The position numbers were made by a program, and so were the translations under genes. A stretch of DNA of 56,543 nt, filler included, from Fonticula-like sp. SCN 57-25 (lineage: Eukaryota): assembly GCA_001724245.1 (NCBI GenBank). It is 4 parts of 4 records of this genome, joined end to end, with 100 filler letters (N's around TTAATTAATTAA, not from the genome) between each part and the next. Parts side by side here need not be neighbours in the genome. Positions count along the whole stretch, not along the records: positions 42,608 to 56,543 come from MEDX01000166.1; 3 more parts are not named here. The stretch is one strand, 5' to 3'. This document shows positions 1 to 56,543 of the stretch, one piece after another (position 1 is the first letter of the stretch; each line of letters opens with the position of its first letter). The notes beneath the pieces are model-generated. The model did not search any database. It worked only from the letters and a program-made list of their open reading frames with translations, and had not been told where the DNA came from.

Positions 1-2116
1 CGACCGCCCCGAGCTGCGCGACCGCCCCGTGTGCATCTCGCACTCGCGCGGCGGAACGGGCGAAGCCGCGACGGCCGAGGTCGCGTCGAGCAACTATGCG
101 GCTCGCGCCTTTGGCATCAAGAACGGCAGCAGCATTTCTGCCGCAAAGCGCGCGTGCCCCGATGTGGTCGTGCTCCCGTACGAATTTGAAAAGTACCGCG
201 TGGCAAGCGAGGGCCTCTACAGCGTGCTGCTGCGCTTTGCCGACGACCTCGAGGCGGTGTCGTGCGACGAGGCGTTCATCGATGTCGGCTCGCGCGTGCC
301 GCCGGGCGCCGACGGCGAGCTGCGCCTCGCGGCCGAAATTCGTGCGGCCATCCTCGAGCGGACGCGCTGCCCGGCGTCCATTGGCATCTCGCACAACCTC
401 ATGCTGGCGCGGTGCGCCACGCGGCTCGCCAAGCCCGACGGGCAGCACTTTGTGTCGCGCGATCGCGCCGAGGAGGTTATGGGTGACATGCCCGTTCGCG
501 ACCTTCCCGGCGTCGGGTGGGCGCTCGCCGCCAAGCTCAACGAGCGACACGGTGTGACCATGTGCAGGGAGCTCCGCGCGATTGCCCTACCGGCGCTGCA
601 GCGCGACTATGGGCCAAAGATTGGCCAGCTGCTTCACGCGCGCGCGCGCGGCATCGACACGCGCACGCTCACATCGTCGCTCAACGGCGGCGGCGCGGCG
701 CGGCAGACCGTCGGCGCAGAGATCAACTGGGGCGTGCGCTTTGAGACGGAGCAACAGGCGCGCAAGTTTGTGGCGGATCTCGCTGCCGAGGTGGTTCGGC
801 GCATGGGCGAGGCTGGCGTGCGCGGGCGCACCATCATGATGAACGCGAAAAAGGCGCGGCACCAGGACGTGAACGCGCCCCGCAAGTTTCTCGGGCACGG
901 GCCGTGCGACAACATGAGCAAGTCGACGACGCTGCTCGCCGCCACCGCCGAAGCCGCCGTCATTGAGCGAGAGGCGCTGTTGATTTTCCAGTCGCTCGGC
1001 ATCGCACCAAAGGACCTGCGCGGTCTCGGGATTCACCTGAGCAAGCTGGAGCCAACGTCGGCCGCGCCGGCTGCGGGCGCCTCAATCCATCAATTCCTCA
1101 AGCCCCAACGGGATGCGATGCCCAGCAGTGCAGCGGATGTACCGATGCAGCAAACGCCGCCGCCGCCACCCGCTCGGCCAGCAGCAAACCTTCTCCAGAT
1201 GCTGCAATCCAACGAAAAGGCCACTTCTTCCGCCCTTCCCGGATCTCCTTTGCCTACCTCGCCGGCTTTATCCGCCTCGCCCTCATTGCCTGCTGCGCCT
1301 ACTTTGCCCACTCCCGCCGCGCCAAGACCGAGTGCCGAAGATGTTGACATGGAGACACTCATGCAGCTGCCGCCCGACATCCGCCACGAGATTGCCGCGC
1401 AGTACGGCATTCTCCTTCTCGACGACGATTCGATTCTGCACGAGGCCGCACCGCCGCCGCCGCCGCCTGCTCCTGCTCCTGCACCGCCGCCGCCCCCAAA
1501 GAGCGCCAAGCGCAAGGCGCCCGCCGCGTCGTCGTCCCGCAAGCGCGAAAGGCCGCTGCTGCCGACGCCGACCGCCGCCGCCGCCATCGCCGCCAGCCTC
1601 CCCCCGCTGAGCGAGCTCGACCCAATCACGCTACTCGAGCTTCCCGACGACGTGCGCGCCGAGCTGCTGCGCATGTACAAGCCGACGGCGTCGTCCGCAG
1701 CGGCGCCCAGCAAGGCTATGCCAGAGATTGGCGCCGCCCGCCAGGCGTTGTCGCCGCTACCCGAGGCGGTTGCCGCGGCGCTCATGCCACCGCCCCCGCC
1801 GCCGCCGCAGGCGCGCAAGGCGAACCCGTTTGAGGCGCGCTCGACGGACGACGCGCGCTCGCTGATATCCGAGTGGGTGAACTACGTCAGCACGTCGGGC
1901 GAGTCGATCGAGATGGAGGACGTGGACGTGTTTGTCAATTACGTGGTTGAGCTGGTCGATGCAATGCAGCTGGAGCGCGCGAATGCGCTGCTGTCGTGGC
2001 TCGTGAGGTGCACGAGGGGGAGGGTGGACTGGGTGCCGTACATTTGCCATATCGAGGAGCGCGTGCAGAGGCGCGTGCAGGTCAAGCACGGCGCGCCGCT
2101 TTTGCTCAAAGTGTGA
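1..2116 (+). CDS. REV1: DNA repair protein REV1 (Y-family deoxycytidyl transferase), 5'-truncated by the window/contig start
   Basis: IMS-domain motifs ASSNYAARAFGIKNG and EAVSCDEAFID (the SCDE catalytic motif is REV1-type), EINWGVRF, KFLGHGPCDN. Two UBM-like motifs (LMQLPPDIRHEI, LLELPDDVRAEL) and a C-terminal Rev1-CTD-like helical domain. The frame is open back to position 2. Confidence 0.93.
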   Translation, partial: DRPELRDRPVCISHSRGGTGEAATAEVASSNYAARAFGIKNGSSISAAKRACPDVVVLPYEFEKYRVASEGLYSVLLRFADDLEAVSCDEAFIDVGSRVPPGADGELRLAAEIRAAILERTRCPASIGISHNLMLARCATRLAKPDGQHFVSRDRAEEVMGDMPVRDLPGVGWALAAKLNERHGVTMCRELRAIALPALQRDYGPKIGQLLHARARGIDTRTLTSSLNGGGAARQTVGAEINWGVRFETEQQARKFVADLAAEVVRRMGEAGVRGRTIMMNAKKARHQDVNAPRKFLGHGPCDNMSKSTTLLAATAEAAVIEREALLIFQSLGIAPKDLRGLGIHLSKLEPTSAAPAAGASIHQFLKPQRDAMPSSAADVPMQQTPPPPPARPAANLLQMLQSNEKATSSALPGSPLPTSPALSASPSLPAAPTLPTPAAPRPSAEDVDMETLMQLPPDIRHEIAAQYGILLLDDDSILHEAAPPPPPPAPAPAPPPPPKSAKRKAPAASSSRKRERPLLPTPTAAAAIAASLPPLSELDPITLLELPDDVRAELLRMYKPTASSAAAPSKAMPEIGAARQALSPLPEAVAAALMPPPPPPPQARKANPFEARSTDDARSLISEWVNYVSTSGESIEMEDVDVFVNYVVELVDAMQLERANALLSWLVRCTRGRVDWVPYICHIEERVQRRVQVKHGAPLLLKV

Positions 2117-2298
2117 TTTTGCTATTTGTAGATATTATACTGTTCTTTTGTGATGTCGTTGTAGAGTACCATGCGAATGTAAAAGCATAGATATATTTTT
2201 GCAACTCAATGCCATAATACTAAAAGATACGAACCACTTTACGTGTAGATGCCTTCTACGAGTACATAACAATAATATATCAAACCGGTAGCGCTTGT

Positions 2299-5200
2299 CT
2301 AGCCAAGCTTAAATCTACCGCTGGTGAGTTTCATCTGACCAGACTGGAACCACGCGAACGGGTCCCGGATGGGAATCACTTGGCCTGCTTTAGGGACGAT
2401 AATGAGAAGCAGATACTTTTCCCCTTGAGTGCGAGCAATTTCAATCTGCGCGCCCGACCACGCAAATGAATTTCCCGATGTCGTCACCTTGACTTCCACA
2501 ATGCACTCCAGTTTGTCGTCTTGCGAGTATACGAGGATATCATGAGAGTGATTGTTGCCGCCTGTTCCTAAAATTCTCGATTGCGGAAACATTTCGGGAA
2601 GAATTGTCTCGAGTGCATACTCTTCTCCCCACGCGCCAACAATTTGCGCCAGACTACTACTGCTCTGGTGCACACTACCTGCGGTATACCTGACATTTGC
2701 TGGCTGGCCCTCTGGCTTTCGCAAGGTAGGGGGACGACCGCCGACATATTTGGAAGAGAAAGCAAACGGCCTCGGTGTCGGGTTTGACGTTGCGCCGAAT
2801 TGAAACGTCGCCGACGTCGATGGAGCAAGGCTCGGTGGAGCCACAATCGCAAATGAACGTTGAAACATGCTCACATCAACGTTATCGAAAGTATACTCTT
2901 CCCACTCGTCGCTCTGCCTAGGCGCGACATCCGGTTGCTGCGCAGAAAGTGCTCGTGGCGACGCCCCCAAAGACAACGCTCCTACAGCAGCGCTCAACGA
3001 CGACACGCTAACGCCGCTGTGGGTCGATCGAGAGGCTTGCTGGGAGCCGCCGCCGCCACCGTTCCTGCTGACGCCACTCCAACCGTTTCCACCGCGTCCC
3101 CGTGCCTTTTTACTATTACTAGACCGCTGCCCACCCAGCGGATGATATGGGCTAGGTGTCGGCCAAGAGACTTCCTCAAACATCTGCCTCTGGGGTTGAT
3201 GCTCCTGCTGGGACCAAGGCTGATGCTGCTGGGGCTGAGGGCGTTGTTGGGGCTGCTGGTGTTGTGGCCGATGCTGGGGCCGGGGCCGATGCCGGTGACC
3301 CTGAGGAGCACGCTCTTGATACATATCTTGAACCCACTGGGGCTTGGGCGCAGTTGCCGGGCTTTCAGTGTGCTGCGGCGCCATCACGGCTGGTGAGGGC
3401 CATGTAATGGCGTCGGGTTCAGGGATCAGTTGGCGCGCGTCCGGGTTCGTATATATCGCTTCTTCGGTCGGCCTCGTCTCGATTCCCTCGGCAGCCCCTA
3501 CGGGCTGACCTTTGCGGACCGCTGGTGAGCTCTCTGCCATTGACTGCGGCTGCTTCAAAGACTCGGGCTCTGGCGGCGAGGTTTCAGTCGTTGGTGGCGG
3601 CGCATCACTCATTGGTGGCGACGCAGTTGTGCCATCTTGCGTTTCGGGCAATCCTTCTAAAGCTGCTGCTGACAGCGCGTTCTTCGCGTTCTTCTTGGAC
3701 CTTGATCCACGCGCAGCCGACCTTAATAATATCTTAACAACCCTCTCCACTTGTTCCTGAATCAAATTCAAAGGAGAATCTTTCAAGTCTATCGCCTGAT
3801 TAAACCACCTAACTACCTCTCTCCTAAAAGACGCTCTCACTTCTTCTGTCACCGGCATATCTGGTGTCTCCGACATGTCCGACGGCAATGACGGCGCCTT
3901 CAATGCAAGAATTCGCTCCGCTAATTCAAATGCCGCAGCATCCTCATCGTCGCGCGCAACAACTAGACGATTGTGGGGCGAGTTCGACGGCATGGATAGA
4001 GCATCGCCGGGCTCCGTGCCGCGACACTCAACCGAAAGAGGTTTGAAATCCATTGGCAATGACCGCCCCAATTGTTCATACTCTGAGATGAAAGACTCTG
4101 ATGGCAGCAGTCGACTCGATTCGACAAACGTCAATGACCCGATGCCGTCGTACGTCACAACACGGCTCAGCTCGTCGCACTCGACAAGCTCGGTAGACTT
4201 GAACAAGCTCACAACGCGCGCGACATCGGGGAACCAAGTGGATGCCAAAGCCTCCAGGATCCTCGCAAGGTGATCACTGATAAATAGCGAGGGCCAGCTG
4301 GGATCGTCGAATGGAACAATGCTAAGAGAACCGTCAAGAATGAGCCGCTCCTTTGCAGGAACCTTGTCCAAAGCGATAGCACCGAGGAAGGAAGAGAGCA
4401 AATCCGGCAAATGACCAATAGTGATTCCCAAAATGAACCGCTTCGCATCGGAAGCCTCCTTAAAAGACTTGGCATTATGGTCCGCTTCAGAGCCAATAAC
4501 AAGGCGATCGACCGACACGAAACGGCGACAGCCAAGCGTAGGGAAACAAAGCGGAGAAGTCTGCATACGCGAAGACGCCTTTTTCACTTCCTCATCGCCC
4601 GCCTTTGCAGCAAGCCACGTAAAAAAATTATAGATAAAGTCAACGAGGACGGAATATAGCACCTTTGGGTGGTCCGCTCTCATCTTTGCAACCCAAACGT
4701 TTGCCTCTTGCGCCAAGAGCCGCAGCGCTTTAATAAAGCACGACGAAGGAAGAGGTTTCCTTTCGGCAATATTTAAGTAACTCGCCACCATGGATGCACT
4801 CTTGAGGGAAAGACCCGCGCTCGATGCCGACGCGCCCCAATTGATATCACTCGAGGCGCGCCAAAGAAGACTCCTCGCAAATTCCTTCCTCCTCGACTGT
4901 GCGACATCCGCCAATCCATCCGATGTCGATGAAGAGGAAGAAGGCTCATAGACGTCGGGGAGGCTATACGGGCTCAACATCCACATAACCGAGTGCGGCG
5001 CCGGCAAACCAACCCAAGCATCGTTGTGCACAATACACACTTGGTTTAACGGCCGCTTCTCATCCACAAGGGCCGCGACAATCCCCCACACCACCGAGGC
5101 AACAGGCCCTGACGGGTTGGGGTACCGCGACCGCAGTTTACTCAATATGGCCAAAAATGTCTCGGTGGAGGGCTTGGCCTTGAGCGGATTTAGCGAGGTC

Positions 5201-8200
5201 AAGGAGACATAGTACTTGTGCGCCGTTCGCCACAGATTGGAAGGGCAGACCTCCTTCATGACCTCCTCCAAAACGCGGCCAATCTTTTTTCTTTCTTCTG
5301 TAGCCGTTTTCTTCTCCTCGAGAGTATCCTCAGGGTACTCGAGATTGCGCGTAATCTCGTCCTTGAGCCCGTCCTCGTTAATCCAAACGGCCGTTGCTGG
5401 TTTGATCCATTCCTGTCGATGATAGACAAACGGCCACGAAGAGGCATACGTGTCGGAGACTTTGATGAGCTTCCACGACACCTCTTCAATATCCTCGGGA
5501 GTAAACATATCTTGGGCATTCGTCGTCCGCAGGCGCTCCACCAGCAATTGGTACATCTTAATGATGGGCCCCGGCCTGGCAGGAGCGTGAAAAAAGAACG
5601 ACTCAACTCTTTTAGCCCCACTATCATCGTTCTTGTAGCGATCCTTAATTATGGTGGGCATATTGCGCCGGCAAAGCCACTGAAACACCTTGCGGCTCGA
5701 GTTGGATTTCAAATCATCCTCGATTTTTTGAACTTGATCCGCGGCGATGTTCGTCGTTTCGCCCCACGAAATGGCGGTGTTGGAAAGGATGAGCAACTTG
5801 TTATCAACGAACTTGGAGCAAAGAAGCTGACATATTTCTCCATTAAAGTTGTTACCGATATGCGCATAAAGTTGCCACGCGATGGCCGATATGGCGGGCA
5901 GGTCGGCGCCATCCTCCTGTGTCTTGTTATAGAGGGACGTGAGCAACTCTTCAAGGACGATAGTCTCGCTCGTGGGTATCACATGCTTGCCACTCTTGAC
6001 GAGGATCTCAATACCTTCGCGGCAGCGCTCCACAGACTCGCGGCTCATCATAAAGATATTTTTCTTCGCGTATAGCTCGTGATAGATATTCAGCAAATCA
6101 ACCTGGGTATCACCGAATTTCAACTGGGCCGAATCAAACGCACACAGCTTGCCGAGTGCCAGCCACTGTCCATCAAACGGCACACACATGTCCTTCAGCG
6201 ACTCTTTGTAGTCTTCAGACAAGACTTCATGGATTAGACTCCAAATGAACGTCTCAACGCTGCTAATTTCCGTTGTGGCATCGCTTGACACTGAAATGTT
6301 CTCAGCAACGAAGCCCCACAAAGTGAGCAGTTGCGATTGTGAAATGTCACTCATGCTGGCACACACACGGCGTAGCAGATCGTCCTTATCAGGGCCAAGC
6401 ATGCCGCGCGTCCACAGAACGATGGGGCAGGACTCAGTGGTTAACATATGGTCCCACAAGGCATGCTGATAAAATACCCTGTCTGGCGGGAGAAGAATAC
6501 TATCATCAAACCGCAATAACGTCCGGTCGCTGCCGACGGGCACGAGTGCGTTTTCGGAAAGACAGTCGAGCACTGCTTGACAGGCGTCCGAATACGTTTC
6601 ATCCGACGTGAACGACTTTAGCCTGTTGTGCAGCACCTTGACAAGCCTGTCAACCACGTCGAAGTTGGTCGCGTTCTCCTGCCAGCATTTCAACAGAACT
6701 GAAACGCAGTCCATCAGAGAGAGTTTCGACCATGCAGGTACCCCAACAACCGTGGGCGAGACTGAACCGAAATACTCGTAATACGGTAGGGGAAGCATTT
6801 GGGAAGCGGCAGACGAATCAGAAAACACAGCGTTGGGGCCGTAGATCGGCGCAAACGCTGCAGCAAGGTCGCTGTTTGCGTCCAGATGCAAAAGCGAACG
6901 AGGTGAGTGAAGCGTCGCGTTGTCGCCCTGGCGCAAAATCCAAGGCAATTCCGCCCACGCGGCGATAATTTGTTTGTCTGACGTCGCTGACTTCTCCGCT
7001 ACCCACGACACGAGTTTTCCAAAGGTACCGCGGTCGACCGACTTCTCAGAGAGAAAGGGAAAGAGCTCCGTTGGTTGGTTATTCGCAAACACGCCCGGCT
7101 TACCGTCATACGGGAGAATCGTCCCAAAGAGATAATTTGCCAATGCAAGCATGTCGGTCTGACGGTGCTTCCGCCAACCATTCTCACTCACATCAAGATA
7201 GTCCGAGTGCAGAACAAACTTTTTAAAGTGAGCAGAGGCAGCGCTCGCCTTGCCGTACTTTGGGGCGGGCCAGTCAAACAAATCCTGGTAGGTGGAACAC
7301 ACATTGACCGGGCGCATCACAGCATACGTGCCAGACACCACAACGGGTTCGCAGCCACGATTCAGGTACAGCTTGCGCTCAACTCCTTTGTTCAAAATCG
7401 GCTTCAAGTCGACGCCACCGCTCTCGTCGCAGCACACAGTGTGGAGCGCGTCGTTCACGAGCTTGATCAAGACGGTGCCGGAGCACGGGAGAGGGTTTCG
7501 CTGCAGGACGTCCTTGAGGTACGAAACGCGGTCAAAGCGCTTTGCAAATCCAGCGCGCTGCAGCCAGGCAGCAACAGACCCCGCGTTGATGCCCTCAGCA
7601 GCCTCAAGAAGTTTCCAAAACTTGGCGTCCACGACGTGACGAACGGGTGCCAAAATGAGACCCTCCTTATCAAACGCCCTGTCCTGGTCGTTGCAAAGAA
7701 GATGAACGACCGCCGCGTATGAGCGGACGCCGCCACACGTCGTGGGCAGCCACCGACAATCCTTGGCAAGCACCTGACGCCCCACTTCAACGTTTAGCAA
7801 CGCTGCATCGCGCACAGCTTGGATCAAGCGGACACGCCATTCATCAGTGTGCCTTGGCAAGGCAATCCACTCGCTCTTGCTCAGCACAGAAACCCAATCG
7901 CTCACTCCCCATTCTCTCAGTTGCTTCAAAACCAACTGCGGGAGGATCTGTCGCTTTGCTTGATGGGCGCTGAGCATGTCCGAGTGCGCAAATGACTTGG
8001 CCACAACTTCATTCTCGCCGCGAAACAGGTCGCAGACTTTCTTCGGAGCAATCATCACGTCTGACAGCAAACGCAGATTAGACGAAGCATCGCACGGCAC
8101 CCACGCAAGCTTCACCAGCATTTCGGCCAGGGCGTCCAGCCTCGAATTCAGAAAGGCATGCGAGCCCGCCATCGGAAATGCTCCCAGCACGAGCTCGAGG

Positions 8201-9620
8201 CGCGTCTCCATCGCGATGTCAGCAAGGTCCTCGTGTGGCGACGCAATCAGGGCGTCGGCAAGCGCACGAAAAGCGATCGAGTAGGCGTGAATAAGCGCTG
8301 TCTGAAGAAGGAAAGCGTTCCGCGGCTTGTTCGGGTCGAGCGACTCGCGAGACGTCACCAGGGAAAATCCCGCGTTCACCAGCGCAGGCCAGTTGGTGTT
8401 CCCCATCCCGGTCGGGAGGTAAGTGTAGATGCGCCCCGTCGTCCGCAACGCGCGCTGCGTCGCAGTATTGAGTGGTAGAGCAATGCCAATGGGCGTCCCC
8501 TGCGACGCCGGGACTTCGCGGTCGCTCTGCTGGTCGCGCTCAGCGTCCAGGACGTCCTTGGGGATCCCATAGTGGTACTCGGCGAGCAGCCAGTGTGACG
8601 ATCGCCGCGCCTCTGATTGAGAGTCGCATCCAATGAGCTCGATAAGCTTGGCGCCAAAGTGGTGCAGGAGCGGCGCAGGGGACGGATACGCGAGCGGCAG
8701 CGCGGCGTCCAGCTCGCCCAGCAGCGAAAGAGGCGTCAGATCCTGGATCTCGTAGCTCGCGTGCCACGGATCGCCGTTTGCAACAAGGATGTGCGTGTTG
8801 ATCGAGCGCACTTTGCGGAGAAAGATAATCATTGTGTCCGTTTCAATGCTCTCGCGAAGGGACGCTGAGACGACGTCGTAGACCTGCGCGGTAGCGAGCG
8901 GGAGCACAAGGATGGTGCCGTGCCCGTCGTCGGGCGAGAGGGCGCCGCCGCTGATGGACGAAACCGCATCACGCGCCCAGGCAGCCGCAGTAGGGTCGTC
9001 CACCCAGTACGGCGTCACAACGTGCAGAGGATTCTCGGCAGACTTGGGCTTGAACCGGAAGCGGAAATGACGGGAAAAGATATGCGGCGACGACACATGG
9101 CCAAACATCGATTTGAAGCCAATGCCCTTCTCGCCCGTCGACGAACGCATCGAGTACTGGGCGCGGTCGCCGAGTGTCCCAGTGTGCTCGGTGAACTGGT
9201 TAGTCTTGGACGACACAGCACTTCGGCACAGGCTTTCCACATCTCGAGCCGCAAATCCGGCCTCGTCAGACGCGGCGATCAGCACACCAAATGGGCTCTT
9301 GATCGTCTCTGGCGCATCCGCAAGCATAGGGTGGTCAAAAGGGATCAGCGCGAAAAAGGCATGAACGCTGTCGCTACCTGCTCGCACAGTGTAAGCAGAC
9401 GACAACGGCAAACGCGGGTGGAATGCGCACCGGGGCGACTCAGTGCGTCATCCATGTTTTGAAGAAGCTCGCAGAATATGCGCGACGCTCCAGAGTACTG
9501 GTCAGAAGAAATAAGCTTAAGCATTGGGCCGAGCGTCTCGAACGCGACGCCCTGCCGACTCACGACCTCGAGCCATTGCCTTGTAAGCTCATCTACAGTG
9601 TCCTTCTCAGCCACACTCAT
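2299..9620 (-). CDS. ~2420-aa NO VEIN/sacsin-like GHKL ATPase with C-terminal DUF3883 (PD-(D/E)xK-like) domain
   Basis: Exon 1 (9431-9620) carries IFCELLQNMDDA. A 53-nt GTGCGC...CTTAC...GCAG intron (9378-9430) joins it in frame to a 7-kb exon carrying GFAARDVESLC and TGEKGIGFKS. The C-terminus GAWGEEYA...HDILV...VEVKVT matches the DUF3883/NOV_C pattern. Confidence 0.8.
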
Positions 9621-10030
9621 GGTGCTGCAAAGTATTAATACGAGCGATCAATAACAGCAACACCGTACGTCGAACAGCTTGTACACACTCCCTAGACACG
9701 CTTGTACTGCGGTGCAGGCAGGTTGGCAAACGTTTAAGCGAGTTGGCAACTAGCGCTTGCGCTAGCGGCCACTGCAGGCTTTGCAGCACACAGGTTGGCA
9801 ATTACGGCGGCCAATCACGGCGAGTGTTCAATAGAATTACTTGAGGGGCATCCAAATATTGGCTGGACAGGCTGGTAAAATTCACTGCGAATCACAGGTT
9901 CAAAACGCAGAATCCACGTGGACAAAGTTTGTTTTCTTCCTTGTCCTGCTCCGCGGCGGCCAAAAGGCATCGGTTTGCGCGCACCGCAGCCGGCCTTTTT
10001 TCTGCCTGCGTCTCCTTTATTGACGCGGCC

Positions 10031-11464
10031 ATGGGGCGGACAGTATATGACGTGCCGCTTGTGCAGCCCGACCTCCAGCCCGAGGAGACCATCACACAAT
10101 TTCTGGACACGCTCGACTACTTGGAAAAGGTCACCAACAATGTGTTTGACAGGATCTTGCAGCGCGTTCAAGAGAATCAGGTCCGCCTTGCCGACCTAAA
10201 TGGCCGCCTTTCCGTGAGCCACGCCAAGGTTCAGAAGCTTGCCGGGACGTCGCGCGCGACGACTGTGCTCTCGAGCGCCAAGTACCCTGCCCCCGACAAG
10301 CTCGCCGACTATGTTCCTATTCACCTTAAACCCGAAGCGAATCTCGTGAGCGCGCAGCGCAGCGAGATGGTCGATGTCGCCGAGAAGCCTCTTCGCCGCC
10401 CCGACCAGTGGACTCTTGAAGTGAATGACTCTTTTGCGCGCCCTCTTCTCCAGCGCCAGCTCGCGCAGGCCGATGAGAGCCGCGAGGGCCTTGGCGGCCT
10501 CCCGCCTGGCGTGGACTCTGTAAGCGAGCTCCTGCTTTTCAACTCGCAGTACAACCCGTACCGCAAGTACCACACTGTCGAGAACCTCGAGTCGAACAAG
10601 ATGCGCAAGGAGCGCGAGAAGGAGACCGCGGTCAGCGGGATCAAGCGCCTCGGCTCCGCGCCCGAGACGATCCGCACGGGCGAGTCGCTCAACTGGGCTT
10701 CCAAGAGCGACGTGAGCTACAAGCCCAAGCTCACCGACGTGCCGACGCTCGACCTCCCCGACCAGCTCAACCTGCCTGGCATTGCCACCGATCTCGCCAT
10801 CTTTGCGCAGACGATGGACGCGACGGTCGACGTCATCGCGCCGTCGGGCATTCCTTCGCTCCCGAGCATCGACGGATCCGCCGGCGCCGCGCCCGCCGCG
10901 CCCACGCCGGCGCTCCCCGAGGTCGCGAGCTCGCAAACGTCGCTGCCGGCGCCGTCAGGGGGTGCGCCGCCGCCTCCCCCGCCGCCGTCCGCAGGTGCCC
11001 CGCCGCCGCCACCCCCGCCGCCGGGGTCGTTTGCCGCGCCGCCTCCGCCGCCTCCGCCGCCGGGATCGGCTGGTGCGCCCCCGCCACCGCCGCCGCTCGC
11101 TGGGGGGCAGGATGAGCCCAGCCCTTCGCTCAGCGGCGACGACGACGCCGGAGGTGGCGGCCGCAACGCGCTCCTCGACGCCATCCGTGGCGCCGGCGGA
11201 GGAAAGAAGAAGCTCAAGAGCGCGCGCGACCGCGTCCTCAAGAGCAAGTCGGAGAGCAAAAAGGCTGCGCCCGCGTCGTCACCAGTGCGCTCTATTTAAT
11301 TGTGCCGCCACGCGGTCACTCACACTGCGGCTCTTTTCTAGATGGACCTCTTGTCCGACCTCAACAATATCATGGCCATGCGGCGCAAGGCAATGGTCCA
11401 AAAGACAAACGAGGAGAGCGACGACGACGCCGACAAGGACGCGGCCGACGACGACTGGAAGTAG
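10031..11464 (+). CDS. WASH1: WASH complex subunit 1 (Arp2/3 nucleation-promoting factor)
   Basis: N-terminal WAHD-like region (YDVPLVQPDLQPEE; GLGGLPPGVDSVSELLLFNSQYNPYRKY), a polyproline tract and WH2 (GRNALLDAIRGAGG..KLKS). Intron 11285-11341 adds the C/A exon MDLLSDL...DDDWK ending in the acidic Trp. Confidence 0.93.
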
Positions 11465-11781
11465 AGTGCTCGCATGCGGGCAAGGCTTTTTCGCCGTGTT
11501 TCGTTTTTTATAAATATAGAAGATTCATCATTGTTTATCAATCGGGTTCAATCACAACATAGCGCGAGCCTCTAACAGCTGCGGTGGCGGGTACAAAAGA
11601 GTCATAATGTGGAAAGTCAAATCAGTCATAAAATGGCGTCAAACGGCGCCATAAAACAGGGTAAACGTCTCCAAGGTGTCATAAAATAGGCGAAACATAA
11701 CAAAGCGTACAACGACTCCAACATATCAAAAGAGTCTAAAATGCGGCACGAAACCGCTGTCTATCTCGACGGCCGCGTCGC

Positions 11782-14083
11782 TTATGTCGAGGGCCGCCTC
11801 TCCCTGAGCTCGTTTGGCAGCGCGACCGCCGCTGCCGTCGGCATTCCCGAAAACGACCTCATATGGAACATCTGCACGTTGACGCTCCTCCCCTCACTCC
11901 CCCTCCTCGCCGCCTCCTCCGCCACCACTGGCGGCGCGTACAGCGCGAGGTCGTCGGCCGTCTTGACGAGGTCGCCAAGCATTTGCACCGTGTCGGCCGA
12001 AAATCCGTTCTGCTCTGCGACGACGCGCGACACCTTGAGGTCGTCAATCTCGCGCAGCAGCGCCGCCGCAAGTCGCGCGAGGCCGTCCATGTCGCAGTCG
12101 TCGGGCTTGTCGACAGCACTGATGGCGGCGGCGTGCTCGTGAGCGCGTCGAGCGGCGCCGCTGACGCGAGCGAGGCCGGCGAGAAGGTCGGCGCCGGCGG
12201 GGCGGGAGGCGGCGGCGGAGCGCGCGTCGGTGACGGCGGATTGAAGTCGGGTGGAAAAGGTCGAGGCGAGGCGGGCGGTGACGCGCGCTTTGGCAAAGAA
12301 AAGGTGGCCGGCGTTGCTGCCACGGCGGTGCTGCGGAGAGGCCGTCTGAACGCTCACTGGGAGAAAGTCAATAACCGGAAAGCGTGACAAAAGAAGAGAA
12401 TTCGAGCATAGATGTACACGATACAATCACAAAATCATGACATGATCATCAAATTCCATACACAAACCCACACTGAAAACATTTTTGCTGACGTACGAGC
12501 TGGGCTCTGATTGAGCAGCGCGAGCGCATCTGCAAACTCTACCAAGCACGCCTGCCACTGCGCGACCATGCTCCTCATGATCCCCGTGTCGGTCGTGTTG
12601 AGCAGCAGCGGCACCAGCGGCAAAAACGACTTTACCAACCTATGACACGAGCTCGTCACGAGCGACAGCGCCACTTTGAGGGCCACGAGCGCCTCCGCCT
12701 GTGCCGCGCCGCTCGCCGCCGCCTCGCCATTGACGCGCTCGAGCGCCCCAACAAGCTCTGTCATGCGCGCCGAGTGCTCACCGAGCATGCGCCACAGCAG
12801 CCGCGCAGTGTTTGTATTGGTTGATGGCTCGAGCACGTGGACAGTCGCGCGCCATAGCTGCAGCGCCGCCACTAGGATGCCGCGCGACGCTTGTACAAAG
12901 GAATTGTCGGCAGAGGACGGAGTCTGGGGCTGACGAAAGTAGCGCTTAAAGTGGCGCTCGCACTCGGCCACGTCGTCGAGAGGGGACATTGGGGTTTTTG
13001 GAGCCGAGGGGGGGAAGACGAGGGATTGCGACAGCTCGGTGGGGGAAAGGCCAAGTGTCGCTGGGAAATGTAAGCAAATGGGCACGGAATATGAATGAAA
13101 ATGATGCAACAATAGACAGAATATAAATAGAAAACATTCAAAAGCACGACAAAATAACGTATACTAATGTGCAATGACGTACGGCCATCGTGCGAGTCCT
13201 TTATGATTGGCGATGTTGGCATTGAAATGTCATTCCTGGCCGAGACGATCGGCGACCGACCTTGCGTTGGCGACGACTGCATCGAAAAAATACCGCTTCG
13301 CAGGTCGTCCATCGATCTGCGCCGCCCGCCGGCAGAGTTCCTGCGGCCCCCTGCCGTCGGCTCGTCTTCGTCCGACCACTGGTAGTCGCTGTCAAACCCG
13401 CCGCCGTCGTCTCGCAAGGTCGCTACGCGATCGTGAGCGAAAAGAAACAGAGAACAAAAAGCGCACCATTGAGGAGAATGTACTCTTTGAGCTGCGCAAG
13501 CCAGTCGGCCTCTGTGTCGTTCTTTTGCCGCGCTAGGATGTGCTTTGGCGGGTACACGAGCGGGTTGCCCGAGAGGTCGAGATGCTTGAGGCGCGAGTCG
13601 ACGATCGACGCGCCCACCTCTCTTATGCGGTTATACGATATGTCAAGCGACTGAAGGGAGGCGCCCAGTGCTAGAGGAAACTTTTTGAGCTTGTTGTGGC
13701 TAATGTCGATCGACTCGAGCGCCGGCAAGAGATTCAGCTGAGGTGCAAACAGGTGAGCGATGCGGCCAGCCAAAACAGTGCGCGCACCGCTGCGGGAAAC
13801 ACTTTGAAGCGGTTTCGTGACAGATCGATGTGGCGCAGGCAGTAGAGCTGCGACACTTCAAACGGCAGCGACGAAAGCTGGTTCGAGCTCAGGATCATGC
13901 TGCAGCCAAGCATCGCGTCAGTAAGGCATGATGGGGCAGTGAAGCAAGAACGCACCGCGCGAGCGTGTTTTTGAGCTGCTCTATTTCTGGCAAGAGTGAC
14001 TTCAAGTTGAACTTGGATAGGTCAATTTCTACTACTCCTCTTCGCTCAGCCTCCTCCAGGAGCTTGCTTGCACTCGCCCCCAT
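11782..14083 (-). CDS. SOG2: LRR protein with Sog2-like (RAM/MOR network) C-terminal domain, multi-exon
   Basis: The N-terminus MGASASK could be myristoylated. LRR exons end in LDLSGNPLVYPP. Downstream RYFRQ...ASRGILVAALQL and DTGIMRSMVAQWQACLVEF resemble conserved blocks of fungal Sog2. Exon boundaries are approximate. Confidence 0.6.
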
Positions 14084-14178
14084 TGTCAGATCGCGTCGCA
14101 GGTACGCTCAATCTTGTTTTGCCCAGCAATTCCTTACTTCCAAATCGGGACAGTGCAAATTTGCAAATTTGATGATCG

Positions 14179-14278
14179 NNNNNNNNNNNNNNNNNNNNNN
14201 NNNNNNNNNNNNNNNNNNNNNNTTAATTAATTAANNNNNNNNNNNNNNNNNNNNNNNNNNNNNNNNNNNNNNNNNNNN
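14179..14278. other. Artificial contig-joining linker
   Basis: 44 N + TTAATTAATTAA (stops in all six frames) + 44 N. Confidence 0.99.
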
Positions 14279-14580
14279 ACCTGCGCATCGACGACTTCGG
14301 CAGTGACGTTCTTCCAGCCGGATGTTGCGGCGAGATTCTTGACAATCTCGACCATTCCCGGTGCATAGTCGGTCGCGAGGATGCTAGCGTCCGGCCAGCG
14401 CGTGGCAGCCATCCGCGTCATCATGCCGGCGCCGCACGCCACATCAAGAACGTTCTTGGGCTCGTGCTCGGCCACGGCGCTAAACAACTGGTCCGCAATA
14501 GGCTTGATGAACCCAGACGAAATGGCTTCGTAGTCGCCGGCGTGGTCGGACCACGACTGCGAGTCACCAACAGCAGGCAT
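14279..14580 (-). CDS. Class I SAM-dependent methyltransferase, 3'-truncated at the contig end
   Basis: Motif I VLDVACGAG, post-I ILATDYAPGM and VVDAQ, followed by a GT donor at the contig edge. Confidence 0.85.
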
Positions 14581-14903
14581 CTTGAGGCAGGGGAAGGGAG
14601 GGAGAGAGAAACGCGGGAGCGCCACCGATGACGAATCACGTTTTATAGTTCCGATGTCCGCATATGGTGCAATTATCAAAATGACGACTGTCTAATTGTT
14701 CCGGTTTGTATGGTGGATTTATCAGCATAAGTGGATTGCCACGTCCACAAAACGGATCTATGTGGGCACTTTGGGCGCCAAGGAGCAAAATTTGAATAAT
14801 GTGATAAAAGTGTATCTCGGCAAAGATGTTATTAAAGCGAATAGATAGATAAGATGATAATAGGGAATGATGACGAGGGAATCCTGAGTGTCGTCGCAAA
14901 GGT

Positions 14904-17900
14904 CTAGACGGTGAGCATGATGTTGAGCTCGCGGCTATGCACGCGGCTGAGCTCCATTTCCTCATGCTCGTCGTCGAGCGCCTTTGCGTCGAGGTGCGCC
15001 TCATCGGGAACCTCACTGTTGTACAGGCGGAAACGCCGGCGGATACCTCCCTTGGCCAGTTTGTACAGCTCGGACAGCGCCACAAAGAGGATGGAGAATC
15101 CGACCACCATGCCCCACTCCCAGCTGATGGGAGCCTGGCGGAAGAGCTCGGTGTTGATGTAAGGAATGTACACGACGGGGAAGAGGGCCAGAATACTGCA
15201 GACAACCACGTAAAAGAGGGAGCGGTTGTCGTTGAAATGCATCTTAAAGATCGACTTGTTAATGTCGCGGCAGTTGTAGGCGTGCAGAAGCAGGAGAATG
15301 CAGTGCGTGGTGAACGCCGCAGCGCGCGCGCGGTACACGGCGTCGCAGCCTGGCGGCGTCATCGAGTGGTTGCAGCCAGTGGCGTCGAACGAGCCGGTCG
15401 GGAGGGCGGCAATGACAATCACAAAGGTCGACAGGACAATGGCGCCCATGATGACGCCGTACGCAAAAGTATCAATAATCACTTCGTTGCTAAACACCAC
15501 GCGCTTGGTGGAGCGCGGAGGGCGCTCCATGATGCCGCGCATAGACTTTTCCAGGCCGAGGCAGATGGCCGGACCGGACGACGTAATCAGGTTCATCCAC
15601 AGAATCTGCAGTGCCGACATCGGGAACACAATATCGCCGGACTGCCCGACAAGGCCGAGGCCAACAACGAGGACAATCACCTGCGAAACGTTGCCGCTCA
15701 GCAAGTGCAGCGTAAACTTGCCAATGTTGGCAACAATGCGGCGGCCCTCGGAAACGGCGCGCACAATCGTAGCAAAGTTGTCGTCGGTCAGCACAACGTC
15801 GGCCGCCTGCTTGGTCACGTCCGTGCCGCCGTGGCCCATGGCGATACCGACGTCGGCGTGCTTAACGGCGGGCGCATCGTTCACGCCGTCGCCTGTCATC
15901 GCGGCGATGCGGTCGCGCCGGTGAAGCGCCTGGATGAGCTTCACCTTGGTCTCGGGCGCGCAGCGAGCAATGACGTGCGGCAGCTCGGGCATCGCGTCAA
16001 TCTCCTCCTCGGTCATCGCGTCAAACTCGCGCGCCTCGAGCACCACGCCGCCCTCTTGCAGGATACCAATGCGGCGAGCAATCGCCGCGGCCGTGCGCGG
16101 GTGATCGCCAGTAACCATGTGTACAACGATACCGGCGTGCATGCATTTTTCCACGGCAGGAGCGCTCTCCGGACGAGGCGGGTCCTCCAAGCCAACAAGG
16201 CCGCAAAAGATCCAGTCAGACTCCATCGCAGCGCGGTCATCGATCGTGATCGGCGTCATCACATCCTTGTCCTCGCGGTATGCAAATGCGAGCACGCGGA
16301 GCGCCTGGTCGGCGTAGTCGCGCGTCACCTTGAGCACGCTCTCGAGCACATCGGGCGTCATCTCGACCACGCGGCCGTCGGCGTCAACAATGCGCGAGCA
16401 CCGCTCGAGTACGACCTCAGCCGCGCCCTTGCCGCTCAGCAGGCGCAGCTCCTCGCCGTCGCGCTCAATTCGGGAGATGACAGTCATGCGCTTCAGCGTC
16501 GCCTCGAACGAAAACTCGGTCTCGTACTTGTGAGTGGTCGCTTGCAGCCTATTTTTATACGCGTCAGCTAAAAAGGGTGCGCAGCAATGAGGGCGCGTAC
16601 TCATCCTTGTTGAGGCCGCTATCGATGCCGGCGCTGAGCAGCGCGGTTTCGGTGGGATCGCCAGTGAGGAAAGGCTCGCCGTCCTTTTCAATCACCGAAG
16701 CAGTGTTGTTGAGCGTGCAGCCAAGGAGAAGGTTGGCCAAGCCAGCATGAGACGTCTCCCCAAACTTTGGCGTCCCCTTGGCGTCGCGAAGGTCCACCTC
16801 GCCAAGCGTGGTCCAGAAGACTGTGGCGGTCCTTCAACGGGTGAGCATTGGGGGTTGATCAGGGCGGCCAGAGAGGGATGAACGTACATTTGGCCCAGCG
16901 TAAGCGTGCCGGTCTTGTCGGAGCAAATGTCGGTGACGCAGCCGAGCGACTCGAGGGCGTTCATGCGGCGGACCACAGCACGTTCGCGCGCCAGCGTGCG
17001 AATGGCAACCGAAAAGGTAATGGTGAGGACGGCGGGAAGCGCCTCGGGAATCATGGCGACGGCGAGAGACAGGGCGTACAGCAGCACCTCGGTGGTGAGG
17101 TTGAAGCTGCTCACGGCAAAGACAATAAGAGCCAGGATGATGGCGCCGACCTATACATAACTATCTTAGCATGGCGCACTCACTGGGAAACACACTCTCG
17201 TACCAACAGCCACAGCATGAGAAAGTTCATCTGGCGCTCGAGCGCGGTGGTAGACTTGCCCTCGGATGACGCAATGGACGCGGCAATCTTGCCAATCTCG
17301 GTGTTCATGCCGGTGGCGACGACCACGCCGCGCCCGCGTCCAACCATAACCACAGTGTTCTTAAAGCCCATACAAAGCCGGTCGCCGAGCGGAACATCCG
17401 CGTCGGGAAGGATCTTGGTGTTCTTGCGTACAGGAAGGGACTCGCCGGTAAGCATGGCCTCATCAACGCCAAGGTTGACAGCCTCGAAAAGACGGATGTC
17501 GGCCGGGATTTGGTCCTATGACATAGAAAATCAGTTTTGAACTCAACCAAAAGCGGGTCAACGCACTCCCTCGCGAAGCACGACGATGTCGCCCAGGACG
17601 ACCTGCACGGCGGGGACGTCCATCTCCTCGCCGTTTCGAATAACGTGCGCAATCGGCGACGACATGCGCCGGAGCGCATCCAAGGTTTTCTCAGAGCTAT
17701 ACTCTTGCGCAACCGAAATGGAGGTGTTGGCGATAATGATTACGCCAACCACTACGGCCTCGACCACGTCGCCGGCGACGGCGCTCAGGACCACGGCAGC
17801 CGCCAGAACAAAGTTCATCGCATTAAAGATGTTGCGCAGCAGCATCTTCAAAAAGTGAGCTTGGCCGCTCCCCGTGAGCTCATTGGGCCCATAACGCCCG

Positions 17901-18043
17901 AGCCTTTCGGTAACCTCATGCGTCTGGAGACCAGTCTTGATAGAGACATTGATATTCTCGTCTCGAATAATATCTTCAACGGCGCGCGTGTGCGCCTGCA
18001 CAGTTTCCACATGAACAGAATCTACATTTCGACCACCAACCAT
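14904..18043 (-). CDS. ENA1: P-type ATPase, type IID (ENA-type Na+/K+ efflux pump), multi-exon
   Basis: YGPNEL, LTGESLPV, IPEALP, CSDKTGTLT, MVTGDHP and MTGDGVNDAP motifs. ENA-like TM5-6 (NIGKFTLHLLSGNV; VFPMSALQILW) and YRARAAAF. The start codon is uncertain. Confidence 0.82.
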
Positions 18044-19045
18044 CACGTAAGCGAGCTCGGCAGATTTGTGATTTCAAATGTGGAAAGGGGAAGACGCCGG
18101 GAGGGAGGCGGGCGAAGCGAAAGTAAAAAGCGACACGTCACAACCCGGTACACATAGTTTGTAGATCCCTTCCCATTGGCCGATGGCCCAAAAAGGAAAC
18201 AGTGTGATTGAGGCAGATGAATCGTTATCTTATGTGTGCGGGGCGGGGGCCGAGGGGTCGGAAGGGGGAGGGCGCTTTGAAATGTGAAGTCACAATGACA
18301 AAAAGGGGGCAAAAGGCACCAAAAGAGGTACATTGCAGCTTATTCTGACGCAGGGCTTGGCCATGAAACCACTTCCGTAGCGCGGGAGCCGCGGCGTGAT
18401 GCGCGGCTTGACGCCAGATTTATCTCGGGATCCCGAAAATTTCAGCGTAGAAAAGTGAAAACTATGTAAGGCAAAATGCAGGAAAAACTTGACTGGGCTT
18501 GAGCCGTGATGCTTTTGCTGTTCAGCTCGGCATCTGCGCGCATCTGCCGAGGGCTGCTATATCCGTGTTCTATATTATCATGTCTACATAGTCTTTATTG
18601 TGAGGGATGGCGCGAAGGAATTAGAAATTGATATTTGCATGAGGCCGAGTTTTGCTTTGATCTATTTATTCTTTGCCGTTCCTTTTGAAGCGAGTCGGAG
18701 CTCAAGAGCGACATGCGCGGCTCCTATTTACCTATTGCTGATACCATTCTAGTGTACCGCAAAAAAACCGCTCTACTAATACTGTCTTATCATCGCCATT
18801 TTATTTAAAGCTCATTATGCAATGGTGCAAACACGCTCACAGGTCGTCAGCTGACGCGCTTGCTGTCCACCTGCCGTCCACACTTCCGGTCCACCTCAGT
18901 CATCGATAATATTACCTATTAAGGAAATGATGACACACACCTTCCAAATTGAGGCTGCTTTTTTCCATAATCGTACGACCCCTTCACAGACCCCGCCGCC
19001 GCCGACCAACAAACACGCTTCGCGGAAAGATCTGCGCGAGTAAAG

Positions 19046-20164
19046 ATGGCGGGCCGTTTAAAGGAACTAATAGTGGCCGTTGTGCTTGTGCTCGGCCTGT
19101 GGTGCGCGGGTATCCTTGTGAATCCTGCCATGTCGAGCCCGCAGATGAACGAGGGGCGTGATTGCTGCCCGGCGTCCCTTCAGCAGGTGGTGAAGGGCGA
19201 CGGCGAGCGCCTCGACTGCCCGGTCACCACGGCGGTTGACCTTTCCACCACTCTTTCGACGCTCGATCTCGGCCCTGGAGATCGCCTTGTTCTCTACCGC
19301 AATTCGCAGCCCTACTACCATCAGACCCAGCTTCCGCACGAATGGATGATTGTCAAGTCGATCACGACCCCTGCCTTTTTCCAGGTCATTGGCGACCCGC
19401 AGCAGGATCAGTTTGTGAGCAGCATGCTGTGGGACGGCTGGTACGAGGGCCCGCTCTCCGAGACCATGCTCCACCTGTTCAAGGAATGCGATCCCAAGGC
19501 CAAGCGCTTCCTTGATGTCGGCATGAATCTCGGCTGGTTCTCGCTTCTCGCTGCCTCGCAGGGCTATGAAGTGGCCTCTTTCGAGCCGCAGACGCGCCTC
19601 GTACAGATGGTGCGCCACTCGGTCACGCTCAACAACTACGGCTCGCGGATCCACATCCACAATGGCCCCGTCGGTCCCGACGACGAGACGGTCGTCCTGC
19701 ATGAGGCGAGCGGCAACTGGGGCGGCGCGTCGGTCAAGGCGGCGGCGGACGGCGCCCAGAACGGCATGAAGACCATCTCGCTCGACACTGCCATGTCGCT
19801 GCTCGACAAGGGCATGTGGGCTCACGGCGAGAAGCCGCTCTACCCTGGTGCGCCCATCTGCTTCATGAAGGTCGACGTCGAGGGGTTCGAGCCCGAGGTC
19901 TTTGCCAACGCGCCCGCCACCCTCGGTATTACGCAGTACGTCGTCATCGAGTTCCGCCGGAACAACAGCGGGTACTCGGCCGTCAAGCACCTGGTGGACA
20001 ACGGGTTCAACCGCTTCCTCATCATGGACGACCTCTGCTGTAAGGACCGCGCATCGCCGTTCCTCAGCTCGGGTGAGGTCACCGACTCGATCGAAAAGAT
20101 CGTCGCCAAAATGTCTCACGTCTCGCAAGACTCTTACGTGAACTTGCTGCTCTACCGCGCGTAA
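19046..20164 (+). CDS. FkbM-family methyltransferase with N-terminal signal/anchor, intronless
   Basis: FLDVGMNLGWFSL, VASFEPQ and FMKVDVEGFEPEVF motifs, plus a hydrophobic N-terminus. Confidence 0.85.
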   Translation: MAGRLKELIVAVVLVLGLWCAGILVNPAMSSPQMNEGRDCCPASLQQVVKGDGERLDCPVTTAVDLSTTLSTLDLGPGDRLVLYRNSQPYYHQTQLPHEWMIVKSITTPAFFQVIGDPQQDQFVSSMLWDGWYEGPLSETMLHLFKECDPKAKRFLDVGMNLGWFSLLAASQGYEVASFEPQTRLVQMVRHSVTLNNYGSRIHIHNGPVGPDDETVVLHEASGNWGGASVKAAADGAQNGMKTISLDTAMSLLDKGMWAHGEKPLYPGAPICFMKVDVEGFEPEVFANAPATLGITQYVVIEFRRNNSGYSAVKHLVDNGFNRFLIMDDLCCKDRASPFLSSGEVTDSIEKIVAKMSHVSQDSYVNLLLYRA

Positions 20165-20230
20165 TAACTTGTTTTGTGACCTTTTTGTTTATTGTAACAA
20201 TACAAAAATCAGGACGCCCATCAGCCGCTC

Positions 20231-21481
20231 TTACCGAACATACGTCGCGTCAATCTGCACCAAAGACGGCAGCGCGAGCTTGACCTTGAGGCGGTACTGC
20301 GGGTCCCGCTGCAGCGGGTTGCCCTCGAGGTACACCGTCTTGAGGCCGGGCGCGGCCAGCAGCTCGGCGAGGTCCCGCCAGTTGGACAGCTGGTTGTGGT
20401 TGCACCAAAACTCCTCGAGCTTGGTCAGCTTGGACACGTTGGCGATACGGGTGATCTGGTTGTGGCCAAGATCGAGCGTCTGCAGGTTGACCTACCGCGC
20501 CGCGCCAGTCAGCACAGCAAAAGCGGGTAAGTGCGCACATTGTTGTCCAGGCCAGAGATCTCCGTCAAGCCGTTGTGGCTCAGGTAGAGCTCCTCGAGAT
20601 TGACGAGGGCCTCCAGGCCGCGGATCTCGGTGATGCGGTTGCTCTGCAGGCTCAAAAGGCGAAGGTTGGAGAGCGCCGAAAGTCCCTATTTCACGTCTAA
20701 GTAACATTTTGGAAAGAGATACACACATACGTTAATCTCTGTGAGTTTGTTGCGGGCGAGCCAGAGCTCCTGCAGGCTGTTCAAGTGCGACACGTTCTCG
20801 ATCACCTGCGCGGATGGTGAGCAAGCGGCACAAGAGTCTGCCCCGGCGTACACGAATGCGGTTATGCGCAAGCTCGAGCGTTCGCAGAGCCACCTGGTTG
20901 TCCAGGCCCTCGATGCGGCCAATCTTGTTCGAGATGAGGTAGAGCGCCTCGAGGTGGGAGAGCTTGTCCAGGTGCTCGATGGCGCGGATTTTGTTAAACG
21001 ACAAGTCGAGTTTCCTACATAAAACAGTTTAGCAACAAGTAGGCAAAGGGGTAGGACGAACGTTAGCTGCGGCGCGGCGTCGAGGTTGTCGCCCATTGCG
21101 GTGATGAGGTTATCGTAGAGGTCCAGGTCAGTCAAGGATGTCATCGTTTCCAGACGCTCGATGGCCTTGAGACGGTTCTTGCGCAGCGACAGAGACGTCA
21201 GCGACTTGAAATTGCTGCAGTCGGGGATGTGGCGGATCTTTTGGTTGATAAACACCAGATCCTGCAGCGAGCATTGTCAGCGCACAACAACCACATCGTG
21301 CACATACCTCGGTATCCAAATCCTCATCCTCCAGGTCGCACTCGCCGTCGTCCTCCTCCTCCACCTCCTCTACCTCCTCCTCGTCGTTCGAAGGAACGTC
21401 GTCGCCCTCGCCCTGCTCGTCCACCTTGCGGACCTCGTCCGCTTCCGCGGCGTCGGCGATCGGCTTTGTCATGGTCTCCAT
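20231..21481 (-). CDS. SDS22: Protein phosphatase 1 regulatory subunit 7 (Sds22), multi-exon
   Basis: Acidic N-terminus and SDS22-type LRRs (LDLYDNLI, LYLISNKIGRIEGL, LWLARNKL). C-terminal LRR cap TVYLEGNPLQRDPQYRLKVKLALPSLVQIDAT. Confidence 0.92.
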
Positions 21482-21643
21482 CCTCAACAAAAGACGCAAA
21501 CTGCAAACTGCAAACTGAACGTTCTCCTTCCAAACAACTCGGGCGCAGGCCAACCGGACCTGAGGGACGACATTGGCCGCCGATCCGGTTGGCAGCTCCC
21601 CTGGTAACGTTACACGCGTACTTGCGCGCTGTGGAATAGCACG

Positions 21644-24600
21644 ATGAGCGGGCTTGACCTCTTTCTACAGAGCGAGCTCAACGTGCTTGGAACCGAGGCC
21701 AAGAAAAAGTTCCAGAACATCAAGGACGCCGCAGACAAGGTGATCGCCCTGTTGCGTGTTCTCAAGGCACAAGCCGTCGAGCACAATGTGGACGTCGCAG
21801 TCGGTATGGCCCACTATATCTCTTGGCGCTGTAGTAACGTCGGTGCCTTGCTTGGTCCATCTTTGCAGAAATCTTTAAAAAGGACGAGGTCATGCTGCCG
21901 TTCCTGCTTTCGTTCGAGACCAAGCAGCCTCGCCTCGTAGCCATCTCGATGAACTGCGTCCAAAAGATGATCATGAACGGGGCGGTGGCCGAGAGCTCGC
22001 TCGCGACCATCATATCTGTAATGAGGGACGATGCCGAGTTTGGGCAAGACATCCAGCTAAAGATCCTCCAGACGCTGCTGCCGCTCCTGACGAGCTACCC
22101 TTCGATCACCGGCCTACTCCTGGGCGAGGTCCTCCTCATCTGCCTCCGCCTCTACAGCGCAAAGCTGCCCGTTGTGAGCAACACCGCGGCGGCGACACTG
22201 GAGCAGCTCGTGATCTGCTGCTTTGACAAGGTCGTCACCGAGCTGCAGGGCGCGGATGCCGGCACTGAGACGTCGGAGAGCTTCACCAACATTGCCTCTG
22301 CGCAGGCCACGCTCAAGCCATTTGCAAAGGATGCATTTTTGCTGTTCCAAGACATTTGCCTGCTAACCAATGGAGATGCGCCAGAGTGGCTCAAGATCGG
22401 CGCCATCCCTCGGCCCTTTGGCCTCGAGCTCGTCGGCGCGGTCCTCGCCGCCCACCACCAGACATTCGCCAGGGCATGCGATTTACTTTTATCCGCATTA
22501 TATTACTAACTTATGCACGTCATATAGCACAAGGCGTTCCACACGCTGCTGCGCGACCGCGTGTGCCCGATGGTGATCAAGACGTTCAGCGACCGCTCGC
22601 AGTACCGCCAGACGGTTCGCCTGCTGCGCGTCATGAGCGTGCTCATCACCGAGCTCTACGACATTGTGGTACGTGGCGCATGCTTTTCTGATGTGGTCTA
22701 AGCGACGCCAGACGATGGAGTGCGAGGTATTTCTGCTCATGCTCATCAAGACGATCGAGGCGCCGGCAGACGGGCCCGCGTGGCCGCGCATCCTGGCGCT
22801 CGAAATGTTCCGCAAGTTTAGCGCTGACATGAATGTTGTCATGTACGTCTCTTTTTATACCGCCTGGCGCTCCTCTTATAAGCTCTGCTGACCGCCCCGC
22901 CTCGCCAGGCTCATCTACCGCCACTATGACAAGCAGAACACGACGACCCTCTTTGCAGACATTACCAAGATGTGCGCGCGTATTGTTGACACGCAGTTCA
23001 AGGTTGACTCTTCGTCTTCGTCGTCGTCCGACCAGCTGAGCCTCCCCGTGCTCAAGGTGGCGTGCCTCGACCAGCTGGACAAGTCGGACACGCCCTCCGT
23101 CCCCGACAACTACGCGGGCGGCCTCGCGCTCAGCATCCTGCTCAATGTTGTTGACGGCATGAGCGCCCGCGTGCTGCCCGTGTTCTTTGAAGGTGGGAAT
23201 CAGCCGTCGCTGGTCGACGGCGTCATCGCGCCGAGCCTATCGGCCGAGCAGCGCGAGTCCGTCAAGGAGATTGGCGAAATGGTTGTCGCCTGCTGGCCCA
23301 GCGTCCTTCAGGCGATATCGGCCTTGCTTAACCGCACATCCCCCAACGACGAGGCATTTAATATGGTTCTCTTCAAGGCCGTCCAGAACATTGCGACGCT
23401 CTCGGGCGTCCTCGGCCTCGAGGCGCCCCGCGACGCCTTCCTCGCAGCGCTCCGAAAGTACGCGCTGCCCGCCAACGACGATGGTCAGGTCATCGAGTCG
23501 ACCGCCGCATACAGCGAAAAGAACTTTCAGGTACGTGCAGCAGACTATGTGCCTTGTGTTGCTAACGCCCGCGGCAGTCGCTGCAGACGCTGTTCACGGT
23601 CGCCCAGTCGCTCGCGGGCGTGCTGCGGTCGTCGTGGCAGATCGTCTTTGACGCCCTTCAGCAAGTCGACCGCGTGCTGCACCTCGCGTCGGGCGGCGCC
23701 GGCGGGCAGTCGTCGTCGTCAGTGTCGGGCGCCGCGCCGTCGACGCCCATGCGTCCGACGTCGGCGAGCTCGCGCACGGCCATGACGCCGCGCGGGCACC
23801 AGGCGCTCTCGAGGACGGCGAGCAGCGGATCGGTGCGCAGTGCCTCTTTATTTCACTTTTGCTGACAAAATTGCCCACAGGACGCGAATATCCACGTGCT
23901 GCAGTCGTCGATTCGCAACCTGTTTGAGAGCGTCCAGTATCTCTCTGACGACGCGACGGCCGCGTTCCTGCTGAGCCTCTGCCAGATCACGCTGGCGACG
24001 GCCAAGCCCAAGGGCAGCTCTGCCGAGTCGCGCTCGTTTGGCGTCGCCAAGATCACCGAGGCGTCCATGCACATCATTGACCGCCTGCTCGTGGGCGAGT
24101 CCAAGACGTGGGACACGGTCATGGACACGCTCACCGTGCTCGCCGCGTCCGAGGACGCCGGCGTCCGCATGCAGGCCAGCGAGGCGATCACAGAGATCGT
24201 CCACGCGGGCGTCGAAAAGATCGAGTACAAAAAGGTGGAGGCGACACCCGAGCTTCAGGAGCGCCTCCTGAGGCCTCTTTTGACCGCCGCGCGGATACCG
24301 TTTGCGGAAGTGCAGGCGATGCAGCTGCAGATGCTCTACCAGATGCTGCAGACGGGAGGGCATTCGATGACGCACTCGTGGCCGCTCATCCTTGAAGCGC
24401 TATCAAGCGTTGCTGAAAAGGCCGCGCAGCAAAAGCTGAATCCGGCCATCGAATCAACGCTAAAATACGCGTTCCAGTCGCTCCAGGTACGAGTTGACAT
24501 GAAACTGAATATACTTAGAGGAAAGGGAGATATCCGGACTTTTGCTAACCCTACTCGCTAGCTTGTCTGCTCTGACTTTATCATTGCGATGAACTCTGCT

Positions 24601-27067
24601 TGCTTGCACCATTGCATCGCGACGCTTGGCCACTTTATGGCCCAGACGATCGACATTAATGTGTCTCTCACGGCCGTCGGCCTCATGTGGAACCTTGCCG
24701 ACTTTACGCGCGGGCACCGCAACCGCCTCAACAAGGAGGCCGCCGCCGCCGCCCCCACCGACGACGACGCAGCAGCAGCGCCTGTGCGTCGCATTTATAT
24801 ATCTTTTTTTTTGCTCACACACTCTGCGTAGACGCTGACGTCGGAAGAAATTGAAGGCCTTTGGGTCGCTCTCCTGCAGCGCCTTGTTTTGATCAGCGCG
24901 GCAGACCGCCCCGAGGTGCGCAACGGCGCGATCCAGATTCTCTTCCGCACGATCAACAGCAACGGTGCCCTCTTTGCGCCGCCCACATGGCACACGTGCC
25001 TGACGCAGGTGCTCGAGCCGTTGCTCGAGTGCGTCCGCGTCGGCGGGCGGCGCCCGGCGTCCGCGTCGGCCTCGTCGCCGCTCACGCCGAGCACGCCGAC
25101 CGTTGGCGCCGCGCCGGGCATCGTCATGCACCACTCGCGCAACACGGTCGAGAAGCAATGGGACGAAAGCCGCGTCATCGCCATGAACGGCGTCGGCAAG
25201 ACGCTCGCGTACGCATGAAGAATAAACGGATTATCGGTGGCTCACAATGGCGGTTTAGTAAGCATCTCTCGGTGCTGCTGCACGTGGTGCCGGCGGACAC
25301 GACCGCCTTTTGGACGGCGTTCATCGGGTACCTCTCTGACTTTGCCCTCAAGGGGTCGCAGGAGGTCGCCGTCGCGTCATTCAAATGGTGCGACCATCCT
25401 TTTTTAGTAGTTTAGCATCTGCTGACACACTGCTCCGCAGTCTTGATGAGCTGCTGTCGGCGTGCCACAAGGACGCTGCTCTGCGCGACGACGCGTCGCT
25501 TGCGCCTATGTGGCGCGCGGCGTGGGCGGCGTGGGAGCGTGTCGGCCTCGCCATCGTCGAGGCGGGGGCGTCGCAGGACGCGCTCGTCGCTTTTGTGCGC
25601 TCTTTCGGCGCTATCCACGACATCCTCGCAGCGTCGTTTGGGATCGCCGACGTTGAAAAGCTGTTTGCTGTGCTGAGGAGCGTGCTTGCGGCGCCGCTCG
25701 GCGACGGAACGCGCGACCAGGACCAGCTCGCGCCGGTGCAGGCAATGGTACTCAAGCAGGTCGACAGGCTCGACCCGCCGCCAACGTCCGCCGATCCCAA
25801 GTCGCCTTCGGCTGTGGCGCCCGCCCCGCCGAAGCAAGTCAATGTGGACCCGGCGGTTCACGCGTTCGTCCTCGGGCAGCTCGCCGTGTTTGCCAAAATG
25901 TCTTGTCAGCATTTGAACTCACCAAGCGGAATGGTGCGCATTTTAGTCGGTGTTGGGGTGTCTGAGACTTTTGTTTATTTTGGGGGCTTTTTCCCATGGT
26001 TTTGGCCTCTTTACTAATTCCGTGCGCAGCCGACGTTTGTTGCGTTCTCGAGCAAGTCGATGGACCGTCTTGTCGAGCTCTTTTCCTCGTCTCTCTCTGA
26101 CGCGTCTCTCTTCACGTCCGACGGCGTCTTTTGTGCGCTCATCGACGCCCTTGCGCTCCCGATGGCGCTTCGGCACGCATGCCCCGGCCCCAAGGCCGCG
26201 CGCCCCGGCGCCTCGTGGCGCACCGCCGTCAAGCTCTTCCTGCTTGCCGCCAAGGCTGGCCTGGCCGCCGTCGAGTCGCTCGACGCCGCCGTCGGTGATG
26301 CCGCACTCGCCGACATTTGGACGCACGTCTTTGCCGCCCTCGAGAGCTGCCTCTTGTTTGGCGCCAGCGGCGACGGCGTCGGCGCCGCTTCAGTGCTCGT
26401 CGGCGACGATAACGATGAAGACGAAGTTTTTGAAATCTCTGTCGTTACGACAGTGCGCGCCGAGATTCTTCCGCTGCTGCACCGCGCCCCCGCCCGCGTC
26501 CAGTCGCACGCCGTCGCATTCTTCCGCTCTGGTGTATACTTTGGCGACGGCGGCGATGTGCTGGCGAGCCCGACGTCAGCGTCGTCGCGCCTCCCGCCGC
26601 CGCGCGAAAAGCTTGCTGCCGCGTGCCTCGAGTCGCTCTACTTTCTCGCGTCCAAGGCGGCGACGAACGGGCTCGCGGCGGGGTCCGTTAAGCACAGCGT
26701 GTACGCGGCGCTTGCGGTGCACGCGGGCGACGCTGTGATGCAGCACGCGGCCGCCGTGCTTCAAGAGTACGTGCTGCTCAGGGCGCAGAGTGGCGCGCTG
26801 CCGCTGCCGCGCATTAAGCAGGGCGAGGTCGCCCTCGTGCTCGGCGAGGCACTCAGGCTGGACTTGCACCCGGCGGCGCTCAGCACGGCGGACGGCGCGA
26901 ACGCGCGCATCGCGGCGCTGCCGTACGCCAACAGGCACCTCTTTTTGCTGTACCCGCACATGGTCAACTGCCTGCTCGTCGCGGACAGGCCGGTACTGTC
27001 CCAGCTACAGGCCGCGCTGAGGAAAATTGGGTCAGAAATGGGGCTCGACGGGGCCGCATGCATATAA
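21644..27067 (+). CDS. MON2: MON2 homolog (Arf-GEF-like endosome/Golgi scaffold), multi-exon
   Basis: N-terminal LQSELNVLGTEAKKK..IKDAA, DIQLKILQTL, VSNTAAATLEQL, CLDQLDKSDTP, INVSLTAVGLMW, DRPEVRNGAIQILFRT and HHSRNTVEKQWDES. C-terminal HLFLLYP. Confidence 0.93.
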
Positions 27068-27375
27068 ATGGAGGGAGGTGTTTGGTTTGTCTCGTTGTTT
27101 AAATAGAATTTTGCTACACGTATTGCGATGAAGCCATGGGCGGTAGAATTACAAAGTAATAGTACAAAAAGGCAATCGAAAATTGCGACAAAACGAAAAG
27201 AATAAATAAAGAAAAGGGTCGATTTCGCTTGAAACTGCCATGATGTGGTGATGTCTATGTCACGTGCTGATGCCAGTGACTCATGCTGATACGCATGCTG
27301 ATGCCAATGAATAACTCATTAACCACACACTGATCACCATGACCCGTTCATGCCTGTTTAATATCGGGTCAGCTT

Positions 27376-28403
27376 TTAGGGCTTTTGCTGGACGGGCGTG
27401 CTGCCACTCAGCGCGCTCCTGGCAGAGTCGATTGCGCCCTGCACCCACGCCCTGACCCCCGCCGGCTTCTGCCCCGCCGCCATCCTCTTTGACAGGAGCG
27501 ACACGGGCAGCGGCAGCTCCGGGGTCACTGAAAACAAAACTATGCCGCGGTATACGCACACGAGCCCGCCGGCGAGGCACGCCGCGACCGCAGGCCACGC
27601 GTCCGCCGCCACGCGGTAAAAGACGAGCGACGAGCAGACGACGAAAAAGTTGTACGCCGCGAAAACGAGCGGAAAAAACTGCGACGACTCAAAAAGAGAA
27701 AGCGCGCGCTGCTTGAGCAGCTCGACGACACAGAGAAGAATGCCGACGATGGCGCAGATAGGGAGAAGTTGCACTACGCCAGACAGATCGCTTAGGGTCG
27801 GCCATGAGGCGATGCCAGTCACGATCTTGGTGCCGAGGAGAGAAAAGGAGCTCATAATGCCAATAACAAAGGCGTGCTCGCGGACATCGCTGCGGCGGCG
27901 GCTCGATGTCGACCACAGCATGTACGCAGCCAGCGCAAATGCAACGCCAAAGTAGCATACAAACAGGGGATCCTGCACGCGACTCATCGCCTCATCGAGC
28001 GTCACGGACGGCGCTTCAGGCGCGGCCTGCAAAAAATCATGGTCAACAACATGGCAGACCGTCAAAGATCACCGTACCAAGAGGAGCATGACCACACCAA
28101 AGACGATGAGCGCGCCGCCAGACATCTTGTTCGCGTGCAACGGCTCGTTCAGCAAATGACTCGAAAGGAACGCATTGCAGATCAGCGCAAGGCTGCCCAG
28201 CGGCGCCACGACGGCTAATTCCATATAATGAGAACCAATTAAAAAGTGCAGAGAGACGGAAGCGTACCAGGGCTCGTGGTGGCCAGCGCGACGAGATTGC
28301 CGCAGATTTCTCCGGCAAAGTGAAGAAACATGGCAAATAGCCATATGGGATCTCTTACGCGCGACTGCTGTATCTTGTTGGCGCGCTCTACGCCATACTT
28401 TTG
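27376..28403 (-). CDS. NIPA-family (DMT superfamily) Mg2+ transporter-like protein, 5'-truncated, divergent
   Basis: VVAPLGSLALICNAFLSSHLLNEPL and later KQRALSLFESSQFFPL resemble NIPA motifs. Multiple TM segments, split by short introns. Confidence 0.65.
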
Positions 28404-28503
28404 NNNNNNNNNNNNNNNNNNNNNNNNNNNNNNNNNNNNNNNNNNNNTTAATTAATTAANNNNNNNNNNNNNNNNNNNNNNNNNNNNNNNNNNNNNNNNN
28501 NNN
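28404..28503. other. Artificial contig-joining linker
   Basis: N44-TTAATTAATTAA-N44. Confidence 0.99.
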
Positions 28504-29004
28504 CTGGTACAGCGTAAAGTGGACCGGCGGCGAGGTCGACGAAACGCGACGCGCCATCGCCACAGGCTTGAACAGCGCGGCGACATGCCCATCGCCCATG
28601 AACTGCACAAACGACCACACGCTCACGGCGCCGGCAACGGCATGCGCCGCGATCATGCGCGCCGCGGGCCACGAAGCAACAACGCGAACGGACGAAAAGA
28701 GAGAGAGGCGCGTGTTGCGACGCACTGCAAACACAACCGTCAACAAAGGGAACGCAAATAAGCGATGCGAACCTGATACGAGGCGGCGGCGCGTGATGCT
28801 CGACACGGTCGTTACGACGACCACGCACACGACGAGCCACGCGAAATCAAGCGACAACGGGTGAAGGAACTTGTCAAACCGAAAGGAGAAAAGGAGCGCA
28901 AGAAGAACGCTCATTGCCGCCGACACGGCGTAGGCGACCGCCGACCGCCGCCGTAGCTCTGCGCGGCACAGCGCGCCGTACGCCGACACCGCTGGAGGCG
29001 GCAT
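28504..29004 (-). CDS. Multi-pass membrane protein, possibly nucleoporin Ndc1 (5' part only)
   Basis: The N-terminus Y..L...LRRR followed by TM helices resembles the start of Ndc1. There is one short intron, and the gene is cut by the contig end. Confidence 0.4.
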
Positions 29005-29398
29005 GATGACGGGGTAGGACAATATTCGCTACCCCGACCATGATGGGGGTAGTTGGATTCGCATACCCAACAGTTGAGGCAGGCCTTGTGTGCCATTGTT
29101 ATCGTGTGCCATATAGCCATACAGTATGCATACCTAGTATTCAACCAGTGCCATACATGCACGCCAAATTGCGTATGTATGACATTAAAGATCCCGGCAG
29201 GCAACCCGATATCCGTATGCTATCTTACAGTACGTGCCGTAGCCAATCAGCTACCTCGCTCAAGGCATATAAACCAATCAGCGATTGTCAGCATAGTGCT
29301 CGTAGCCGATTTTTAGTTCTCCAAGCGGCATGTCCTGCAATGATTCGTACCGGTGATCGTATGGAAAGCCGTAGTTCCTTTTGCCTTTCTTATCAGTC

Positions 29399-30134
29399 AT
29401 GATTCGTGTTTATTGTACCGAAATTTCTGGTCACCGAAAGGTCAGCTATGAGTTTCCCGACGGGTCCTATTGCGCGGATTTGAGGAGGCGCCTGGCCGAG
29501 TGGTGCAAGACTCACGAACATTTTGTTGATGTGCGCGCCAGTTCCTCGTTGTTTCGTTCACTCACTGCTTTTTTTTTTAGGTGTATGTGGACAAACAGAA
29601 ACACCTTCTAGATCCGCACGCACCTCTAGATGACGATGCCAATTTATTATTTTCTGTTCGCCTCCCACAAGATATTGGTGCGCACGTTGCTTTACGTGGA
29701 GCCACTCGACTGATATGTATAGTCAAGATAGAGAATTAGCCCAATTTTTCAAGCAACTCGACATGAACAACAGTCATAACCAGATTGACATTCCTTTTCG
29801 ATTTCCTCGATTCCGCCTTCTCTCTCGCCATGTTGCCCATGACCTCCAAAACAAATCCATCGAACTTCAAGAATTACCTGTTGTCGATAGCAGCTCTGGG
29901 CGCGATGCATCTACGTCTTCTTCTACTTGTACTTCTACTTCTCTTTCAAAACCAAGTATATCGTGCTCCGCCGACCTTGTTTATTACACGGCGCGAAACG
30001 GCTCAAAGTTCCACCTTACGGAGGGATGCTATAGCGCGTTTGACAAGCAATCAGGGCGACCGCCTTCCTGGCTAAAGCACTGTCGTTTTTGTGGTCACAC
30101 GTTCTTAAATTTGATATATTCTCCGGCAAAGTAA
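29399..30134 (+). CDS. Small spliced protein: ubiquitin-like N-terminus plus C-terminal H-x4-C...CxxC (Ada-like) zinc-binding motif
   Basis: ATG at 29399. Introns 29531-29580 and 29678-29727 (both GTGCGC donors, 50 nt) join a beta-grasp-like pattern (MIRVYC...YEFPDGSYCADLRRRLAE...LLFSVRL) to VYYTARNGSKFHLTEGC...LKHCRFCG. Confidence 0.55.
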
Positions 30135-30736
30135 AACGCTATTACGACAAATTGACCATCTGATATGTATTATGTTTGTATCTCACGCCGTGAACAGTAG
30201 TGTATTAATAAATGATATTTACAAAGTGATATTTAGTGGGCACAGTTGGCTGCTCCATACCCGTCAGCCCTGCCCAGTGAAGTGCAACGTTTCGATTCAA
30301 TGTATTCGCTTTTGTTTTTCTAATGAAACCAATCTCCTCATGTTGTACTATAAGGTTTTTGCGTTGCTTCTCAGTAAAACAACGTAATTTTTGCATAAAA
30401 TTCACGATTTACAAAAGGGTCCAATTTTAGTTATGGCTTCTTTCCGGACTATGAGCTTGATTGGTTCGAGTTTGACAAGCTAGACTACTTTATCTCAATA
30501 ACGCAAATAGTCCAATGACCGAACCACGCGTCGCTCTTTTCCCAAAGAAACTATCTTGCTGCGCGTTTCTATTCTTTACGCTTCTCTTTACTTTTTGAAA
30601 CCAAAGCGCAGGCAGCGCGCCGGGAAAGCGACATGAGCTATTTACGCCAATTTCCCCACCATCACGTGATCATGTAAATTTTCATCCAATCGCCGGCGAG
30701 TTGTTTGTCAGCCGCGTGAAGATCACCACGTCGTCG

Positions 30737-31708
30737 ATGTCTGTGGGGCTGATTGCGCGTGCGGGCCTGCGGGTCCCGCGCGCCTCCCTGCTTGGCTCGC
30801 GCTTTATGAGCAGCCACCCTTCAGAGCGGACCGCCGCGGCCGTCCGCCCAAAGGTGACTGTGACCGAACTCGAGCGCAAGCGTGCTGCCGGCGAAAAGAT
30901 CACTGTGCTGACAGCGTACGACTACCCCTCTGCGCTGCTCGTGGAGCGCGCCGGCGCCGATGTCATCCTTGTCGGCGACTCTCTTGCGATGGTCGTTCTT
31001 GGCCAGCCGAACACGACATCCGTGACGATGAACGAGATGCTTCATCATTGCAAGGCGGTCTCGCGCGGCGCCCGGTCGTCGTTCCTCGTCGGGGATCTTC
31101 CCTTTGGGTCGTACCACGCGTCGATCGAGGATGCCGTGCGCAACTCGGTGCGCTTCATCCACGAGGGCCACATGGAGGCCGTGAAGCTGGAGGGCGGCCG
31201 CGAGATGGCGAGCACCGTCAAGGCGATCACGCGCGTCGGCGTCCCCGTCGTCGGCCACATTGGCCTGACGCCGCAGCGCGTGACATCGCTGGGTGGGTAC
31301 CGCGTGCAGGGCAAGTCCGTGCAGGACGCACTCGCGCTCGTCGATGACGCGCTCGCGCTGCAAGATGCAGGGTGCATGGCGCTCGTGCTCGAGTGCATCC
31401 CGCCGCCCGTCGCCGAGGAGGTCACCCGCGCCCTTGATATTCCCACCATTGGCATCGGCGCCGGCGCTGCGTGCTCGGGGCAGGTGCTTGTTATGCACGA
31501 CATGCTCGGGCTCTACGACAGATTCGTACCAAAGTTCTGCAAGCAGTACGCAAAGCTCGACGAGGCGATCGTCGACGCGTTCAAGAGGTACATTGACGAC
31601 GTTGCCACGGGCGCTTTTCCCGCGCAGGAACACACATACGCAATGAAGAAGGAGGCTGTGGAAGAGTTCCGCGAGGCGCTCCACTTTCGCAAGCGTACCG
31701 TAGTCTAG
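30737..31708 (+). CDS. panB: Ketopantoate hydroxymethyltransferase (ECM31/PanB), probably mitochondrial
   Basis: LTAYDYP, ILVGDSL, GDLPFGSY, AVKLEGG, GHIGLTPQ, PTIGIGAG and GQVLVMHDMLG motifs. Arg/Ser-rich presequence. Confidence 0.96.
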   Translation: MSVGLIARAGLRVPRASLLGSRFMSSHPSERTAAAVRPKVTVTELERKRAAGEKITVLTAYDYPSALLVERAGADVILVGDSLAMVVLGQPNTTSVTMNEMLHHCKAVSRGARSSFLVGDLPFGSYHASIEDAVRNSVRFIHEGHMEAVKLEGGREMASTVKAITRVGVPVVGHIGLTPQRVTSLGGYRVQGKSVQDALALVDDALALQDAGCMALVLECIPPPVAEEVTRALDIPTIGIGAGAACSGQVLVMHDMLGLYDRFVPKFCKQYAKLDEAIVDAFKRYIDDVATGAFPAQEHTYAMKKEAVEEFREALHFRKRTVV

Positions 31709-31923
31709 AGCGGCGGCGGAGCGGAATTTCTTAATATTAGTCTCATTGACGCGTGCGACACGCCCGCTGTACAGAGTGCCCCTACTATTGTCTATTCATC
31801 TTTAATCTTTCAGCTGTCTATTACTATCTAAGCGTCATGTTTATGTAAAGTTCAATACATTAAAACACATTTATCATACACGAAAAACAAACATCCAGCA
31901 AACATCATGCGAATGATCAACGG

Positions 31924-32412
31924 CTACTGCCGGTCCACATCCCACCGGCTTTTACGGGCAGCGTCGCGGCCGGGCGACTGACTTTCCGGGCGGCCGCTCG
32001 GCTGCGGAGCTCCTTTCGACACAAACGCGATCGTGGGGTTGGTGGCGGAGGCGCGAGCCTGCGCACGCTCCTTTTCGCGCCGGTCGTCCGTCTCCTGCTG
32101 AAGGCGGTCTGTTTGCGCCATTAGAAACAACAGCAAAAAAGGAACACTATGCGTACTGAGCGCTTCATAGTTGACTTCCTCGCGCAAGGCGGCGGGATCA
32201 TAGCGCTCCTTTGGCAGGTTGGAGCCGTACTCGTCCAGGTTGCACATTTCAACCAGCAGCGAGTAGAGATTCGGATTCCGGAACGACTTTAACTTTACCA
32301 AATGCTGGTTAAAATGTACACGCTTGGCGAGATACTGCGCCACGCGCTCCTGGTGCCCAGGCGCGCATTCGCCCACCGGGGCCGGCGGCAGCGATACGCT
32401 CCGCGCACTCAT
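31924..32412 (-). CDS. SAP30BP: HCNGP-like / SAP30-binding protein
   Basis: LPPAPVGEC, HFNQHL..KSFRNPNLY, DEYGSNLP..YDP and terminal RKSRWD. One probable in-frame intron. Confidence 0.85.
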   Translation of the reverse strand: MSARSVSLPPAPVGECAPGHQERVAQYLAKRVHFNQHLVKLKSFRNPNLYSLLVEMCNLDEYGSNLPKERYDPAALREEVNYEALSTHSVPFLLLFLMAQTDRLQQETDDRREKERAQARASATNPTIAFVSKGAPQPSGRPESQSPGRDAARKSRWDVDRQ

Positions 32413-32522
32413 CGCCAACCTGTCGCCAACGACGCAACGGCGCAAACTGAAAATAGTTTGCATCTAGTTTACATCGTTTGAGGTTGACGGGTTGACAGGC
32501 GGTAGCCGCGATCAGCAACAGG

Positions 32523-34880
32523 ATGCCAAGCGCGGCCGAGCCGACTGCGCAGGAAGTCGCTCGCGCACTGCAAGAGACGCACGACGATATAAAATCATTA
32601 ACCGAGCGTGTTGCAGCTCCGGCGCTTTTGTCGGCGCTGAATGGCGCGGCGGCATCGCTAGCGGGCCGGCGAAGCGATCCCCGCCTAAGCGACAACATGC
32701 AGGTCGCATTTATTGGCCTCCCCGGCGTGGGAAAGTCGACGCTCTTGAACTCATTGCTGCGTCGGTACACTGACGAGACTGCGTCAGCGCCTTTGGTCGC
32801 ATACCCCACCGAGGGCATCTTTGAGGATCTGCTAGCCGTGCCTAGCGCTTCCAGCAGCTCGTCCGGGATCGCGCCTGACATTGACAATCTATTTGGAGGG
32901 GGCGACACGCAGACGTCCTCTGAGGCGTTTAACCGCGCGCAACAGAATGGCTATATCGGTCGCTTTTCGAGCCATTCTCCTCTTTTGTGCAACGCGTGGC
33001 CAGCGACGCACGTACCCGTGCACATTACCACCGGCCCCGAGTGGACTGTGACGATCCGGTACCGGTCAGCCGAAGACGTTCACGCGTCCATTTCGCGCCT
33101 GCGCAACGCTGTGCGCCGCCTTCGCGCTGAAAAGGAGTCGCCCGACATTGGCGACCCGTCTTCGCTGCAGGATGCGCTGGCGAGCGTCGGCCTTTTCCCG
33201 AGTCTGTGCCTCGCCGACGTCGACCCCGAGACGATTGTGCTGCCCGCGCGCACGCGGCAGTGCCTCCGGCCCGGCTACTATGTTGTCCGCCGCCTGAGTA
33301 TCCGATCGCGGCTGAACGCGCTGGCGCACTTTGAGATGGTCCGCGCGCAGCTGCTGCGCCTCACCGTCGGCTTTTGGTCCAACAGCGGCCTCATCGAGGC
33401 CGTCAAGGTTACAATGCCGTCGCGGGCAATGCACGCGGACGGCGTCTTTTTCTCTGACTTTGCCGGCTTTTCTGACACGTTTGCGCGCCGTGCGCGCGAC
33501 TTTGAGCACACCGTCGACGCCGACGCTGCCACCATCGTCGTGCTCGCCGGCGGTCCGCGCGAGTCACTCCTGGAGCGCGCCCGAGCGCCGATCTCTTTCA
33601 TCCCCACATGGGCGGCGCGCCGGCATCGGTCGCTGCCGCTGCTCGTTGTCGAGTTTCACGCGGACGACTCGTCGTACTCGCTGTGGCGCGTGCGGCTGCG
33701 CGACGGGTCACCCTCGGAGCCGATGCTCCTGTGGAGCCGCCTCGCCATCGACGACGCCGCCGCTCGTCTCCGCATCGCCGTCCGACAGTACGCGATTGAC
33801 TGCAGGCGACGCGGCTTGACACAAGTTGTCCGCGATGCTGTCAATGTCGACATTGGCGCGTCACTCGGGCTCGCACACGCGCTCTCGCAGTCGATTGCGC
33901 GACTCGACAACGACGCGCGCCGCCCGGTTGCCGCGTGGGCAGCACAAGCAAACGCCGACGAGGCCGGCATGGCCGTTGCGACATTTTTTGAAAAGCATTA
34001 TATCCTGCATGTCCGGCCGCGGTTTTGCGACCGGGTCGCCGCGACGGCCATGTCAGATGCGCTTCTCCGCGCGTTCGCAGACATTGAAGCGCGCTACTTT
34101 GGCACATGGCCACCACCGATTGGCGGTCTGCTGGGCGACAGCGCCAACACGCAGCTACACGTGCTGTACGGCACGGTCGTGAGGCCGATGGCGCAGGCAC
34201 TCGCGGCCGCGTCGCGCGGGGCAGTGGACTTTATCTCGTCGTGGCTCACAAGCGACGCTGTTGGCCACGTAGGCTCGCTCGTTGCGCCGCTCTTTGAGGC
34301 GGAGCAGGACGGCTGCAGCAGTGCGCTGAGTGGCGCGCAGCACGCTCTGGTGGACACTTTGCGGCGCATCGTGGAAGCGCGCACAAGGGCTTGGGCCGAT
34401 GATATGGCGTTTTCGGTAGAGGAAATCGCACGGGAAGCGGCTGCGCCGCTCGCAAACGCCGTCGCGACGTCATTGGTGCGCGCTCGCTCTGTGTACATTG
34501 CTGCTGACTGTGTATCTCTTAGAGCGCGTCAAGGGAGGACGCAATGGAACGGATGCACAACGCCGTGATGCACGCCCGCGACACAGCGCTCACTCAGAGT
34601 ATGCAACCTTCTTTTCTGATCCCTCCCGCTCACCCTCCCCACAGTGTGCGCACAGGTCGACTACTACGTCGTGGGGGCGGCGCTTCCGTTGCTGGCCGAA
34701 GCCACGCGGCTGCTCGTCGCGCAGTTTCGAGCACTAGTGTTCGAGCTGGCGACAGCAAATGCGACGCAGGAGGACATGTTTGCGCGCAAGCTCGCGCGGT
34801 GCGTCGACAGGAAGCACAGCCGCTTTGCGAATCTGCACGACGCCTTGACGCAGCAGGGCGATCCGTGGTCAAGTGTATAA
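32523..34880 (+). CDS. Divergent dynamin-superfamily GTPase, NUGGC/SLIP-GC-like
   Basis: G1 GLPGVGKS and ATHVP (G2-like), then LIEAVKV...DGVFFSDFAGFSDTFARR, which resembles the NUGGC-type LVDLPGxxDxNxAR G3 block. Long helical C-terminus with two probable introns. Confidence 0.55.
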
Positions 34881-34963
34881 CAGCATGCTGCGCGCGTACG
34901 AAATCGAGGTAATTCAGACGTGTATTAGAAATCATCAGAAAAAAAACACAATATTATGACAAA

Positions 34964-35245
34964 TTAGATGCGGAGACCCGAAATATCCTAAACACAAAAA
35001 TTAGCCAATTTGCCACGCGAAAAAAACGCGCAAAAAGCGCGAGAAAAGAGGCGCACCTGCTGCACGTTGGGTGCGCCGGCGATCTTTGCGTCACGCTCAA
35101 TCATCAAAACGTCGTACTGACGCTTGTTGTACCGCCGCATCTTGCCGTTATTGAGAAGGCGGTGCGACAACGAAAGACCGCCACCCATAGCGCCAATGGC
35201 GGCCACAATGAGCGCGAAGCCCGGCAGCGTCTCCAAAAAGCCCAT
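34964..35245 (-). CDS. NDUFA1: Complex I subunit NDUFA1 (MWFE)
   Basis: FLETLPG, a single TM helix, NNGK.RR and LMIERDAKIAG. Intron 34988-35056, last exon DISGLRI*. Confidence 0.85.
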
Positions 35246-35366
35246 CGCACAGACAGCAAGCGGCAGCGGGCCAAACGAAAAGAACCAAACTGATCCGGAT
35301 CCAGATCAATCTGGATCCATTTCCTCGCCGCCACTCCGCCGCCCAAACGGTCGCGCCTGTGTCACG

Positions 35367-38039
35367 ATGGACGAGCTCGCGCGGCTGCAGGGCGATGCGC
35401 AGCAGCTCTTTCTCATGACGTCGGGGCTGCCGCGTCCCATTTCGGCGCCCCTGTCGCAGGTCACTGCAGAGGCGAGCAAGGTGCGCCGCGGTCTTTGCTT
35501 GTGGCTAAACTGGGGCTAACTTGCCGGGTTGCAGCTTGCCCAAAAGAGCGCCTATGCCGGCGCCAGCAGCAGAGGGTGCGCTCGCCGCCACTGATGCGAT
35601 GTACTTGTTTTCTAACGTGTCTTTTTATTGCAGTCCTGTTATCCTTGCGTCGAGCGGGATTGACACTGGCGTGCTTGCGCAGAGCGTTAATCTTGATCTG
35701 ATGCAGGCGCTTGAGCCTCTCGAGGCCGTCCGCGACACTGATGTCGAGGCGCACATTCGTCAGGAGCAGCAGCTCACTATTGTGGCTGCGTTTGAGGAGA
35801 GCGTCCGCGAGACGGTGCGCGACTTTCAGGCGACCGCTGTGCGGACGATCGAGCTTGACTGGGAGCACTCGAAGCGCCGCATCCTCGAGGAGCTCGGCCA
35901 GGTCTCGAATGGGATGGTTGTCGACTCTGTCTCTGACTCTGACGCCGGCGTTCGCGGCGTGAGCGGCGGCATGGAGGTTCTGCCGCTCACGCGCCCCGTT
36001 TCGCGCCAGCTGACTGCGCGGATGGTGACGTATGCCGATGTCGTTGATCAGCTCAACAAGAAGCGCACGTCGAATGAAAACATGGAGCTTTGCGCCGAGT
36101 TTGGCCGCGCTCTCCAGCGCATGGACGCGCGCAGCTCGACGGTGAGCGACATGTTTGGCATGCTCGCGCACTTTGCCGACGAGAGCAGCCGCACGATCGG
36201 CCGCAGCACTCGCCGCGTTTCGCGCGCGCAGCTGGCGGCCCGCTCGCGCAGCTACCTCGAGAAGCAGTACAAGTTGTATATGGAGAAGCGTATTGGCGAG
36301 ATGCTTCGCGCGGTGCGCCCGGGCGGCGAGCCCGGCATCGAGAACGTTGTTGTTTCTTTTCTTCAAGTTTGGCGCCTGTCTGTGCAGCAGACGCCCGCCG
36401 TCCAGGCGAGCCTCGTCGTCGAGAACGGCGTGCCCGTGTGGGGCTATGTGTTCTTCCTTATTCGCTGCGGCGAGCTTCAAAAGGCCGCGGATGCGGTGAC
36501 GCGCAAGTACCAGGCCGTGTTCAAGGGCCAGGACGCGTGCATTGCCGACCTGCTGACGGCGTACGTTCAGAACGGCGGTCGTCTCCCCCGCCCGCTGCGC
36601 CAGACCGCGATGGACCACTACCCCAAGCCGCAGGACGACGTGTTCCGCCAGGCCGTGTACCTGATCCTGACGCGCAGCTTCAAGAGCAAGGCGACGCTGC
36701 GGGCAGTGTTCCAGGCCACCGAGGACTACCTGTGGCAGCAGCTTTGCTTTGTGCAGGAGGAGCCGTCGCCCGACGAGCAGCCTTCCGAGCGCTACACGCT
36801 TGCCGACGTCTACCAAAACATTCATAAGCACGGTGCCGACCACTTTAGCGGCCGCGGCGCGATGCCCTTCAAGTACTTTCACGTGCTCGTGCTCGCCGGC
36901 CAGCTCGAGCGCGCTATCGACTACCTGTCCCAGTGCGAGCCGTACCGCGTCGACGCCGTCCACTACGCGGTCGCGATGCGCTACCACGGCCTCATCAGCG
37001 TCGCGCAGCCCGACCAGAGCAACAGCGCGGCGTCGCCCACGACGCTCCTCGAGCGCGGCGGCGGCGCAGAGCCCAGCCTAAACTACACGCTGCTCATCAA
37101 GCGGTACCTTCACCTCGTTCAGCAGGAGGACCCGGAGCTCGCCCTCAGGTACATCCTCCTCCTCCCGCTCGGCGCCCCCGAAGCGGTACGCAATCATTCT
37201 TGTGGCAGAGTGTTTTTTCTCGCTATTCTCTTGCTGACATTTCTGTGCAGGAGGTCAAGGCCTACCAGGCCGAGTGCCGGCTGCTTATTCAGCGCCTGCT
37301 GACGTCGCACCCCGACCAGCTTCTACTTTTCCTTGGCGACGGCCCCTCGCGCGTTGCCGGCCAGAGCAAGGGCGGCCTTCTTGACCGCTTTGCGTCGCTT
37401 GTCGCGCTGAGCCCCTCTGACGTGTCGACGCTTTCGCGCGACATTGCGTGCGAGGCTGCGGTGCAGTGCGAACAGGAGGGCGCGCTGGACCTCGCTATCC
37501 GGCTGTACCACATGGCGCAGCGCCCCGAGCTTGTGCTGCGGCTGTCTGTGCGGCGGCTCAGCCAGGCGATGCCGCTCGGCAACCCGGCCTTGACGCAGGC
37601 CACACAACAGCTCATTGCGTACTACCGCTCGCTGCCCGCTGTTGCGCAGCAGCTCCAGCCGCTCATCAACCTCGCCGAAAAGGCGCTCAGGCTGCAGGCC
37701 GCGTGGGAGCTCGCGCGCGAGGGCAAGACGGACGACGCGCTCGCTGCGCTCGAGTCGCTCGGCATCCTGCCCCTGCAGGACGGCGCGGGCGCGGCAATTG
37801 TCGAGCTTGAGGACCCGCTCGCCGTGCACTTTCCCATCATCGTGCACCTCGCGAGCGACCTCATTTACAGGCGTTTTGTCAGCCTCAGGGGCGCCGTCGA
37901 CCCGGGGACCGCCGACCGCATCGCCAGCCTCAGGCGCAAGTCGGCGCAGCTCGTCAGGTTTGTCGGCATGCAGCAGAGGGTGCAGATCCCGCAGGACATT
38001 TGCGCCGTGCTTCTGCAGCACGACGCGCTCATGAAGTAG
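35367..38039 (+). CDS. NUP93: Nucleoporin Nup93/Nic96, multi-exon
   Basis: LEPLEAVRDTDVE, WEHSKRRIL, PVWGYVFFLIRCG, TEDYLWQQL, LAGQLERAIDYL and VDAVHYAVAM motifs. Confidence 0.93.
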
Positions 38040-38208
38040 AAACAAAGACAAAAGTTGGAAAGGGGGGTTGTACATTGCTTTACCATAATATATTATCTCA
38101 ATCGAAAGGACACTTTATTGGGATTATTGAGTGTTTGAGTTTGAATAGGGCTCTGTGTTCTGATACCATTTTGTCAAAGTAAATGCCTTTATTGTGTTGG
38201 TACATTGC

Positions 38209-39154
38209 TCAGTGGCCGACCGAGCCAAAGTAGTCGAGCTTGCCGAGCGGGTGCGGGCGAATCTGCAGACATCACTGTGTTAACTTTCCTTTCATGTGCG
38301 CTCTAAGCGTACCGTGTTCGCTCCGGGGCGCCAGCCGGCCGGGCACACCTCGTCGTGCTGGTCGGTGAACTGGAAGGCCTGGACGAGGCGGAGCGTCTCG
38401 TCGACGGAGCGGCCGACGGGGAGATCGTTCATAGTGACCTGACGCAGGATGCCCTTGCCGTCAATGATAAACAGGCCGCTACGCGCGCGTTAGCCAACCG
38501 CACGGATCTGCCCATCTCGTCGTACCGCAGGGTGTGGCCTTCCTCCTCAAGGAGCACGCCATAGTCGCGCGAGATGGAGCGAGTAATGTCGGCGACGAGC
38601 GGGATGTCGGTCGGGCCGAGGCCGCCCTGCTCGCGCGGCGTGTTGACCCACGCAAGGTGAACATACTTGCTGTCCACAGACAGAGCAATAACCTCAGTGT
38701 TGATCGCACGAAACTCGGCCACGCGGTCGTTGAACGCGATAACCTCCGTCGGGCAAACAAAAGTGCTGCGGAAATCATGTGAGCGTGCGCGGCAGAGGTG
38801 ACAGGAATGCGCACAAGTCCATGGGGTAGAACAGGAGGACAACATACTTGCCCGCATAGTCCGAAAGGCGAATGTTCTGGATCTCGCCGCCAATGACGGC
38901 AGTGGCGTCAAAGTCGGGTGCCGGGCGGCGGATAACCGCGCGGTGAGGCGTGTGCATGGGCTAGCGCAGGATGTAAGTTATCGAGTTTCAGAAAACAACA
39001 CGGGGCGTACGCGGCGGCATCCGTCGTGATACTGAGCGCCGCAATCGTCAGAGCCGCGCCACTTAGGACGACCCTCGGCGCCGCGCGTCTCGGTTGCGGC
39101 GGCGACAGCCACCGCAACAAGCAGCACCGCCAGGAGGCTCACGGTGCGCGACAT
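38209..39154 (-). CDS. PRDX4: Typical 2-Cys peroxiredoxin with signal peptide (PRDX4-like), multi-exon
   Basis: Signal peptide and N-terminal Cys. The spliced FYPMDF-TFVCPTE peroxidatic motif, [15 protein letters not shown] and resolving EVCPAGW. Confidence 0.88.
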
Positions 39155-39527
39155 GCCGCCGTTCACTGAAACGTCCAGTTAAAAGTGATGAAAGTCGGAT
39201 TGAAACCTACTTTGTCAAGGCTCGGCGGCGATGTCCGATGGCCTCGTGAGCATAAGGCAAAGGCAAAGCAGTGTTACATTTGTGCGCATAGAACCAATTG
39301 CCTTTTACTTTTTTGTATGCACACACTGTCTTTCTTACCAATTGCAACAGCGCGCATACACATATACCTCCTCACACCCGTCTCCTACCATACATCCACG
39401 TGGCCGTGGTTAATACCCCTGCACGCATCCGGTTTCGACGCATCGCCTGTCGGCAGTTAAGGGCGCGCATCCATCCTCGGCCGGGCTAGGCATCCGCCAG
39501 TGTTTGTCGCTCTCCATCCGCGCCGAC

Positions 39528-40406
39528 ATGTCGTACGGCAACGATACTACCAACCCCTTTGATGCGGACTTTGTGGATACGCCGATGATGGCGTCGCCGC
39601 CTGCCGCCGCTGCGGCTCAGCCGACGCAGCCGCCGCCCGCGTACACGTCATCGAATTCCGCCATGGACGCGTTTGTGGCTGCTGCGCCTGCCATCTTTTC
39701 GGCGGCTTCGGCGACGATGTCGCAGCTTTCGCCGTCAACGCCGGCGCAGTCGCAGAGCGCGCCGCGCCCGCTGAGCGGGTTTGGCTCCAATACTGCGGGC
39801 ATTGACCTCGTCAAGGAGACGCTCGACGAGTCGGTCTGGACGACGCTGGTGCGCATCCCCGCCCTCGCCTATGCCGGGCCTAACATTTGATTTCCTTGAC
39901 AGAGCCGCGACCTTAAGCAGGTGGCCGCCAAGATGTGGCAGGTGCTTATTCCCCGCCGCAACACGGACGTGCTGCGCGACTGGGATCTCTGGGGCCCGCT
40001 TCTGCTGTGCCTCTCGCTGGCCATCATGCTGAGCGTGACTGCGCCGACGGACCAGTCTGCGCTCGTCTTCTCGGGCGTGTTTACAATTATCTGGTGCGGC
40101 GCGGGCGTCGTTGCGCTCAACGCCAAGCTTCTTGGCGGGAATCTTTCGTTCTTCCAGAGTGTGTGCGTGCTCGGGTACTGCTGCCTGCCGCTCGTCATCG
40201 CCTCCTTGATATGCCTCTTTGTGCCTATCGTCTTTGCGCGCATTGCAATTGTCGTCGTCGCGTTTGCGTGGTCGACCTACGCCGCGCTTACATTCCTCTC
40301 GAGCGTGCGCCTCACGGACAGGCGCGCTCTCGCCCTCTACCCAATTTTCCTCTTTTACTTTGTCCTCGCCTGGATCATCCTCATTTCCAAGAGCGTGCTC
40401 GGCTGA
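39528..40406 (+). CDS. YIPF6: Yip1-domain protein YIPF6/Yip4
   Basis: TLDESVWTTL, LRDWDLWGPL, NAKLLGG.LSFFQSVCVLGYC and RRALALYPIFLFY motifs. One intron. Confidence 0.93.
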
Positions 40407-40589
40407 GCGGCCTCGACCAACGCTGCGACCTTTTGCATAGATTCGTGTACATACTATAATGTTCCATATAATGCACATCCTACACCGTTTATATCTGATT
40501 GACACCATTGAGCTCTGTCTGAGTATAATATACATCCATATATCAATTCATCTATTACCAATTATGTTACACATTTCTTCCCTGTAAGT

Positions 40590-42507
40590 TTACAACAGCT
40601 GCAGCTCCTGCTTCCGCTGCACGCGCGCGTACACCATCTCTGCGACGGTCAGCATCAGCGTCTCCACCGCAATCATTCTCGTCGCCGCCACACCAGTAAG
40701 GAGAATCACCGGCAGCAAAAGCGGCAGCACAATGCTTGCGTGCCTGACGCCCGCCTTTTGCCCGCGCACCTCGTACGCGATAATTACAAAGGCTGCGGGC
40801 GCGACCAGCGCGAGCAACGCCGCCTCGCTCACCCGCCCGATGGCACCAAGCCCAACGATGGCCGCGATAGCAAAGCCTGCCTGCATGGCAAAAGCGGCGG
40901 CCGCGACAGGCCCAAGCCGCCCTTCCTCAGTGTACCACGACATGAGCATCGCATCGCGCTGCAGCAACAGGAGCAGCGGCGCAATCACGATGGCGGCCGC
41001 GGCGTCCAGGCGGTCCGCCAGCGACGCCGACAGCAGCGCGAGCGCGACCGAAGAGAGCGTCGCAGCATTGCCGAGCGCGCGCAGCGACGGCGCGAGCGGT
41101 GTAGAGCTCGTAGGGAACGCGCTCAGAATTGGAATGTGATGCCGGCGCTTGGCGTCCATCGCCGCAAAAGGGCTCTTCCGGAGGCGCCCAGCAGCAGGAT
41201 CGGCAGAAGCAGTATCTTTTTCGGCGTGTCCGCCGCCGCGCGCCTTGAGCACAACTGCGATGGTTAGCGTGGCGCACATGGCAAACGTGACAAGCGCCGA
41301 AAAGAGGCGTGCGGCCGTCTCACTGTCCTTTTCCGCAAATGCGCGCTGCTGCGCCAGGTGGACCGCTACGAGGGACAAAAGCAACATGCCGTAGAGCGCA
41401 GCCGACGCGCGCGCGGCCGCCGCCGACGTCTTGAGCAGCGACAGAACAAGCAGCGCAAACGTCACCGACGCCGCAATGTAGAGCATCGGAATTGCCGCGC
41501 CACGCCCCAGCGCCGCCGGCATCGCGCGCGCGACAAACGCAACGGTCGCTACCGGCGTCGCAACGAGGAGAATAAGCACCCACGTTGCAGTCCGCGTTGG
41601 TAGTCCTCGAATCCCAATGAGCACTGCTGCCGCCGCGCACGCCCACGGCACCCACGCGGTCATTGACCCGCTATCGCGACCGTTGCCGAGCACTGACGCA
41701 GCAAACCGCGCTGCACTCATGACAACGTCGGTCGGATCAGTGACGGGCCTCGCCGCGGCGAGCGCGAGCGATGTTGCAATGGCGGCGATGACGGCGCGGC
41801 GCACCGCCACAACGTGCATGAGGTAGCGGAAGGCGAGCGGAAGGCACCCGACGCCGACCGTGAACGCCCACGCGGCCACGGTGAGTGTGAGCGACGGCGG
41901 CTGCGGGAAGAGCGCGAGCAGGACGCGCGTTGGGAGGTCGGGCGCGGCGACGGCGGCGGCGACGGCTATCGCGGCCGCGTGCGACGCCGCCTGGCGGGTC
42001 GTCAAGCGAGGCGACGGCTGGAACAGCGCCAAGTTGAGAATCGGGAGAAGCATTACCACCGTCGACGGGACGGCGCCAGACGCCGCGCCGCACACGAGCA
42101 GCGCCAGTTTACCGGCAAACACGCTCAGCGCAAAGGCGGCGCCAGAGGGGCTGAGAAGGCCGCGCGAGTAGAGCAGCCACGAAAGGGAGCCGCCGGCGGC
42201 CGACGTGCCGACAAGCAGCAGTAGCGGGTACATGTCGTCGAGAAAGACGGCGCGCTCGGCAAACGCAAGCAGGGACGCCACGAGGCCGAGCTCGATGCCG
42301 GCGAGGGGAGAGGCCCGGCCGCTGGAAAGACAGGCGGGGAAGTGCAGAGAAAAGGCGGCCGAGAGGACCGCGGCGGCGACGACCGCCTGAAGAGAGTCAC
42401 CAGAGGCAGCAAACTCGTACGTAAAGTGCGAAAAGTGGTGAAGACAAAAGAAGGCGAGCGTCGCGCTGCCAGCAAGTGCAAACGCTCCATGATACTAGCG
42501 GATAAAA
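40590..42507 (-). CDS. NEF1: Polytopic membrane protein resembling plant NO EXINE FORMATION 1, 5'-truncated
   Basis: The blocks MYPLLLL...GKLALL, GVGCLPL...HVVAVRR, GNAATL and APLLLLLQRD...GRLGPV parallel the conserved blocks of plant NEF1 as I recall them. Confidence 0.65.
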
Positions 42508-42607
42508 NNNNNNNNNNNNNNNNNNNNNNNNNNNNNNNNNNNNNNNNNNNNTTAATTAATTAANNNNNNNNNNNNNNNNNNNNNNNNNNNNNNNNNNNNN
42601 NNNNNNN
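42508..42607. other. Artificial contig-joining linker
   Basis: N44-TTAATTAATTAA-N44. Confidence 0.99.
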
Positions 42608-43274
42608 ATTTGATCTTTAGTTTGCAGTTTAGTTTGCAGTTTCTTGCATGAAGCAATGGCGTCATTCTTACGTGTGGCCAGACGGTGGCCTGACGCCTTA
42701 TGACCAAAGGAGATCAAGCCATGCGTCGGAGCCCAGGTCAAACCTGGCTCCTCTCTGTGTTCATTGGTCAGTGTAGAATTGTTATCCATATTTGGGAGGA
42801 GTATATATATTGGCTGCATGCCACAATAAAACTGCTTTTCCCCAGTGTCACAGAAGAAATGATTTGATTCGGACCTGAGTCGCGATTAAGCGATTGAATA
42901 TGCGCCAATTGTCCAAACACAAAACACAGTCGGGAGACCGTTACCTATTAATATTACTGTACGCTGATTCACGAGCAGTGGACTGGTTAGAGGACCTGCG
43001 GAGATCCCTGTGGTGGTCATCACTTTTTGTCGGCTCCTCAATCCTGCAACTCGCCATTACCGCCCGGGTTTTATGTGGATTTACCGAAAACGTGTGTGGA
43101 TTTACCGTCACCCATTACATGGCCTAAACATTCCTAATGGTGAAACACAGTTATAGTTGAACAAGCATTTGTGTAGAAAACGGCGTAGACGAACAAACAT
43201 TTGAGGAGATGATTTAGTCACGAGAACGCAAGAGAAGGAGAATACAGTAGGGGCTATAATTTATTACTAGAATT

Positions 43275-43800
43275 TCAAAACGATAACACACGCCATTTCG
43301 AGCAATGGCAGACGGCGTCGTCGAAGCGCCATTCAAGGTAGCAGACAATCTGCGCGCCGGCCAGAAACATGATCAATCATCATGAACGACTTTTAGGTGA
43401 TAACGTAGAAGAGTACTAAACGAACAGCGTGGGAGCAGCGGTCGGATCCCTCGTTTTCAGGGCGTTCCTCAGGAGAGGCCGGCGAAAAAGCCGCTGTCTC
43501 AGTGGCACCGTCATCCTCGCGCACTACGGTGACGTCAAACTTGTTCAGAGGAACAGCCACGGGCTCCCCGTTTGAATCCCCAATGAAGACGTCAAGCTCG
43601 TTGCCGGCAGCGGCCAGATGCGCCGTCAGCTTGAGCACCAGATCAGAGCCGGTCACCTGGGCACGAAGCAGCTTGCTGTCGTCGAGCGCACTATGGGAGT
43701 GGCCGTGTCCGGCATGGGAGTGGCCGTGCCCGCCATGCAGTGACAACAACAACGTGGGAACAGGTTTGTGAGACTTGCGTGTCCATTTTGATTGGTGCAT
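43275..43800 (-). CDS. Small His-rich putative metal-binding protein (start and 3' exon uncertain, possibly decayed)
   Basis: HGGHGHSHAGHGHSH is followed by a globular beta-rich segment GNELDVF...PVAVP...ERP...CSH. Possible intron 43350-43425. Confidence 0.5.
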
Positions 43801-43812
43801 CCAGTTCACCTT

Positions 43813-43840
43813 ACTGTGGTTGTCGTGCTGTGGTTGTCGT
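43813..43840 (+). promoter_or_regulatory. Tandem GCTGTGGTT-type element pair in the divergent His-protein/ABC promoter
   Basis: CTGTGGTTGTCGT occurs twice, 14 bp apart. Exact GCTGTGGTT at 43827-43835 and a one-mismatch copy at 43813-43821. Confidence 0.65.
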
Positions 43841-43884
43841 ACCATTTTGTTGCAGCATCTCCCAGGGTCCCCACGTCGCACGCC

Positions 43885-45982
43885 ATGGCCCACCGGCGCC
43901 TTCGCGACGAGGATGACGTCCTGCTTGAGAAGGGCTATGGTTCGCCCAACGACGACGACGACGGCGGCAGTCATGGCCAAGGCCACGGGCACAGTCATGG
44001 TGCTACGGCGGCGCTCGCAGTCTTTGGCCGCCTGCGCGACTCGAGTGGGCCGCTGCGGCGCTTGGCGGCGCTCGCGCGCGCTGAGTGGTCGTGGATGCTT
44101 TCGGGTGCCATCGCGCTCGTGCTCGCCACCAGCATCAACGTGTTTATGCCGTACTCACTAGGCTACATCCTCAACGACGCGGCGGCGGAAGGGTCGTTTA
44201 CTGCCGTTACCAAGGTCATCGTCATTTTCCTCGGAGTTTACATACTAGGATCCGCTTTAACAGCTATGCGTGTGTACTGCTTGACGATGGCAGGCGAGCG
44301 CGTCGTGAGGACGTTGCGCTTGCGTCTGTACGCGAAGCTTCTTCAGCAACCGGTGTCCTTCTTTGACGCGGCCCACTCGGGCGAGCTCGTCAGTCGCCTC
44401 GCGACCGATTGCGAGCTGATTCGGTTGGTGCGACACAGTTGGCATTGGTTTGCAACTCTGACTCACTTTCATGCAGACGCTAACAAACACGGTTGCTGTC
44501 ATGGTGCGTTTTGGCATCCAGGTCATCGGCGGCACCATGTTTCTCTTTTGGCTGAGCTGGAGCTTGACACTGGTCATGCTGTCCGTTGTGCCCCTGCTTG
44601 GCATCGCTGGTTTCCTCTACTCGCGGCGTGCCCGCAGCCTTGGCCGCGACCTCCAGGACGACCTCGCCACCAACGCGGCGCTTGCCGGCGAGGTGTTGGG
44701 CAACATGCGGCACGTCCGCGTCTTCGACGCCGAGGCGCGAGAGAGATCGAGGTCCGTGCATATTTTTGCTATTATTCTTTCTTACAAAAAATTTCTCACA
44801 GGTACTTGACACGGCTTGACTGGACTTATGGAGTCGCCCGCAAGCTCGGTATTTTGAACGCCTTCTTCATGGGAGGGACGGAACTTGGTACGTACATTGC
44901 CGTGCTCGGAGTCATTTTGTACGCAACGTACCTACTGACCGTGGGCCGCCTTAACATCGACTTCGTTAGTGCGTACATGTGCGCGTTTTTGCTCCTGTCT
45001 AACCGTGTGTTTTGTTTATCAGCGTCGTTCGTGCTGTATGCCGTTTACGTGTCCCATGCCCTTGGCGCCCTGTCGCATCAAGGCACGGAGCTCGCGCGCG
45101 CGGCCGGCGCCTCCGAGCGCATTTTTGAACTGCTCGACCGCATGTCTGGCACATCTGCGGAGCCGCTCAGCGAGCCGGCAGGCCCTGTGCTTCGTGGCGA
45201 TATCGAATTTCGAAATGTTACCTTTGAGTACCCTGCACGGCCGAACGAAAAGTCGGCCGGTTCTGTGCTGCGTCGGCTCTCATTCAAAGTGCACTCCGGA
45301 CAGACTGTGGGTGTTGTTGGCGCCTCGGGTGCTGGCAAGAGCAGCATTTTGCAGCTTATCCCCCGCCTCTACGACATCAACGATGGCTCTATCTTGATTG
45401 ATGGCAAGTCGCTCCACTCGTACGACCCGCGGTGGCTGCGGCGTCAAATGGGCTTTGTCATGCAAGAACCCATCGTGTTCCACGACACCATCGCTGCTAG
45501 TACGCAAACAACCCCCTTTTTTTCACATGCTCATTCACACGCACCTGCCAGACATTCGCTACGGTCGCCCTGATGCGAGCGACGAGGAGGTGATGGCAGC
45601 CGCCAAGGAGGCACTCATCCACGACACCATCATGGAATTTCCAAACGGCTACAACACCGTGGTCGGTGATCGCGGCGCCGGACTCAGCGGCGGACAGAAA
45701 CAGCGTGTCGCCATTGCTCGCGTTTTCCTCATGGACGCTCGTATCGTTCTCATGGATGAACCCACGTCAGCACTCGACACCGCCAACGAGGCGCTGGTGG
45801 CGCAGGCGGTGCAACGCCTCTACCAAGGCCGCACCTGCCTCGTCGTGACGCACACTAGTGATCTGCTCCGTGCTGCGGACAGCGTTCTAGTGATGGCAGG
45901 TGGCAGCTGCGAAGCACACGGCACAATTCCAGAACTGCGTGCGAGTTCGGTATCCTTCCAGCGTCTTTTCCCATCTGTTTAG
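43885..45982 (+). CDS. ABCB (TAP/MDL-like) half-transporter with His-rich N-terminus, apparently intact
   Basis: SHGQGHGHSHG, TMD with FFDAAHSGELVSRL, Walker A GASGAGKS, LSGGQKQR, Walker B LMDEPTSALD and H-loop. The frame is restored by short GT-AG introns (e.g. 44428-44476, ~45500-45552). Confidence 0.9.
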
Positions 45983-46511
45983 CAATCATTCATTAATATT
46001 TAGTTGCGCAAAGCTATGCTACCATCAATACGAATGCTTGTTGCACTCATAGTCCGTGCAAATTTGCTGAAAAGTCAGTAAAGTATCCACGATTTAGCCG
46101 ATACTTGTTCAAAATAATTGAAAAATCAACATTAACATTGACGTTTCTTTCATGCAAAATAATACATACGTATTTTTCAAAAATTTGAATTCATCTACAA
46201 TTACAGTCACTCTCAAAGTAACGCCCCCCTCCCTCTCATTTCCACGTTGACCGTCCGGCTTAGAGCGTCTGCGGTGGTAACTGCATGCATCATTGTGCCA
46301 AAGCGGCAGCGCGGGTCCGCCGTCTCGCAAGCGTGTGGACGTCCTCAACATCCTTGTAAATGTAGACGATCACGTTTTCAGATTTGCCCCTGCCTGATCC
46401 CGATGTCGATGTGGCCGGTGCGAAGGCGTTTGCGGCTGACTGCAACCAGCTTGAGGCACATCATCCGTGCGGCAAAGTTGCTGTCAAGGGCCGCTGCATC
46501 GCCATCAGAAG

Positions 46512-47528
46512 ATGCGCTTCTCAAAGCGGGCCGAGATCTTGGCACTGAACGCACGGACACTCGACGCGCGACATTGGCCGGCACTCCGACAGGTTGGCAG
46601 GGACCGTCGCAGTGTGCATCGCTTCCTTCAGACGTTTGCAGGAAGAGCTCTGCTACAAGACTGCAGGCGCCGGGGACGTCGCCCCATACTGGCTTGCCGG
46701 AACGAGCCTAGAGTGAGGCGCGCGATCATGAAAGGCGAGTGCGACACGGCCGTGCAAGTCGCGCGGCAGGCTCAACCTCCGGCTGCCGCGCGTGTCTGAC
46801 TCGACCGTGCGACACGCCATAAGGAGGCAAGGATTGCAGGCCCGGGTCAAACGCGCCGTCCTGCTCCTCACGTCCCGTCACAAGGTACTTAGGCTGGTAT
46901 GGGCACGGAGGCAACGGTACTGGTCGCCGAGTGACTGGGTACGGGTCATATTTTCGCACAAGGCCAAGATTATACTAGTGAGTTCCGCTGGGCGTACCTG
47001 GTGCTGGCGAGGCCCCGGCTGCAATCCCTTCGAGCAGGTCAAGCCTAGGCTGAAATTTGGCGGTGGCTCGCTAATGGTCTTGGGGTGCATGTCAGCGCGA
47101 GGGGTGGGCAACCTGTGTCGTATATTCCCTACTGTGACGGCCGACGTGTACATGGAAATCCTGGAACGGCACATGCTTCCCTCACGGGCCTGGTTGCTGC
47201 CCCACGCGAGGGCACCCTTCGTGTTTCAGCAGGACAACGACGCCAAGCACACATGCACTGCGACCGCCGAGTGGCTCGGCGCGAACCACGTGGACGTGCT
47301 GGCTTGGCCGCCGCTAAGTCCCGACCTAAACCCTCTGGAGTTATTTGGGCCGTGTTCAAGAGAACAGTGCGGGAGGGCGCAGCGATCACCGGCATCGAGG
47401 ACCTCCGGGAACGCATGAAGGCCGAGCGGTGGGCGATCGAAGCCGGGCTGTGCGCACGGTTGGTCGCCTCAAGGCCTGACCGCGTGCGCGCCGTCATCGC
47501 GGCAAGGGGCGGCTACACCAAGTACTAT
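46512..47528 (+). mobile_element. Tc1-family (DD34E) transposase relic
   Basis: HTH region GRRP...STVRHAIRRQGL, then KFGGGSLMV.GC, FQQDNDAKH, WPPLSPDLNPLE and VIAARGGYTKY. The first catalytic Asp is replaced (IFSHKAK) and there are at least two frameshifts. No intact TIR pair found. Confidence 0.9.
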
Positions 47529-48067
47529 TGTGCAGACAGTGATATGTTACGCTCACTGAACGCACTCTGTGGTGGCTCCAATGGCAAAAATCGCGTTACT
47601 AGTAAAACGCAACAGAGCGTTTAAGTCGTGACCCAGCCGAGCGATGCAACTCTATGCACGTCCCTTTCATGTGGATTGCAGCAAGGATGTGCCCTTATAG
47701 GAATGCTTAAGGCATGCGCATCATGGGCGAGACATATTTTGATTTTATCGACAATGCGGGGACAATACTTATGTGATGATGAGAGTCCCTCTATGACGGG
47801 ATTTGAGAATCTATCGCAAGGATGTTCAGTAGGGTAGCGGCGCGGTTGCAACAATCCGCGACAGCTCGGCGCACCTACGTATCGGTTAGTATTATTACTG
47901 GATTTAATAATATTGTTTGGCTTTCTTAGTATTGCTATTGGATTTGCTGATTATAAAAGCAGTATCAAGCGCCTACATACAACAAATCAAAAAACAACAA
48001 TAGAAGGTGATGAATATGGAAAGAAAGAAGGAAACACGTACGAGTGCTTCCTCAAGCCACAGAATAA

Positions 48068-48682
48068 TCAGTCGTTGAGTTGGTTAGCCAATTGATCTAG
48101 AACCAAGGACGCAGATGTGAGGAGGCTAAGTTGACAAGGCATGGAACCCAATTTCGAATACTGTTGGCAATCGCATCCGTCGACTGGCGAGTCAAGAGGA
48201 ACTGAAATCACTTGGTGAGGGGACTCGACTGGCGAGTCAAGAGGAACTGGAATCACTTGGTGAGGGGACTCGACCGCTGGGGCTTTATGTTGCTGCTGGA
48301 GAAGCTGTTCAAGGGATGCAATGTAACTTTCCTGTTCCGACACTTTTGAGCGTAATTTGTCGAGTTCAAGTAGAATTGGTGACGAGTGTTCCGGCCGCGT
48401 GCCCATCGAATTGTGCCGCTCATGCGAGCGTTTGTGGCGATGCAGGTCGTAAGACTGCACAAAACGTTTCCCACAGTCAGTGCATGCATGAGTAAAAACT
48501 TGCCGATGAAACCGGTCGTGTCGATCCAGCGCGTCCTTCCGACTGAACACCATCGTGCATTCCAAAAATTCGCAAGCGTACGGTTTTCTGTCAGCGTGGG
48601 TACGACGGTGGCGGGCAAAACCAGCCTTGGAGAATACCAACTTGCATGTGCTGCATTGACGACCCTTCCCTTCAAGGTCCAT
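48068..48682 (-). CDS. Three-finger C2H2 transcription factor with coiled coil and C-terminal Cys motif, intact and intronless
   Basis: Fingers CSTC..HRRTH, CEFLEC..HDRFH and CTDC..HKRSH with a KPYAC linker. Heptad region ELDKLRSKVSEQESYIASLEQLL and tail GCDCQ...PC. Confidence 0.88.
   Translation of the reverse strand: MDLEGKGRQCSTCKLVFSKAGFARHRRTHADRKPYACEFLECTMVFSRKDALDRHDRFHRQVFTHACTDCGKRFVQSYDLHRHKRSHERHNSMGTRPEHSSPILLELDKLRSKVSEQESYIASLEQLLQQQHKAPAVESPHQVIPVPLDSPVESPHQVISVPLDSPVDGCDCQQYSKLGSMPCQLSLLTSASLVLDQLANQLND
48180..48269. repeat. In-frame 45-nt tandem duplication within the ZnF gene (VESPHQVIxVPLDSP x2)
   Basis: Units 48180-48224 and 48225-48269 differ at one base. Confidence 0.95.
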
Positions 48683-48829
48683 GTTGACGACGCGTGCAAA
48701 ATCGTTCAAGGCTAGAATTGGCAATGCTTGGCAGGGCAGTACCGGCAATTAGTAATCAGTGCGTCAAGCACTTTCTCCGATCTGTACGCCACCTTGCGAG
48801 ATTGGAAATATGGATGGTCGTTAAGGCGC

Positions 48830-48962
48830 TCAACCACAGGTCAGCGTGCTGTGGTTGACGCTGAGCGTCCACGTCACTGATGACGTCATTTATGATGACT
48901 TCACCACAGCACAACCACAGCACAACCACAGCACGAACCACAGCACAGCTGACAACTACAGC
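48830..48962. promoter_or_regulatory. AACCACAGC/GCTGTGGTT cluster plus CRE palindrome in the divergent ZnF/P1B-ATPase promoter
   Basis: Exact copies at 48848 (reverse orientation), 48913, 48924 and 48936. One-mismatch copies at 48832, 48902 and 48954. ATGACGTCAT palindrome at 48880-48889. Confidence 0.75.
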
Positions 48963-49006
48963 ACGAAACTATTCCTCCGCATTGTCGCGGTGGTACCACA
49001 AGGCGC

Positions 49007-51500
49007 ATGGAGGGCTCTTAAACTGCAGTGACAGTATCAGAAGGGCCGCCGGAGCCCCTGGTAGCCAGCGGCTCTGTGAAAGTGCGACTAGCTGTTTGAA
49101 GTCAGTGTCGCTAATTTTGCTATCATTAGTGCAACGGAGATGGATGCTGCAAGACAGCTCAGAAGACCAGCATAGCAAGCACTGGGACTGTTAAACCGGT
49201 TACTGAGCCAGACACAGCCTTGGAAGATAGCGCGGCACCAGTGGATCCTGTCCCAACCAAGGTACGGCACTATTTGTATCGGCACCACCCATGCCAACAA
49301 TCTTTGTTATTTTATATCAATTCTCGTTGTGCAGAAGTGCAAAGGGAGTGCATGTTGCTCCAAGACTGTTGCTAAGAGAAGCATGGAGGGTGCACTTGCT
49401 GTTGGATCGGAGATGTTTGACACGAAGGATGCCATCGCGGAGCCAAGGGTGCTGCAAGGCAGCTGAGCGGAGCAGCATGGCTATCGATTTGGATGTTAAA
49501 CCGTTGAGTGAGCCAGAAGCATTTGCCCGACGGAACCAGTGGATCCTATCCCGACCAAGGTGCGGCACCGTTTGCATCGGCGCGACCCTTATTTAACAAT
49601 GATTTATTATATTTGTGTGCAGAAGTGTAAAGGGGGTGCATGCTGCTCCAAGACTCCCGCCAAAAGCAGTGTGGAGGGCGCTCCGGCTGTTGGACCGGAG
49701 ATGACCGACAAGAAGAATGCCATCATGGAGTCAAAGGTATGCGTGCTCGCACACTCCCATTGCATTCTCATGGCAAATAGAGTTGCAGTGACTAGCCATG
49801 CTGTACGAAAAATATTGTCTATCCTGCGGCGAAAACAATACTCCCGGCGAGCAGACAGGAGGACACTCCCTCTACCGACAACGCTACGAAGGCTGTCGCA
49901 GTTGTTGTTAGCCTGCTCTGCAGACGTCCTGGTCGGCTCAAACAACCGCCGTCCAACCTGCGGAGCGCGCCACGACAGAGGCTCGCGTTTCTTTTCATTC
50001 TTTTTTTGTTATAATCAAACAATAAATGACACGGGTTTTGTTTTAGGCGTGTATGAAGCCTTGCTGTGATAGAAATGCGGCTACTCTTCCGAGTCAGGTG
50101 ACCCCATTGAAGCAGCGTATCAAATGCTGCGCACAGTGCTGGTCACGTCAAGTGGCGTGCTGCAAGGTAGCGTGCTGCTCTGCTCTCTGCTGCGTGACTC
50201 AGTTGGCGTTTCCTGAGCCAGCCACATCCAGATCGTTCATCCAGCATGTGCAAGAGTTGTTCACGCGACAGTCCCGCGATGCCTCGTACACAGATGTGGA
50301 GATGAACGATGTGGGGGTGAAGGGCGAGCCTTGTGCAGTCTGGTTTTGTCGCCGAGGGAATTGACTGCGCCGACTGCGCCAACACCGTGCGTGATGCGCT
50401 CTTGCGCGAGCCTGGTGTCCGAGACGCCGTCGTCTCTGCTCTGACCGGCAAGGTGAGCGTGATGTACGATGGTAGTTTGTATTCTGACGACAAGGTGCTC
50501 GAGACTCTGAATCGCATTGGACTCAAAGGGCCAGCTTACGGGCATGGCTGTTATCATGCTCAAGCTCCGCGGGCAGCCAACGCTGGACGTGGTGCCAAGG
50601 CAATAGTGCTTTGCGCGACGCAAATGGCAATCCCGCGGACCAGCGCATCACGGTGGATTCCAAGGTTACCCCGCGCCTGCTTCGCGTCGAGTTTGACGCT
50701 CGCATGTTTGGTCCTCGTATGATCCTGGAGATGCTGCAGCGTGAGGGCATTGACTGCGAATTGAGCGACGACAACGAGGCTGCAGAGCATCCCGCGCAAA
50801 ACGAAGTGCATCGCTGGCAGCGGTCGACACTCCTCTCGCTGTTGTTTGCAATTCCCGTGTTTTTGGTTGCGTTCGTGCTGCCAAGCTGCGGGGAGGCCGT
50901 GAACGAGACGGTCAACAGGGCAGTGGGCCACGGCTTGTCCTTGTCCACACTGCTTATGCGTGTGGGTTTTTGCCACGCCCATCCAGTTTTACTGTGCGCG
51001 ACAACTTCACGGCTCGGCCTATCGTTCGTTGCGCTACTTGAAGCGGCCGAATATGGACGTGCTCGTGGTGCTCAGCTCGCTTGTCGGCTACGTCTACTCT
51101 GTCATTGTTGTGTTTGTGGCACTCGGTGGCGGCTTACAAGAAACTGGCGAGACCTTTTTTACGGCCTCCGCATTGTTGCTTGCATTAAATGCCGTTCTTC
51201 CTGACACACGAACGGGATGCCGCCTTCTCCTGTCGGGCGCGAAGCTTACACAACGAATCAACGTTTAGCGCCTTGAGATCGGACGTTACCATATCGGTGG
51301 AATATGTAGAGAGGGGACACCTCGGTTGTTATGCAGTAGGTGCTGGACGGCGGTCGGGGTTGTCAACGACAACTTGCGCAGTGTGACTATGGCAGACATC
51401 AGAATTCAATTAGATTTTTCTTGTTATCTGTAAACGGGGCGGTTGCGGGTAAAGAGAAAGACAATGTATTGAGAGACAATCAGCGTGGCCAACGGGCCCC
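49007..51500 (+). pseudogene. Heavy-metal P1B-type ATPase with Cys-rich N-terminus, disrupted and truncated in the actuator domain
   Basis: Repeated C-x4-CC exons, a CC-rich block (~50053-50200), HMA GIDCADC (~50357) and TM motifs FATPIQFY, PNMDVLVVL and FFTASALL. Stops at 49019 (TAA) and 49793 (TAG), plus several frameshifts. No CPC or DKTGT downstream. Confidence 0.85.
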
Positions 51501-54500
51501 ACGCACCAATCACAAGAGGGATACAACAATCCGGATCGAACACTATAGTCACCATACAACAACATACAATCAACATCCTTACAGTACACTACTCCTCTCA
51601 ATTAATTTTTCTTTCTCTTGTTGTGTTCACGACGTCTACCAGAATACACCAAAATATACAAACAAACACGATTCACAAATACGAGGTCACTACTCACAAG
51701 AATAACATCACTAATACAATAATAATATCTACTTCACAAATATAAGGTCACAAAATATAATATCACTACCTCTTCCCCCTTCCTTAATCGTGTGTGCTCT
51801 GCTTCCTCATATGCACGGATCAAGTCTGCGCTGACTTCCCCATGTGTCCGAATCATTGATCGTCCGCGACTCCGTATCCTTGCCACCGCACCAGATTCTG
51901 TGGCCACCTTCCAACGTGCCGACAATCGAGAATGCGCTCGACGGTATACTGCTGGTCGTCCGCGTCAATGGGGCCAGGGTCCAACTGATTCGATACGCCG
52001 CGTCGTTCGCGGTCACGCGTGCTTCAGACAGCGGCGCTGCGCGGTCGGTCAGAGAAGGTTCCATTTCAGGGTCGAAATCATCGCCGTCATCCAGTCGGGG
52101 AACATCGCGCGGCCTCACTGTACTTTCGTGAGTGTCGGCTTGCACTACGCGCAGACGCGATGCGTCCTAGATCAAAGTGCAGCGTTGTCGCAACCGACTG
52201 GTTCGACTCCCTGGAATGGTCATAACGCGCGACTAGAGTGTCGGCTTCTCCTGGGACTTTAGAGCATTCAGGCGCCGCGCATGAATGCGACATGGAGGTG
52301 CGCGGCCGACGCCACGCGCGTCGAAAGCACACGTATATAGAAATGCCGATGAGTACGCCGCTTATTCTGGCGCGCGTTCGATTGACTACCGCACCCACCG
52401 TGCTTGATGAGGCGAGGCCAAGCGTGGCAGCGTGTTCGCCGTCGGGTTTCCACACATCACTGAAAGGAGGGCATGAGGATGCTTACGTTTCGAGTCGGAA
52501 TCGAATTTGGAGTCGATATGCTGTAGTCGCGCGAAAGAAGATAGCACATCGTAGGTTCCGCGCGAAGCGTACCACATTCCAATGCAAAGCTGGCCAGGTC
52601 AAGTAAAGCCTACACAGCCACCCTTTATGTCGACACGCATTAGGGTAAGGGGGGATGTTGCAGCCGCAGCAATGTCAGCGGCACGCAGTCAGAGTGACGG
52701 TGACGCAGAGCGCTCGCTAGCATCTCCAGTAACAGGAATAATTGGTCATACGACTCGCACAAGTCGGACCGAGCGGCTTTTCTGGCGTGACAAGCACACT
52801 GGTCTGCTTTGGGAAGAATGAAAGGCACACACCGTACTGAAGCTGGTGGTACATGTAGACGGTCCCAATATGGAGTGAAATGAGCTTCAAGTACAAATTT
52901 TCCACAGGGACGATGAGCAGGGCGCACGTCGAGGGAAAGAAACGCGAACATGGCAGTCTTGCCCCCGCCATTTTCCTCAACTACAACGACGAACAGCGGA
53001 GTGCAAAAAGGGATTCCGCTTGAACACCACGAAACTCAGTTGAAGGCAGCTTGCAGAACAGCGGTGTTGCTCCAGCCGCCGCGACTCTGACGAACATCGA
53101 GCAGTTTGCTCGGGTGGCAACACCACCAATATTTCCCACAGTGTCTGTCAGGTGACAAGAAAAACTCCCAGTGGGAGACAGCGTGAAAAACGAAAATGAA
53201 TTGCCATATATGGTCGTGGTGGCCACGATTAATGAAGCGAAGGATTGGTTAACGTAGTCGGAGGATTGAAAAAATAAATACAAATTGGACGACATTGATC
53301 TAATGAAGAACCAGCAGACGCAGGAGAGAGAGAGAGGGAGGAAAACAGGTACAAAATGAAAGTGAGGAAACATTGAAGGAAGCTGAAGAGAAGTATGAGC
53401 AAAAAAAGAACGATCAAAGCAAAGGAAGGACACATTATAGTAGCACGATCTCTTCATGGCTTAGTTAAGAGCGTCGAGTCTAGATTCTTCGTCCAAAGGA
53501 GCAATGCATTGAGCAATTTCCCACGAAACGCGCGGTTGCCCCAAATGATATATATGAGCCTCAAGGCGGTCTCGTGCCTCAACGAGGTACCCGTGAAGAT
53601 TCGTCGAATGATCGCCAGTTATTTTAATTCCGCAAAGCAGCTCAAAAAGTGAAACTCTGCCTTGAGCATATGCCTCCTCCCAATTTTCACCAGGGCACAA
53701 AAACTGCCCCACGTTTCGCAGCACGTCGATAACAGACGGAATTGGCGGTCGTCGAGGTACGTGTTGCAGAAACCGTCCATTAACCTGGTAGAGGTCGACG
53801 GCGGCGGGAAAAAACTCGTCGTAAGGAAGCTCACTTTTGACAGCTGATAATTGCGAGAGTAGTGCAGCTGCCCTACTTTCATCATTCAGTGGACGACCGT
53901 CGCGGCCCTCATCTATGGAGTTCGCCATGGAGCCTGATTTGCGTCGTTGTAAAAAGTCGAGCGATGCGGCAGAGAGATTACGTCATCAATGGTATAGTTT
54001 TAAACCAGACTCGCGCCAATAAGGTGTGGTGTTTCCCAGCCGTGACCAACTCAACAAAATGGCGCTCGAGCGACGCGGGTTGGAGCGTCAGGAAGCGGCA
54101 GCGCTATTCAATGGCGCCGACCACAGAGAGGTGAATTCCTCGATATGGGATTGCTTTAAAGGACGACTAACATGTCGCTGTCTGTAGGTCTCGAGGCGGC
54201 TGCGCACAGCTCACATTATGCGGTTGTGACCATCCGCCAAGTGGCCTTGCGGGGGAACCGCCGCGCATCTAGCGGCGACAATAGCAGCAGGTCATAGGCT
54301 AGAGCTCAAGGGGCGACTAGTCTAGCCCGAGATGTCTGTCCGCTTTGCCGCCGTGGATGCGGACTGTTGCCCCCCATGTGGTCGCCTCAGTTCTTTTTGC
54401 AAAATTGACTGGGGTGCCGTTCACTGTCAACCACTGAGACGTCAACCATTGTCACAAGCCTGTCACAAGGATTGCTCAGCAAGATCAACGCAAGCTCTAG

Positions 54501-54965
54501 ATCATTCTAGGACCTTTTACCCCTCTACCAATATACGCATTGTCAGCCACGCTGCTTAATAAGCAAACTTCCCCTTAGTATAATTACGTGTAGCTTTTCG
54601 GGTTCTCAGTGTTCTTCTCTCTGCAAAGGTAATAAACCTCTGACACCTTCGATATCTGAACTCCTCCCTCATCACACGGTAAAAATGATTGTACGTCATC
54701 CAAAGATCCAGCCTGCACAGATCACAGATGCGGGATCGTGTGAGCGTAAATGGATTAAAGTGGCGTACCGCTTTATTGGTCGGCTTCAAAGTTCAATCAT
54801 CAAATAGCTAAAATATATAAATATGATTTCGATGCGACCTTTTCCGGAATAATTCGGCCGTTTGAAAGTTACGTGAAAACCAAATATATTGCGGGACCTG
54901 GTTCCAGAATATATTTATGTAAGCTAGTTTTAATTCTATCCTACATGCTTGATAGTCATTGGTAA

Positions 54966-56193
54966 TTAAATCGTCGTGGCCACGATACGACGCCTGGCAC
55001 TCGTGAAAAGTGCCTGCTCCTCAGTGCAGCATTCTGCCTCGATGCACGGGACGTCCTCAACGGTACCACGGCTTCCCTCCTGGTTAGAGCGACAACGCAT
55101 GCTGCATGATACCTCATCAAGCTGATGAAACTGCGCCGCGTCTTCGACAAACTCGTGTTGCAGCGTCGCAGAATGAATACCATGCGAGTGGAACGTGTTG
55201 TGAAGTTCCTGGGAGATGCTGGGGAGACGCTCCTTGACGCATACGATGTGCGAGGACGCCACTAGCTTGTTGTCCGTCAGCTGCCACACATGCAACTCGT
55301 GAACCTGTAGCACTCCGGGCACATCGAGGAGTGCGTTCTTGAGGTCATCCAGGTCAAGGTTACTGGGAAGAGTTCCCAGCAGAATGTTAGCGGTTGCGCG
55401 CACAAGTGGCACTGAGTGGAAGAGTAGAATGCCCACGACAACCAGCGTCAAGATCGGGTCGATGTAAACCGTGCCTGGCGCGTCAACCTTCCAAATAATC
55501 GCTGCACTAACGATCACTACCACGGAGCCCAAGGCGTCACCTGCCACATGTAAAAATGCGCCCCGCATGTTGTGGTCACGTGTGGCTCGTTTTTCAGTGG
55601 CGGATGGTTGCTCGGACTCAAGGTTGGCGTGGCTGTGTCCATGACCGTTCTCGAGCTCGAAGCGGCTATGCCCATGAGAGTCCTCGAGCCCGAGTTCGCC
55701 GTGCCAATGATCATTCTCGTTATGAGTACATGAAGAAGCATCGGCTTTGCGCACAACATGGCTGTGGCCATGCCCTCCACTGTGGCTATGGCCATGACCG
55801 CCCCCGCTGCCACTCAACAGCCCCAAGCCAATGATGTTAAAGCCCAGACCAACGGCACCAACGATAAGCACGAGTTCAGGATCTTCCACTGCCTCCGGCG
55901 TGAAGAGTCGTTCGACGGCGCTCACAAATAGAGAGAAGCACAGAGCTATCAGGAGCACGCCGTTGGCAAGCGCGCCAAGAGTTTCCAAACGACGCCAGCC
56001 GTAGGTATTCCTAGCGGAGCTTTTCTTGGCAACGCGAAGTGCTGTTATGGCTGTGATCAAGGAAATCATGTCCGAAAGCAAAGGCATCCGCGACGAGGGC
56101 GTTTGACTTGCTCATAGTTCCGACAACGATTTCGACGAAGAAAAACGCGGTCGTCAGGGTTAGGGTGACCATCAGGCGCCAAGTCCGGGCCAT
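54966..56193 (-). pseudogene. ZnT1/Zrc1-like CDF zinc transporter, full length but frameshifted in TM2 (pseudogene or assembly error)
   Basis: FFFVEIVVG..SNALVADAF/LSDMISL, NTYGWRRLE.LGAL.NG, His-rich loop, NMRGAFLHVAGDALGS, VHELHVWQL, HGIHSATLQ and a Cys-rich tail. The frame breaks at 56079/56080. Confidence 0.9.
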
Positions 56194-56225
56194 GCTTGCG
56201 AAAACGGCCGTTTGCCTGCCTGTTC

Positions 56226-56403
56226 AACCACAGCCGGAGGAAATATATACAGCATGTAACACCCAACCACAGCAAGGAACCACAGCGCAACCACCGCATC
56301 GTGACAACTGAAGAAATATGACACAACCACAGCACGCCAATCAACCGCAGCACGAACCACAGCGTGACAACCACAGCGTGACAACCATAGCGGCAACCAC
56401 AGC
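56226..56403. promoter_or_regulatory. Dense AACCACAGC/GCTGTGGTT cluster directly upstream of the CDF transporter
   Basis: Exact copies at 56226, 56265, 56278, 56325, 56355, 56369 and 56395. One-mismatch copies at 56289, 56343 and 56383. All have the same orientation and begin 33 bp upstream of the ATG. Confidence 0.8.
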
Positions 56404-56543
56404 GCGAAATTTGTACTGTAGATCAGTTACACCCATTGGGAAACGTTAAGGGTAGAGTCCAGGGGGGTACTCCTCCATAATCAATAAAGTGGCTAATCAC
56501 TGTCACCCCACCGGTTGTTCTGATTCGCTGTCGGCGGTTCGGT

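Follow-up and report, generated by a model that had tools for sequence, protein, structure and literature searches.

The last of the four contigs in the window (the whole 56.5-kb stretch of DNA analysed, in which N spacers separate the contigs) raises the question of whether a small group of unrelated eukaryotic metal genes forms an accessory and possibly mobile resistance cluster, as a sequence-only reading had proposed. On balance, we read this contig 4 (42608-56543) as a decaying metal-homeostasis neighbourhood, probably of zinc type, whose genes are tied together by a shared lineage-specific cis-element rather than by a mobile element; the neighbourhood is probably co-regulated.

Setting, gene content and physical linkage

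The host is an uncultured, GC-rich, intron-poor protist from bioreactor and wastewater metagenomes. The genes on contigs 1-3 are ordinary ones (REV1, WASH, Nup93, KPHMT and a P2-type ATPase). To our knowledge fungi lack WASH, and because it is present the host is not a Pezizomycotina fungus. Contig 4 differs from its companions as had been claimed: its GC content is 0.533 vs 0.583-0.600, and stop-free frames of at least 250 aa cover 24% of it vs 41-82%. It also holds no housekeeping genes, though an orphan ORF and ~2.2 kb of unassigned sequence are present in addition to the genes first recognized. All 95 ORFs of at least 70 aa were scanned with Pfam, and the features are:

42608-42850, repeat of high copy number at the left end of the contig; its word depth in run X1 is 74-128 vs 25 for the adjoining unique piece, several variant short contigs in that run, no match to the right contig end
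43275-43800, minus strand, small gene for a His-rich protein (HGGHGHSHAGHGHSH...), with homology to an unnamed family in exon 43426-43800
43814-43836, plus strand, motif array 1; two exact CTGTGGTTG copies with a 14-nt period
43885-45982, plus strand, ABCB half-transporter whose N-terminus carries a His-rich tag (GSHGQGHGHSHG); ABC_membrane 3e-27, ABC_tran 3e-15 (Pfam)
46163-47624, plus strand, Tc1/mariner relic broken across several frames; Pfam ORF span 46732-47418
48068-48682, minus strand, C2H2 transcription factor of 204 aa with its ATG at 48682; zf-C2H2 2.9e-10
48831-48961, minus strand, motif array 2; six CTGTGGTTG copies, four of them exact and two with one mismatch
49130-51187, plus strand, 5' fragment of a P1B-type ATPase (pseudogene or truncated); HMA 7.9e-11
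51188-53460, unassigned 2.2 kb beyond the ATPase break; no Pfam family at E<=0.01
53464-53928, minus strand, orphan ORF of 155 aa; no family recognized
54966-56193, minus strand, ZnT1/ZRC1-like CDF with a His-rich loop (GGGHGHSHSGGHGHSH...); Cation_efflux 3.1e-32, ZT_dimer 4.8e-7
56225-56402, minus strand, motif array 3; ten CTGTGGTTG copies, five of them exact and five with one mismatch
56446-56543, high-copy repeat at the right contig end, part of a contig of 5339 nt whose depth in run X1 is 138

The ORFs carrying the domains span 43792-45982 (+; ABC_membrane and ABC_tran), 48068-48748 (-; zf-C2H2), 50321-50722 (+; HMA) and 54966-56111 (-; Cation_efflux and ZT_dimer). The orphan ORF returned nothing from Pfam or NCBIfam, and its best Atlas feature score (0.79) is under the meaningful level.

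Linkage was checked in k=31 graph contigs of metagenome run X1, probably the run from which contig 4 derives, and also of X2 and X3. The X1 graph breaks contig 4 at 46905-46934, inside the Tc1 relic, and at 51452-51481, inside the unassigned stretch, which yields pieces 42766-46934, 46935-51451 and 51482-56475 at depths of 25.1, 15.1 and 12.2; in run X2 one contig leaves the window after 46934. These two branch points make the physical linkage of the pieces, which rests on the original assembler, tentative. Contig 4 could accordingly be a chimera: three pieces of one organism and one regulon, not adjacent in its genome, would have been linked by way of the Tc1 relic and the repeat at 51448-51587. 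We regard this as a serious but unlikely alternative. The branch nodes fall exactly at both joins, piece depths are unequal, the X2 contig diverges and both contig ends are high-copy repeats; against this, each join turns on a single shared 30-mer, a length that ordinary reads span, unique k-mer contigs cross most of the Tc1 relic from both sides, every piece occurs in X1 and also in X2/X3 (with some depth in 30/30 bins of X2/X3), and a 15,127-nt contig bearing the CDF is on record. The second branch lies ~260 nt beyond the point where P1B homology breaks off, so the 3' part of that gene might lie on another path.

A conserved ABCB and small-protein pair among damaged genes

The ABCB gene (exons 43885-44427, 44477-44751, 44802-44968, 45023-45499 and 45552-45982; introns of 49, 50, 54 and 52 nt) has an intact spliced model of 1893 nt, or 630 codons and a stop, with Walker A, LSGGQ and DEPTS present. 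Its best PDB relative is ABCB10 (6.7e-15) and its closest relatives in PDB and NCBIfam are of ABCB10/MsbA/TAP type; it is not of the Atm1/HMT1/ABCB6 metal clade. We know of no metal role for this ABCB10/MsbA-related subfamily: of the His-tagged, metal-handling ABCB that had been proposed, the tag and the ABC domains are confirmed. The nearest named proteins are bacterial, ~590 aa long and annotated "ABC transporter transmembrane domain-containing". Unlike ABCB10 and MsbA, the protein bears an N-terminal GH-rich tag, which is common to the eukaryotic relatives P0168 and P0169 (the latter, a third ABCB relative, begins with poly-GH) and missing from bacterial P0170 and P0173. A GHGHSH-type tag occurs in three contig 4 proteins.

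A related eukaryotic contig (L056/L057) encodes a His-tagged ABCB with 51% and 58% identity over two exons and an intron in the same position, followed after 120 nt by an intact 154-aa member of the small-protein family. The adjacency of the two genes is conserved in a second, divergent eukaryote.

Neither Pfam nor NCBIfam has a family for the small protein, and a fold search gave no PDB match at E<=0.001, while phmmer against 1.84 billion representatives gave 31 matches at E<=1e-3, the best non-self one at 8.5e-17 and 51% identity. Lipoproteins from Planctomycetota and Myxococcota make up most of the other members, and the bacterial loci found number 54. Genes for a CusB-type MFP and an RND pump adjoin the member at L001 and L058, and an RND pump gene does so at L018; at 5 of the 7 bacterial loci with Pfam-scanned neighbours (L002, L014, L017, L031, L033 and L044 among them) the scanned gene was not an efflux gene. 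CusF, found with CusCBA, and Helicobacter pylori CrdA (PDB 9ll2/9ll4) are periplasmic metal-binding accessories of RND pumps. Like them, members of this family are small all-beta proteins with His/Cys ligands, some of them encoded beside a metal efflux pump. Unlike them, the eukaryotic forms have no signal peptide, are paired with an ABC exporter and lack a significant sequence or fold match, the likeness to the CrdA fold being weak (TM 0.55 by target, E 0.054).

Disabling lesions affect three of the four metal genes: the P1B gene, the CDF and the small gene. In the last, homology ends at CSHAV (43423), the next ~47 nt contain stops in two frames, and LIMFLAGAQIVCYLEWRFDDAVCHC beyond them resembles the family C-terminus; the C-terminal portion (43275-43425) is decayed or re-spliced and the middle of the C-terminal domain appears to be lost. 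The terminal branch of the window's protein is 0.99 vs 0.29 for its sister, and the same region in a 2275-nt ENA contig (L055) is identical save for 1 mismatch, lesion included.

What contig 4 holds of the P1B gene amounts to the initial third of such an ATPase, and it is frameshifted. No start codon was identified in 49130-51187, which encodes Cys-rich repeats (CCSKT...) that include a tandem duplication (D1/D3) of ~290-300 bp, a single HMA domain (CADC), a second but degenerate HMA-like stretch, and TM segments as far as early TM2; a 1-nt frame change lies at 50959 and homology stops at ~51187. Three full-length P1B ATPases (P0121-P0123) match contig 4 significantly in tblastn only at 50966-51160, about residues 240-308 of ~960. 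DKTG and GDGxND occur in no frame of contig 4, and the E1-E2_ATPase and Hydrolase families in none of the 95 ORFs. The predicted Cys-rich HMA pump is thus a fragment that keeps its N-terminal hallmarks.

The CDF, with ZnT1/ZRC1-type homologs at 37-42% identity, keeps the TM5 HxxxD, the His-rich cytosolic loop and the ZT_dimer of SLC30A1/ZnT1 and ZRC1/COT1, but unlike these has no TM2 His and a broken frame. At 56079, where an alignment with 7 homologs gives ADSFHMLSD, the window reads ADAF-g-LSD; the TM2 His-Met is missing, of which the His is a metal-site residue. Because of this loss and the broken frame, TM1 cannot be joined to the rest of the protein.

Among the metal genes and the regulator, only the ABCB and C2H2 genes are intact. 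The metal hallmarks claimed for the recognizable genes are therefore confirmed at the level of Pfam domains, but the resistance role ascribed to the cluster is weakened because three of its four metal genes are disabled. The lesions might instead be errors, or mark one degenerate haplotype or strain with intact alleles co-existing in a fully functional Zn/Cd/Cu resistance island. Piece 1 is about twice as deep as the other two in X1, and a second, ~90% identical copy of 51448-51587 is present there at depth 14.6, a pattern consistent with either two haplotypes or paralogous copies; the promoter arrays and the His-rich motifs also remain well preserved. We nevertheless find such an island improbable: a truncated 373-aa CDF product (P0001) is recorded on 3 contigs, the small-gene lesion recurs in L055, the contigs of the runs, which drop rare variants, hold no indel variant at 56079 or 50959, and P-type ATPase core domains are nowhere on contig 4.

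Promoter arrays and the C2H2 regulator

The 9-mer CTGTGGTTG has exactly 11 exact copies in the window, all in the three arrays, and none in the 42.5 kb of contigs 1-3. Allowing up to one mismatch gave 30 matches where 11.9 were expected (sd 3.45), a number reached by 0 of 100 shuffles, with the copies within an array, being tandem, not independent events. TGTGGTT was found 18 times against 5.1 expected, 14 of them inside the arrays.

Array 1 occupies the 84-nt spacer between the start codons of the small gene (43800, -) and the ABCB gene (43885, +). Array 2, between the regulator (-) and the P1B fragment (+), has five copies sense to the regulator and one (48849) on the plus strand; its exact copies fall within 48831-48931, and it includes a ATGACGTCAT palindrome at ~48875. 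Array 3 has all its copies in the sense orientation of the CDF, at 32-210 nt before the ATG of that gene (56193). The arrays stand 14-280 nt upstream of start codons, sense to ABCB, CDF and regulator, and because they occur only upstream of small gene/ABCB, regulator/P1B and CDF we read them as a regulon signature. Together with the conserved gene pair, they support the proposal of an accessory-looking metal cluster with a dedicated regulator.

The reading frame of the regulator is intact and encodes three N-terminal fingers, followed by a 45-nt tandem duplication (48180-48274) within the coding region; its PDB relatives are C2H2 proteins of 3 or more fingers. The factor would bind 9-bp sites, three fingers on three base triplets, with GCTGTGGTT as candidate target. 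Under the general C2H2 recognition code the fingers would match CTGTGGTTG, and the TGTGGTT core resembles a Runx site. Metal-responsive C2H2 regulons include those of animal MTF-1 with the MRE and yeast Zap1 with the ZRE. Contig 4 resembles them in having a C2H2 factor and a short element repeated upstream of both a ZnT/ZRC-type exporter gene and the gene for the factor itself. It differs in that the element is neither MRE nor ZRE, the fingers are three vs six or seven, the regulator is encoded within the cluster, and DNA binding and metal sensing are putative.

With (G)CTGTGGTTG arrays immediately upstream of the head-to-head small protein/ABCB genes, the head-to-head C2H2/P1B genes and the CDF, a rise in metal would lead the C2H2 factor to activate the exporter genes as well as its own. 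In the cytosol, the His/Cys-rich small protein may bind metal together with the ABCB His tag and pass it on for export, and CDF and P1B pump could serve as parallel efflux or sequestration routes; on this reading the module is decaying in the sequenced population through its P1B, CDF and small-gene lesions.

Alternatively, unrelated genes with metal-binding motifs may have met by chance beside a common genome satellite: the arrays could be a dispersed minisatellite, since counts cover the 56.5-kb window. The motif is also absent from L056, so the element is not conserved there, and no metal transport is known for the ABCB subfamily. We hold this to be quite improbable, given three arrays that all lie at promoters with none on the other contigs, the tag shared by three proteins and the conserved gene pair.

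Mobility and comparison with known clusters

It is highly improbable that contig 4 is a mobile metal-resistance island (Starship-like or a composite transposon, with inverted motif arrays as subterminal repeats): a 25-nt, 88% inverted repeat (arms 43814-43838 and 56366-56390, 12.5 kb apart) encloses, as counted for this reading, all genes, GC is low, a Tc1 relic lies inside and the depth pattern permits presence/absence variation, but the small gene falls outside the left arm, a third array sits in the middle, and the arrays are placed just upstream of start codons and in sense, like promoter elements. No tyrosine recombinase, DUF3435 captain or intact transposase was found in the 95 ORFs, nor were terminal inverted or direct repeats or a target-site duplication found at the contig ends. 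The sole transposase is the degenerate Tc1 relic, whose ORFs spread over three frames and whose HTH_Tnp_Tc3_2 (6.7e-6) and DDE_3 (1.7e-5) matches are both under Pfam cut-offs. The suggested mobility, and the captain gene and target-site repeats expected with it, thus find no backing on contig 4.

A decaying, probably co-regulated neighbourhood also has a closer analogue than HEPHAESTUS, the fungal element first named as main precedent. This Starship of Paecilomyces variotii carries metal-tolerance genes including the CDF zrcA and the cadmium pump pcaA, and its defining features are a tyrosine-recombinase "Captain" and termini that match a TTAC(N7)A target (PMC10104507). Contig 4 likewise groups several unrelated metal genes, a CDF included, in a eukaryote, but neither a Captain nor such termini were found on it. 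The yeast ARR1-ARR2-ARR3 (ACR) arsenic-resistance cluster combines regulator, reductase and exporter in a variable region that is subtelomeric and copy-number polymorphic (PMC9266342). Contig 4 departs from it in its regulator (three-finger C2H2 vs the bZIP Arr1), its cargo (ABCB, CDF, P1B and a small binding protein vs a reductase and ACR3), the damage to most of its genes and its putative function. The two share a small eukaryotic cluster of non-homologous genes directed at one toxic-element stress, with an activator (putative on contig 4) beside an exporter in a variable region.

Putative promoter arrays and a C2H2 factor on contig 4

The window (56,543 bases) consists of four contigs, each about 14 kb long, with N spacers at the joins, and the analysis centres on the fourth. 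The genes of contig 4 (42608-56543) encode a small His-rich protein, an ABCB transporter, a Tc1 relic, a C2H2 factor, a P1B ATPase fragment, an orphan ORF and a CDF transporter. Their arrangement is best explained as a metal-homeostasis neighbourhood, probably co-regulated, that includes a C2H2 factor of its own and has largely turned into pseudogenes; its function, metal specificity, expression and regulator binding are predictions. The sequence-only reading saw here an island of metal-handling genes, and part of that stands: the domains are present, and the lower GC and sparse genes were confirmed (GC 0.533 vs 0.583-0.600 for contigs 1-3, with third-position GC in genes also lower and far fewer long open frames). 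However, the P1B gene, the CDF and the small gene are damaged, and no Starship features were found on contig 4.

Repeat searches found one short unit at three places. The window contains 11 exact copies of the 9-mer CTGTGGTTG; every one of them is on contig 4, and every one falls in one of three arrays:

Arrays of exact CTGTGGTTG copies on contig 4
43814-43836, sense to ABCB: array 1, two exact copies in the 84 nt that separate the small gene from ABCB
48831-48931, sense to the regulator: array 2, four exact copies in the spacer that separates the regulator from the P1B fragment
56225-56402, sense to CDF: array 3, five exact copies, 32-210 nt upstream of the CDF start

With one mismatch allowed, 30 matches are observed against 11.9 expected, a number which 0 of 100 shuffles reached, and 18 of the 30 lie within the three arrays. 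The unit of the arrays can be written as (G)CTGTGGTTG. The placement of the arrays is that of a putative shared promoter element and, in our view, the best argument for regarding the genes as one unit. The sole long-range inverted repeat, 25 nt long and spanning 12.5 kb, consists of the promoter motif, oriented as the outer genes are; the third array lies mid-contig. A tag of GHGHSH type also recurs among the proteins: the small protein has one, as do the tail of the ABCB and the loop of the CDF. A literature search on the motif returned primers and Runx sites, with no link to metals. A perfect ATGACGTCAT palindrome (48875-48884), which we take to be a CRE/bZIP-type site, lies in the middle of the regulator/P1B spacer amid copies of CTGTGGTTG.

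The C2H2 factor is intact, with 204 aa and three N-terminal fingers. Three fingers together read about nine bases. Under the simple recognition code, the helix residues QYDR, RDAR and SAGR would specify GCA-GTG-Gnn, and the observed GCT-GTG-GTT would fit 6 of the 7 bases so specified. The factor encoded in the cluster may read the GCT-GTG-GTT arrays, with GCTGTGGTT as candidate site, upstream of itself and of three exporter kinds. Its gene also contains a 45-nt tandem duplication (48180-48274; 98% identical), which doubles the peptide VESPHQVI(P/S)VPLDSP.

State of the three transporter genes

The ABCB gene contains Pfam ABC_membrane and ABC_tran domains, and a five-exon model gives 630 codons in one open frame with one terminal stop. 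GASGAGKS, QEP, LSGGQ and DEPTS are all present, and the frame combines a TMD and an NBD with Walker A, Q-loop, LSGGQ and Walker B, as expected for an ABC exporter (a half-transporter of the type IV fold). The four introns are of GT..AG type (49, 50, 54 and 52 nt, with 5′ sites GTGCGA, GTCCGT, GTGCGT and GTACGC), their splice sites being inferred from sequence and from an intron position common to L056, a related eukaryotic contig. The N-terminus bears GSHGQGHGHSHG and the 630-aa frame reads through, in agreement with the earlier proposal of a His-tagged ABCB. This tag is GH-rich, and it is present in two unnamed, eukaryote-like relatives (P0168 and P0169) and absent from two bacterial ones (P0170 and P0173). 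The best 60 of 92 PDB matches start with ABCB10, MsbA, ABCB9, BmrA, ABCB8 and TAP2, and none of these 60 is Atm1, ABCB6 or ABCB7. In NCBIfam the best models, TAP2 and MsbA_rel, score far under the cut-off, as matches of a fragment, and the relatives among named proteins are proteobacterial transporters of ~590 aa. Membership in the heavy-metal clade (Atm1 / HMT1 / ABCB6-7) was rejected on these matches, the closest proteins being of ABCB10, MsbA and TAP type.

The gene that had been taken for a P1B ATPase has one good HMA domain (7.9e-11) with CADC as its CxxC; Cys-rich repeats that contain a ~300-bp tandem duplication lie before this domain and TM segments after it. The gene is a fragment with a broken frame. 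Three full-length P1B ATPases match contig 4 only over their residues ~240-308 (tblastn and alignment), and the homology ends at about 51187. Core motifs are missing: DKTG and GDGxND are in no frame of contig 4 in a six-frame search, the only two TGE[SA] matches to the TGES actuator motif (48183 and 48228) are in an unrelated frame, and Pfam detects no E1-E2_ATPase or Hydrolase domain in the 95 ORFs of at least 70 aa on contig 4. At 50959 the frame changes by 1 nt: ...LSTLLM (frame 1) is followed by a single c and then by VWVFATPIQFY (frame 3), where homologs are continuous. Within the Cys-rich N-terminal region, the two units of the tandem duplication (49233-49450 and 49531-49738; ~290-300 bp) each seem to hold an exon ending ...PVDP(V/I)PTK directly before GT, an intron and an exon KCKG.ACCSKT..., and the second copy has a 7-nt length difference and a shifted frame.

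The CDF gene encodes Cation_efflux (3.1e-32) and ZT_dimer (4.8e-7) domains and is ZnT1/ZRC1-like, with 37-42% identity to animal, Capsaspora and fungal proteins and with the TM5 HxxxD of site A present as HVAGD. The assignment to the ZnT/CDF family is sound, but the gene is not: the TM1 exon (MARTWRL...ALVADAF) is out of frame with the rest. In TM2, 7 homologs read (D/A)SFH(M/V)L(S/N/T)D and the window DNA reads ADAF, one extra g and LSD; the metal-site His (His-Met) is therefore lost and the frame broken. The resulting 373-aa product, with an internal Met as its start, is recorded for three contigs, so this lesion is unlikely to be a one-off assembly error. An intron across either the P1B or the CDF break was rejected, as the flanks are contiguous in homolog alignments; at the P1B site there is no room for one, and the sole GT..AG option would remove the conserved TPIQFY.

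The small His/Cys protein and its exporter neighbours

The small gene, on the minus strand, has a 125-codon exon for which a search of 1.84 billion representatives gave 31 relatives at E<=1e-3 (best non-self match 8.5e-17). The family conserves HGHSH, LTAHL, GNELDIF, PAPADERP, CSHFVAKAPW and a C-terminal W..F.P.KYAHH. The N-terminal block (H-rich tag, LTAHL, GNELD, ERP, CSH) is contained in 43426-43800 (-), the homology ends at CSHAV, and the C-terminal block FVAKAPW ... W..F.P.KYAHH is not in frame in the window copy: tblastn with 8 members stops at 43423 (one HSP reaches 43402), stops interrupt two frames in the ~47 nt that follow, and the block is reduced to a remnant, ...EWRFDDAVCHC. A 76-nt GT..AG intron could join this remnant, but it would cost the domain two or three strands. 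An ENA contig (L055) is identical to the window over 2275 nt, bar one mismatch.

The family has no model in Pfam or NCBIfam, and its sole named member is a 'hypothetical protein' of Thermogemmata. The AlphaFold model of the small protein is an all-beta sandwich (pLDDT 74.8, pTM 0.61), and a fold search with it gave 0 PDB matches at E<=0.001; the best matches, DUF4426 (3.5e-3) and the copper-resistance protein CrdA (0.054), are weak and serve as a lead only.

A single metagenome scan returned four loci. L056 and L057 appear to be the same 5.4-kb eukaryotic contig from sibling samples and were therefore counted once. The gene order of L056 is a CitMHS-type permease, a His-tagged ABCB and, 120 nt downstream, a complete 154-aa member of the small family. 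Its ABCB is 51% and 58% identical to the window ABCB over two exons and has an intron at the same place, after VDF. The pairing of ABCB with the small protein is conserved in a divergent eukaryote, in tandem in L056 and head-to-head in the window; CTGTGGTTG is absent from L056. The conserved core would pair a His-tagged ABCB exporter with a small His/Cys binding protein, the latter from a new family. The permease (123-1918, +; ion-transporter superfamily), just upstream of the ABCB, may be a further member of the module.

When 39 members of the family were placed in a tree, the window copy came out as sister to the L056 copy (99/84). The terminal branch of the window copy is 0.99 vs 0.29 for its sister, as would be expected under relaxed constraint. 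With a poorly supported backbone and 3 changes required for the signal-less forms, the tree gives no direction of transfer.

In GTDB genomes, 54 loci carry the family; they belong to Planctomycetota (among them Schlesneria, Gemmataceae and Planctomycetaceae), Myxococcota and one contig labelled Alcaligenaceae, and these bacterial members mostly carry a lipobox. At 8 of the 22 loci whose ORFs were examined, the same strand carries an ORF of at least 1100 aa further downstream. By Pfam, L001 and L058 have a CusB-type MFP with an RND pump, and L018 has an RND pump. The neighbour in L017 and L031 is a phosphoglycerate dehydrogenase, and in L014, L033 and L044 the neighbours matched unrelated families or no family. 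The planctomycete order at three of these loci is a lipoprotein gene, a long CusB/HlyD-type adaptor and an RND pump:

L001, 5962-12492
L058, 10001-16078
L018, 6001-9985

The adaptor is unusually long, at 730-790 aa, with its barrel-sandwich parts duplicated.

The bacterial forms would be lipoproteins, some beside CusBA-type pumps, and the protist forms proteins without a signal peptide, beside a His-tagged ABCB; the small family may act as a metal chaperone feeding whichever exporter is encoded beside it. The two novelties can be read jointly, as a protist-specific metal regulon with a new metal-response element and factor pair and as a new His/Cys beta-sandwich family shared by bacteria (Planctomycetota, Myxococcota) and protists, although we consider it rather unlikely that this joint reading holds. 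If true, a protist of engineered water systems would have put together a small metal regulon from a dedicated regulator and a simple, repeated 9-bp element, providing a directly testable factor/element pair and a natural case of module decay. The small family lacks an entry in Pfam and NCBIfam; that its members repeatedly lie beside exporters, in bacteria as in eukaryotes, points to a new kind of accessory protein for metal handling.

Contig integrity and mobility

The public runs containing the stretch are bioreactor and wastewater metagenomes, none of them recorded as RNA, and the soundness of the contig was judged from k-mer contigs only. X2 and X3 agree in all figures and were therefore counted as one data set. 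In X1, the probable source, contig 4 splits in three:

42766-46934, depth 25.1
46905-51481, depth 15.1
51452-56475, depth 12.2

The first join falls within the Tc1 relic, and one X2 contig departs from the window after 46934. The departing contig continues GGGTTAGGGTTGTG..., which is two units of a TTAGGG-like repeat. The second join is a repeat with another copy at ~90% identity, about 260 nt past the end of the P1B homology. Both joins are probably right, because each is a single 30-mer that ordinary reads would span and the two independent data sets each contain all pieces. Both the P1B 'truncation' and the linkage of the CDF hinge on the second join. The 2:1 depth would fit, too, a region present in hemizygous form or varying within the population, and the depth differences (25, 15 and 12 in k-mer contigs) are suggestive at most of presence/absence polymorphism. 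Motif arrays are on all three pieces, and therefore the reading as a regulon would survive a chimeric contig, whereas that as an island would not. The ends of contig 4 (42608-42850 and 56446-56543) are repeats, unrelated to each other, with 3-10 times the depth of the unique part in X1.

To our knowledge, eukaryotes seldom cluster and co-regulate stress genes that are unrelated, the metal cases being yeast ARR and fungal Starship cargo. A literature search on protist metal clusters listed only papers on prokaryotes. The suggestion in the sequence-only reading that the cluster is possibly mobile and Starship-like found no support on contig 4, which ends in repeats: none of its 95 ORFs of at least 70 aa matches a recombinase or integrase family at E<=0.01, no intact transposase is among its ORFs, and no terminal direct or inverted repeats exist between its ends. 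A search of the contig itself for the captain gene and target-site repeats named in that reading found neither DUF3435 nor TTAC(N7)A-type termini. According to PMC10104507, HEPHAESTUS has a Captain recombinase and TTAC(N7)A target matching, and both are absent on contig 4. By logic the closest known system, closer than a Starship, is the yeast ARR cluster (PMC9266342). The Tc1 element is a relic, as had been claimed: HTH_Tnp_Tc3_2 and DDE_3 are weak, below gathering cut-offs and split over frames, and the repeat search detected no Tc1/mariner TIR pair.

The orphan ORF has 155 aa and a best Atlas feature score of 0.79, below the informative level, and 2.2 kb of contig 4 has no assigned gene. 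A 29-residue stretch (CTPLFVVVVEENGGGKTAMFAFLS...; 52643-53035, -) matched TAL-effector repeats in the PDB (5e-9 over the whole chain); no single stretch passes, and we judged the match to be a repeat-summing artefact.

Contigs 1-3 contain ordinary eukaryotic genes in long frames: REV1, a 2382-aa NOV_C protein, WASH, a P2-type cation ATPase, Nup93 and ketopantoate hydroxymethyltransferase. The presence of WASH, together with the best CDF and P1B hits, points to a non-fungal eukaryote, possibly one of Amorphea. Two of the frames are as follows:

2302-9447 (-), contig 1: an unbroken frame of 2382 codons, with the NO VEIN C-terminal domain as its sole recognised domain
15690-17695 (-), contig 2: an intact P2-type cation ATPase (Cation_ATPase_C, Hydrolase), unrelated to the contig 4 fragment

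Follow-up and report, generated by a model that had tools for sequence, protein, structure and literature searches.

Gene content of the metal-handling island

The window, i.e. the whole 56,543-nucleotide stretch of DNA analysed here, consists of four contigs linked through N runs. Contig 4 (positions 42608-56543) carries an island of metal-related genes from an uncultured, fungus-like microbe. On its left side, a putative small His-rich ORF (43393-43800, minus strand; 135 amino acids from the ATG at 43800), which contains HGGHGHSHAGHGHSHS, is divergent from the gene of an ABCB-type half transporter (ABC; 43885-45982, plus strand). The ORF matches no assigned family; a look-up in the Atlas gave just sub-threshold leads, to bacterial hypothetical proteins and to CzcB_N at 0.82. 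The start of the ORF is uncertain, and an in-frame ATG at 43845 would place the first of the arrays described below within it. The ABC gene is intact. Its five exons (43885-44427, 44477-44751, 44802-44968, 45023-45499 and 45552-45982) encode 630 amino acids without an internal stop, and the N-terminus carries GQGHGHSHG. A frameshift in this gene was considered and rejected, as four short GT..CAG introns of 49-54 nt restore a single open frame.

Farther along the contig, a three-finger C2H2 protein of 204 amino acids (ZnF; 48068-48682, minus strand) is encoded divergently from the N-terminal part of a P1B-type heavy-metal ATPase (49129-51265, plus strand). The latter displays duplicated Cys-rich modules, KCKGxACCSK, at 49.3-49.8 kb with GT..AG introns between them, a single HMA domain (50321-50719 frame) and a membrane segment that aligns with residues 696-769 of ATP7B. 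An ATPase core was not found downstream of this part, and the gene thus appears to be truncated or decayed. On the right side of the island lies a ZnT1/ZRC1-like CDF transporter gene (ZnT; 54966-56193, minus strand) with a His-rich loop and GHGHSH repeats. Its reading frame is shifted between ...ALVADAF and LLSDMIS..., precisely at the expected TM2 His of the metal site; a short intron was rejected as the cause of the frame change because the protein alignment runs on across the shift. Two of the array-adjoining genes, the frameshifted ZnT and the truncated P1B-ATPase, therefore look non-functional, an observation that was not part of the first-pass annotation.

The recognisable neighbours of the arrays are all metal-related (the CDF transporter, the ABC transporter with its GHGHSH N-terminus, the HMA/P1B-ATPase and the His-rich ORF), and the GHGHSH motif is common to three of them. 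Contig 4 also contains transposon debris in the form of a Tc1/mariner DDE_3 fragment (46732-47415, Pfam) and a weak chromodomain match (51856-52023). An Rfam search of the window gave no match.

One 9-mer forms arrays upstream of the island genes

The 9-mer GCTGTGGTT ranks first for enrichment among the 9-mers of the window. All of its 12 exact copies are located in contig 4. When the whole window was shuffled 100 times with its dinucleotides preserved, the word turned up 0.61 times on average and 4 times at most, and 12 copies were never reached. At the one-mismatch level, the window contains 35 copies versus 13.97 expected. The exact copies and seven one-mismatch copies (43813, 48832, 48902, 48954, 56289, 56343 and 56383) are concentrated at three sites with two, seven and ten copies, so that the tally given in the first-pass annotation was recovered in full. 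Two further one-mismatch copies in contig 4 are found at 43934, within the ABC coding sequence, and at 50838; no array was found in the other intergenic stretches of this contig. Contigs 1-3 contain no exact copy and 14 scattered one-mismatch copies, the sole local grouping of which is a trio at 16971-17356 in P-type ATPase coding exons. The earlier impression that these contigs lack a comparable cluster is thus borne out. Contig 4 differs from contigs 1-3 in GC3 (0.45-0.75 versus 0.63-0.81) and in tetranucleotide r (0.78-0.81 versus 0.89), a gap that makes contigs 1-3 a doubtful negative control; they may come from a different organism.

Array 1 (43813-43835, plus strand) comprises two copies, ACTGTGGTT and GCTGTGGTT, 14 bp apart from start to start. 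It occupies the 84 bp that separate the start codons of the His-rich ORF (43800, minus) and the ABC gene (43885, plus), 13-35 bp from the ATG of the former and 50-72 bp from that of the latter. Array 2 (48832-48962, minus strand) has seven copies, four of them exact, and is located where the ZnF gene (minus) diverges from the P1B-ATPase gene (plus): the minus strand carries a tandem run of five (48902-48962), and an inverted pair is formed by 48832 (minus) and 48848 (plus). It is 150-280 bp from the ZnF ATG (48682, minus), which places it in the promoter of the ZnF gene itself. Array 3 (56226-56403) consists of ten copies, of which seven are exact. All ten are on the minus strand, 33-210 bp 5′ of the ZnT start codon (ATG 56193, minus). 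If a homotypic cluster is taken to be at least three copies of a short motif in about 200 bp, with a conserved core and variable spacers, arrays 2 (seven copies in 131 bp) and 3 (ten copies in 178 bp) are such clusters, and array 1 has just two copies. The arrays had been described as lying in three promoters. Their location upstream of start codons holds, but arrays 1 and 2 are intergenic to divergent gene pairs, and the copies, 13-280 bp upstream of the respective ATGs, therefore serve five gene starts, not three.

The core of the element is constant and its surroundings are variable, as had been proposed. Positions 1-9 carry 1.3-2.2 bits of information, values that are high partly through a selection effect (the copies were chosen at one mismatch or fewer); position 10 carries 0.94 bits, and further out the content drops to 0.02-0.25. 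Position 1 is a G in 17 of the 19 copies, position 2 a C in all 19, and position 10 a G in 15; the 5′ flank of the core is weakly conserved (t-c-g-t). The spacers differ in both length and sequence and measure 2-9 nt within runs. The two regularities reported at the outset, a prevailing distance of 11-14 bp between adjacent copies (10 of 16 start-to-start distances) and a nearly uniform sense orientation, were also reproduced: 18 copies give GCTGTGGTT when read in the coding direction of ABC, ZnF or ZnT, the copy at 48848 being the exception. Similarity among the three sites is confined to the 21-32 nt of the arrays themselves, no flanking homology between them was found beyond the arrays, and the contig ends are mutually unrelated. 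The presence of one cis-element common to three unrelated 5′ intergenic regions is well supported. A word search for the 9-mer and an 8-mer in the full texts of one literature library gave unrelated papers only, and thus no earlier description of such an element there. A CRE palindrome, TGACGTCA, at 48881 was discarded as a candidate, for it is not enriched in the window (two matches versus 1.05 expected).

Three DNA sequencing runs, all of bioreactor or wastewater metagenomes, and no RNA run were found to contain the contigs. No sequence variants were seen in the arrays, the regions of which are thinly covered in the two independent runs. In the run that may be the source, every array is contained within a single unitig with no differences at a depth of 12-25, which is the depth of the adjoining single-copy DNA, compared to up to 128-138 for the repeats flanking the island. 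In this sample, the arrays thus do not belong to an element of high copy number. The three unitigs have depths of 25, 15 and 12, and their joins depend on the original assembly, so that it is less certain that array 1 is physically linked to the other two arrays.

The contact residues of the island-encoded zinc-finger protein fit the 9-mer

The three tandem C2H2 fingers of ZnF are borne out by a regex parse, by Pfam zf-C2H2 and by alignment to the ZNF568, Aart and Zif268 chains. The helices (−1 to +6) read SKAGFAR in finger 1 (F1), RKDALDR in F2 and QSYDLHR in F3; both linkers have five residues, and Arg is found at +6 of all three fingers. F1 has 11 residues, not 12, from the second Cys to the first His, and a one-residue deletion before the helix. 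The C-terminal half of the protein contains a 15-amino-acid tandem duplication and the cysteines Cys170, Cys172 and Cys183. No ZnF homologues of similar length were found, and the representative library gave generic poly-zinc-finger matches alone, at 31-44% identity.

The F2 helix is identical at −1, +2, +3, +4 and +6 to RSDALTR, the module listed for GTG in Table 2 of PMC3607563. That of F3 is identical at −1, +1, +3, +4 and +6 to QSSDLTR and QSGDLTR, which are listed for GCT and GCA, respectively (Table 1 of PMC4685226; PMC3607563), and a published ZFN places the related QSSDLSR on GCT (PMC6120587). F1 resembles TSGSLVR, the module that PMC3607563 lists for GTT: in both, the residues at −1 and +3 are small and +6 is Arg. 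By comparison with these listed modules, ZnF is predicted to bind GC(T/A)-GTG-Gnn, where the 5′ G of the F1 triplet is predicted from Arg +6 and a preference for TT is only weakly predicted. As read from the sequence, the conserved 10-mer gives GNN-GNN-GNN in a single register on one strand only, as GCT-GTG-GTT, and in this unique register the three-finger prediction agrees with seven of the nine positions of the 9-mer. The G at position 10 and the weak t-c-g-t flank are left unaccounted for by three fingers.

Natural C2H2 fingers often depart from engineered Zif268-type modules. ZnF shares with engineered proteins of this type its three fingers, five-residue linkers, Arg at +6 and the F2 and F3 module matches, and differs from them in being natural, in the shortened turn and atypical helix of F1, and in the Tyr at +2 of F3. 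Given the fit of its contact residues to the 9-mer, the island probably comes with an on/off switch of its own. The first-pass annotation did not include a three-finger protein of the island itself as the likely reader of the 9-mer.

Alternative explanations of the arrays

The arrays could be real regulatory clusters whose reader (a Runt-domain, another zinc-finger or a Myb-type protein) is encoded elsewhere, ZnF being merely one of the regulated genes. ZnF is connected to the motif by analogy alone, and no ZnF orthologue with a known site was found. Furthermore, the RUNX consensus is TGTGGTT, or YGYGGTY in its degenerate form, and the former is found inside 14 of the 19 copies, while 15 fit the latter; the Met31/32 core CTGTGG is likewise present in 15. 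The likeness to RUNX and Met31/32 sites pointed out earlier is thus real with respect to the heptamer and the CTGTGG core, but neither explains the element: the full Met31/32 consensus AAACTGTGG has no matches, and the 5′ GC (positions 1-2) and the 3′ G (position 10) are as conserved as the RUNX heptamer, so that conservation exceeds it. Intron style and PanB relatives indicate early-diverging fungi, in which, to our knowledge, Runt proteins are not expected, and no Runt domain was detected among 120 ORFs (36 + 52 + 32) scanned against Pfam, a set narrower than the genome. Considering also that the three-finger prediction matches most of the 9-mer in a unique register, a reader from outside the island is unlikely.

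Still less likely is the absence of any regulatory role, in which case the arrays would be tandem repeats or minisatellites grown by slippage, or remnants of transposon subterminal regions, found near gene starts by chance. Short-motif arrays in both orientations are typical of the subterminal regions of CACTA and hAT elements, and the DDE_3 fragment and the weak chromodomain match attest to transposon debris in contig 4. TRF reports periodic sub-arrays with a period of 14 at 43814-43840 and 56355-56404 and with a period of 11 at 48903-48947 and 56264-56298. In two of these (48903-48947, period 11, and 56355-56404, period 14) the spacers are identical, which indicates that slippage built part of the arrays. 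The constant-period pattern, in which core and spacer are equally conserved, holds within sub-arrays and not across or between arrays, where an identical core recurs at three sites with differing spacers. Instead of arrays at both ends of an element, inverted termini or flank homology, and high copy number, as in transposon subterminal repeats, there are three arrays, not two, with arrays 2 and 3 in direct orientation. Neither flanking homology nor terminal inverted repeats nor contig-end similarity was found, the depth of the arrays is that of single-copy DNA, and all of them are inside a small part of contig 4, located 5′ of metal-related genes. Metagenome contigs commonly contain the 9-mer as a simple tandem repeat, and a scan of them for three spaced copies gave at least 118 loci. 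Among the matches listed, these are mostly regular repeats with a period that is usually a multiple of 3, and a few are irregular; neither blastn of the whole window nor tblastn of the ZnF protein connected any of them to the window. The metagenome scan is thus silent on this organism. In prokaryote genome contigs, a search for the 14-bp unit occurring twice returned one unrelated Actinomycetota MAG with two copies only.

Finally, the arrays and ZnF may form a regulon that responds to general stress or growth phase, or that silences the transposon-rich accessory region. The metal link of the element comes from gene content only, two of the ‘targets’ are broken, high-copy repeats border the island and transposon fragments lie within it. 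We nevertheless regard such a signal as the most improbable of these explanations, since each recognisable array neighbour is a metal transporter or metal-binding protein and three of the adjoining genes share the GHGHSH motif.

A proposed model for the regulation of the island

We favor, with a probability of roughly 0.48, the interpretation that the arrays are homotypic binding-site clusters, most likely for the autoregulated ZnF encoded in the island, through which the neighboring metal-handling genes would be controlled. One sequence-specific factor, most likely the 204-amino-acid three-finger C2H2 protein, would read all arrays by placing one triplet under each finger (F3 on GCT, F2 on GTG and F1 on GTT). 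ZnF would thereby control its own gene and four neighboring metal-handling genes: the His-rich ORF/ABCB pair through two sites, the P1B-ATPase, which shares the ZnF promoter, through seven, and the ZnT1-like CDF transporter through ten, with the gain of each promoter set by the number of sites. The candidate factor could be an activator or a repressor. Both the binding of the 9-mer by ZnF and transcriptional regulation through it are what we infer from the helices and the arrays. As to the proposal of a new metal-response element, the shared cis-element is the part that stands; a metal signal (Zn, Cd or Cu), and with it the label, is suggested by the gene content only. As the analysis covers only 14 kb of the genome, arrays may also precede unrelated genes elsewhere.

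Relation to known metal-responsive systems

Metal-responsive transcription in eukaryotes is represented by few systems, e.g. MTF-1/MRE, Zap1/ZRE, the copper-fist factors and bZIP19/23, and we know of almost nothing beyond animals, yeasts and plants. In the zinc regulon of Saccharomyces cerevisiae, the C2H2 factor Zap1, a large multi-finger protein, acts on a repeated element, the ZRE, at the promoters of zinc transporters and at its own. The island resembles this arrangement in having a repeated element upstream of metal transporters and of the candidate regulator's own gene, and differs from it in that the regulator is a 204-amino-acid three-finger orphan and the targets are clustered beside it. 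MTF-1 has six fingers, as opposed to the three of ZnF, and MRE arrays are located upstream of animal metallothionein and ZnT1 genes; common to both cases are homotypic arrays of a short element, in both orientations, 5′ of genes for detoxification, the ZnT1 family among them. The element itself is distinct from both, in agreement with the first-pass annotation: the MRE core TGCRCNC matches once in the second of the three promoter regions and not at all in the first and third, and the ZRE ACCTTNAAGGT has none in the whole window. The copper-fist (Ace1/Cup2) consensus HTHNNGCTGD has four matches over the three promoter regions, each overlapping copies of the 9-mer, and does not identify the element as a copper-fist site.

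A eukaryotic cluster of several metal-resistance genes in a transposon-rich accessory region is also found in Paecilomyces variotii, on the giant Starship transposon Hephaestus (bioRxiv 10.1101/2020.03.06.981548; PMC10104507). In contrast to Hephaestus, no tyrosine recombinase ‘captain’ or Starship ends were seen in the 14 kb of the island, and the feature of interest by comparison is the combination of a common cis-element with a resident candidate regulator. It is possible, if somewhat doubtful, that the island is a self-contained eukaryotic cassette in which an orphan three-finger factor, a private 9-10 bp element and metal-detoxification targets are combined in about 13 kb of transposon-rich accessory DNA. 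Such a cassette would be akin to bacterial metal-resistance operons, where the regulator is carried along with the effector genes: the regulator and its cis-sites would travel with the effectors, and the specificity of the factor would be readable straight from its three recognition helices.

The locus thus provides a hypothesis that is testable from sequence, with a new element, a candidate reader that predicts the triplets of this element, and clustered targets. If the hypothesis is true, the practical use would be a compact metal-inducible promoter and factor pair. ZnF and the 9-mer would then represent a rare natural factor-site pair identified de novo through the C2H2 recognition code, and the island would illustrate how a eukaryotic gene cluster can bring along its own regulator and cis-sites.

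An array-forming 9-mer upstream of metal-related genes

No other 9-mer of the window is as strongly enriched as GCTGTGGTT: it is present in 12 exact copies, all of them in contig 4 (42608-56543), against 0.61 expected from shuffles, and none of 100 shuffles reached 12. With one mismatch allowed, the window contains 35 copies (14 expected), 21 of them in contig 4. Nineteen copies are held in three arrays within a putative metal-gene island. Array 1 (43813-43835, two copies) is located inside the 84 bp that separate the ATGs of a His-rich open reading frame (ORF) and an ABC gene. Array 2 (48832-48962, seven copies) lies between the gene of a three-finger C2H2 protein, ZnF, and a divergent P1B-ATPase gene, and array 3 (56226-56403, 10 copies) is found 33-210 bp upstream of a CDF (ZnT) gene. 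The start-to-start distance is 11-14 bp in 10 of 16 cases, and all copies but one (18/19) are in the sense orientation relative to ABC, ZnF or ZnT. The copy counts, three sites, spacing and orientation thus confirm the description of the 9-mer in the first-pass annotation.

In contig 2, three one-mismatch copies are found within 386 bp (16971-17356, minus strand). They map onto coding exons of a P-type cation ATPase, in its DKTGT and TGES regions, and are probably due to chance or codon-driven. A perfect CRE/ATF palindrome, TGACGTCA (48881-48888), sits inside array 2, with the inverted pair on one side and the tandem run on the other; at 2 matches versus 1.05 expected, this palindrome shows no enrichment in the window.

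Genes adjoining the arrays

Every recognisable gene that adjoins an array is metal-related, and the peptide GHGHSH is common to ABC, CDF and the His-rich ORF. The ABC gene (ATG 43885, plus strand) encodes an ABCB-type half transporter, which is intact after the removal of four GT..CAG introns of 49-54 nt (630 aa, no internal stop) and carries GQGHGHSHG in its N-terminus. Divergent from it is a 135-aa ORF (ATG 43800, minus strand) that contains the His-rich sequence HGGHGHSHAGHGHSHS. The start of this ORF is uncertain because of an in-frame ATG at 43845, and a search for its family found none.

The ZnF gene (ATG 48682, minus strand) encodes a 204-aa protein; a 45-bp tandem duplication (48180-48269, 98% identical) in its coding region gives rise to VESPHQVI(P/S)VPLDSP twice. 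The product of the divergent gene at 49129-51265 (plus strand) has duplicated Cys-rich modules, a single HMA domain and a membrane segment; the last aligns with ATP7B residues 696-769 and rice HMA4, and together these features identify a P1B-type ATPase. The duplicated module is about 290 bp long (49233-49450 and 49531-49738, 80-84% identical) and encodes, after a GT..AG intron, the Cys-rich peptide KCKGxACCSK...; the two copies may represent repeated metal-binding exons of the ATPase N-terminus. As no ATPase core domains were found downstream of the membrane segment, the gene has been truncated, has decayed, or is interrupted near 51.45 kb by a mis-join. Just past it come a unitig boundary (51452-51481) and an AT-rich stretch laden with repeats (51460-51780), and either an insertion that truncated the gene or a mis-join in the assembly could account for its end.

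The CDF gene (ATG 56193, minus strand) is ZnT1/ZRC1-like, and its top named relatives, from Capsaspora, echinoderms, Zygosaccharomyces (ZRC1/COT1) and Fonticula, are just 37-42% identical to it. A frameshift within 56060-56193 (minus strand), between ...ALVADAF and LLSDMIS..., coincides with the expected TM2 His of the HxxxD metal site. It is also present, with 0 differences, in the unitig of a possible source run, one of three DNA runs (bioreactor and wastewater metagenomes) in which the window DNA was found, and the gene may be a pseudogene allele. Two of the putative targets, CDF and the P1B-ATPase, hence look broken.

The three-finger protein as a candidate reader

The three fingers of ZnF (F1, F2 and F3) are connected, in the manner of Zif268-type proteins, by two five-residue linkers. 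The helices (positions −1 to +6) read SKAGFAR in F1, RKDALDR in F2 and QSYDLHR in F3, with Arg at +6 in all three. Canonical C2H2 fingers bind DNA in an antiparallel manner with F3 on the 5′ triplet, and Arg at +6 specifies the 5′ G of a triplet. With both strands considered, GCT-GTG-GTT is the sole GNN-GNN-GNN register in the conserved 10-mer (the 9-mer followed by G).

We compared the helices with those of published finger modules. F2 has −1, +2, +3, +4 and +6 in common with RSDALTR, a helix assigned to GTG (PMC3607563 Table 2). F3 has −1, +1, +3, +4 and +6 in common with QSSDLTR, listed for GCT, and QSGDLTR, listed for GCA (PMC4685226 Table 1; PMC3607563), and a further report places QSSDLSR on GCT in a five-finger ZFN (PMC6120587). 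F1, in which one residue is deleted ahead of the helix, shares with TSGSLVR (GTT, PMC3607563) no more than Arg +6 and the small size of the residues at −1 and +3. The predicted site, GC(T/A)-GTG-Gnn, agrees with seven of the nine positions of the element and is neutral at two; by our estimate, a random factor-site pair would match equally well by chance about once in several thousand tries per register. No ZnF homologue of similar length was found, and its finger region displays generic poly-zinc-finger similarity only (31-44% identity).

Alternative readings of the arrays

The element matrix was derived by aligning the 19 copies. Positions 1-9 carry 1.3-2.2 bits of information, values that are partly by construction because copies were chosen by ≤1 mismatch; position 10, where G is found in 15 of 19 copies and in all five isolated ones, carries 0.94 bits. 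Just 5′ of the core there is a weak t-c-g-t, and past position 10 the content is 0.02-0.25 bits. The selection of copies does not account for the sharp edge at position 10 or for the variable spacers. Parts of the arrays have identical spacers and are true tandem repeats (period 11 at 48903-48947; period 14 at 56355-56404), which indicates that local duplication helped build the arrays. Spacer length and sequence vary between sub-arrays and between sites, the three sites resemble one another only over 21-32 nt that belong to the arrays, and the contig ends, when compared, are unrelated. In the possible source run, each array is contained within one unitig, with no differences, at a depth of 12-25 versus 128-138 for the repeats at both contig 4 ends, showing that in this sample the arrays do not belong to a high-copy element. 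We consider a purely repetitive, non-regulatory nature of the arrays quite unlikely.

That the arrays are read by another factor is likewise unlikely. The first-pass annotation had set the 9-mer apart from the MRE and the ZRE: counts of the MRE core in the three promoter regions are 0, 1 and 0, and the ZRE was not found in the window. It had also pointed to the RUNX consensus and the Met31/32 core as motifs contained in the 9-mer. The full Met31/32 site is absent; the RUNX heptamer TGTGGTT is present in 14 of the 19 copies, but conservation is just as strong in the GC prefix and at G10, which fall outside it. The copper-fist consensus has four matches over the three promoter regions, and a full-text literature search for the 9-mer and 8-mer as words returned three papers, all unrelated, and no such element. 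A regulon that responds to a non-metal signal is the least probable of these readings.

Genomic setting of contig 4

All contigs of the 56.5-kb window, which consists of four contigs and N runs, are of eukaryotic origin. Contigs 1-3 encode REV1, WASH, Mon2, Nup93, a P-type ATPase and PanB, and the closest named eukaryotic relatives of the latter are early-diverging fungi (Glomeromycotina, Mortierellomycota, Allomyces and Blastocladiella, 54-64% identity). A 2382-aa single open frame (2299-9447, minus strand) carries a NO VEIN C-terminal domain as its sole recognised domain. Contig 4 has a lower GC3 than contigs 1-3 and a lower tetranucleotide correlation with them, and may be (i) an accessory or foreign region, or (ii) derived from another organism in a mixed bin. 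Contigs 1-3 are therefore a weak control. The heptamer AGTTTGC, or its reverse complement GCAAACT, occurs in tandem at the start of contig 4 (42616-42642) and upstream of Mon2 in contig 2 (21496-21517), and is possibly a shared species-specific element.

In the possible source run, three segments of contig 4 have unitig depths of 25, 15 and 12, and their physical linkage depends on joins at repeats. One unitig boundary is located at 46905-46934, where the two other runs continue differently. Between the ABC and ZnF genes is a Tc1/mariner-type transposase remnant (46732-47415) that matches HTH_Tnp_Tc3_2 and DDE_3, in both cases under the Pfam cut-offs.

A proposed model of a regulon

We propose, with a probability of about 0.48, that the arrays are sites read by the island's own three-finger factor. 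The first-pass interpretation of the 9-mer as a new metal-response element is partly supported and sharpened; binding by ZnF and a metal response of the regulon are put forward as hypotheses. ZnF would bind the 9-10 bp element with one triplet per finger, the candidate target of its fingers (residues 1-95) being GCTGTGGTTG (triplets GCT, GTG and GTT). With 2, 7 and 10 sites, the three promoter regions would be occupied to graded extents, possibly in a cooperative way, and the array in the ZnF gene's own promoter implies autoregulation. The targets would be genes for the export or sequestration of Zn, Cd or Cu, and candidate sensor parts, as we infer, are F1, which is atypical, and three cysteines of the C-terminus (Cys170, Cys172 and Cys183).

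The clustering of several metal genes in possibly accessory DNA is reminiscent of the Hephaestus Starship of Paecilomyces. The regulatory logic of such a regulon would be like that of Zap1/ZRE and MTF-1/MRE, but both the element and the factor differ.

What the first reader, a model, noticed from the sequence alone, without database searches (positions are those of the whole stretch)
48068..48682. The island's own C2H2 factor is predicted by the recognition code to bind exactly GCT-GTG-GTT: a self-contained autoregulated regulon
Seen: helix positions -1..+6 are F1 SKAGFAR, F2 RKDALDR and F3 QSYDLHR. Known code (fingers bind antiparallel, 5'-F3-F2-F1-3'): F3 R6/D3/Q-1 gives GC(T/A), like QSSDLTR/QSGDLRR-type helices. 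F2 R6/A3/R-1 gives GTG, like RSDALTR, with D2 favouring a following G/T. F1 R6/small3/S-1 gives GTT, like TSGSL.R; this is the least certain because F1 is one residue short. The prediction GC(T/A)GTGGTT matches the motif arrayed upstream of the ABC/His pair, the ATPase, the ZnT and this gene itself. Inference: a cluster-encoded regulator with cognate operators and feedback, distinct from six-finger MTF-1, Zap1 and Ace1/Mac1. I know of no described equivalent.
Basis: partly seen in the sequence, partly recalled or inferred. Interest (0 to 1): 0.95.

Follow-up and report, generated by a model that had tools for sequence, protein, structure and literature searches.

The report
Zinc-finger gene beside its predicted sites
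A small three-finger DNA-binding protein gene sits among metal-export genes whose promoters carry arrays of the 9-base word that two of its fingers are predicted to read, but that word is also the classic RUNX site and nothing has been measured.

Summary
ORF 48068-48682 (-) encodes a 204-aa protein with three C2H2 fingers whose helices are SKAGFAR, RKDALDR and QSYDLHR. GCTGTGGTT occurs 12 times in the window against 0.6 expected. All 12 copies lie upstream of an ABC/His-rich gene pair, of the finger gene itself and of a ZnT1/Zrc1-type CDF gene.

F2 and F3 match published engineered modules at every contact position (RSDALTR = GTG; QSSDLTR/QSGDLTR = GCT/GCA). With Arg+6 of F1 this predicts GC(T/A)GTGG, the first seven bases of the motif; I estimate the chance of that match at about 0.001-0.004. 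F1 has a rare X11 spacing, so TT and the conserved tenth G stay unexplained.

The 9-mer is also identical to the RUNX-AML consensus GCTGTGGTTW and lies inside the Runx2 OSE2 site. A Runt-domain factor is therefore a real rival, and it cannot be excluded because no genome is held.

I found no orthologue, no RNA data and no diverged relative. Two of the presumed targets look damaged in this assembly. This is a plausible, bench-testable, cluster-encoded metal regulator, not a demonstrated regulon. Interest is moderate.

The parts
48068..48682 (-). ORF of 204 aa: three C2H2 fingers (residues 10-87), a long helix, a 15-residue duplicated segment and a Cys-containing tail
48596..48655 (-). Finger 1, CX2CX11HX3H, helix SKAGFAR. 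It is one residue short before the helix.
48506..48574 (-). Finger 2, CX4CX12HX3H, helix RKDALDR. It has the same contact residues as the module RSDALTR (GTG).
48422..48484 (-). Finger 3, CX2CX12HX3H, helix QSYDLHR. It has the same -1/1/3/4/6 residues as QSSDLTR (GCT) and QSGDLTR (GCA).
48290..48379 (-). Residues 102-131: a confident helix with an a/d heptad pattern (I103 L107 L110 V114 Q117 I121 L124 L128), a possible coiled coil
   Evidence: pLDDT about 87 in this block; the heptad pattern is read from the sequence. The dimer job gave no verdict.
48180..48274 (-). 45-nt tandem duplication that encodes VESPHQVI(P/S)VPLDSP twice
48832..48962 (.). Seven motif copies (4 exact, 3 with one mismatch) lying 150-280 bp upstream of the finger gene's ATG. 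Six are in the gene's sense orientation. 48832(-)/48848(+) form an inverted pair, and 48902-48944 is an 11-12 bp tandem array.
43813..43835 (+). Two motif copies 14 bp apart in the roughly 85-bp gap between the ABC gene (ATG 43885) and the divergent His-rich ORF (Met at 43799)
56226..56403 (-). Ten motif copies (7 exact, 3 with one mismatch), all in sense orientation, 33-210 bp upstream of the CDF gene's ATG (56193)
43885..45982 (+). ABC half-transporter (ABC_membrane plus ABC_tran) in two ORF pieces, probably joined across one short intron. Its N-terminus is His-rich.
43393..43799 (-). His-rich ORF (HGGHGHSHAGHGHSH...) with no Pfam family
54966..56193 (-). CDF transporter of the ZnT1/Zrc1 type with a His-rich loop. 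The first 40 residues are in another frame. The break falls at the conserved FHMLSD motif.
50321..51265 (+). HMA domain plus the first membrane segments of a P1B-type ATPase, spread over three frames. No catalytic domains were found downstream.

Best explanation
The arrays of GCTGTGGTT(G) are cis-regulatory sites shared by a small cluster of metal export or sequestration genes. These are a ZnT1/Zrc1-type CDF, an ABC half-transporter, its divergent His-rich partner and the finger gene itself. The 204-aa three-finger protein encoded in the middle of the cluster is their most likely reader. In this model F3 (QSYDLHR) reads GCT, F2 (RKDALDR) reads GTG and Arg+6 of F1 reads the next G, on the G-rich strand in the usual antiparallel order. 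The protein thereby controls its own gene as well.

What is shown: the ORF, the fingers, the motif enrichment and placement, and the agreement of F2 and F3 with published modules. What is inferred: actual binding, the TT(G) part of the site, the sign of regulation, the metal sensed and possible dimerisation through the helix at residues 102-131. On the sign, I lean 60:40 towards activation under Zn/Cd excess rather than metal-relieved repression.
For: The motif occurs 12 times against 0.61 expected, with 0 of 100 shuffles reaching 12. It is the top non-simple enriched word in the window. Nineteen sites with at most 1 mismatch lie in 960 bp of three upstream regions, and no exact site lies elsewhere. 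Eighteen of the 19 point towards the downstream transporter or finger gene.

This ORF is the only multi-finger C2H2 in the six-frame scan. No other DNA-binding family appeared among the 40 ORFs scanned with Pfam.

The module tables give RSDALTR = GTG and QSSDLTR = GCT, QSGDLTR = GCA. The window's F2 and F3 share all base-contacting positions with these modules. Aart's RRDALNV finger appears among the solved relatives; its ATG target is recalled, not checked. Both linkers have canonical length.

My arithmetic for a chance match: the predicted set GC[AT]GTGG is 2 of the 16384 seven-mers. The 10-bp consensus offers 8 seven-mers, counting registers and strands. That gives about 0.001, or about 0.004 if the middle base of F2 is left free.
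Against: Nothing has been measured. No RNA holder was listed, no orthologue was found and no diverged relative was available, so no covariation test was possible.

F1 has a rare X11 spacing, and its helix (S, A, G at -1, 2, 3) predicts nothing firm for T8 and T9. G10 is conserved in 15 of 19 sites but is not predicted.

The simple code prefers A, not T, opposite Gln-1; the match at position 3 rests on the QSSDLTR module, which has Ser where this finger has Tyr at +2.

The 9-mer is identical to the RUNX-AML consensus and lies within OSE2.

Site flanks are partly shared between arrays, so the copies are not independent.

The CDF gene is frame-broken at a zinc-ligand motif and the P1B ATPase is a fragment, so the cluster may be decaying, or the assembly may be wrong at these points.
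Confidence: 0.55

Rival explanations
1. A Runt-domain (RUNX-like) factor encoded elsewhere in the genome binds the arrays. The finger gene is then just one more target, or unrelated, and the recognition-code match is a coincidence.
For: GCTGTGGTT equals HOMER's RUNX-AML consensus GCTGTGGTTW at 9 of 9 positions (PMC7946360 table passage). The 10-mer GCTGTGGTTG lies in the Runx2 OSE2 and OG2 oligos (PMC3010073 passage). The in-array variant GCTGCGGTT fits the TG(T/C)GGT rule, which I recall. RUNX genes exist in several unicellular holozoans, and a Runx-like motif is enriched in open chromatin of Capsaspora (passages). The best named relatives of the CDF are all opisthokonts, including Capsaspora at 42%.
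Against: No Runt-domain gene is seen in the window, although not every ORF was scanned. The taxon is unknown and RUNX is restricted to holozoans, according to the passages read. Position 10 is G in 15 of 19 sites, where the RUNX consensus has W. G1 (17 of 19) and C2 (19 of 19) are as conserved as the core. I know of no link between RUNX and metal transporters (recalled). This rival also needs the roughly 0.001-0.004 code match of the neighbouring finger gene to be chance.
Confidence: 0.15
2. Another, unidentified factor of any family reads the motif. The finger protein is co-regulated cargo of the cluster with a different DNA or RNA target.
For: Natural C2H2 proteins often depart from the code (general knowledge). 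F1 is atypical, and positions 8-10 of the motif are unexplained. Only 56.5 kb of the genome is visible.
Against: This has the same cost as the RUNX rival: the F2/F3 module match must be chance. No candidate was seen in the window.
Confidence: 0.2
3. The arrays are non-regulatory short tandem repeats or relics of a mobile element, and their position next to metal genes is accidental.
For: Parts of the arrays are 11-14 bp tandem repeats. Triple AACCACAGC repeats are common as regular tandem repeats in unrelated metagenome contigs: 117 loci were returned and nearly all are strictly periodic. A Tc1/DDE_3 transposase remnant lies at 46732-47415.
Against: Isolated copies and an inverted pair also occur, and spacing within the arrays is irregular. 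All three places lie 14-280 bp upstream of start codons of functionally related genes. No terminal inverted repeats or longer shared flanks were found beyond the motif units.
Confidence: 0.07

Closest known systems
Zif268/Sp1/KLF-type three-finger C2H2 proteins and engineered modules (RSDALTR, QSSDLTR, QSGDLTR)
   Same: Three tandem fingers with five-residue linkers. F2 and F3 carry the same base-contacting residues as modules listed for GTG and GCT/GCA. The predicted 9-10 bp site is G-rich.
   Different: There is no sequence relationship beyond the finger fold. F1 has X11 spacing. The F2-F3 linker RQVFT is not TGEKP-like. The tail (residues 89-204) has no relatives.
MTF-1 (animals), which activates ZnT1 and metallothionein genes through MRE arrays under zinc or cadmium excess (recalled)
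   Same: The logic is the same: a C2H2 factor, multiple short sites close to the start of metal-efflux genes, and a ZnT1-type CDF as target.
   Different: MTF-1 has six fingers and reads TGCRCNC (recalled), whereas this protein has three fingers and a different word. No homology was found, and MTF-1 is not encoded next to its targets.
Zap1 (S. cerevisiae) and Loz1 (S. pombe), zinc-responsive C2H2 factors
   Same: These are C2H2 factors that control zinc transporters. Zap1 acts on its own promoter and on ZRC1 (recalled). Loz1 uses only two fingers plus an accessory region (abstract of PMC11761706).
   Different: Zap1 and Loz1 respond to zinc deficiency or repletion of uptake genes, read other motifs (recalled), are unlinked to their targets and show no detectable homology to this protein.
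Yeast ARR/ACR cluster (ARR1/Yap8, ARR2, ARR3)
   Same: This is a eukaryotic metal(loid)-resistance cluster that encodes its own dedicated factor, which acts on the neighbouring genes (abstracts of PMC9266342 and PMC3865217).
   Different: Yap8 is a bZIP factor with a single site between two genes. Here a C2H2 protein is paired with arrays of 2-10 sites, and the genes serve Zn/Cd-type rather than arsenic export.
RUNX/Runt-domain sites (OSE2; RUNX-AML consensus GCTGTGGTTW)
   Same: The 9-mer is identical, and the 10-mer is identical to OSE2.
   Different: This describes the DNA word only. No Runt-domain protein is known for this organism. Position 10 is G here against W in the consensus.

Membership tests
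C2H2 zinc finger (Pfam PF00096) | CX2-4CX12HX3-5H with conserved hydrophobic residues, scoring above the Pfam cut-off | tested here: met
   PF00096 scores 41 bits against a cut-off of 25.2, E 1.9e-10. F2 and F3 are canonical. F1 is X11.
Canonical tandem-finger DNA readers (Zif268-like) | Adjacent fingers joined by five-residue TGEKP-type linkers, so that triplet subsites are contiguous | tested here: inconclusive
   The linker lengths fit (ADRKP, RQVFT), but only the first resembles TGEKP. The AF2 single-sequence model of the fingers is unreliable (pLDDT 29-69).
Canonical tandem-finger DNA readers (Zif268-like) | Measured sequence-specific DNA binding | not testable with these tools
   No protein-DNA predictor or assay was on hand. 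Only the module look-up was possible.
MTF-1 | Six fingers, MRE TGCRCNC, orthology to animal MTF-1 | tested here: not met
   The protein has three fingers. The motif is GCTGTGGTT. No orthologue appeared.
Zap1 / Loz1 | Sequence homology outside the fingers, and the ZRE or Loz1 response element | tested here: not met
   The near and longer searches returned only the query itself and an unrelated reptile poly-finger protein. The tail has no look-alikes. The ZRE and Loz1 motifs are recalled, not checked.
RUNX target site | DNA word matching TGTGGT(T/C) or GCTGTGGTTW | tested here: met
RUNX target site | A Runt-domain protein encoded by the organism | not testable with these tools
   No genome is held. 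None was seen among the 40 window ORFs scanned.
CDF, ZnT1/Zrc1 subgroup (the target gene) | Cation_efflux plus ZT_dimer domains, a His-rich loop and an intact HxxxD site in TM2 | tested here: inconclusive
   The domains and the loop are present, and named relatives are ZnT1, SLC30A1 and ZRC1/COT1. The frame breaks where homologues have FHMLSD.

The most novel reading that the evidence does not exclude
An uncultured, possibly opisthokont protist carries a compact, physically linked metal-efflux module that resembles a bacterial resistance island. It comprises transporters, a His-rich protein, and an orphan three-finger regulator with arrays of its own operator on every member including itself. 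A transposase relic lies beside it, so the whole unit could move or be lost as one piece. The regulator has converged on the very 9-mer that RUNX proteins read.
Probability: 0.15. Interest if true: 0.75.

Novelty: new variant of a known kind. Interest (0 to 1): 0.45.

Why it matters
If the finger protein does bind these arrays, this would be a rare eukaryotic case in which a metal-homeostasis regulator, its operators and its target transporters can all be read from one 13-kb stretch. That would allow a clean test of the C2H2 recognition code on a natural orphan protein. It would also give a ready-made metal-responsive promoter and factor pair from an uncultured wastewater protist. The finding is also a warning for motif-based annotation: a perfect RUNX consensus may belong to an unrelated zinc-finger protein.

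Tried and rejected

Orthologue searches. The search for homologous proteins with near lengths returned only the query (1 of 44 candidates). With longer lengths it returned one unrelated reptile poly-finger protein among 556 candidates. The representative search gave 42065 hits, but all 149 listed besides the query are long poly-finger proteins that hide any weaker orthologue. The search for related loci in genome contigs and in viral contigs found nothing.

Atlas. The whole protein gave only generic C2H2 clusters. The tail gave no usable hit.

Metagenome scan with three motif copies. Nearly all are strictly periodic tandem repeats, and none encodes a relative of the finger, CDF, ABC or ATPase proteins by tblastn (the His-rich query in that run was mis-framed and counts for nothing).

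Sequencing runs. No RNA holder was listed. The laid contigs of X2, X3 and X4 match the window almost letter for letter where they overlap it, so they offered no covariation.

Complex prediction on two copies of residues 86-145 gave no verdict (score 0.31 against a mark of 0.32). AF2 without an alignment gave mean pLDDT 46.8, so the fingers are not interpretable, and I made no fold search on that model.

A literature search for the 9-mer gave 1098 papers, of which 25 were listed. They were primers and RUNX oligos, and no metal element appeared among those listed. One Pfam batch failed on a mis-framed reference and was not repeated.

Full report
**What is there**

The minus-strand ORF 48068-48682 translates under the standard code to a 204-aa protein. 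It has three fingers:
- F1: C10-x2-C13-x11-H25-x3-H29
- F2: C37-x4-C42-x12-H55-x3-H59
- F3: C67-x2-C70-x12-H83-x3-H87

A six-frame regular-expression scan confirms these coordinates and finds no other multi-finger gene in the window. Pfam zf-C2H2 scores 41 bits (E 1.9e-10), with F3 as the best stretch, and zf-H2C2_2 covers the F2/F3 junction.

HMMER alignments to solved finger proteins put the missing residue of F1 between the conserved Phe and the helix, so Ser = -1 and Arg = +6. That spacing is rare. In the 149 natural poly-finger proteins returned by the representative search, a simple pattern finds 16 fingers with X11 against 3658 with X12.

Both linkers have the canonical five-residue length (ADRKP, RQVFT).

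After the fingers comes a helix at residues 102-131, the only confident part of a single-sequence AlphaFold2 model (block pLDDT about 87, whole-protein mean 46.8). It has a regular a/d heptad pattern. Next is a duplicated 15-residue segment encoded by a 45-nt tandem repeat, then a tail with C170, C172 and C183. The tail has no look-alikes.

**The motif**

GCTGTGGTT occurs 12 times against 0.61 expected, and 0 of 100 shuffles reach 12. Against a third-order Markov model the figures are 12 against 0.55. Only (GCC)n and AT-rich simple repeats rank beside it.

Allowing one mismatch gives 35 hits. Nineteen of them lie in 960 bp at three places:
- Two lie in the roughly 85-bp gap between the ABC gene (ATG 43885) and a divergent His-rich ORF.
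- Seven lie 150-280 bp upstream of the finger gene.
- Ten lie 33-210 bp upstream of the CDF gene's ATG at 56193.

The other 16 are spread over 55.6 kb, close to the roughly 12 that my arithmetic predicts from word count. None of those is exact.

Eighteen of the 19 sites point towards the downstream transporter or finger gene. Positions 1-9 are nearly invariant, and position 10 is G in 15 of 19 sites.

Parts of the arrays are 11-14 bp tandem repeats, and some flanks are shared between arrays. The copies are therefore not independent. Isolated copies and one inverted pair (48832/48848) also exist, and no terminal repeats or longer shared sequence suggest a mobile element.

**The neighbours**

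- The CDF has Cation_efflux and ZT_dimer domains and a His-rich loop. Its named relatives are ZnT1/SLC30A1-like proteins of invertebrates, a Capsaspora protein (42%), Fonticula and yeast ZRC1/COT1, all at 42% identity or less among those with wide coverage.
- The ABC gene is a half-transporter in two ORF pieces, probably split by a short intron.
- A heavy-metal-associated domain with the first membrane segments of a P1B ATPase lies at 50321-51265. It is spread over three frames and has no catalytic domains behind it.
- A Tc1/DDE_3 transposase relic lies at 46732-47415.
- The CDF is frame-broken. Its first 40 residues align to homologues in another frame, and the junction falls where homologues have FHMLSD.

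The claim that the motif sits upstream of 'the ATPase' is therefore weak. The nearest array is 1.36 kb from the HMA domain. The one-mismatch hits near the other P-type ATPase lie inside that gene.

**The recognition-code claim**

I checked the analogies against published module tables instead of relying on memory:
- RSDALTR is listed for GTG, TSGSLVR for GTT and QSGDLTR for GCA (PMC3607563, Table 2 passage).
- QSSDLTR is listed for GCT and QSGDLTR for GCA (PMC4685226, Table 1 passage).

F2 (RKDALDR) shares -1, 2, 3, 4 and 6 with RSDALTR. F3 (QSYDLHR) shares -1, 1, 3, 4 and 6 with the GCT and GCA modules. Adding Arg+6 of F1 gives GC(T/A)GTGG, which is positions 1-7 of the motif on its G-rich strand and in the expected antiparallel order.

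By my arithmetic, a 10-bp consensus offers 8 seven-mers over both strands, and the prediction covers 2 of 16384. A chance match is therefore about 0.001, or 0.004 if the middle base of F2 is left open.

The code does not explain T8, T9 and G10. F1 offers only Ser, Ala and Gly at -1, 2 and 3, and its geometry is uncertain. So 'exactly GCT-GTG-GTT' overstates what can be said.

**The rival**

The same word is the textbook RUNX site. HOMER's RUNX-AML consensus is GCTGTGGTTW (PMC7946360 table passage), and the Runx2 OSE2 and OG2 oligos contain CCAACCACAGCA (PMC3010073 passage).

RUNX genes occur in several unicellular holozoans, and a Runx-like motif is enriched in open chromatin of Capsaspora (passages). 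The CDF's named relatives are all opisthokonts. The organism could therefore carry a Runt-domain factor.

I cannot test this. No genome is held, and the window shows no such gene among the 40 ORFs scanned.

Against this rival:
- G rather than W stands at position 10.
- G1 and C2 are as conserved as the core.
- I know of no RUNX-metal link (recalled).
- The finger gene's code match would have to be chance.

**What could not be done**

No orthologue of the finger protein was found. The metagenome scan with three motif copies returned only unrelated periodic repeats. The other runs that hold the stretch match it almost letter for letter where they overlap. There is therefore no co-variation evidence, and no RNA evidence either.

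**Verdict**

The best reading is a cluster-encoded three-finger regulator that reads arrays on a small set of Zn/Cd-type export genes and on its own gene. I put its probability at 0.55. It is supported by placement and by a specific two-finger code match, but no binding has been measured.

It works like MTF-1 or Zap1 and is arranged like the yeast ARR cluster, but it is a member of none of these families. I rate it a new variant of a known kind and moderately interesting, chiefly because it can be tested directly at the bench.

Noticed in passing
window 56059-56196 (-): The CDF gene's first 40 residues (MARTWRLMV...ALVADAF) are in a different frame from the rest. The break falls where homologues have the zinc-ligand motif FHMLSD. 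This is either an assembly error or a real disabling lesion.
   Followed up: partly
window 50321-51265 (+): An HMA domain and the first membrane segments of a P1B-type heavy-metal ATPase are spread over three frames. An AT-rich repeat-rich stretch (51340-51770) follows, and no catalytic domains are present. This is a gene fragment or a heavily interrupted gene.
   Followed up: partly
window 46732-47621 (+): A Tc1/mariner-like transposase relic (HTH_Tnp_Tc3_2, DDE_3) in two frames lies between the ABC gene and the finger gene. Short contigs of another run match part of it with several differences, as a repeat would.
   Followed up: no
window 49142-49738: A roughly 300-bp tandem duplication (75-84% identity) lies between the finger gene's array and the HMA domain. 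Its ORF pieces hold a Cys-rich stretch (QKCKG.ACCSKT).
   Followed up: no
window 14904-18073 (-): A P2-type cation ATPase (Cation_ATPase_C, Hydrolase) is read in four ORF pieces separated by short gaps. The organism therefore has a few short introns. The one-mismatch motif hits at 16971, 17208 and 17348 are inside this gene.
   Followed up: partly
loci L001-L117: Three close copies of AACCACAGC are common in unrelated metagenome contigs as strictly periodic repeats, mostly with periods that are multiples of 3. A word search for such arrays is therefore not specific.
   Followed up: yes
window 43300-56543: Near-identical DNA, with no or very few differences, is present at low depth in contigs of runs from three studies (bioreactor, wastewater and one labelled with an organism). 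The organism therefore recurs across samples.
   Followed up: partly
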